Of a stretch of 64,000 nucleotides of DNA, positions 1 through 64,000 are shown piece after piece (within the stretch, counting starts at the first letter, position 1; the number at the start of each line of letters is the position of its first letter). The notes below the pieces were generated by a model. The model was not told the origin of the DNA. It was given only the letters and a program-made list of their open reading frames with translations, and did no database searches. Position numbers and translations under genes: made by a program. Location: assembly GCA_043228905.1 (NCBI GenBank), contig JBHGNT010000003.1, positions 9,362,001 to 9,426,000 of the forward strand. Reading direction: 5' to 3'. The DNA comes from Azolla caroliniana. Its lineage: Eukaryota; Plantae; Polypodiophyta.

Positions 1-1140
1 TCTCGACGGAGCCGGAACCGGAGAGGCCGATGGAAGTGCGGACGATGCACTTAGAAGACATGGCCCTAGAGGATGAGTTGGCGGAAAGCCACTACGCGAA
101 GCCGCATTGGGCTAGGGCCACTACGGAAACCCCTGTTCGGATCGGCGACGTCCAGGAGCCGGTGGTGGCATTGGTAGACCACGGTTCGGACATCAACCAT
201 GGATTTCTATAAAAAGGGGAAATGGCCAATCAACACCAAGCACGGGTGGAAGATACGCGGGGCGACGCGCGCTACAGAGGAGCTACATGGGGCGTGCTCA
301 AACGTACGCGTGAAGATCGGCGATGTCGAGATAGATTAGCATTTCTTCGTGCAGGAGACTTCCTCGCACTCGGTAATTCTCGACGAATCGTACATTACGG
401 CAGCATGCATGGAGACGAAAGTACTGAACAATGGTTCGGCATATGCGCGTGTCAAGAGCGAAGACGGTCGGCATTCCGTATAATTCATGACAGTGCGAAC
501 CAACCACGAGCGAAATCGTGAGAGCCTCGGCGCCGGCAGCCAAGGGGATTTTTAGAAAGGGCTATCAAGGCGTGGGGCCGCGATAGTCCGGACACCCAGG
601 AAGAACCCCACACTTGTACCATAGGTAGAAACTTTTGGTTCTCCGATAGCGGTGGTTGTACGATAGTCGGCGTAGTTGGTCGAGAAAAGAAGCGGGCGGA
701 GGAGAGGCTTCGGGCATGCAGAGTCCTCGGCCCTGAAGAGGAAATCAATGGAGCCGTGGAGGCGGTCTCTTTCGACGACACCTTGGGGAAGTTATGGGAG
801 GTGTTCGGAGAAGGCGTTAATGAGGACCGGACGATTCCGGTATGTTTGGAAAAGATGTACGAAGTCATTGCCGACTTCGGTAGTGGACTCAAGTCAGATC
901 GGACGGCCCGAGTGAATACGAAGTACAAGACTATGGACTGGAAGGTGAGGCCCGTCACGGGACCCTTGCCGGAGGACAACGAGTTACGGATAAAGGGGGT
1001 CGTGTCGGACCCAAGTTTACGAGATCCGGCCAGCATGGGACAAGCGTTCACCGACATAACGCTACGGGAGCTCAAGATCGGTGGGGGTGGTTTTCTACTA
1101 CCGGCAGAAGAGGACCGGTTTCGGAGAATGCTCGGGAGGC
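1..1140 (+). pseudogene. Degenerate Ty3/gypsy pol fragment (aspartic protease and linker toward RT)
   Basis: ORF 30..212 ends VVALVDHGSDIN (retropepsin D-x-G-S motif). Following frames are frameshifted pol-like sequence (ORF 756..1262 YKTMDWKVRPV...). Ends abruptly at an AT-rich repeat. Confidence 0.7.
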
Positions 1141-1164
1141 ACCAGTTTTTTCATATAATAACAA

Positions 1165-2160
1165 TAATGAGCTTGAGTTCATATAAAAACCAGTTTTTTC
1201 ATCACAATTCAATACAATGTATCGAGTTCATGTTTAAAGTATATTTTTCTAGTTTTTTCTAATTTATTTTCAATTTTTTTCCATTCTATTTATGGGAAAA
1301 AAATAATTTTAAACATGAATTCGATACATTGTATCGACTTGTGATGAAAACTCTGATTTTTTCATCATTTATTACAGCTCAAAAAAAAAAAAAAAAAAAA
1401 ACAACAAAAAACCAAAATAAATAGAAAAAACAAGCAAATTTTTAAAAAAACTCAAATAATAAGCTTTAAACAAGATACCTTTTCAACATGAACTCGATAC
1501 ATTGTATCAAGTTCATGTAGAAAAGTCAACTTTTTAACACAAACTCATACATTGTATTGAGTTCGTGTTGAAAAATAGAGTTTTCAACGCGAACTCGATA
1601 TAGTGTATAGAGTTCGTGTTGAAACATTTTCAACATGAACTCGATAGATTGTATCGAGTGTGTGTCAAACTGTTGACCTTTCTACACAAACTCGATACAT
1701 TGTATCCAATTCGTGTTAAAAAGTGGACTTTTCTACACAAACTTGATACATTGTATCAAGTTCGTGTTAAAAAGTGGACTTTTCTACACGAACTCGATAG
1801 TTCGTGTTGAAAAACAGAGTTTTCAACATGAACTTGATACATTGTATCGAGTTCATGTTTAAAATTATTTTTTTCCGTAAATAAAATGGAAAAAAATTGA
1901 AAAAAAATTAGAAAAATATACTTTAAACATGAACTCGATTCATTGTATCGAATTGTGATGAAAAATCTGGTTTTTATATGAACTCAAGCTCAACTTATTA
2001 TTATTAAATTTTTTTAAAATCCGGTAAAAAAAAACTTTGAACATGAATTCAATACATTGTATGGAATTATGATCAAAACTCTGTTTTTTACATCAACTCG
2101 ATACAACATATCGAGTTCCTATTTAAAATAAAAGAGGTTTTTTAAACATGAACTCAAATT
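1165..2160. repeat. AT-rich array of ~31-bp hairpin units (CATGAACTCGATAC-ATT-GTATCGAGTTCATG) with a larger inverted repeat
   Basis: Unit arms are reverse complements and recur about every 50 bp (e.g. 1487, 1828). Segment ~1168-1345 is the reverse complement of ~1822-1992. Confidence 0.8.
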
Positions 2161-3924
2161 ATACTAAAATCTATGTTTTTACAAGAGAAAAAGATACATA
2201 TCGATACTGCAAAGATGATGCTGCAAAACAAGATACCTTATGGTGAACATGTGCTTCATTGATTAGAAAAAAAACATTAATAATTGTATTGATGGTAATT
2301 GAACTTCGCAAATACCATTTACTTCACAAGTTTTGTAGTGGAATTCTCAAAAGGAAGAAGAGGATAACACTGTAGAGACCCTAATAACTGTGTGATATGT
2401 TCAAATTGATATATTAATATTCACATCTAAAGTTTGACAGTTTTGACAGTTTATGAATATCATCTACATTTTAGGAGTTGTGGATTTATCAAAATTGTTT
2501 ATGAATATTGTCTACATTTCTTGAGTTGTGAATTTATGGATGTTAATGAGCACTAAATTTATAGATGATGACATTAAGGATTGCAATGTTACCTCTTATA
2601 CTTAAAAAATTTTCAAGTCTAACAAAAGATGTAATCTTAATCTCATCAAGATGGTCAAACCATTACTCTTAACTTGTGCCTTGACTTAATCGTTGTGATT
2701 TTCTTTAAGTTAACTACATTTCATATCTGCAAACCATCAACATTTAAACATTTACTGAAAAACTATTCAAATTTAGAAATTATCATTTTGAAACTTGTTA
2801 AATCTCAAAAAATTAGCAAATTTTACATGCTATTTAAAACATGTGATATTGGTGTATCAAGTTTTTGAAAATTGTTTAAAATCGCAAGATTATAAAAGGA
2901 ATCTATAAATGGAATGCGCGATCCTTCCACTTGTGAACATGAACGTGTTTCTGGTCGACGTTAAGAATGTGGGCGCATTCCAAGAATTGAACTCGGAACC
3001 TCTCGCACCCAAAGCGAGAATCATGTGACTATAGGAAATTCCCTTTGTTATGGTACATCTTCGTTCAGAGTTCGAACTCAACGCCTCTCGACGTTACGAT
3101 ATAATTCGGGACCTCTCGCACCCAAAGCGAGAATCATGCCACTAGAACAAATGCCCTTGTCAAGGTACAACTTCGTTTTGAGTTCTAACTCAAATGCCTC
3201 TCATCGACGTTACGAACATGATATAACTCGGGACCTCTTGCACCCAAAGAGAAAAAAAATGCCACTAGAGCAAATGTCCATGTCAACTTACATCTTCGTT
3301 TGGAGTTTGTATTCAAACGCCTCTCGTTGAGGTTATGAACGTGGGGGCATTCCAAGAATTGAACTCAGAACCTCTCGCACCCAAAGCAAGCATCATGCCA
3401 CTAGACCAAATGCCCTTGTTAAGTTGCAACTTCGTTTTGAGTTTGAATTCAAATGCCCCCGAGAATTGAAGTCGGGACCTCTCGCACACAAAGCGAGATT
3501 GATGACAGTAGATGAAATGCCCTCATTAACACTAGGACTATGTTCAAACTCATAAATTATTCACATTTTGCTATCTGAACTCAAACCCCTGTCATAGCGA
3601 TAATTGAAGTGGGGCCTTCCAAGAATTGAACTTGGGACCCTAAGCGAGAATCATGCTACTAGACCATTCAATGTTAAAAGTGCTAAAATTGTCCTATTTT
3701 GATAACCTAAGGAAAAGGCATGTTGTCGAGGTTAGAAAAGTCGGGCATTTTGAGAAGTGAACTACTGACCTCTCCTACTTGAAGAAAGAGTCATGCCACT
3801 ACAGTTTTGTTTTGAGTTCGAACTCAAACTCCTGTCATTGTGGTTAGGAACAAGGTTAGGAGAATTGAACTCGGGACTGCTTGCACCCAAAGCGAGAATC
3901 ATGCCACTAGGCGAAATGCCCTAG

Positions 3925-6900
3925 TTCGGACGGTATCCAGTTTTCGCTTGTACTCCCCCTCAAGCTTGGCAAGTCAGGAACCGTGAATCCAAGGTCTGAC
4001 AGGAATTGCCGAAGCTTGTTGGCTCCTAGGGCTTTGGTGCCGATGTCGGTTGTCTAAAGATTCGTAGTGATATGTTGAAGGTCGACATCGCCATCCTAAA
4101 CGCACTCTCGAATGTAGTGATAGTGCATTTCGATATGCTTCGTGTGTGCGTGGAACACCGGGTTCCAAGCCAGATAAATACTGCTCATGTTGTCACGGTA
4201 AAGGGGAATTGGATCTTTGATGGGAATGCCCAGATCCTTCAATATCCTCTTAAGCCATACGGCTTCACATGCAGCCACCGTCGTGCCCTTGTATTCAGCT
4301 TCTGTGCTCGGATGAGCGACGATTGGTTGCTTCTTGCTACTCCAAGAGATGGCTCCACTTCCGAGGGAGAAGACGAAACCAGAGGTTGATCGTCGATCGG
4401 CTTTGTACCCTGCCCAATCGGCATCTGTGTACCCCTCGAGTTGAATTGGCGTGGCCAACTTATAGAGAATGCCATAGTCCATTGTTCCGCTCACATATCA
4501 TACCACTCTGTTAGGACAATCCAAATGGATATCTCGTGGCATTTGCATGAACTGGCTAAAAAGTCCGACCGGATATCTTAGGTATGGTCGAGTGATCGTG
4601 AGGTAGATAAGACTACCGATCGATTGTCGATGCTGAGTCGGCTCACACTCTGTGGTGCCAAAATTGGCATATAGTTTGACGTTTCAGTCGAGAGGTGTTG
4701 CCATAGACTTGCACTCAGTCATCCCGAACTTGTATAACAAGTTGAGAATGTAGTGTTGTTGGGAGATCATAATCCCGGCTAGAGTCTGAATTACCTCAAT
4801 GCCAAGGAAATGGTGGAGATCTTTCATGTCTATCATCTTGAATTTGTTGGAAAGGAGGGATTTGACCTTGTTGATGTCGACTAGATGCTCATCTCCAATG
4901 ACCAGATCATCCACGTACAGGATGATGACGATTGGAATTTCAGAATCGCTTCTTACATAGAGAGAATGGTTGGATTTTGACATTCGGAAACTGATTCGAT
5001 GAAGGTATTGTGTTATCTTCGAGTGCCAAGCACGTGGTGCTTGCTTAAGGCCGTAGAGAGGCTTCTTGAGGTGGCAGATGTCTTTCGGATGAATACTGGA
5101 TTCGAAGCCGAGTGGTTGTACCATGTACACCTCCTCTTCTAATTTGCCTTGCAGAAAAAGCGTTCTTGACATTCATCAGGTGGAGGTGCCACCCTTTTGC
5201 TGTTGCAACCGCTATCACAGTTTGCACGGTTGTCATCTTTGCCACCAGGGCAAAGGTCTCTTCATAGTTGACGCCCTGTGTTTGTGCATAGCCCTTTGCT
5301 ATGAGTCGAGCTTTGTAGCAGTTGACAGAACTGTCGGAATTATACTTCACTTTGTATATGCATTTGCAGCCGATTGCCTTCTTGTGCGGTGAGTGAGGGA
5401 CGAGATCCCATGTCTCATTCTTGCTAAGGGCTTGCATCTCCTCGTTCATAGCTTCGACTCATCGGGGATCTTTAGTGGCTTCGACAAAGCTCTCCGGTTC
5501 TCGAACTGCTGCCACCTTCATCATAAAGGCATAGTGGTATGCTATATAGTCGTTGTAGCTGAATCAGCTAACCGAATTCTTCTCTCGGGTGGAGTGACGG
5601 AGTTTCTCATTTGCCGATGTGAGTGCTTTCTCAACTCCGGCTGACCTCATAAGAGGCACATCAAAGCCATTGAACTTACTATCGAGTGAATGAGTTGATT
5701 TGTTGTCGTCGAAGTGATTGTCTTCATATTCCGGCATTTTGGCCTTCCCTTTGTCCATCTTTGGACTTGGCCGAGATGTGCTTTGGTTGCTCGCAGGCTC
5801 TTGTGGTCCGCTCAATCTGGTTCAGATCGGACTCTCTTCGAGTATTGACCGTAGTTGATCATCGTCTTCTGTGTTGTTGAGGTCGTTCGTAGATGGTTCG
5901 GGAGGAGTTGGCTCGAGTTAGTACCATGATGTGGATTCGTCAAACACGACATCCTGACTTACACGAGTCTTCCAAGTAGAGGGGTTGAATCACTTGTACC
6001 CCTTTTGCTCCAGTGAGTACCCTACAAGGATAGATTTCTCCGACTTCGGCTAGAGCTTTTGTCGCTTCTCGTCGGGGATGTGCACCTATGCAATGGAGCC
6101 GAATATCCAAACATGTGACAGATTCGGCTTCTTCCCATAGTATTTCTCGTGCAAGCTGACCTCAGGCACTCCGGATGTTGTCCACCGGTTCATGGGGAAG
6201 ACGGTGGTATTTGCAGCTTCTGCCCAATATGACTTAGGCATACGCTTCTCGTTGAGCATGGCCCGTGCTACCTCGAGGATGTGCCGATTCTTTTGTTCGG
6301 CTACACTGTTCTGTTGTGGTGTGTGTCGGCAAGTGAATTCTCGCCAAATTCCTTCTTTTCGAAGATATGTTGTGAATGCATCAGAGAAGTATTCCTTTCC
6401 TCCGTCTGACCGGAGACATTGTACATGACGCCCAGTTGTCTTTTGGACTTCGCTTTTGAATTTTTGGAAGTGTGTAAACACTTCACTCTTCATCCTCATG
6501 GGAAAGATCCATGTGTATCTAGAGAAGTCATTGATGAAGGTAACATAGTACCGACATCCTCCGAATGTAGCCATTTGTGCCGGTCCCCACACATCCGAGT
6601 GGACTACGTCCAATAGGCCTTTGTTCACGTTCCTCTTCTTCGGGAACAGGTGCCGGTGTTGCTTGCCGAGTTGGCATGCTTCACATACTCCTTCAGTCTC
6701 TTTCTCTTTGAAGGTCGGGAGCCCGATGAAGACTCCTTTTGATTGCATCGCCTTGAGTTTGTTGAGATTGATATGGCCGATTCTTTTATGCCATAGCTCT
6801 ATGTCGGTGTCGGATTTGAGGCCCTTTGCGTACATGGCCGATTTCACCTCATTTGACTCAAGGAGAAACATTCTACCTTCCCTTCAACCCCGAGTGATGA

Positions 6901-8744
6901 GTCGGCCTTCCTTCTCGATGAAGCAACCACCTTGGTTGAATCAAACTTGCATCCCTTGCTCCACTATTTGGCCGACCGAGACCAAATTCTTCGTTATGGT
7001 GGGTACATGTTATACATTTTTTATGGAATTTTGTTTGCCGTCTTCCCCGAATGCGACACTACCAACATGTCGAATAGGATGAGTGGTGTCATCTCTGGTC
7101 TCGACATAACCGGGTCGATCCGGCTCTCGTAAGTCTCGAAACGATTCTTGATAGGACATCATATGGTTTGAAGCACTAGAGTCGACAAACCATACGTCTT
7201 CCAGATTGGAGGCATTAGTCATGGTAGAGGCCGACACAAAATTTTCTCTATGTCTCATCATGAAAATTCCACCAAGGTCTTCATAATCGGAGTTAGTGGC
7301 ATAATTTGTGAGTTGTCGGCTTGTGGAAGCCGACTTGCGCTTATTCTTCCGGCACTCTTCTTCATGATCATGGCCGATTTTTCCGCAATATCCGCATTCG
7401 ATCGAGTTTTGTCGACTTGAACCGGAATAGAAGCTCCTCCTTGCTCTGAAGGTTCCTCGATGGCTTCCGTCTTGTTGTCGAAATTGGGAGTTGTTGTCGT
7501 AAGTGGGACCTCGTCCGCCGCCTCATCCTTGGCCAAATCAGTCTCTTGCTCGGTCACATCCTCTTCCTCCATTCGAATGCGTGTAGAGCATGTGGCCTTC
7601 CGAGGCGTTGCTCCTTGTTCGAACATGATTCTCTTCGACCAATAACATAGATTGAAGATTGAAGAAGGAGGGTGGATTCTCTCCGATGCTAGTACGGCGG
7701 TCCGCATCGCACCGAATCGTGGTGCAAGGCCATCGAGGCATATTTGCACCATTTCTTCATCCTCCACATCGACGCTTATTGAGCCGAGTGCATCACAAAG
7801 CTCCTTGATCTTCAATGTGTAGCGTGTGATGGACATATCCCTTTGTTGGCTGTTGTTCAACTCTTGGCGGGGTTGAAGCTTCCTCGCGGTCGTGTTGGCG
7901 TCGAAAATCTTTCGTAGATTTTCCCACGCTTCCTTCAGCGTCACGGCTTCTTGAATGTAACTGAGCATGTGCTCATGAACATATGTTGCCAAGAAATACA
8001 TTACTCGACTCGCCACTTGCTCCCATGTTGCATAGTCGGCGTCTTTCGGGTCGGGCCGGTTTTCTTGTGCTCCTTTGATGTAGCTCCAATAGACTTGACC
8101 GACAAGGTATTGATGCATCTTGTACTCCCAAGATGCGAAGTTGTTTTGGTCCAACTTCTCTCTAGGGAGAGCGCTCCCCATTTGAGTATTCATGGTGTTC
8201 GATGTAGATTTCTTCCTTCTTCTTCTCTCTTGAATACGAAATATGTAGTCGCACTATGATAGCGATGAGCCGGTTCTTCTTGAACGTTGGCGTAGAGCTC
8301 AACACACGCGGATGGGCGAGATCAAGCCACCAAACCACTCTGATACCATATAAAGAATCGATGGTGATTCTTGTGCAGCGGAATAGACTAGAGATATGTG
8401 TTGTGAGTGTGTGTGTATGAGAGAGAGAGAGAGAGAGAGAGAAACACAAGATAGATAGATTTAAACAACAATAGAATACTAGAGATGATGTATATTACAA
8501 AGGAGATTAACCAAACTAATAACAAAGTAGGAGGAGAGTGTTTTATATAGTCACTCTCTCTCTTCATTAACTACCGAAGCTCATGGCTCATGGGGAATGT
8601 GAAAACTCATTAGTTATGTGTCATAGAATATGATTCTATGACACATAGTTAATGTGCAGATAGGAGTGGTGACTTTTGACCTTTGAGTGCACACTCTCAA
8701 GGGTGTGTTCACATACTAGACTAGGTTAGGCTTGATTCTCTACA
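3925..8744 (-). mobile_element. Ty1/copia element A (degenerate, 3' LTR missing)
   Basis: 5' LTR 8349-8744, iMet PBS TGGTATCAGAG 8338-8348. Gag 7258..8193, protease VWFVDSSASNHM, integrase 6086..6871 (HSDVWGP, LRSDGGKEY), RT 4684..5449 (LYVDD), RNase H 4096..4494 (YTDADWAG). Purine tract near 3953-3962. Confidence 0.92.
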
Positions 8745-9901
8745 GAACTCAAACGCCTCTAGTCGACGTTATGAACATGATATAACTCGGGACCTCTTGC
8801 ACCCAAAGCGAAAATCATGCCACTATAGCAAATGCCCATGTTAACTTACATCTTCATTTTAAGTTCGTATTCAAATGCCACTCGTCGAGGTTATGAACAT
8901 GGGGGCATTTTGAGAATTGAACTCAAGACCTCTCACATCCAAAGAGAGAATCATGCCATTAGACCAAATGCCCTTGTTAAGCTACAACTTCGTTTTGAGT
9001 TCGAATTCAAATGCCCCCGAGAATTGAACTCGGGACAACTCGGGACCTCAAAGTGAGACTCATGACAGTAGAGTAAATGCCCTTATTAACACTAGAACTA
9101 TGTTGAAACTCATAAATTATTCATATTTTGATATCTGAATTCAAACCCCTCTCATAGAGATAACTGAAGTGGGGCCTTCCAAGAATTGAACTTGGGACCC
9201 TAAGCGAGAATCATTCTAGTAGACCATTCAATGTTAAAAGTGCTAAATTTGCCTTGTTTTGATAACCTAAGGAAAAGGCATGTTGTCGAGGTTAGAAAAG
9301 TCGGCCATTTTGAGAAGTGAACTACAGACCTCTCACTCTTGAAGAAAGAGTCATGCCACTACAACTTTGTTTTGAGTTCGAACTCAAACTCCTCTCGTCG
9401 TGGTTAGGAAAGATGTTAGGAGAATTGAACTCGGGACCACTTGCACCGAAAGCGAGAATCATGCCACTAGACGAAATGCCCTTTTTATGGTACAACTTTG
9501 TTCTGAATTCCAGTTGAACGCCTCTCGACGTTACGAACGTGATATAATTTGGGACCACTTGCAGCCAAAGCGAGAATCATGCCACTAGACAAAATGCCCT
9601 TGTTAACCTACAACTTCGGTTTGAGTTCAAAGGTTAGGAACGTAGGGGCATTCCGAGAATTGAACTCGGGATGTCGTGCACCCTAAGTGAGAATCATGGC
9701 CCTAGATCAAATGCCCTTGTTAAGGAACAACTTCCTTTTGACTTCGAATTCACAAGCATATCCTCGAGGTTAGGAACGTTGGGGCATTCCGGAAATTGAA
9801 CTCGGGAGCTCCTCCACCCGAAGCGAGAATCATGTCACTAGACCAAATGCCCTTCTTAAGGTACAATTTTGTTTAGTGTTTGCATCGAGTTTAGGAACGT
9901 G

Positions 9902-9973
9902 GGGGCATTCCGAGAATAGAACTCGGGACCTCTCGCACCCTAAGTGAGAATCATGCCACTAGACCAAATGCCC
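9902..9973 (-). tRNA. tRNA-Pro(AGG)-like copy, probably pseudogene
   Basis: 72-nt match to the consensus with substitutions in the T-loop and anticodon stem. Confidence 0.6.
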
Positions 9974-12900
9974 ATGCAAAACTTCCTTTTGAGTTCGAAT
10001 TCAAAGGAACCTCTCCTCGAGGTTAGGAACGTGGGGCCATTTTGAGATTTGAACTCGAGACCTGGCACAGCCGAAGCGAGAATTATGCCACTACACCAAA
10101 TGACCTTGTTAAGGTCAACACCTTCGTTTTAAGTTCAAACTCAAACATGATATAACTCAGGACCCCTCGCACCGAAAGCGAGAATCATGCCATTAGACTA
10201 AATACCCTTGTTAACTTACAACTTCAATGCCTCTCATCGAGGTTATGAAAGTGGGGCCATTCGGAGAATTGAACTCGGGACCTGGTGCAGCCGAAGCGAG
10301 AATTATGCCACTACACCAAATGACCTTGTTAAGGTACAACTTCATTTTGAGTTCGAATTCACACGCCTCTCGTCGAGGTTAGGAACGTGGGGGCATTCCA
10401 AGAATTGAACTTGACACCTCTCGCACCCGAAGCGAGAATCATGCCACTAGACCAAATGCGCTAGTTAAGGTACAACTTTTTTTAAGTTCAAACTCAAACA
10501 CCTCTCGACATTAGCAACGTGATATAACTCGGGACCCCGCACACCCAAAGCGAGAATCATGCCATTCGACTAAATACCCTTGTTAACTTACAACTTCGTT
10601 TTGAGCTAGAATTTAAATGCCTCTCATCGAGGTTATGAAAGTGGGGGCATTCAGAGAATTGAACTCGGGACCTCTAGCACCCAAAGAGAGAATCATGCCA
10701 CAAGACCGAATGCCCTTGTTAATCTACACCTTCATTTTGAGTTTGAATTGAAATGCCCTCGAGAATTGAACGTGGGGGAATTCCGAGAATCGAACTCGGG
10801 ATGTTTCGCACCATAAGCGAGAATCATGCGACTAGACCAAATGCCCTTGTTAACCCACAACTTGGTTTTGAGTTTGAATTCAAACGAACCTCTCCCCGAG
10901 GTTAGGAACGTGGGGCACTCCGAGTTGAACTTAGGAACCCGTGCACCCAAAGCGAGAATCATGGCACTAGACCAAATGCCCCTATTGAAGTACAAATTCC
11001 TTTTGACTTCAAATTCACACACCTCTCATCGAGGTTAACAACGTGGGGGCATTCTGAGAATGGAAATCGGGACCTCTCGCACCTGAAGCGAGAATCATGC
11101 CACTAGACCAAATTCCCTTGTTAAGCGAAAATCATGCTAGTAGACCATTCCATGTTTAAAATGCTAAATTAGTCATTTTTTGATAACCTAATGTGAAGGT
11201 ATGTTGTCGAGGTTATAAAAGTCAGACATTTTGAGAAGTGAACTACGGACCACTCACATTTGAAGAAAGAATCATGGCACTACAAGTTTGTTTTCAGTTC
11301 GAACTTAAACTCCTCTTGTCGTGGTTAGGTAAGTGGGGGGCATTCCAAGAATTGAACTCAGGACCTCTTGCACCCAATCAAGCCAGCATTCGGAGATTTC
11401 AATTCAGGACCTCCCAAAGCGAGAATCAAGCCACTAGACCAAATGCGTGTGTTAACCTACAACTTCGTTTTTAGTTTGTGTTGAGGTTCAGAATGTGGGT
11501 GCATTCCGAGAATTGAGCTCGGGACCTCTCGTGGCCAAACGAGAATCATCCAACCAGACCAAATGCCCTTGTCAAGGTACAACTTCGTTTTGAGTTCGAA
11601 TTCAAACGCCCCTCGTCGAGGTTATGAACGTGATATAACTCGGGACCTCTTGCACCCAAAGCGAGAATCATGCCACTCGACGAAATGCCAATGTTAACTT
11701 ACATCTTCGTTTTGAGTTTGAATTTAAACGCCTCTCATCGAGGTTATGAACGTGGGGGCATCTGAGAATTGAACTCAGTACCTCTTGCACCCAAATCGAG
11801 AATCATGCCACTAGACTCCTCTTATAGAGATAACTAAAGTGTGCATTCCAAGATTTGAACTTGGGACCCTAAGCGAGAATCATGCCACTAGACCATTCAA
11901 TGTTAAAAGTGCTAAATTAGTCATGTTTTTATAACCTAACGAAAAGGTAGGTTGTCGAGGTTAGAATATTCGGGGATTTTGAGAAGTGAACTACGAACCT
12001 CTCACACTTGAAGAAAGAATCATGCCACTAAACCTTTGTTTTGAGTTCGAACTCAAACTCCTCTCATAGTGGATAGGTTAATGGGGGCATTTCGACAATT
12101 GAACTCGGGACCTCTCTCACCCAATTATGACAACATTCCGAGATTTGAACTCGCGACCTCTTGCACCCAAAGCGAGAATCCTGCCACTAGACAAAATGTC
12201 CTTGTTAACCTACAACTTTGTTTTCAGTTCGAATTCAAACATCTCTCATCGAGGTTAGGAACGTGGGGGCATTTCGAGAATTGAACACAAGACCTCGTGC
12301 ACCAGAAGCGAGAATCATGGTACTAGGCCAAATGCCTTGGTAAACATACAAACGGCTCTCGGCTCTCGTTGAGCTTAGAAACATGGGTGCATTCCGAGAA
12401 TTGAACTCGGCAGCTCTCGCACCCGAAGCAAGAATCATGCATTGTTGTTAACCTACAACTTCATTCTGAGTTCGAATTCAAACGCCCTCATCTAGGTGAG
12501 GAACATTAAGGCACTCCGACAATTGAACTCAGGACCTCTCGCACCTAGAGCGAGAATCATGCCACTAGATCAAATGCCATTATTAACCTACAAGTTTGTT
12601 TTGAGTTCGAATTCAAATATCCCCGAGAATTGAACTCAGAACCTCTCACAACCAAATTAAGAATCATGCCACTAGACTAAATGCCCTCATTAACACTAGA
12701 ACTATGTTCAAACTCATAAATTATTCACATTTTGATATCTGAACTCAAACTCCTCTTATAGAGGTAACTGAAGTGGGGCATTCGAAGAATAGAACTTGGG
12801 AACCTAAACGAGAATCAAGCCACTAGACCATTCAATGTTATAAATGCTAAATTAGTCATATTTTTATAACATAACAAAAAGGCATGTTGTCAAGGTTAGA

Positions 12901-13265
12901 AAAGTCGGGCATTTTGAGAAGTGAACTACGAACCTCTCACACTTGAAGAAAGAAGCATGCCACTACAACATTGTTTTGAGTTCTAACTCAAACTCGTCTC
13001 GTCAGTGATAGGTATTTGGGTGCATTCTGACAATTGAACTCAGGACCTCTCACATCCGATCATGCCATCATTCGAAGATTTCAATTCGGGACCTCTCGCA
13101 TCCAAAATGAGAATCATGCCACTAGACCAAATGCCCTTGTTAACCCATAAGTTCATTTTGAGTTTGAATTGAAACGAACCTCTCCTCGAGATTAGGAACG
13201 TGGGGGCATTCCGAGAATTCAACTCGGGACCTCTCGCACCCTAAGAGAGAATCATGCCACTACAC

Positions 13266-14107
13266 CAAGGTTGTTAGGTATGGTACAGATACCATACGTA
13301 TTTAACGTATTAATACCCGTATAGTACCTCCCAATTTAAAATTACGTTAAATACGTTTTCTTAATATGTTAAATACTTATAAAATACGTATCCTATGTTA
13401 AATACTTCTAGAATTTGAAAATTATTTACCTTTCTAAAAAATATCAATAATATTGTAAAAAACATCTATGTCTACACAATTTTATGATGTACAATGTAGT
13501 TCTACATCCTAAAATGCATATAAGATATATGAACATTTCACATCCTACAATACTTGTAGTAATATGGATGTCGACATTCCCTTATTCTATAAATCACTTT
13601 AAGTGTGTATCACGATGTTCTACTTCAAATTGTAATTATTTACAATTATGCCTTCATAGATTGAGGAATCTTCTACGATTATCACACTCATGATAGGTTT
13701 CTCATTTCTTCGTTTTCTTCTTCTTCTTCTTCTATCTTCTGCGATTATCACACTCAAGACATGTTTATGGCTTCTTTTCTCTCTTCTTCTTCTTCTTCTT
13801 CTTCTTCATCTTCTTCATCGTCATCTCTTCTATTCTTCTTTTTGCCATTGGCTTCCTTTCCACTAAAATATTTTTTTTTCTTTTGCTTTTTGTTGGGGTT
13901 TTACTTACATTTTCATTATAAATACGTATTATACCTGTTTATTTATAAATACGTATTATATCTGTTTATTTATAAATACGTTAAATATCGTATTGGACAA
14001 ACGTACATGATATTTGACTGAATAACATTGACGTATAGTACGTACTATACTAATGATGAGGTACTATACGTATTTAAACGTTAAATACGGGTACGTAAAT
14101 AACCATG
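13266..14107. mobile_element. Non-autonomous hAT-type MITE inserted inside a tRNA-Pro copy
   Basis: Termini CAAGGTTGTT / AATAACCATG (imperfect TIR), subterminal inverted TATAGTACCTC and CGTATTTAACG motifs. 8-bp TSD CACTACAC (13258-13265) / CACTATAC (14108-14115). Confidence 0.8.
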
Positions 14108-14604
14108 CACTATACCAAATGCCCTTGTTAACCCACAACTTCGTTTTGAGTTCGAATTCAAGCGAACCTCTGCTCGAGCTTAGGAATGTGGGGGCATTCT
14201 AAGAATTGAACTTGGGAATTGGCGTGGCCGAAGCGAGAACCATGCACCTACACCAAATGCCCTTGTTAACCCACAACTTCGTTTTGATTTCGAATTCAAG
14301 CGAACCTCTGCTCGAGCTTAGGAATGTGGGGGCATTCTAAGAATTGAACTCGGGAATTGGCGTGGCCGAAGCGAGAATCATGCACCTACACCAAATGCCC
14401 TTGTGAACCCATAAGTTCGTTTTGAGTTCGAATTCAAACGAACCTCTCCTTGAGCTTATGAACGAGGGGGTATTCCAAGAATTGAACTCGGGACTTGGCG
14501 CACCCTAAGCGAGAATCATGCAAATACACAAAATGGCCTTGTTAGCCCAAAACTTCGTTTGGAGTTCGAATTCAAATGAACCTCTACTCGAGCTTATGAA
14601 TGAA

Positions 14605-14676
14605 GGGGCATTCCGAGAATTGAACTCGGGACCTCACGCACCCTAAGCGAGAATCATGCCACTAGACCAAATGCCC
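14605..14676 (-). tRNA. tRNA-Pro(AGG), near-intact copy
   Basis: 72 nt, A and B boxes intact, single mismatch in the anticodon stem (GCGTG for GCGAG). Confidence 0.7.
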
Positions 14677-17654
14677 TTCTCAAACTAGAACTTCGTTTTG
14701 AGTTCAAATTCAAACGAACTCTCCTCGAGCTTATGAACGTGGGGGCATTCCGAGAATTGAACTCGGAACCTCTTGCACCCAAAATGAGAATCATGCGACT
14801 AGACAAAATGCCCTTGTTAACCCATAAGTTCGTTTTGAGTTCAAGTTCAAATGAACCTCTCCTCGAGGTTGGGAACGTGGGGGCATTCCAAGAATTGAAC
14901 TCGGGACCTCTTGCACCCTAAGCGAGAATCATGCCACTAGACCGAATGCCCTTGTTAACCCATTATTTTGAGTTGAAATCAAACGAACCTCTCGTCAAGG
15001 TTACGAACGTGGGGGCATTTTGAGAATTTCATTCTGAACCTACCGCAGTCGAAGTGAAAATCATGCTACTACACCAAATGCCCTTGTTAAGGTACAACTT
15101 CATTTTGAGTTCGAATTGACATGCCTCTCCTCAAGGTTAGGAACGTGGGGGCATTTCGAGAATTGAACTCGATAACTCTCGCACATGAAGTTAAGGTAGA
15201 ACTTCATTTTATGTTTGAACTCAAACACCTCTCGACATTAGCAATGTGATATAACTCGGGACCTCTCCCACCCAAAGCGAGAATCATGCCATTAGACGAA
15301 ATACCCTTGTTAACTTACAACTTCATTTTCAGTTCTAATTGAAATGCCTCTCATGAAGGTTGTGAAAGTCGGGGCATTCCGAGAATTGAACTCGGGGCCT
15401 CTCGCACCCAAAGCAAGAATCATGCCATTAGACTGAATGTCGTTGATAATTTAAAAGTTTGTTTAAGTTTGAATTCAAATGCCCACGTGAATTGAACTTG
15501 GGACCTCTCGCACCCAAAGCAAGAATCATGCCACTAGACTAAATGCCCTTATTAACGCTAGAACTATGTTCAAACTTATAAATTATTCACATTATGATAT
15601 CTGAACTCAAACTCCTCTTTTAGAGGTAACTGAAGTGGGGCATACCAAGAATTCATTTTGGAACCCTAAGCGAGAATCATGCCACTAGAACATTCAATGT
15701 TAAAAGTGCTAAATTAGTCATGTTTTTATAACCTAACGAAAAGGCATGTTGTCAAGGTTAGAAAAGTCAGGCATTTTGAGAAGTGAATTACGGACCTCTC
15801 ACACTTGAAGAAAGAATCATGCCACTACAATTTTGTTTTGAGTTCAAACTCAAAATCCTCTCGTCGTGGATAGGTAAGTGGGGGCATTTGGACAATTGAA
15901 CTCGGGAGCTCTCTCACCCAATCATGGCAGCATCCCGAGATTTGAACTTGGGACCTCTCGCACCCAAAGCGAGAGACTTGCCACTAGACAAAATGACCTT
16001 GTTAACCTACAACTTCGTTTTGTGTTCAAATTTAAATGCATGTCGTCGAGGCTAGGAACGTTGGGGCATTCTGAGAATTGAACTCGGAACCTCGCACACC
16101 TGAAGTGAGAATCATGCCACTAGATAAAATGCCTTCATGAACAATATAACTATGTTCAAACTAATAAATTATTCACATTTTTATATCTAAACTCAAACTC
16201 ATTTTATAGAGGTAACTGAAGTGGGGCATTCCAAGAATTGATTTTAGGACCCTAAGCCAGAATCATGCCACTAGACGATTCAATGTTAAAAGTGCTAAAA
16301 TAGTCATGTTTTTATAATCTAACGAAAAGGCAAGTTGTCGAGGTTAGAAAAGTCGGGCATTTTGAGAAGTGAACTACGGACCTCTAACACTTGAAGAAAG
16401 AATCATGCCACTACAACTTTGTTTTGATTTCAAACTCAAACTCCTCTATTCGTGGATAGGTAAGTGGGGGCATTCCTCTCTCACCTAATCATGACACCAT
16501 TCCGAGATTTGAACTGGGGACCTCTCGTACCCAAAGCGAGAATCCTGCGACTAGACAAAATGCCCTTGTTAACCTACAACTTCATTTTGAGTTCAAATTC
16601 AAATGACTCTCGTCGTGGGCGCATTCCGAGAATTGAACACAAGACCTCGTGCACCCTAAACGAGAATCATGCCGCTAGACCAAATTGCCTTGTTAACCTA
16701 CAACTTTGTTTTGAGTTCAAATTAAACCGAACATCTCCTCAAGGTTAGAAACGTGGGGGCATTCCAAGAATTGAACTTAGGGCCTCTCGCACCCTAAGTG
16801 AGAATCATGCCACAAGACCAAATGCCCTTGTTAACCAGCAATTTCGTTTTCGGTTCGTATTCAAACGCCTCTTGTCGAGGTTAGGTAAGTGGGGGCATTC
16901 TGAGAATTGAACTCGGAACCTTTTGCACCCAATGCGAGAATCATGCCACTATACCAAATGCGCTTGTCAACCAACAACTTTGTTTTGAGTTTGAACTCAA
17001 ACTCCTCTCGTCGAGGTTAGGTACTGAGGGCATTCTGAGAATTGAAGTTGGGACCTCTCGCACCCAAAGCGAGAATCCTGCCCCTAGACCAAATTCCCTA
17101 GTTATCCAAATTCAAACGCCTTTTGTCAAGGTTAGGAACGTTAGGGAATTTTAAAATTGAACTTGGGACCTCGCGCACCCGAAGCGAAAATCATGCCACT
17201 AGACCCGAAACCTTCGTTTTGAGTGCAAATTCAACGCCTCTCGTCCAGGTTAGGAATGTGGGCGTATTCCGAGAATTGAACTTAAGACCGCTCTCACCCA
17301 AAGCGAGAATCATGCCACTAGAAGAAATGCCCTTATTATGCTTCAACTTTGTTCTAAGTTCGAACTCAACACCTCTCAACATTATGAACGTGATATAATT
17401 CAGGACCACTCGCACCCAAAGCTAGAATCATGCCACTTGAACAAATGCCCTTGTTGAACAACAACTTCATTTTGAATTCGAGTTCAAACGAACCTCTCCT
17501 CCAGGTTAGGAACGTGGGGGCATTCCGAGAATTGAACTCGAGATCTCTCGCACCCAAAGCAAGAATTGTGCCACTAGACCAAATGCCCTTGTTAATCCAC
17601 AACTTTGTTTTGAATTTGAGTTCAAACGAACCACTCCTCAAGGTTAGGGACGTG

Positions 17655-17726
17655 GGGGCATTCCGAGAATGGAACTCGGGACCTCTCGCACCCAAAGCGA
17701 GAATCATACCACTAGACCAAATGCCC
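17655..17726 (-). tRNA. tRNA-Pro(TGG), near-intact copy
   Basis: 72 nt, stems intact, one T-loop substitution (GTTCCAT). Confidence 0.7.
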
Positions 17727-19596
17727 TTGTTAACTATAAAAGAATAGCGTTTGGAAGCGTATGAGAAACACAGAGTATACGGTTCTAGAAACAACAGAAA
17801 ACTCAGAGATGGAGATGGAGAGAGAGAGAGAGAGTGAGAGAGAGCAGACAACTCAGTTGTATCTCAAAATAATGTTACTCTATACATAGGATGTGCTTAG
17901 TGAGAACTTTTATACAAGTCCACACGGACTGACTGAAGTACTGACACGTACTTCAATGCTACTAACTGAGCTCTACAGTAAGTCCCAAAATATATTCCTA
18001 CGCGGAATATCTTTCCAACGGCCTCACGGTTTACGCACCGCTACGGCTTATTGTGCGCACAGTTTTATGCACCCAGTTTACGCACCCGATGACACACCGA
18101 ATGTTGAGCTTGTCTCTCAATACTCCCCCTCAAGCTCAACTAGAGGCTTCGTCCGTTCTTCTGGAACTACGCTCCGGTTCCTTCTGGTTTCATGCCTCGC
18201 TCGCACTCCTCGACCCATTCGATTCCGCACGCTTTGAACCTTCCGGTCAGCATGTCTGCTTGTTCGGCCCTTCTCAGCTCCATTGCTATCGCGGTGTTGG
18301 CACTTCATCTGCTGCCTCCTCTTCCGCTTGGCCCTCAGTTGATTCAGCGTATCCGAATCAAGCATCTAAACCGACTCCGCTTCCTCCGATCGGTTTTGCT
18401 CTCATCTGAGCTGGCTGTCTCCAACTCTTCTTCGGTCTTCTCGTCCTTGATGGCTTCGTCTCCCCCATGCTTCGGCTCTTTCTTCCGGATGCTCCCCTTT
18501 TTCTGCTTTCGGAATCTTCTGCGGATCCGCCCTCGGCTTCTTCAGCTGATCCACAATCGAATTCGTCATCCGACTCGGCGTCGTGGTCTTCCGGAACTTT
18601 GCTCCTCTTTGGGATGTCTCTCCCCCTCAAGTTCAGCACGTTGAGGTGACGCAACCCAAGCGCACCCGAGAATAGCCGCAACTTGTCCAGACGAAGAGGC
18701 TTGGTTAAGATGTCGACGGTCTGCCGATCCGTCGAAACATACTGAAGTTAGACTTCACTGGAGAGGATACGCTCACGAACGAAATGGTAGTGCACCTCAA
18801 TCTGCTTAGTCCGGGCGTGGAAGACAGGGTTCTTTGCTAGCTGGATGTTGCTCAGGTTGTCGCAGTAGATCGTCGTTGGATCGGACACCTCGTGCAAATC
18901 CTTAAGCAGTCGTTTCAACCATATGGCTTCGCACGTGGCGACATCCGCTCCTCTATACTCAGCTTCGGCGCTCGACAGTGCAACTGTCGACTACTTCTTG
19001 CTACCCCACTCGATCGCGGCACTCCCAAGAGAGAACGTGAAACCGGACGTGGATCGACAATCGGCGACATTGCCGGCCCAATTAACATCGGTGTAGCCGA
19101 CCAATTGCACGAATGTACCGGTCCGATATAGTAGCCCCCGGTCCTTAGTGCCGCTTTCGTATCGCAGTACATGTTGTGCACACTGAAGGTGCTCCTTGGT
19201 AGGTCGCGCCATGAACTGACTAATCACCCCGACCGGGTAGCTGAGATCTGGTCGGGTGATGGTCAAGTATATAAGGCTTCCGACTATCTATCGGAACCTC
19301 ATCGGGTCGCATACCTTTCCAGAATCGAGGGGAAGCTTGACGGTTCTATCCAGAGGAGTCGAGACGGACTTACAGTCGGCCATCCCGAATTTGAAGAGCA
19401 TACTGAGCACGTAATGCCGTTGGTTGATCAGTATGCCTTCGGGGGTGCGGATCACTTCGATCCCGAGGAAGTAATGAAGGTCCCCCAGATCCTTTATGTC
19501 AAATGATGCTACAAGTTGGAGCTTCACACAGTCAATCTCACCTAGGTCAGTGCCAGTGATGACCAAGTCATCAACATAAAGTAAAATGCTAACCGG

Positions 19597-20137
19597 TGTC
19601 GTGAAGATTTTCGTCCATAGGCGGAAACCGGGGTGGAATAGGCAAATCGGTGGTGTGCACCATGTGCACATGTATACTAGGGAATGGTGTATTGAAATAA
19701 GAGGGGAAATTCTATCCCACATTGTAAGGTCCCTCCCTCCTTGGGCTATAAAAGGAAGGGAGGGGTCACTTATGAGGGGTTGCCTATTTTGAGGGAGAGA
19801 GGCATACCACTTAGGTCGAGGGTTTCCCATTCTGTTTTAGGGTTTTGGTTAGGGTTTTCTTCTTGGGTTTTCGTTTAGGCTTTTTGATATAGTCGTTTGG
19901 TGCGGCTATGGCGGCCACCATTGTAAAGCGTTTATGTTTTCTTAGTAGAACTTCTTGTTGAGTATCTTGACTCCATCTTCTTCATCTTCTTCTTCTTCTT
20001 CTATCATAATGTCATATTCGTTCTCTTCTCCTCTTGAGCTATGAGCTAATCTTCCATTCGTTGTCTTAACCTTTCTCCTCTTCTCCCTAGTCCGAGACCC
20101 CCGTGGTCCCGCCTAGGATCTACACGTACTCGCAACA
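19597..20137 (+). mobile_element. Solo LTR (family of element X) inserted in RT of copia B
   Basis: TG...CA ends, 4-bp TSD CCGG. Sequence is the reverse complement of LTRs at 32407 and 41176. Removing it restores GRLEPVSILLYVDD. Confidence 0.9.
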
Positions 20138-23100
20138 CCGGCTCGAGTCGACCTTTCCGAATGAATACTGAAGAGTTCGATTTTGACATCACAAAGCCCA
20201 TCCGACACAGTTGCTGCGTGATCTTCACGTTCCAGGCACGTGGGGCTTGCTTCAATCGGCAAACCGCCGAAGTGTTCGTTCCGGAGTGAAATCCGGGGGG
20301 CTGTACCATGTACACCTGTTCCTCAAGCTCACCTTACAGGAGTGCATTCTTTACATCCATCTGATGTAAGTGCCACCCCTTTGCCGCAGCTACCGCGAGC
20401 AAAACACGGATAGTCGCATAGTCGATGCCGTGTTTTTGTGCGTAGCCTTTCGCTACTAACCGGGCCTTGTATCGATTGACCGAGCCATCAGTGTTGTACT
20501 TGACCTTGTACACCTACCTACATCCGATCGGCTTCACACCTTTTGGCACATCAACTAGGTCCCAGGTTTCATTTTCCGCCAATGTGCGCATCTCTTCCTC
20601 CATTGCGGCACGCCAATTCACGTCCTTTGCCACTTCTGCTTAGCTCTCCAGCTCACGCACTTCTGCTACATGGGTCATGTACACATAGTGATGCGCCATG
20701 TACTCGTTGTATCCGAACTGTACAACAGGGTTCTTCTAGTGGGTAGATCGGCGTATTTGCTCATTAGACGTCATTGAGGCTTTCTTGGCTGACGTGGACT
20801 TCGTTCTCAAAGACCCATCATCGCTCTTCTCAGAGTTGGATTCGCGTCGATCCGACTCGCCCTTATCCGTGCCATACTCCGACATCTTCTTCTTCCCTTT
20901 CTGCTTGTGCGTAAACCGTCTCCTCGGTTCCTTACACGGGAACAACACGGATGAGTCTCCACCACTCGTTGTCTCGTCATTTGGGTGGCCATCTTGGCCC
21001 AACCCTGCATTCGGCAAACTCAACCGAAATGAGATCGGACTCTCTTCGAGGGTCCCGATTTCACCATCATCCGGAGGCACTTCAGCCTCACTGACCTCAT
21101 CGTCAGAGCTCGGATTGGAGTTGAGGTCCAAAGTCGGAGGAAAGTACCAGGACATGGACTCGTCAAACACAACGTCGCGGCTTACACGAGTTTGTTTGGT
21201 TCGGGGGTTATAGCACTTATAACCCTTCTACTCGTCCGAATAGCCAACTAAGATACACTTCTCAGCTTTCGCGTCCAACTTCCTCCATTTCTCCTTCAGC
21301 ACATGCACATACGCAATGCTACCGAAAATCCTCAAGAGTGCCAGATTCGACTTCTTTCCAAAATATAGTTCATTTGGCGACACTTCTCCATTGGCAGAAG
21401 TCCGATTCTATAAGTAGACAAGCATTCTCACGACTTCAGCCTAATAAAATTTTGGCATATGCTTCTCTTCAAGCATTGCCCTACCGCTTCTTCAATTATC
21501 CGATTCTTCCGCTCGGCTACACCGTTCTACTCCGGTGTATATCTACATGAGAATTCGCGTCGAATTCCCTCCTTCCGTAGATAACATGTGAACTGGTTGG
21601 AGAAGTACTCTGTCCCGCCATCAGACCATAAGCATTTGATCTTGCGCCTTGTTTCCCTTTCTGAAAGACTCTTCACCTCCAGGAAACATGCGAACACTTC
21701 GCTCTTCTTCGCGATCGTGCATGCCCACGTGTGCCGAGTGAAATCGTCGATGAAGGTTACAAAGTAACGGCTTCCACCGAGACTCACGTTCTGTGCCGGT
21801 CCCCACACATCCGAATGGATCAAATCCAGTGGACTTCGACTACGATTACGCTCATTGGGGAATGGCAGTCAATGTTGTTTTCCCATATGACAGGCTTCGT
21901 AGATTTGGGCATTATGGCCCCGAAATTTCGGCAATCCGAACACAATGTTCTTCGTCTGCATTTCACGAAGCCATGGGAAATTTATGTGGCCGAACCGCTT
22001 GTGCCATAGGTCGATGTCCGATTCGACCTTCTGTCCTTTCGCGAACATAGCGGTGTCCACATTGTTGGTTTTGAGGATAAACATCCTCCCTTCTCGGCGC
22101 CCTTCTGCTATGACTTTGCCTTCTTCTTCGATGAAGCAACCGAGATGCGTGAATCGAACTTGCATACATTGGTCGACGATCTGACCGACCGACACAAGGT
22201 TCTTTGTTATTGTCAGGACGTGCAACGCATTCATGAGTTTCCCTTTTTACCCGACCTGGTTGAGGGGAACTTTGCCGACATGTTAGATGGTATGCGGGGT
22301 GTCATCTCCCGTTTCGACAACCCCTCGTGATTCTGGCTTCTCCAAGTACGAGAACCATTCCTCCTGATTTGTCATATGATTTGACGCTCTGGAATCCACA
22401 TACCACACCTCGCTCAATTTCGAGGTGTTCACGTGTCGAATACAAATGTATAATGGACGTATTCACACTATCCTCTTAGAGAGCCCAAGTTCGGGCTATT
22501 TCTGTAAATAACATAAAGGACAGTCACCCTAAGTGAGTCACTATATACTGTGTGATCTCTTCCGCACTGACGGCCTTGTTCATTCCCTACATTTGGTATC
22601 AGAGCTTGGATGTCCTTCATCCCGCTGCCGGCCGCCATTCGAATCTTTGGATCACAACATTCTGTTTTTTTTTTCTGTTTTCTATTTGAAGAAACAGAGA
22701 AGAGAGAAGAAGAAGAAAAACGAGGCTTGCATCTCATCGCGCTAGATCATCTTCACTTGGAGTAAGCCAACCGGCTGTACTCTGTTCTTCATGATCGTAA
22801 CCGCTCGAGGTGAAATCCCCTTGTGCAACATTGACACGATCGTGCTCCACTCGGTTAAACGGCATCTGAACAGGTCACTGAACACTGCTTGCCGCCCGTT
22901 GTAACCACTCGGTGCAGATCGGTCTCAAGAAAACAACCCCAATTCGTGCTTCATCTGGCTGATCGACATTCGGGAGGATCAATTGGATCCGTCTCTCTCG
23001 TCCCTGCAGTCACCCAAAGCAGAATCGGTTTCAATAATCGGTATTTGGCATATACATTCGGAAGTGAACCGGGCTCACTCCGACTCGGCAACATTCGGGA

Positions 23101-25178
23101 AGACCAGTCGGTTCTGTCCCTCAAGGTACCGGAGTCAACTCAAGCAAGTTCAACAATACATATATCCAAAACCGAACCGACTCGGGTTCAAATCCGACTA
23201 GAACGATATCGGGTGAGCCGACCGGCTGCACTCCAACAAAGTTCGTAGTCAACTCCGAACCGAGCTTCGTCAACTGAAACCGAATCTGATGGCATCAACA
23301 TCCGGCTCATCGGAAATGAGTCTAAGGAGGTTCGACGGTTCGAACTTCAATTTTTGGAAGGAGCAAATGTAGGACTATCTTATAGTCAAGGGTCAGATCG
23401 ATCCGATTGAGAATGAAACTGCTCCAGAAATATACAAGGCAAATGAGTGGCAGAAGCTGGACAGAATCGTCCGTGCCATGATTCAGGTCTACCTGTCGGG
23501 GTCAGTGTACTTCACAGTACAATCTTGCACGAAAGCCTTCGAACTTTGGAAGAAGCTGTCGGAAACCTACGAAAAGAAGGTCGCCTCAACGAAGATGTAT
23601 TTGATCCGGCGCCTCTACAACTTGCAGATGAAAGACTCCGATTCGGTTCAGGCACACCTTAATGAGACGAAAGTTTGAGCTCCCAAATCTCGTCACAGGG
23701 GACGACAATCGAGGATGAACTCAGAGCAATGATACTCATGAGCAGTCTCCCCTCCTCTTGGGAAACCTTCGTTACAACTGTGTGCAACGCTTCTATGACT
23801 GCCATCAAGTACTCCGAAGTCACAAGTGCAATCCTGACTGAAGCAGCTCGGAGAAAGTCTTTCACCAAAGACTCGGTAGAAGAAGCCTTTGTAGTACAAG
23901 GTTCGACCGACCGATCGAACAATCGGGAAAGAAGTTCTTCCCGACCGCCGACAAATCAGCGAAGCTGCAGCAAGTCCCAGGAAACCCAAATGTGCAACTA
24001 CTGCAAGAAACCGGGACATATCAAGGCCGACTGTCGGGTACTCAAGTCAAAGACAGACAAAGCTCAGAGAGCTAATCAGAGGAGTAACTGGCATGAGGAA
24101 GTCAACTACGTCGGCTCTTCAGCCGAGATATTGACGACCGACCCGAACATATTGTCCATAGAGAATCCAGTCGAATCAGAAGTTCTGCTTACGACTGAGG
24201 AATCGAGCACATGGCTTCTGGACTCGGGCGCATCGTATCACGTGACACCTCACCGATCACAGTTTCGGCAATATTCGGACCGGCACTCCGACTCAGTTCG
24301 AGTCGGAAATTCGCAGCACTGTGCTATCATCGGAATCGGCACCGTAGAGCTCAACCTTCCGGGTGGCTCTACACTCGTACTACACAACGTCCGACACGCT
24401 CTTGAGCTCTCACGACCCTTAATCTCAGTCGGACAACTTGATGAAGCTAGCATCCGTGCTGGTTTCTCATCAAGAGGGTGGACACTCCACAAAGGGAACC
24501 TCCTGCTTGCTAGAGGACCAAAGGTACACTCATTGTACCCTTTGTATGTCACACTTAGAGAGGGTGACTTATTTCTGGTAGATATCCCTGTGTCATCCTT
24601 ATGGCATGGACGACTTGGACACCTCAGCAAGGCCGACATCACGCACCTATCCAGAGCCGGATACATCCCAAAACTCTCCTTCTCAGACCATCAGTTTTGC
24701 GAGCATTGCCAATACGGCAAACAGGTAGCCGCATCACACTCGACATCAGCACCAAGAGAGTCGAGCCCGCTCGATTTGGTCCACTCGGACGTCTGTGGCC
24801 CGATGCGAGATCAGTCACTCGGTGGTGCCTCGTACTTCGTCAGTTTCATTGACGACTCGACTCGGAAGGTGTGGGCTTACCCCATCAGAACCAAAGATCG
24901 GGTGTTCTCGATCTTCTTAGATTGGCTCGCAATGGTCGAAAACCAGACCGGTCGGAAACTGAAGTGTCTCCGAACCGACAATGGAGGTGAGTTCAAATCT
25001 GATGAATTCGTCAAATTTTGCCGAGAACGCGGCATTAGACGTGAATATACGGCACCATATAGTCCGGAGCAGAACGGAATCGCAGAATGCATGAATCAGA
25101 CGATTCAAGAACGCGTTGTATCCATGCTCCAACACTCCGGACTGTCGGATGGCTTCTGGGCAGAGGCTCAACTCACGG

Positions 25179-26735
25179 TGTCGCGAAAATATGACGAGGA
25201 TACGCGAACTTGAGGCAGGACCCCGGGGCCTCCGACCGAAGGATAATCACATGTGTGCGTTTATATTTTTAACAATTAATAGAAAGAAGAAATTTAATAA
25301 TTTTCATTAACAAAGGAAAAAGAAATTACAATATGTCCCAAGATTGGGATTTAGAAGTTTTAGGTTTACTAAGATTAATAGAAAAGAAAAAAATTAGGTG
25401 TTTTGAGAGATATCGCTTTCGTAGGGAAGATTAGGATTAGGTTATATGAGTATTATGGCTTCCGTAGGGAATTTTAGGGTTTTCGAGAGTTATGGCTTCC
25501 CTAAGATAAGGGAGTTGAGAAGAAAAAAATAATAATATGGAGAGTCTATCCTAGTGTAGGAATAAAAATGGAATAAAAATAGAGTTCCCCCTTGATCATA
25601 ACTTTTTCACTTTTTGTTGCATGGCCTCTACTTTTAGTTGCCTAGCTTTTTCTTTTGGTTGCATGTGACTGTCCACATGACCTTTACTTTTTCCATGCAC
25701 TGCCTTCTTTAGTTGCTTGCGTCCACATGGCCTTTACTTTAGTTCTCTTCACTTTACTTTAGTTTGTTGCATGATCCAATCTTTCATCCGTCCGCGTCCA
25801 ACATCGTCCGGTAGCCGATTCCATTTTGCTTGCCGGTCGGTTCCGGTTCCGATTTTGCTTGCCGGCCGGTTCCGGTTTGCTTGCCGGTTCCGGTTCCGAT
25901 TTCGGTTTTGCTTGCCGGCCGGTTCCAGTTCCAGTTTTGCTTGCCGGCCGGTACCGGTTTGCCTGCCGGTTCCGGTTCCGGTTCCGGTTTTGCTTACCGG
26001 CCGGTTTCCGGCTTTGCTTACCGACCGGTTTCCGGTTTGCATACCCGTTCCAGTTCCGGTTTGCTTGCCGGCCGGTTCCGGTTTTGCATACCAGCCGGTT
26101 TCCGGATTGCATACCGGCCCGTTTCCGGATTGCTTGCCAGTTCCAGTTCCAGTTTCGATTTTGCTTGCCGGCCAGTACCGGTTTGCTTGCCGGTTCCGGT
26201 CCCGATTTTGCTTACCGGCCGGTTTCCGGCTTTGCTTGCCGACCGGTTTCCGGCTTTGCTTGCCGACCGGTTTCCGGTTTGCATACCCGTTCCAATTCCG
26301 GTTTGCTTGCCGGCCGGTTCCAGTTTTGCATACCAGCCGGTTTCCGAATTGCATACCGGCCCGTTTCCGGATTTGCTTACCGGGCCCGTTTCCAGATTTG
26401 CTTACCGGCCGGTTTCCGGTTTTAGGGAATTTGGCCACCATCATCTATCAAGACAAAGTGGCCAAAGTGCTCTTAGCACAAATGAAAAATGAGGGAGCTC
26501 AAGGTGTTTATATAGCCAGGGCCTTAACTTTCCTATCTATGTGGGATAGTTCTAATTTCTCTATCTAATCAAACTTCATTTTCTCATAACTTGATATGTA
26601 TTTCTCCATTTTGTATATAGTAAAATACATTTTGAAGCTCTTGAGTATATCCATCTTTCTATAGTAAGCTACTAATCTAATCTATAATAATTATTTCATT
26701 ATTTTTTTACCTAGTGTGTGAAGATTCACACGACA
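25179..26735 (-). mobile_element. Long solo LTR (W) inserted in the integrase of element C
   Basis: TGTCGCG...CACGACA ends, 4-bp TSD ACGG (25175-25178, 26736-26739). TATA-like CTATATAAA on the minus strand near 26510. End motifs resemble X-family LTRs. Confidence 0.85.
25808..26422. repeat. GC-rich CCGG minisatellite inside solo LTR W
   Basis: Reiterated TTTGCTTGCCGGCCGGTTCCGG-type units. Confidence 0.9.
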
Positions 26736-39461: not shown

Positions 39462-40538
39462 TGTCATGAAGATCCGTCACTACGCGCGGATCGTGAGGCG
39501 GAACCGCCGGGGTTCTGGACCAGAAGGATTTAGAGTCGATACAAGCTTTGGCGAGAAAGTACTTAAGATAGATTGGGAAAGAGAGAAGTTGAGATTAAAC
39601 GATTGAGAAAGATTGATTGAAGTTTTATCTTTGGATTTAAGAAACAAGTTACACCATCAATTTGATAACGAATTTCTTCCTCTTAATTTTCATAAAAATA
39701 AACCGTGTTTTTTCTCCTCCCCCTTCCCTCTTTTATAGATGCTCTCATGCATATGATGCATGTGAGGGTACAAGACATGCATAAATTGCATGTTTGCCAT
39801 TTGGCGCTTATGTATTACATGTGGTGCATGATAACCATGTCACTCATTTTAGCTCTCATGTATGAGAATTTACATGTAAAAGTACAATGATAGAAATATA
39901 ATTTCAACTAAATAGCATGGCTTAATGGTAAGCCAATTGACTCCTAACTTGGAGGTGCAAGGTTTGAATTCTTACTTGCCCTCCTTGTATATGTAAATAT
40001 GTATATATATTTATATATTTATTTATCTAGTCGCCGGACGTCGGTTCGCCGGATACCGGATGCCGTCGCCGGATACCGGTGCCGCCGCCGGATGCCGTCG
40101 GTTACCGGTGCCTCGCCGGATGCCGCCGGATCACCGGCTCCATCGACGGTCCGGTTTTGGTTGGCCAAAACCCTTTGCGAGTAGCTAGCCCACCTCCACT
40201 CTTAGTTCAAGTTACCTTGAACTCTCTATGCTCCACACATAGACACAAAGATAATATCTTTTGCTCCACCTTATATATGATTAGAGCTGTATTTGTCGTG
40301 CCTATGTGGGATATCTCACAATTTTCTCTTTTTCTTTCACAAACTTTATACCCTCATATCTTGACATTTAGTTGTCCATTTCTTGTGTAATAAAGTGCAT
40401 TCGAAACCTCCATCATTTTGTACTTAGATATTAAATCTATTTAAAATGTTATCTTTACAATTATTGTACTATGTGATTCATACTCGATTTCGTACGTTTT
40501 ATGGGATTTTCACACTATTGCCGAAAATCTTCACGACA
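39462..40538 (-). mobile_element. Solo LTR (Z) inserted in the X coding region
   Basis: TGTCATG...CACGACA ends, 4-bp TSD ACGC (39458-39461, 40539-40542). Removing it restores the frame EEEASLRVEDGAY. Confidence 0.88.
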
Positions 40539-43500
40539 ACGCGTAGGGAGGCTTCTTCCTCCGCATCCTTCGATCCGCTTGGGCCCAACTCCGTAATAAG
40601 CCCTTCCTCGGCTTCGAACTTCACCTTCATGCTCTCGCACGCCTCCCATACCAACGCCTCGAAGTCGTACTCCTCCGGTTGATCGCACGTCAAGCTCTTT
40701 TCTGGCAGTGGTGTGTAGCCGCCAATCGCCCTCTCCTTTCCGTCGCTCGCGGGCCAAGTTGTTGCCGACCGCTCCCCATCATATTCTCGACATACCCACT
40801 TCGGTTTCGCGTATTCGTATGCCTCCATTAGATCTCCCTCGAAGGACTCCCATGACTCGTGAGCTTCTTGAAGCTCCTTGACCTCTTTATGCACCAATAC
40901 GGCCGCCACTCGACGAAAATACTCTAGCCACATCGCTTCGTCCACACCCCACTCCGTCATCTCGGCATTGTACGCTTCCAAGAACCTCGGGACATCGTCC
41001 CCGTTGAATCGGCCGACTCGATCGACCACCCTCTCGACGGCTTGTTGAGCCGCATCTCGCCTCGCCTTTTTCCGTCACGCATCCATTATGATCTTTGCCA
41101 TCATCTCCTCGAAGTCGAAGTCTTCTTCCATCTCCGTCCTCCCTTGCCGCCTCTTCACGTCGGGTTCACCAAAGATGTCGCGAAGTTTCGCAAGTACGTG
41201 TAGATCCTAGGCAGGACCACGAAGGTCTTGGACTAGGGAGAAGAGGAGAAAGGTTAAGACAACGAATGGAAGATTAGCTCAAGAGGAGAAGAGAACGAAT
41301 ATGACATTATGATAGAAGAAGAAGAAGATGGAGTCAAGATACTCAACAAGAAGTTCTATTAAGAAATGAATGATTACAATAATCGTCGCCACATAGGCCG
41401 CACCCCCCCCACGATATATGAAACCGTAAGCGAATTAGTAGGAAGAAGAAGAATAAGAATACCCTAAGAGAACCCTAACCCTAAAACGAAATGGGAAGAA
41501 GGAGAACCCTAGACTAAGTGGTATACCTCACTCACACTCAAAATTAGGCAACCCCTTCAAATGTGACCCCTCACTCCCCTTTATAGATGTAAGGGGTGAG
41601 GCCCAATACAATATGAGTGGTCAAATTCCCTTCTCCTTTTCAAAGGAGAATATTTTATCTCGATCTTGAGACCGTCAACCATAACTCTCACTCACCTAGC
41701 CGTCCTATTCAATGCCCATCACTCCTACACTCTTGTTCCTTATGTACCTCTCCCTAGTCTACAAGTGCACATCACATTTACTCTCCACGAATTCCGTGGT
41801 GCCCCTTTGGCACCTTAGATTATTACCCTTCCCTTACATTTTGGCTATCTTATTCTTATTACACAAATATACAAGTGCATGTGCACATGTTGCACACCAC
41901 CGATTTGCCCTTTCTATCCCGGTTTCACACCGTGGCCGGAAATCTTCACGACAACGGTCCTTTGGTGAAGGTCTTGGCTGAATATCATCATCCGAGTTGA
42001 CATTCAACTCTTCCTCAGTTGAATCGGATGGAGTCCAATCGGGCTTATACCAAGATGCCGATTCGTCAAAGACTACGTCTCGATTCACCCGAACCACTCA
42101 AGTCGAAGGGTTATAACACTTGTATTCCTTCTTCTCGGACGACTATCCTATGAGGATACATTTTTCTGACTTCACGTCGGGCTTCTATCGTTGTTCATTC
42201 GGGATGCAGACATTCGCAATGCTTCGGAACACCTTGAGGTGCGACAGGATCGGCTCCCTTCCGATGAGGAGCTCATATGGAGTTAGCTCATGCACTCCAT
42301 TAGTGGTGCATCGATTCATGAGATAGATGGCCGTGGATGCCACTTCGGCCCAATAGAAGTTCGGCATGTACTTCTCATGCATCATGGCGCGTGCTACCTC
42401 GAGGATTAGCCGATTTTTCATTTCGGCTACTCCATTTTGTGGGGTGTGTGTAGGCATGAGAATTCTCTCTGAATGCCTTCACTTTGGAGGTAGGAGATGA
42501 ATTCATTAGAGAAGTAATCCTTTCCTCTGTCTGATCGTAGGCATCGAATGTGCCGACCGGTTTCTTTCTCCACTTGGCCCTTGAGCTTTTGGAAGTGGGA
42601 GAGCACTTCACTCTTCTTCTTCATTGGGAAGATCCATGCGTAGCGCGAGTAGTCGTTGATGAAGGTGACATAGAATCGGCATCCGCCGATTGTCGGCGTT
42701 TGCGCCGATCCCCATACATCCGATTGTATGATGTCGAGGAGGCCTTTGCTTCCATAGCTCTCCTTTGGGAATGGGAGTCAATGTGGTCGACTTGTTTTGA
42801 CTCAAATGTCGGAAGTCCGTTGACGACTCCCTTGGTTTGCATTGCTCGAAGTTGTTGGAGGTTTATGTGGCCAATTATTTTGTGCCACAAGCCGATGTTC
42901 ATCTCGGTTTTGAGACCTTTGGCATACATGACCGATTTCACCTCGTTTGAATCGAGGATGAACATGTGACTGTCTCTCCGTCCCTTGGCTATGAGTCGGC
43001 CATCTTTCTCGATGAAACAACCTTTGTTGTTGAAGCGTTCTTGCATGCCTTCCTCCATGATTTGGCTGACGAGACCAATTTTCTTCATTATTGTGAGCAC
43101 GTGCAAGACATTCTTGATGCAAATTTTCTCACCTTCTTTCCTAAATGGGACATTCCCGATGTGCCAAATCGGATGTGTGGTGTTGTCACCTGTCTCTATG
43201 AAGCCAGATCGATCGGGTGTGCGCAAATCACTAAACAACTCTTTGTGGGATGTCATGTGATGTGAGGCGCTGGAATCGATGAACCACACGTCTTCCGAGT
43301 TGGAGGGGCTTGAGGAGTCAGAGGCCGACATAGAGTTCGCTCTATGCATCATTACGAATAGACTGCCGTAGTCGTCGTATTCGAAGTTGGTGGTGTGATT
43401 TGTGAGTTGTCGACTTGTCGAAGCCAACTCGCTTCTTCTCTTTCGGCACTCCTCGCGGTGGCCGATTTTTCCGCAATAATTGCAAGTTGCAGGTCTCATT

Positions 43501-44414
43501 TTCCGACCTTGTTCGGCATGGAAGCTCCCCTTCTTCCGAAGGTTCCTTGATGGCTTCCGTCTTGTTGTCGAAGGTTTGAGTTCCCTTCGTGTGATGGGTC
43601 GAATCGACCTCTTCTACCGCCTCGACCTCGTGCTCCGCCACCATCCAAATTTGAGAAGAACATTTGTCCTTCCGATGTCTTGGTTTTTGTTTGGACGTGA
43701 TTCTCTTCAACCATTAGCATTGATTGAAGGTCGAAGAACAAAGGAGGATTTTCCATCGCCATGATTGTAGTCCTCAACGAGCCGAATCATTGTGTGAGGC
43801 TGCCCAAGCATACTTGGACCATCTCATCCTCATCGAAGTTTATTTTGATGGAGCCAAGCGAATCGCAAATGCTCTTGATCGTGGCGGTGTAGTCCGACAC
43901 GGACATGTCTTTTTGCCGAATGTTTTTCAACTCTTATCGGAGTTGAAGCTTTTGGGCGGTTGTGTTGGCGGCGAAAATTTTCTTTAAGTTTGCCCACGCT
44001 TCTTTAGGCTTCTTGGCGTCTCGAATGTGGCTAAGCATGTGGTCGTGGACACATGTTGTCAATCAATACATGACTCGACTCGCTGCTTCCTCCCATGTTG
44101 CGTAGTCGGCGTTCTTTGAGTCGGGTCAATTTTCTTGTGCGCCATTGATGTAGCTCCAATACCCTTGGCTGACAAGGTATTGGGTCATCTTGTACTCCCA
44201 AATGTGCGGAAAATAGTGCTCGGCCACAACCGAGTCTTAAACAACGAATGCAAGGAAAAAAAAACTAGCAACTAGATGACATAGGATGTTTACGTGGAAA
44301 CCCTAAATGGGAAAACCACAAGAGCCCACAGACTCCAACTATCACTATAAGGGGAGGAATACAAAGTGGAAACACAGAGGCAATGACCTCGTGCTCGCAA
44401 TCTTCTCCAGTCGG

Positions 44415-45370
44415 CGGTTACAAAAAAAATGGTAAGAGAGCTTACGGACAAGTTGGTTTTCGAAAACACCATAGCACCATTGATCATCTTGTCACTCTTC
44501 AAGTATTAATGGAGGAAAGTCTCCTTAGAGGTAAAGGTTTATATTGTTGCTTTGTAGACTTCAAGAAAGCTTTTAATTTGGTACCTCGTGAGCATCTTTG
44601 GAGGCGGATGGAAGAAGTTGAGGTGCCAAGTGAATATATGTTTGCAATTTCCTGAATATATGAGAAGGTTATATGTTGTGTGCGTATGAGAGATAGACTT
44701 TCAGATTTTTTCAATAGCACTATTGGTGTTAAGCAAGGATGCCCACTCTCACCAACATTATTTGGTCTAAGCATTGATGAATTAGAAGAAATGGTTACCA
44801 AGTTTGTAAAGGAGAGAGGCCTTTTTCCAACGCCAATGTATCATGACATGGGACAAATGTGGTGGCTCATGCTTCACACATTATACTACAAATGTTGCAC
44901 CTAACTACAAAACCATATTCTTCGTGGAACAAAGAAGCCGTACACATCGATACATGTTAGAGCCCATCCCGATATTTGCGATTCGAACCATTGCTTCCAT
45001 GCAACTTAGCTTGCACACATTGAGATGTGAGACGAGGTGTTGGGGCACAAGTGATGAGAGTGGCCGACTATGCACACTTTGCCCTAAACAAGTTCGAGAG
45101 TCTGAGTATCACACTTTGGTACAATGGTCTGCCTTTGATCATATTTGACCATGCTTTCCATAGCTCTTTAATCAAGCCCAATCCTTGCACAAATTTCTCT
45201 CACAACCACGATGTGCACTCTCAATTGCAACATTCATTGGTAAAGTTCTTGAACATCGAGAGTCGCTACTCACCTTCACACGTATCACGTGAAATGTAAT
45301 ATTTTTGGTCTCATAGGTCATATTTGACCTCCGAAGATGATAATATAATCTATCTATCTATCTATCTCTA
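44415..45370 (+). mobile_element. 5'-truncated, internally deleted non-LTR retrotransposon (RTE/RTEX-like LINE) in the LTR of E
   Basis: QVGFRKHHSTIDH, FVDFKKAF, GVKQGCPLSPTLF RT motifs. C-terminal HxLRCE...RLCTLC...ESEYH zinc-binding motif. (ATCT)n tail at ~45347-45370. Confidence 0.85.
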
Positions 45371-46940
45371 TACACTCTATCAACTCTGATAAAGTAATTG
45401 CCCTAAGTCATATTTATATTTATATGACATTTGGGCTATTTACAAATATAGCCTCAATGGGCTCACCATGAAAGATATTTACACATATGTCCTTGGATTC
45501 GGTTTGCACCGGATCCATCCGGATTCACTTGATCTAGTTTCCAGGTCTCATTCGGAACCCTTCCAGATCCGATTCCTTCATCCGGCTCGTCTAGTTCTCA
45601 TCTGGATCCCATCCGGAGGGACTAAATTCCTAACAAACTCCCCCTGCACTCTAGGATGGAATTTCTCGTTAATCTGATCCGTCTCCGGCACGCGTCCAAC
45701 TTGTCAGTTGAAAGTACCTTGGTCAGCATATTCAATCCGTTCTCCTTCATGTGGATCTTCGTCAGCACGAAGTCTTGATCTTCTACCTTCTCCTGGAGCT
45801 AGTGATATCTCCTCTGGATATGCTTAGTCTGGGAATGGTAGGCCACATTCTTCGCAAGGTGGATGGCACTTTGACTGTCGTAGTAGAGCATGTATTCGTC
45901 CTATCAGATCCCTAGCTCTCCGATGAAGTTCTTCACCCAGATTACTTCCTTGTCGGCTTCCACAACTCCCATGTACTCCGCTTCCATTGTCGACAGTGTA
46001 ACGGACTTCTGCGGCCTTGACTGCCATGATACAACTCCCCCTACATATCTGGATGTAGACCAGATGGTATCCGCATCAGCCGACATATTTGAATCTATGA
46101 ATCCGTCGAGTTGGGGTTTACCGGATCCAAACCGGAGGCACATACTCGAGGTGCCTTTCAGATACCAGAGTATCCACTTGACTGCGCATTCCAGTGCTCT
46201 GTTACCGGATTGTTCATGAACCGGCTGACTACTCCGACAACATATGCAATATCCGACTGCGTACACACCATTGCGTACATCAAGCTCCCAACAGTAGAGG
46301 CATATGGTATCTTCATCATATCTGCCTTCTCTGCCTTTGTTCTCGGGCTTTGCTTTCTGGACAATCTGCAGTTTGCCGGGAGTGTCGATCTGACCAGTTT
46401 CGCCTTCGATATGTTGAACCTTTGGAGTTCCTTTGTTACATACTTTTCCTGTTACAACCAAAACAGCTTCTTCGACCGGTCCTGGATGATGTGCATTCCC
46501 AATATCTGTCTTGCTGGACCCAAGTCTTTCATTGAGAAGGTCCGGCTTAGAGCCTTCTTCAGCATTCGTATCTTGACTTGGTCTTGCCCAACAATTAGCA
46601 TATCATCCACATAAAGGAGGAGTATCAGAAAATCTCCTCCGTCAAATCTCTTCAGAAACACACAATGATTAGCCTGCGTCTTGTGGTACCCTTGGTCGTT
46701 CATGAAGGAGTCGAACTTCCGGTACCATTGTCGGGGGCTTGCTTCAATCCGTATAGGCTCTTCCTCAACTGGCACACCATGTGCTCCTTCCCTTTCTTCA
46801 CAAATCCTTCTGGTTGCTACATGTAGATCTCCTCTCCAATGTCTGTCTTGCCGGACCCAAGTCTTTCATTGAGAAGGTCCGGTTCAGAGCCTTCTTTAGC
46901 ATCCGTATCTTGACTTGGTCTTGTCCGACGATCAACATAT

Positions 46941-47255
46941 TGAAAGTGTGGTGATAGAAAGAAAAGATAAAGAAGATATATAAATCTAAAGAGCTACGGA
47001 TAGCTCTCTTTCCACGCTTTCCAACCTATATTTGAACATAATATTTGGCTTCTAAACAAATGATTTATTAGCGTTCGATTCAGACTATGTTTTGGTGGCT
47101 CGCTTTTTTCTTCTTTTACTTTTTTCCACGTGTCTTGCTTTTTGTTTGACTTATCCTCAAGATGTTGGTTCGTGTTCTTGACCTCCAGATGTGAATGCTC
47201 CATACCTTATACTTTTGTAGGGTCCAATACCTTGAATTCTAAAATCACTTTCACA
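46941..47255. mobile_element. 315-bp solo LTR-like insertion in RT of E
   Basis: TGAAAGTG...CACTTTCACA ends with 5-bp TSD CATAT on both sides. Confidence 0.75.
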
Positions 47256-50200
47256 CATATCATCCACGTAGAGGAGTATCAAAAAATCTCCTCCGTCGAA
47301 TTTCTTCAGAAACACACAGTGATCAGCCTGCGTCTTGTGGTACCGTTGGTCGGTCATGAAATAGTCGAACTTCCGGTACCATTGCCAGGGGCTTGCTTCA
47401 ATCCCTATAAGCTCTTCCTCAATCGGCACACCATATCCTTTTGGTTGTTGCATGTAGATCTCCTCTTCGAAGTCACCATGGAGGAACGTCGTCTTGAGGT
47501 CTAGTTGCTCTACCTCGAGGTCCATGCTTGGCTCTATGCTCAGCACCGTCTGGATGGAAGTCATCTTAACTACTAGGGCAAAAATGTCATCGAAATCCAC
47601 TCCCTTCTTCTAGTGGAAACCCTTCACTACAATTTGGGCTTTCTATCTCAGCGGGTTTCCGGCATCTGTCGGTTTCTGTCGGGAACAGGTGCGATTTGCG
47701 GAAACATGTATGGATCTATTGTCGGTTATGAACAACAAACAACATAGACAGAAAGATCAAATAGGCGTAGAATTACTCGGTGCAAGCTCTAATGCAAAGC
47801 TTGATTACTTCGTTCTCACTTTGTCTCCCTGAGATACAATACACAAACTCTTCGTCTCTCTTTCACTCGTCACTCTATACAATGTTAGGTATTCGCTTAT
47901 GTACTAAGCCCTAACTTATTGACTAGTTCACACTTGGATGGATACAACTTGGAAGGAGCCAGCCTTTTATGCCAACAAAATCCTCCGTAAAAGGACTACT
48001 CTTTCTTGCATGTACAAGTATTTGGGGTTATCTCCCCTATAAGCCTAGATTACAAAATTGATCTAAGTTTATATGTTACAAATCGGTCGGCATGCAGCCG
48101 AGTCGGCTGATGTATAGGATGTGTCGTTATTGTTCCAATTAGGTCTTACCTTCTGCTCCTCGTTCGGCTTTCTTCTACTCGGTCACTTGTCGTAGCCCCA
48201 TTTTTGTCCTTAGTGCTACGAAGTGTAGATCTGGGAGTGGCTTCGTCAAGCAATCGGCGATGTTCACCTCGATGTCGATCTTCCAGACTTCGAGTTTCTT
48301 TTTGTTTACAAGCTCCCGAATGTGATGATGTCGCACCTCAATGTGCTTCATCTTCGCATGATAGACAGGATTGTTTGATGAGGTGTATTGCGCTCTGTGA
48401 GTTGCAATAAATGGTCGGCGCTGGTCGGTCGTTTCGGCTTGCAGTTCCGAAGTCGGTAGTCAGTCGGTGCTTTAGATGCTGCTATGTACTCGGCTTCTGT
48501 GGTAGACAGAGTTGTGCACTCTTGAAGTTTCGACCTCTATGATATCACCCCGCAACCATAGGTGAAGATGTAGCCTGATGTCGATTTCCAATTATCTGCA
48601 TTTCCGGCATAGTCGAAATCGGTGTAGCCTTCGACTTCGGCTGAGGTTGTCAGTCCGAAAGTCAGCAGTGCATTCAAGGTTCCTTTCAGATACCTAAGGA
48701 TGTGCTTGATAGCCTCCCAATGCTTCTTTCTTGGGTTTGACAAGTACCGGCTGACCACCCCTACGACATAGGCTAGGTCGGGTCGGTTCGCCACCATAGC
48801 GTAAATGATACTTCCTACTGCCGATGCGTAGGGTATCATTCCATTAAGCTCTCTCTCCTTGTCCATCGAAGGAGAGTCTTTGTCTGATATTTCGATCGAC
48901 GTCAGAAACGGTGTCGGCGTTGGCTTCGCGTTCTCCATGTTGAAGCGCTTCAGCACCTTGCGGATGTATTCAGACTGGGAGAGTCAGAGAGTTTTGGTTG
49001 TCCAATTTTGTTCTATCCTCATGCCCAGTATGTGTCGGTCTTGTCTGAGTTCCTTCATCACGAACTTTTCATGAAGGCTCAGCTTTAGCTTCCAATCTCT
49101 ACTTGATTACTTCCTGCAATCAACATGTCGTCGATGTATAGGATCAGATAGATCCTGAACTTGTCGGCTAGTTGCCAAACATACATGCATGGGTCGGAGT
49201 CTGATCGGTTGTATCCAAGCTGCCGTATGTAGGAGTCAAACTTCTGGTACCACATTCTAGGCGTTTGTTTTAGGCCATATAGACTTTTCTTTAGTCAACA
49301 TACGAGGTGACTGTCCTCCCCCGTCTCTGTGAAACCTGCCAGTTGAGACATGTATATTGTCTTCTTCCAAATCTTCGTGTAGGAATGTCGTCTTTACGTC
49401 CATCTGCTCGAGCTCTAGATCTTTTGTCACCACGACTCCTAGTAGAAGTCGGAGGGTGGTCATCTTGACTACTGGTGAGAAAATCTCGTCGTAGTCGACC
49501 CCGTATTCCTGTTTGAATCCTTTTGAGACAAGTTGAGCTTTGTACTTGGGTTTCTCTGAGTCAGATACATACTTGTATCGGAAAATCCATTTGCAAGGTA
49601 GCGGCTTCCTTCGAGCTGGTAGTTTGACCAACTCCCATGTCTGATTCTGATGAATCGTGTCCATTTTGGATTTCATGGCTGGTAGCTATGTCTCAGCGTC
49701 TGGTGCGGCCATAGCTTCTTCATAGGTGCTTGGTTCGCCTGCATCCGTGTAGTTGATGTAGTCGAGGCCCAGTTGGTAGAACTCTGTTTGCCTTCGAGCT
49801 TGTCCATATCTCTTAGGTGCCGAGATGTTTGGTTCGGATCCTTTGATTAACTCTGTTGGTTGATCAATATTAGTTGAACCATCTGTATCCGGAGTCTTGT
49901 TAGGTGTCCCGCCCCCAGATTGGGATTTCGACGGTGTCTGGTTATCCTCCCCTGTGGTTGTCGTCGACTCTTTTCTAACTTGTCTCTTGGTGACTTTGCC
50001 TTTATTGATCCTTGTCGATTCAATTGTTGGCGATTCAGTGTCGACAGGGAAGTTGTCAACTTGTTGGAGTTAGACTGTTTGTCGAGTCCCCGATTCGGCC
50101 TAGTGGGTCAGTCCTTCTATGACAGTGTTGTCATCTTCGAAGGATACCTTCTTACCAACTATTTTCTGTTGGTTCTGCTGAGAGAAGATAGAGTCTTCAT

Positions 50201-51597
50201 TGAACACTACGTCGCTGCTCTGGATCAATTTCCGGTGCTCAGGCTCCCATAACCGGTAATCGAAGTCCCCATTGGTTCCATAACCGAGAAATATGCACTT
50301 TGTTGCATGGGGTGCCAACTTCGTCCTTTGGTCTCTGGGGATGAACGCGTAGGCTTCGCATCCGAATATACGGAGCCTATCGTAGGTCGGTTGTTTGCCT
50401 GACCATAGTGCATGTGGCACTTCGAGCCTGATTGCTCTTGACGACACTAGATTTATCAGGTACACTGCCGTCTGCAATGCCTCGACCCAGAATTCCAGCT
50501 TCAATCCGGGTTGCTGGAGCATTGTCGTCACCCTCTCCTGGATCATCCTGTTGATCCATTCTGCCACTCCATTTTGCATGGGTGTGTAGGGAACGGTCTT
50601 TTGGTGTTGGATCCCTTTTCCGGACAAGTATTCTTTGAAGGCTTTGGAGGTGTACTCACCTCCGTTGTCGGATTGGAGTGTCTTCACTCTGTATCCCGAT
50701 CAGTTCTCCACTTCAGATTTCCATCGCGTGAAGACCTTCAGCGCTTTATCTTTGGACTTGATGGAGTATGCCCAAACTTTCCGTGTACAGTCATCTGCGA
50801 ATGTGATGATGTACTAGGAGCCTCCTAGTGATCGCTTTGGCATGGGCCCACATATGTCTGTGTGCACAAGCTCTAGGGGTTGTCGTACCGTCTCGTGGTA
50901 GAGAGAGTGCGGACTTTGGGTCTGTTCCCCATATCATCAATGCCCGCAGAAGTCCATCTTTGCCTAGAGTTTCGGGATATAGCCAACCGACATCAGTCGA
51001 TCAAGTCCAGCTTGAGACATGTGGCCAAGTCGGCCATGCCATAAGTTCAGGTCGGTTTTCTCGGCTATGTTCACACCCCTTCAGGGTTGATCGCCATCAA
51101 TGGGTATAGATTATTATACTTGTACCCACTGCCGATTTTGAGGTTTCCTCGGCTGATCGCCCATGTCGACTCGTGTAGCGTCGTTCTATACCCGTCTTCG
51201 GCTAACATGTCGATGGAGACCAGACTCCTCTTTAGATCGGGTATGTGCCGAACTCGGTGCAGGGTTATTATGTTCCCATTTGGCAATCTGATGGGAACCT
51301 CCCCAGTTCTAGCTATCTTGCACTCCTGCTCGTTTCCCAATCGGATTGTGCCGCTGGCGTTGGCTTAATAGTTCGAGAACCATTCAATGTTGGGGGTCAC
51401 ATGAAATGTGGCACTAGAGTCTAGTAGCCACGTGTGTGCAACTTGTGCACTGTAGAGGACTTCTCTGATCATTAAATCCTCTAAGGAGAGGATTTCTCCA
51501 GATCGGGTGTCAGCAACGTTGATCTGGTTGCCGACTGGAGAGTAGTCCGAGTCGGAATGTCCCTGATTCCGTTCAGATCGCCGACCACTCTCTTTTC

Positions 51598-52087
51598 TTT
51601 TAATGACCAGTAGTCAGAAACATTGTGGCCAGCTTTCCTGTAGTGTGTGCGGTACTCGCTGGATCGACCCGTTTTCGACTTCGACCGCTGTCGGTCTCCC
51701 CTTGTTTTCGATCGGCTGTAGCGTCGACCGGTTCTGTCGGCTTGTTCTTTTGTTTGACTCTGTTGGACAAACGACTCGGTTGAGTGATGGCTTCTGCCGA
51801 CTCATCGATGGTTAGTCCCATCAATTTTCACCTGATGTCCTCTTTTAATGACCAGTAGTCAGAAACATTGTGGCCAACTTTCCTGTAGTGTGTGCGGTAC
51901 TCGCTGGATCGACCCGTTTTCGACTTCGACCGTTGTCGGTCTCCCCTTGTTTTCGATCGGCTGTAGCGTCGACCGGTTCTGTCGGCTTGTTCTTTTGTTT
52001 GACTCTGTTGGACAAACGACTCGGTTGAGTGATGGCTTCTGCCGACTCATCGATGGTTAGTCCCATCAATTTTCACCTGATGTCCTC
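51598..52087. repeat. 245-bp tandem duplication in the gag zinc-knuckle region of F
   Basis: Near-identical ORFs at 51600 and 51845, offset 245. Confidence 0.9.
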
Positions 52088-53253
52088 TGTGAGGACTTGG
52101 TCGATTGTTTCGTCCAAGTTTAGGATCGGTCGGCTATTGGCGTATGTCATGAAGAATACCTACCAACTCGCCGACAAGCTCGATAGGAGGGCAAGGGATT
52201 TCACTTCTTCTTCGAATTTGATCCCTTGTGACGAGAGCTCAGACAACACTCGACTGAAGGTGTTGATGTGGGAGGTTGCCGGGTCGGTCTCTCTCATCTT
52301 CATGTTGAACAATTGTTTGATTAAAATCAATTTTGAAGATGAGGAATTCTTTTTATAAACTGTCTGTAGCTTCTCCCACAATGAGAACGTTGTCGTCTCT
52401 TTCGTCATTCTGAAATAGATGTTTTCGGCCAGATGCATTCAAATGGTGGAGTGTGCGATTTCGTCCATTGATCTCCACTCCTCGGCTGTCATTGAAGCAG
52501 GTTTTTCGTTGTGCCAAATGGCTTCGACCTGTCTTCGAATGATCAACACATCTTGTATCATCTCCTTCCACAAGGCAAAGTTTTCGCCATCAAATTTTCT
52601 GATTTCAACTCTTGTTCCGCATGTTGAGGCCATATTCTTTTTGTGAACTTGACATTTCTGTCCTGGTCTTTTCTTTCAGCTTCTTCTGTTGTCTGTTGCC
52701 GCCGAAAAGCAAAGATTCGCTCTAATACCAGTTGTCGGGAACAGGTGCGATTTGCGGAAATGTGTATGGATCTATTGTCGGTTATGAACAACAAACAACG
52801 CAGACAGAAAGATAGAATAGGCGTAGACTTACACAATGCAAGCTCTAATGGAAAGCTTTATTACTTCGTTCTCACTCTCTCTCTCTCTGAGATACAATAG
52901 GTGAAAGCATGAGAGTGGAAACAATTAGCTATGTCCTTGACATAGCTAATTAACTATGCTAAAAGCTACCATTGATAAATAGTCATTTTAGTAAAAAGCC
53001 ATCATTAATAAATTAACTATGCAAAAAACTACCATTGAAACTACTAGAGTGTTTTAATTACATATGTAAATGAGGGCCATAAATGTGCAACATAAATTGA
53101 TATGTGCACCATAAATGTGTACCATAAATTATATATCGAATTCCTAGGTCCATTATGCATGATCCTTTGCCACATCACGTAGGTCATCTCTAGTTGAGTA
53201 TTGTGGGTTAGTCGCTACCACTGTTGCTAAACCCTATCGAGTCCACCTGCAAC

Positions 53254-53830
53254 CACTCTACACTCAAGGGCCGCTACTGTGCGTTCCAAGCATCATCAAA
53301 GAGCTGCTCAATCTGACGGGGTTCTCTTCTCTGTGACACTCTACACTCAGGGGCCGCTACTGTGCGTTCCAAGCATCATCAAAGAGCTATTCAATCTGAC
53401 GGGGTTCTCTTCTCTAGGCCACTCTACACTCAGGGGTCACTACTGTGCGTTCCAAGAATCATCAAAGAGTTGTTCAATCTGACGGGGTTCTCTTCTCTGT
53501 GCCACTCTACAATCAGGGGTCACTACTGTGCGTTCCAAGAATCATCAAAGAGCTGTTCAATCTAACGGGGTTCTCTTCTTTGTGCCACTCCACACTCAGG
53601 GGCCGCTACTGTGCGTTCCAAGCATCATCGGTAACTGTTCAATCTGATGGGGTTCTCTTCTCTGTGCCACTCTACACTCAGGGACCACTATTGTGCGTTC
53701 CAAGCATCATCAAAGAGTTGTTCAATCTGACGGGGTTCTCTTCTCTGTGCCACTCTACTCTCAAGTGCCTTCTCTGTGCGTTCCAATCATCATCGGTAAT
53801 TGTTCAATCTGATGGGGTTCTATCCTCCAT
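53254..53830. repeat. 83-bp subterminal tandem repeat (~7 copies)
   Basis: Unit CCACTCTACACTCAGGGGCCGCTACTGTGCGTTCCAAGCATCATC... ORFs recur at 53279, 53362 and 53445. Confidence 0.9.
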
Positions 53831-54156
53831 TGTCATCATTCTACACTCAGTTGCCACTACTGTCCAGTCCTGGATTGCTTCCACATTTCGATTTGACGGA
53901 GTTCACTCATCCAACAGCAACATTCTACACTCAGTTGTCGCCATTGGTCGGTCTTGGATCGCCTCCTCAACTGTTCGATCCAACGGAGTGAACTCCTCTA
54001 TTGTTCGGTCTTGGATTGCAATAACTTTTCTGTCTATTGATTATCTTGTGTATTGTTGTGTCTAATCTTGTGTATTGTGGAATATTTTTGTGTATTGTTG
54101 TTGCCCATAGCCATCTTAAATACTTGTTTTCTTTTCTGGAAATTTAGGGTTTTAAT

Positions 54157-57100
54157 ATGTCCAGCCAAATGGAAGGGGAAGAAGGGTGTTTAGAACTACC
54201 CCTCAATGATCATAAGGATAGGGATGATGCTATCAGGACACAACAAGCCATACGAAACTATTGGGCAGAAGAGAAAAGGAAACATCGTCAATTGTTGAAG
54301 GATACGAAAGCCACACTCAGTAAAGGTAAGGATAGTTTAGCTGAGAATGTAAGTAATTCGACTACCATCATAGAGAGAAAGGTTGTAGACTATTTCAATG
54401 TTCAAACCAAGCACATCGGCAATGAAGAAAAGAAGGTAGTACTTTATGGAATATGTAATGATCCATCGATAAAGGAGTTAGTTGATTGTGATGGTCTTAA
54501 TGCAAACATATCATCTATTTTAGTAAATAATCTTCGTAATAGTTTCGTATCCATGAGCAGCTCAGAAGATGATCTTGTCTTAAAAAGGTCTAGTCTATTG
54601 ATGTTACTTAATAGTGATGTTGACGATATAAACATCAGTGAGCTATCTAAGGTAATTGGTGTTAGTAGAAAAACAGTGTACAATACAATGAACCGTATAA
54701 TTTCCTCGGGTGAAGGAACTAGTCTACTAAAGCTAACTACAAGATGTAAGCCAATGACACCCATAACATTTGAAATCAAGGATGTAATCACAATGTTTTG
54801 GACTAATGAGAGTAGGGTTTCCCCCAATAAAAAGGATTTATGTAGGAAACATGTTGGAAGAAATCAATACGAGGAGCATCCCATTCATCTTCTTGATGTA
54901 CCTCAGGTATTTACATTTATCTCAACATTTGTTTTGACTCTACACAGAAAGTTAATTAGCTTAGTTAGCAGAAAAGCTAATTAGCTTATCAGTTACATTT
55001 ACCTCAGTTAGCTACTAGGATAGCTACTACATAGGTAACTGGCTACTCTCAATAGCTACTACTATGCTAGCTAATTAGCTATTCTCAATAGCTAATTTAG
55101 GTACTACCAGATAATTAGCTACCAAAATAGCTAACTAGCTACCATGATAGCTAACTAGCTACCAAGATAGCTAATTAGCTACTAGGATAGCTAATTTCGT
55201 TATTACCAGCTAATTAGCTACTAGGAAAGCTAATTAGCTACCATGATAGCTAATTAGCTACTAGGACAACTAATTAGCCACCATGATAGCTAATTAGCTA
55301 CTAGACCATCTAATTAGCTACTAGGAAAGCTAATTAGCTACCATGATAGCTAATTAGTTACTAGGACAGCTAATTAGCCACCATGATAGCTAATTAGCTA
55401 CTAGACCAGCTAATTAGCTACCATGATAGCTAATTAGCTACTAGGACAACTAATTAGCTACCATGACACCTAATTAGCTTATCAGTTACATTTACCTCAG
55501 TTAGCTACTAGGATAGCTACTACATAGGTAACTAGCTACTCTCAATAGCTACTACCATGATAGCTAATTAGCTATTCTCAATAGCTAGTTTAGGTACTAC
55601 CAGATAATTAGCTACCAAAATAGCTAACTAGCTACCAAGACAGCTAATTAGCTACTAGGATAGCTAATTTCATTATTACCAGCTAATTAGCTACTAGGAC
55701 AACTAATTAGCCACCATGATAGCTAATTAGCTACTAGACCAGCTAATTAGCTACTAGGAAAGCTAATTAGCTACCATGATAGCTAATTAGCTACTAGGAC
55801 AGCTAATTAGCTACCATGATAGCTAATTAGCTACTAGGATAGCTAATTAGCTACCATGATAGCTAATTAGTTACTAGAATAGCTAATAAGCTACTAAAAT
55901 AGCTAATTAGCTACTAGAATAGCTAACTAGCTACTAGGATAGTTAGCTAGTTACGAGAATAACTAATTCCCCTTTATTACGCAGGTCGATTTATTTATTA
56001 GGTTCAAACGAATGCATCCAAATATCAAAGTTCAACTACGAAAATTCGAGTCTCTTAAGCCACACTTTGTGAGACGCTTAAAGGATCGATACGCATGTTG
56101 TTGCATTTACCATGTACAGATGGGTTTTTGGAAGGACTCTGTTAATCTACTACGTCACCATAGCGCATCCCTAACTAATACAGTTTGCACATGTGGGTGC
56201 CCGATCTGTCGATCAAGCCCGCAAGAGGAATGTAAATCATCTGAGCACGTTATCTCTTCCATGAGTTATTTATTAGATTCAATATTGTGTCCGAGAGAAA
56301 CTGACGCTATCTTCCATATTCATAAATGTGTCATGGGTTTATGTCAAGATTGTGGCCCTACTAGATTTAGGTGGTCTCCAAATGAATTGAGTAGTGAAAT
56401 GAATTGTGGCCCTACTAGATTTAGGTGGCCCTACTAGATTGTGTTAAGATTGTAAAGTTCTTTGAGTCAGTGAACACCAATTTCGAAGGAAAGGTGTGTA
56501 AAAGAAAGGATCTAGTTCGGAAGATGCTTAAAGCAAGGGATTTGGTGTCTCTGTTTGTAGTATCTCTAGGAAAGTTCATTAAACACAACTTCATTTATTC
56601 ATGGCAGGCCCATCAATTTAAGACTTGCATATCTAATTTCCCAAATGATGTAGTAGTCTCAGTAGTAGATTTCGCAAAGAATTATACTTTCAAGCAGCAG
56701 AATGAAATTCAATCTATGCATTGGTGTTCAGTTCAGGTAACCATTTTTGTGCACATAACATATTTTCGAGTTTCAGGTGATGTTAAAAAAGTAATTCATT
56801 TCTTTATTTCCGATGATAAAAAGCATGATACCTTGTTCGTCCAACAGTGTTTTAAGTTACATTGGCAGTGGTTATTAGCTCAACGTTTGGAGCTTACTCA
56901 ACATTGGGTCTTGTCTAACGGAGCTGCGTCACAATTCAAGGCTCGACGTCCATTTTATTTTGTGGGGAGGTATCCTGCTATAACAGGTTTGGAGATGAGA
57001 TGGAATTTTTTTCGGTCTGGCCATGGTAAAGGTGAACATAATGGTGCAGGGGCTGTTATAAAGCGGGCACTTACCCATGAACAACTAAAGACAAATGGTG

Positions 57101-57867
57101 TGCACATGAATTGTGCATCACATGTAGTTGAATTTTTAAGAACAAATATGTCAACGAGTGCAACAAGTGTTTATTCCTCGCAAGTCCGAGATATCAAACG
57201 TGAATTTTGGGAAGTGAAGATAGATGAAGTAAATAGGGAGAAGACCTGGGAGTGCCAAGGAATTCCCGAATTGCAATCTCTGCATGCTGTTCGCGGTTAT
57301 TCCAGGTTGGATGGTCATTGTATTGCGGTTAGAGAATTGACTTGTTTTTGCTTCCATTGTGTGCAGGGAAATTGGAGATATTGTCTAAACAAAGCATACA
57401 TTCAGAATTGGGAGTATCACACTCTGAATGATAAGGAAGCAGTTGATGGAGAAACAGGGCAGAATGCTGACTTCACATATGAGGGACTTGGAGATACTTT
57501 GAGTGATGTCCTGAACGTTGGGGATAACTTCGCTGTAAATGCTGAAGAAGGCAATTCAGAGGGTGTTGATTTCTATATATTGAAGTGCACGGTTAGTAAA
57601 CAGTGTGCAAGGCAGAATATTGTAGATGCATAGGAAAATTTTGTATCTGCCGGGACATTCTACATCAAAGGCATTTTTTATGCAAAACTAGATGACTACG
57701 AATATGTGTACATGCTGTTAGAAGACAAACCAACGGCGTACATGTACTCTCATTTGCTCAGGTGCATCAACGTCCCAATGTCAGAATACAATAGCTGCTC
57801 AGGTTTATACACTGTTGGTGGTAATGTGTATGAATGTATTTACAATAGTATGCCATGGAATTTGTAG
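54157..57867 (+). pseudogene. Sola2-like DDD transposase, 2 exons (54157-54906, 55985-57867), disabled
   Basis: Phase-0 GT..AG intron 54907-55984 joins DVPQ to VDLFIRFKRMHP. HTH-like LSKVIGVSRKTV, RYACCCIYH, and core motifs VDFAKNY...EIQSMHW...SDDKKHD...SNGAASQFK...WNFFRSGHGKGEHNGAGAVIKR. Frameshifting microduplication ~56404-56440, in-frame TAG at 57631. Confidence 0.8.
54950..55965. repeat. Palindromic minisatellite (TAGCTAATTAGCTA core) filling the transposase intron
   Basis: Dozens of ~20-bp units built around a perfect 14-bp palindrome. Confidence 0.95.
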
Positions 57868-60001
57868 CTACAAGTAGCAATTACCATGTTCTCTTGTAAA
57901 ACAAACATGTATTTCGCGAAAACAGTTAAATAAATTCGTTTGAGAATCAATTTCTTGTATACAGTCTGCTTTCTGTGCTTCTTTCTCAATAAAATCATGT
58001 CTTTTTTGTTAAGTTTTAAGTTATAAGTTATAATGAAATAGTCATCAGTAGCTAATTAGCTGTACAAATGCAGCTAATTAGCTGTCAATAGCTAAATAGT
58101 CATCAATAGCATGAAATCAACAATCTGCAACATATTCCTCAAATTACACAGTAGATAAGTACAATGGGAACAAGTAATTAAATTCTTCATTGAATAATGT
58201 CATCTCTTTACATATTTATAAATTACCATTGGAAATGTCTACAAATCTCCTATAAACAGCTAAGCTCTTGCTAGTCAGTGGAATGAGTCTACATATATTA
58301 TCCGCATATCGAGCTCGGTATGGAGTCCACAACCATGCACCTAGTTGGCAGCTCACTGTTTGCACCAGGTACTGTTCAGGCATTTCCTCGGGTAGAATGA
58401 GACAGCATCTCTGAATATTGTAGTTCTGGAAATGTTCTGTATCCAAAGTCAATGTATTGTTGGCATTATATTCAGGCCAAGTAGCCCAAAAATCAGAAAG
58501 TCTCTTGAATCTTGTAGTTTCCATTTGCTCACAATTTTCTCGTGCCCATTGACCTTTAAAACGACTTTGCCATTTTGGGAAGAATCTTGCTAAACACTTC
58601 CACACATCTAATTTTGGTTTTTCACTCCAAATAAACAAATCAAAGTATTGCACAACCCACTCTAGAAACTAATTCGGGTCCCTCCTTGGCTGCATATATC
58701 TCACACTCATCAAGACTATATCAAGCTCCAAGATCAAGGCTCTTCTTTCGACTTCTAGTGGTTTAGGTTTCCATTCTTGAAATTGAGCCGCTGTTACACC
58801 ATTTTCTGGTAGGACACGATCAATCTCAATCAGCTCAGGTTCAGCCGACACAACTGGCGTCCTTTTCCTCTTCAAACCCCTAGTCGACTGTGTTGAGCCT
58901 GGCTTCACATTCTGCTGCTCTTGTTTTGTCGACTTAGTTATCAATCCTTGGATTACCTCGGTGCATGTAGCTACTGATCTGCTCGATATCAGCCCACTAG
59001 TATCACATGCTGCATCTACCTGCAACACCAAGTCATCCGTGCAACATGCCGCATCTACCTGCAACACCAAGTCATCCATGCAACATGCTTGATCAACTTG
59101 TGTGACCAGATCACTTGTGTCAGTTGGTACATCTACTTTCAAGATGGGGCCCTTTAAACATGCCGCAACATCAACAGTATCCACACTGCCATTGGCCTTA
59201 CGAGCAATAGAATCAAACCCTTTAGACTCTGCAACATCAGAAAACACCAACATATTCACACTCCCAAAGTAACTAACAGTCTCACAAAACAACATCCTGA
59301 ACATCAAAGAGTTTCAGTCATAGAATAACACTCTTCAAATTATCTTGGAAAAACATCATAGAGTTCCATTACATAATGTGGATCAAGCAACAACCAATCT
59401 GAGGTTTTACTTGTCCAACAGGATAGTAAAACTTCATAAAACCCTAGCAAAATCCCTAAGCTAACAATCATATCAAACTAAACAGTATTTCGCTCCACTA
59501 CGTCTGGGCCCCTTGACCGAGTAATTGGTCTTGTTCCCGATCGTGGCCCCTTCTTCAGCCTTTTTCTGGTCGGTTGCCCATTTAGCCTTGCTTCTTTCAC
59601 CCAATGCGCAGGTGTGTCCTCCTCCGACAACCTTCCCATCACCTTTTCTAGAACTAGCTTTTCAAGTACAGAGGGATCTGTTTGGACATTTTCAGTAGTT
59701 GGGCTCGGTGGGGTGGAATCAAGGTCTTGAGATTCGAAGAAATGTTCCATCAAGTGTTCATAAACACTGTTATTGTGAACCTCAATTTTACATGTTCTTT
59801 CCACTATTTCATGGCATTTCACATCGTTGCCTAATTCAATACACTGTTCCAAAAGAATAGGGTCGAGCTGATCTGAAGGAGATGTGATAGCAAGACTCTT
59901 ACTTTCAGCCACGTTGGCAGTAGTATCCTCATCTATTGCAGCGTCATCAGCACCAGACACATTATGTGTCGTCCTTAATCCACAAGATTCTACAATAACA
60001 T

Positions 60002-61460
60002 GGCAGCTATTTAGGATAGCTAATTAGCTACTTTACTAAACTATGGTAGAAGCTAGGATAGCTAATTAGCTAGTACGATAGCTAATTCGGATAGCTAATT
60101 AGCTACTTTACTCAACAATGGTAGTAGCTAGGATAGCTAATTAGCTACTTTACTCAACTATGGTAGTAGCTAGGATAGCTAATTAGCTACTTTACTCAAC
60201 TATGGTAGTAGCTAGGATAGCTAATTAGCTACTATGGTAGCTAATTAGCTACTTTACTCAACTATGGTAGTAGCTAGGATAGCTAATTAGCTACTTTACT
60301 CAACTATGGTAGTAGCTAGGATAGCTAATTAGCTACAAGGATAGCTAATTAACTAGTAGGATAGCTAATTAGCTACAATGATAGCTAATTAGCTCCTTTC
60401 TCAACTATGTAGTAGCTAGGATAGCTTATTAGCTACTAGGATAGCTAATTAGTTGCCAGTAGCTAATTAGCTACTAGGATAGCTTATTAGCTACTTTACA
60501 CAACTATGGCAGTAGCTAATTAGCTACTAGGATAGCTTATTAGCTACTTTACACAACTATGGCAGTAGCTAATTAGCTACTAGGATAGCTTATTAGCTAC
60601 TTTACAAAACTATGGCAGTAGCTAATTAGCTACTACGATAGCTTATTAGCTACTTTACACAACTATGGCAGTAGCTAATTAGCTAGTAGGATAGCTAATT
60701 AGTTGCTAGTAGCTAATTAGCTAGTAGTAGCTAATTAGCTTTTTTACACAACTATGGTACTAGCTAATTAGCTAGTACCATAGCTAATTAGCTACTAGGA
60801 TAGCTTATTAGCTACTTTACACACCTATGGCAGTAGCGAATTAGCTATTAGGATAGCTAATTAGCTAGTAGGATAGCTAATTAGCTACTAGGATAGCTAA
60901 TTAGCTGCCAGTAGCTAATTAGCTAGTAGGATAACTAATTAGCTTTTTTACACAACTATGGTACTAGCTAATTAGCTAGTACCATAGCTAATTAGCTACT
61001 AGGATAGCTTATTAGCTACTTTACACACCTATGGCAGTAGCGAATTAGCTACTAGGATAGCTAATTAGTTGCCAGTAGCTAATTAGCTAGTAGGATAGCT
61101 AATTAGCTTTTTTACACAACTATGGTACTAGCTAATTAGCTAGTACCATAGCTAATTAGATAGTAGCTCATTAGCTGCCAGTAGCTAATTAGCTACTTTA
61201 CACAACTATGGTACTAGTTAATTAGCTATGAGTAGCTAATTAGCTAGTAGCTAACTAGCTGCCAGTAGGATAGCTAATTAGCTACCACTTAGCTAATTAA
61301 GTACTGTAGTAAACTATGGCAGTAGCTAATTAGCTAATAGGATAGCTATTAGCTGCTTTAATCAACTATGGTAGTAGCTAATTAGCTACAACGATAGCAG
61401 CAAAATAGTTTCCATACTTTTTACGTCTTAGCTAATTAGAAAAGACTAAGCTTATTAGCT
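60002..61460. repeat. Palindromic minisatellite (TAGCTAATTAGCTA core) filling a cargo-gene intron
   Basis: Same core as the transposase intron, lying between donor 61474 and acceptor 59990 (both phase 1). Confidence 0.93.
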
Positions 61461-62814
61461 ACAATATGGTATACCTGTTAGTTTTCTCCACTCATTTGGT
61501 AGAGCTGTACTGCAATCTCCCAAACAGAATGCAGCAATTCGACAGGCATGTTGAAAACAAAGCAGATGGTATGTGTGGTTGCATGGTTGTAGGGGAACCA
61601 ACAAAGATGCAGTTTTGTCCTCCACACCTAACCCGCAAGCGATGCAACATGCTTGAACTGTCAATAAATCATTTTCTGGTTCTCCTTCATTTGGTAAGGG
61701 AGCAAGAATGTTTAGGTCCAAATCCTGTCTGGTCCTTACCATTCCCTCCACAAAATGTAGCTGCTTCTTAAGGCAGCTAACTACCTGTTCTTGATGAATG
61801 TATTGTTCCTTCAATGCAATAGAGAAATTTACCGATTAATTATTCCTGTCTGAGAAAGATACACCAACTTTGCTCAGGAATCGTTAACTTACTTGAAGCA
61901 TTTCCAAATTGTAATCTGCAACAATATTTACACCTAGAAGGTCCAGGTTCATTGAATGAACCTAGATCTCTATTTGCAATTGTATTTTATGCTGGGGATC
62001 CAGTGGCCCCTCTAATTCAAGCTCCTTTTACGCAACCTATTCCAGATAATGCTTGATTAGCACATTTTACCCTTAAAGTTATTTATAACACAATCACATA
62101 CCATCAAAACAATACTTACCTGAATCTTATTTCTAATCGTTGTAACAACGGAAGTAACTTTGCTCTCCATTGCAAAAGCCATTGTGGCTTTCTCTAAATC
62201 AATCTTAAAAAATGCCAATGTCTCACAGGCTTCATGAACATTGTTTAGCATATAGCTAACCAATGTCTCACATGTATCATCGACATTGGCTTTCCTTGGG
62301 TGTCGGTGTGGTGTATGCCCCCGGTCTTGCTGGGAATCGGCAGTTGCATCAACAGCTGCCATGCTCCAAAATCTGTCTATTTTTTGTGCCAAGGTCCCCA
62401 TCTTTCGGCATCTTTTTATCGATGCCTCACCATAGACTGCCCAAGCTACCCTATACATTTCAGGGTCTCTGGATTCCTTCGTTGTTTTGCAGTACTCATA
62501 TGCAAATGCTCTAGCAAATGAAACTGACAACTCATTGTTGACTGGGATCTCCTGATGAACTTTCTGGTGCAGCCTCATGCAGTCATCGTACAAGTCGGCT
62601 CGTACATGCTTCAGCTTGACCTTGCCTTTGACTCTAGGCACTGTATATACTGTCATCCAGTCTACATCATTGATCAATTTATCACTTAGGACAGTAGGGT
62701 CAACACCCTCGAGTGACAGACCATAGGTGTTGTGGAAGTCCTCCTTTGTCTCGCAAAATTTTGCAAAGTTTAGCACTCTCGGATACGGAGGAACGAGCCA
62801 TCTGAAATGATATT

Positions 62815-63370
62815 TCAAAAATCAGAAATAGTGCAAAATCAGAATATGTCAGAATTAGAAACCCCAATCAACAACAACAAAAATAGTGTAAAATCTTTAA
62901 CTTAGCAAATCAGAAACCCTAATCATAATTTGTATTCAGAAATTTGAAATGAGAAACCCTAATCAAAATCTGTAATCAAAAGTTTGAAATGAGAAACCCT
63001 AATCAAAATCTGTAATCAGAAGTTTGTAACTAGAAACCCTATTCAGAAATTCTAATCCAAAATTTATAATCAAAAACCCTAATAAGAAATTTCAATCAGA
63101 AACCCTAATCAGAAATTTCAATCACAAACCCTAATTAGAAATCCTAAACAGAAATTTATAAACAAAAACCCTATTAAGAAATTCTAATCTGTAATCAAAA
63201 TTTGTAACCAGAAACCCTATTCAGAAATTCTAATTAGAAATTTATAATCAAAAACCCTAATCAGAAATTTCAATCAAAAACCCTAATCAGAAATTTCAAT
63301 CACAAACCCTAATCAGAAATTTATAAACAAAAACCCTAATCAGAAATGTCAATCAGAAACCCCAATCATC
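62815..63370. repeat. AAACCCTAATCAG telo-box-like repeat in intron 1 of the cargo gene
   Basis: More than ten AAACCCTA motifs embedded in AATCAGAAAT units between donor 63413 and acceptor 62802. Confidence 0.85.
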
Positions 63371-64000
63371 ACTAAAGACAGGATTAAACACAAAAAAAGT
63401 AATATAAACACACCTGCTGCTACTCCCCGATCTACGAGACATCCTTGTATGGGACTCCAAGGACTTCGCCCTATTCGATTTTGGAGAAATATGAATCGAC
63501 ACCAAAGTTCAGACAGTAGTCAAAAAGAAAAACCAAATGTTTGGGGTTTCTGTAACTAAAACATACCTGGACGATGATCGAATGGGTTCTGTGTTGTAGC
63601 TCTCAATCTGCAATGCCGATTTTCTGTTGCTACGGGAGCTACGTCTGCGTTCGTGCTCTGAGTACTCCATCTGCGTTCAAAATCAAACTTAGGCTAAACA
63701 GGAAATTGATGACATTGAAGTCGACCTTAGATGATGGTGCTATTCCCCAAGTTCCACTACGTCTGAAACGGAAGTTCAAATATTTGAGTTTTTTCATAAA
63801 TTAGTTTTTCAAATATTTGATTTTCCCACAAAAAAGACTAGCTAAAAAAATAGCTAATTAGCTATGGCCATTTTAGTAGCTAATTAGCTATAATAGTGTT
63901 TCCACTCGCATGCTTTTACCCAATACACAGACTCTTCGTCTCTCTTTCACTCATCACTCTATACAATGTTAGGTATTCATTTATATACTAAGCCCTAACT

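Follow-up and report, generated by a model that had tools for sequence, protein, structure and literature searches.

The window analysed here, a stretch of 64,000 nucleotides from Azolla caroliniana, raised the question of what kind of transposon lies at positions 52900–63921, whether it is still functional, and whether its second gene belongs to its lineage. A first-pass annotation had read the region as a complete 11-kb, two-gene DNA transposon with a Sola2-like transposase, from a cargo-bearing lineage producing 5-bp target-site duplications. Our analysis made it highly probable that the segment belongs to a two-gene, cut-and-paste transposon family of the Sola2 type, which occurs in ferns at high copy number, and that this copy has kept its structure but is genetically dead. 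The word "complete" held for the structure and failed for the genes, both of which were broken, while the reading of a DNA transposon bounded by terminal inverted repeats (TIRs), with a Sola2-like DDD transposase, was supported.

Ends of the element and the target-site duplication

The inverted ends of 24 bp proposed earlier (52900–52923 and 63897–63920) agreed at 22 of 24 positions and were the only two matches within the window, where the chance expectation was 0. Compared with the 25-nt end of the family, GGGTRAAAGCATGMGAGTGGAAACA, the left terminal inverted repeat (52900–52923, plus strand) was without the first G, whereas the right one (63897–63921, minus strand) had the full 25 nt including a terminal C at 63921. 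The sequence CAATA was found on either side of the element, at 52895–52899 and 63921–63925. When the element was excised in silico, the joined flanks matched 47677–47916 across the joint at 91.3% over 242 bp, and this site contained a single CAATA (47837–47841); the intact empty target site, with its single AATA at 47838–47841, was thus recovered in the sister LTR, as the first-pass annotation had stated. The repeat pair holding the empty and filled sites brackets a minus-strand Copia element with gag, integrase, and RT hits, and the transposon would have inserted at AATA in one LTR of this Copia element after the Copia integration.

In the 22 other ends of the family found on metagenome contigs, the base preceding GGT was always G, giving GGG whatever the flank, and the flanks themselves were unrelated and 82% A/T. 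This indicated that the termini are GGGT...ACCC and that the element itself ends with the C at 63921. The 5-bp CAATA duplication was hence a misreading, and the possible lengths were reduced to 4 bp (AATA) and 3 bp (AAT). The target-site duplication is most likely a 4-bp AATA (52896–52899 on the left and 63922–63925 on the right), with one G lost at the left end; were the A at 52899 instead the terminal G after a mutation, the left copy would be AAT, of 3 bp. As only one complete copy of the exact family was available, the 4-bp value was taken from two related GGGT-ended families and from the literature. One of these, L001, had the flanks TTGT/TTGT, which form a perfect duplication of 4 bp and leave no room for a 3-bp reading, and the other, L027, had TCCA/TTCA, which fits 4 bp with one transition and misfits 3 bp. 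A third related copy, L031, had unlike flanks (AAGC and AATT), and a second end was not found at L002, L003, L004, L028, L029, L030, and L032. Pairing of left and right ends among the 22 metagenome-contig ends was unsuccessful, only L006 and L005 sharing a possible TTTT. In the literature, Sola elements are DDD transposons with 4-bp duplications (PMC10741241), and those of Sola2 are AT-rich (PMC3627910).

The first-pass reading, in which the element is complete and the transposase of its cargo-bearing lineage duplicates 5 bp (CAATA), is very improbable. That reading accounts for the CAATA at each flank and the single one in the empty site, and with GG...CC ends it requires no lost base; however, the third G in all other ends regardless of flank places the C at 63921 inside the element, the related families and the published Sola duplications give 4 bp (PMC10741241, PMC3627910), and a C ahead of AATA in the target was a coincidence of 1 in 4. 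A 3-bp AAT duplication, in which the A at 52899 is the terminal G after a G-to-A transition, is unlikely in view of the flanks of L001 and L027. AATA was, moreover, the commonest 4-mer ahead of GGG among the other family ends (L008, L015, and L021), and runs such as GGG often lose a base, by mutation or through an assembly error. In favor of 3 bp, a substitution suffices and no deletion is needed, and G-to-A and C-to-T changes dominate the private differences of this copy, among them the two codons changed from Asp to Asn and the TGG-to-TAG stop of the transposase described below.

The transposase gene and its probable assignment to Sola2

The two genes of the element are convergent, and both contain GT..AG introns that keep the frame, which bore out the earlier description. 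The element was found in no RNA run searched, and splicing was therefore deduced from the GT..AG sites, from the continuity of the frame, and from homology; the exons were searched singly against relatives, not as spliced proteins. Exon 1 of the transposase gene (54157–54906, plus strand; 250 codons) was homologous to the N-terminal parts of related proteins, carried a helix-turn-helix (HTH)-like segment (HTH_11, E 8.9e-5, under the Pfam cut-off), and ended at a cag/gt donor site. The intron (54907–55984) was filled with 20-bp arrays of the family palindrome. Exon 2 (55985–57867, plus strand) contained zinc-finger-like motifs and the DDD core and, at its C-terminal end, a BAH-like part (about 57475–57867); its frame was shifted within a duplicated stretch near 56400–56440 and interrupted by a stop at 57634–57636. 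In an alignment of 40 related sequences, the catalytic residues D302 and D427 were invariant and D386 was conserved in at least 90%. In the window copy, the second catalytic Asp codon (56917–56919) was AAC and the third (57040–57042) was AAT, both encoding Asn, so that the triad was D, N, N and the motifs read DFAKNY / QSMHW / SNGAASQFK / HGKGEHNG. Measured against the motif set of the first-pass annotation, DFxENY / QxxHW / SDGxxxQ(F/Y)K / HGKGxxDG, this copy had two of the three Asp residues replaced.

A search for relatives of the transposase gave 4936 representative sequences at E<=0.001. An AlphaFold model (pLDDT 81.6) showed the RNase H strand order, and its core aligned to retroviral integrases (Z 9–10.8) and Mos1 (Z 9.4). 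The BAH-like C-terminal domain was modelled with a pLDDT of 88.6; when 48,161 chains were searched exhaustively, its top 16 matches were all BAH domains, with Z scores of only 5.0–7.0, and BAH domains dominated the Foldseek list at E 0.009 or weaker. When Pfam was searched with all window ORFs and the intact relatives, there was no match to a transposase family; Pfam is without a Sola model (PMC5751038). A lead to DUF7869 was not reproduced by hmmscan. CACTA/EnSpm and KDZ elements are recognized by CACTA-type termini, duplications of 2–3 bp (8 bp in Zisupton), and Pfam transposase domains of their own. Both groups were rejected for this element, which had GGGT termini and no Pfam transposase domains of those groups.

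At the level of transposon type, the order of the motifs compared with published Sola2 sequences, together with the integrase-like fold of the model, points to Sola2. The blocks of Sola2_DFa-2 and PPa-1, DFKEN / WSDGAKHFK / HGKSDVD, corresponded by eye to DFAENY / WSDGAASQFK / HGKGEHDG of the relatives (PMC3627910), and by our own count the catalytic blocks were spaced by about 84 + 41 residues here and about 87 + 43 residues in DFa-2. These Dictyostelid Sola2 elements thus share with the fern element the DFxEN, SDGxxxFK, and HGKxxxD blocks, in the same order and with similar spacing; the proteins are of similar size (888 residues and about 880, respectively), both kinds have TIRs and short AT-rich target duplications, and both are large (11–15 kb) and able to carry a second big gene. 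The fern element differs from them in its GGGT termini, in having a RING/NIF-like second gene instead of Fanzor1, in the BAH-like end of its transposase, and in introns filled by palindrome arrays. There is a small chance that the transposase represents a separate, undescribed DDD superfamily whose likeness to Sola2 is limited to motifs. The Sola2 comparison covered motifs and fold, no Pfam model exists, and the GGGT termini are unlike the ends of Dictyostelid Sola2 (PMC3627910), but termini are reported to vary widely among Sola elements (PMC10741241), the three catalytic blocks all agree with published Sola2 sequences in wording and spacing, and Sola or Sola2 is already present in the repeat annotation of fern and conifer genomes.

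The statement of the first-pass annotation that Sola2 is mainly an animal group, usually without a large accessory gene, was not in accord with the literature. Reports of Sola in plants go back to Bao et al. 2009 (cited in PMC6839031 and PMC10741241); it is reported in Azolla (PMC6786969) and Ceratopteris (PMC6890710), a Cupressus preprint calls Sola2 the most abundant DNA-transposon superfamily (10.64898/2026.07.23.736688), and Sola2 elements of 12–15 kb with a second large gene, Fanzor1, have been published (PMC3627910). The Sola/Sola2 entries in the repeat tables of those fern and conifer papers (PMC6786969, PMC6890710, 10.64898/2026.07.23.736688) are probably of the same kind and likewise abundant; they are table entries only, with gene content, ends, and target duplication not described. 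Animal relatives, for example those of Lineus and Ptychodera, shared the catalytic core, at about 30% identity, and had all three Asp residues; at the end where the plant proteins were BAH-like, many of them had an OTU-like region of cysteine-protease type, seen as weak Pfam hits and a DGNC motif.

The second gene and the palindrome arrays

Gene 2 lies on the minus strand. Its conserved N-terminal domain (62057–62818) showed 41% identity to L004 (E 4e-30) and 33% to L027, and is joined to the following exon by either a short intron or a frameshift. That exon (61475–61814) aligned to residues 419–529 of the L027 exon and had a RING-H2-like C3H2C3 pattern; all eight ligands of the pattern were present in the window and in L027, with the Pfam RING matches far under the cut-off (E 0.083 and 0.036). 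It is followed by an intron (59990–61474) filled with the same palindrome arrays as the intron of gene 1, a middle exon encoding an acidic/basic linker (59485–59989), a second intron (59484–59297), and the last exon (58216–59296); the splice sites on both sides of the middle exon keep the frame. The last exon encodes a low-complexity linker and an NIF/FCP1-like domain and contains a stop at 58669–58671, which was absent from the family: all aligned contigs had G at 58671, where the window had A. The NIF domain (PF03031; cut-off 21.8 bits) was detected in the relatives L004 (32.9 bits) and L027 (38.2 bits), and in the window exon it scored 17.9 bits, under the cut-off, with homology to the NIF exon of L031 (E 5e-11). 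The catalytic DxDx(T/V) motif was absent from all three sequences, being replaced by DLNNV in L004, DMNGV in L027, and ELDIV in the window. As judged from these residues, the domain probably has a phosphatase-like fold without the standard chemistry.

Gene 2 recurred beside the transposase at five loci of other families. Homologues were found in L002, L004, L027, and L031, in the same place and orientation beside transposases only 37–53% identical to that of the window, and the RING part was also found in L001 and L003. In Adiantum, a 541-residue minus-strand neighbor is annotated adjacent to the transposase homologue. RING and NIF are common host domains, as would be expected if gene 2 were a host gene fragment captured by a single copy as Pack-type cargo; however, because the layout is conserved among these families, capture is already refuted, and we gave it next to no probability. 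The view of a cargo-bearing lineage was borne out in the sense that the lineage as a whole conserves the second gene and that this gene is no cargo peculiar to this copy. No paper describing gene 2 was found. Other two-gene plant transposons include PIF/Harbinger with a Myb-like ORF, CACTA with TnpA/TnpD, MuDR with mudrA/mudrB, and VANDAL with VANA/VANC. Like the fern element, they have TIRs that enclose a conserved accessory gene along with the transposase, and subterminal motif repeats; they differ from it in an unrelated transposase superfamily and accessory protein and in other target-duplication lengths and termini.

The family palindrome, TAGCTAATTAGCTA, had 78 matches in the window, none of them outside the element, and copies of this type lay next to the left end at 52925–52960. 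Two further arrays stood upstream of the genes, namely subterminal 83-bp tandem repeats (6.9 copies; 53253–53821) upstream of gene 1 and a 13/26/40-bp tandem repeat array (62907–63368) upstream of gene 2.

Decay of the copy and a model of the active family

Two of the three catalytic Asp residues were Asn, the transposase had a frameshift and a stop, and gene 2 had a stop; this copy is therefore dead, and the idea of a functional copy was not supported. When 58001–64000 was compared with the family contigs, many positions were G/C in the contigs where the window had A/T. Decay after insertion would have proceeded mostly by G-to-A and C-to-T changes, with two catalytic Asp codons turned into Asn, a Trp codon into a stop, and a stop gained by gene 2, while a small duplication would have shifted the transposase frame and one terminal G went missing. 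The family was abundant, the same 6-kb comparison (58001–64000) giving between 2925 and 8217 contig pieces for each run, the runs coming from four organisms.

In an active member, the transposase would be a protein of about 880 residues. Besides zinc-binding motifs and a DDD core with an RNase H/integrase-like fold, it would have an HTH-like region at the N-terminus and a BAH-like domain at the C-terminus. It is predicted to bind the 25-nt ends and probably also the nearby palindrome, and the element would then be excised and reinserted at AT-rich sites with a 4-bp duplication. The convergent gene 2 would supply a protein in which the conserved N-terminal domain is combined with a RING-H2-like finger and with an NIF/FCP1-like domain degenerate in its catalytic residues; a role of this protein as a helper or anti-silencing factor is a guess.

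This copy in itself matters little: the repeat family is very abundant, this is one of its decayed members, and the copy's sole exotic trait, the 5-bp duplication, was an artefact of where the end was drawn. Sola2 has so far consisted of repeat-table lines in fern and conifer genome papers, to which the ends, target preference, gene structure, and catalytic residues can now be added; the RING/NIF-like second gene, the BAH-like transposase domain, and the arrays of the element's own palindrome were absent from the literature searched. We tentatively suggest, as a possibility that we hold to be less than even, that the family, from ferns to more distant plants, is a coordinated system in which a Sola2 transposase with a chromatin-reader-like (BAH-like) domain, a RING/pseudo-phosphatase partner, and kilobase arrays of the end-proximal palindrome in the introns of both genes may steer integration or shield the element from silencing. 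Gene 2, the BAH-like domain, and the arrays are relevant to the question of how DNA transposons survive in fern genomes, which are very large and heavily methylated.

Transposase gene and its probable Sola2 affinity

The transposase gene on the plus strand consisted of exon 1 at 54157-54906 (250 codons), an intron at 54907-55984 that was full of 20-bp arrays of the family palindrome TAGCTAATTAGCTA, and exon 2 at 55985-57867 with a stop codon at 57865-57867. Exon 1 gave a below-threshold match to an HTH profile in Pfam and was homologous to the N-terminal parts of related proteins, including annotated liverwort proteins in which that part is joined to the catalytic part. A whole-library search yielded 4936 representative relatives: ferns (Adiantum) and Klebsormidium supplied the nearest, and many animals came after them. 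Liverwort proteins joined the set in a second search. In an alignment of 40 sequences, the Asp residues of DFAENY and HGKGxxDG were invariant and the Asp of SDG was conserved at 90% or more. When the intact fern relative P0157 was modelled with AlphaFold (pLDDT 81.6), its strands followed the RNase H order and the three Asp residues fell at canonical places, and comparison of residues 283-477 of P0157 gave Z scores up to 10.8 with retroviral integrase cores (rmsd 3.1-3.7 Å over 135-159 residues), 9.4 with Mos1 and 9.0 with IstA. Near-invariant Cys and His residues before and after the catalytic core in transposase alignment A1 (C185, H505, C525, C527, C530, and C538 in P0157 numbering) suggest two zinc-binding modules. 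Profile searches of the transposase family found no Pfam model covering it; Pfam is documented as being without a Sola model (PMC5751038). When compared by eye, the published Sola2_DFa-2 and PPa-1 transposases showed DFKEN, WSDGAKHFK, and HGKSDVD in the same order and with similar spacing, and the first-pass annotation had correctly recognised a two-gene element with a Sola2-like transposase.

The C-terminal part of the plant transposase (approximately 57475-57867; residues 575-704 of P0157) was predicted to adopt a BAH-like fold (pLDDT 88.6). An exhaustive search of solved chains returned BAH domains for 16 of the 16 best matches (DNMT1, ZMET2, EBS, ORC1, AIPP3, and others), at Z scores of only 5.0-7.0. 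Many animal relatives (P0085, P0036, and others) had an OTU-like cysteine-protease region with a DGNC motif in place of this domain, their Pfam OTU matches being weak and under the cut-off. The second half of a chimeric protein, P0058, matched 29104-29388 (62% identity) and 22471-22590 (33% identity), outside the element; these segments probably represent another repeat family.

Termini, empty site, and target-site duplication

The ends are real as first described: GGTGAAAGCATGAGAGTGGAAACA on the left at 52900-52923 and a near-complement on the right at 63897-63920 agreed at 22 of 24 positions. They accounted for every match in the window, where none is expected by chance. CAATA flanked the element at both sides. 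After in silico excision keeping one CAATA, the joined flanks aligned across the joint to 47677-47916 (91.3% over 242 bp), where a single CAATA lies at 47837-47841. The two repeat copies enclosed a minus-strand Copia-type retrotransposon with domain matches to gag (52160-52438), integrase (50100-50687), and RT (49257-49676). Because the repeat pair brackets Copia and the joined flanks align with a single CAATA, the sister LTR had been rightly identified as carrying the intact empty site; the insertion is younger than the host Copia element. This host also contained a 245-bp tandem duplication (51596-52085; copies 99% identical).

Metagenome contigs searched with the TIR provided 22 contigs, each with one family end and its own flank (14 left and 8 right when oriented). 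They represent about 20 independent sites, because L008 and L021, contigs from different samples with the same left-end subtype, had related flanks, 82% identical up to the insertion point; that insertion either predates a duplication of host sequence or is common to two related genomes. Since a G stood directly 5' of GGT in all 22 ends while the flanks beyond it were unrelated, the terminal repeat of the family is 25 nt, GGGTRAAAGCATGMGAGTGGAAACA. The C at 63921 is the element's own last base, outside any duplication, and therefore the 5-bp CAATA reading of the first-pass annotation falls.

Only one end lacked the third G, the left one of the window copy (a followed directly by GGTG). Loss of one G from the GGG run beside a 4-bp AATA duplication is very probably the explanation: L001, from a related family starting with GGGT (GGGTGAAAGTAC...), had TTGT at both sides, which neither 3 bp nor 5 bp fits, and L027, from another such family (GGGTATATGCATG...), was flanked by TCCA and TTCA. 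AATA also occurred three times as the four bases before GGG among the 22 ends, and published Sola elements have 4-bp duplications (PMC10741241). The alternative of 3 bp (AAT), in which the terminal G mutated to A, is unlikely, being incompatible with the TTGT pair of L001, and a 5-bp duplication, which conflicts with both that pair and the G of the 22 ends, is highly improbable. The flanks of the related L031 were unlike each other and do not bear on the length. The four bases before GGG were 82% A/T among the 22 ends; Sola2 duplications in Dictyostelids are AT-rich (PMC3627910). For the window copy, a duplication of the standard 4 bp is most likely.

Second gene and palindrome arrays

In the convergent second gene, on the minus strand, 62818-62057 encodes a conserved N-terminal domain and 61814-61475 is an exon showing a RING-H2-like pattern of eight ligands; a linker exon follows at 59989-59485, and the last exon, 59296-58216, contributes a NIF/FCP1-like domain. 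The introns of this gene at 61474-59990, which holds palindrome arrays, and 59484-59297 had GT..AG ends and kept the frame, as did that of the transposase gene, bearing out the earlier description of two convergent intron-containing genes. The N-terminal domain is joined to the RING exon via either a short intron or a frameshift. The gene starts with M-S-R-W in kin (L027) and reads F-R-W in the window, with no in-frame ATG (62790-62830, minus); an ATG just after a possible acceptor there (tttcag followed by ATGG) was one base out of frame.

Homologues of this gene occurred in the same place and orientation in L002, L004, L027, and L031; L001 and L003 likewise had its RING part, and beside the Adiantum homologue a 541-residue neighbour is annotated on the minus strand. 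Because these homologues keep their place and orientation beside transposases only 37-53% identical to that of the window, the second gene is, as judged from sequence, a family trait, as the claim that it belongs to the lineage implied; cargo of the window copy alone was ruled out. The NIF domain in kin scored above the Pfam threshold (32.9 and 38.2 bits), and it is probably not a standard phosphatase because the DxDxT position reads DLNNV, DMNGV, or ELDIV.

The palindrome had 78 matches in the window, every one within the element: adjacent to the two ends, in the space between the genes, and in the two introns with arrays. In related families, the arrays in or near gene introns were built of other short palindromes, resembling GGTACC, CCACTTGCAAGTGG, or GGTAGCTACC (L002, 4743-5622 and 9356-9817; L004, 5723-6492; L027, 7707-8258 and 14294-15406), and where these arrays stood in relation to the RING exon varied between families.

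A decayed copy of an abundant family

The element is real and has two genes, but it had been called complete and is a decayed copy. Relative to aligned kin, the second and third catalytic Asp residues were changed to Asn (AAC, 56917-56919; AAT, 57040-57042), TAG replaced a Trp codon (57634-57636), and a small tandem duplication near 56400-56440 caused a frameshift, all on the plus strand. The second gene had an in-frame stop (58669-58671, minus), with A at 58671 in the window and G in every aligned family contig. The copy thus altered is dead. All three transposase point changes were G-to-A transitions, and differences from the family were mostly A or T in the window and G or C in the family. 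Two end contigs of high coverage, L022 and L023, shared 96.7% identity with the ends of the window copy, and the 6-kb right half matched 2925 to 8217 contig pieces per run in runs of four organisms, at similarities from <90% to >99%. Among the members of an abundant family, the window copy is an ordinary, decayed one.

The description of Sola dates from 2009 and covered Hydra along with other species, plants included (PMC6839031). A 2023 review includes Sola in its list of plant TIR superfamilies and gives it a DDD transposase, 4-bp TSDs, lengths up to >15 kb, and an occurrence in moss (PMC10741241). Sola also appears in fern repeat tables (PMC6890710), its abundance in Azolla has been noted (PMC6786969), and a 2026 preprint (10.64898/2026.07.23.736688) ranks Sola2 first in abundance among the DNA-transposon superfamilies of Cupressus. 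Published Sola2 elements also include some of 12-15 kb that carry Fanzor1 as a second large gene (PMC3627910). Searches of the published literature turned up no account of the RING/NIF-like gene, the BAH-like domain, or the arrays. What is of interest here is the architecture of the family, not the window copy itself; the predicted BAH-like domain could steer integration by chromatin state.
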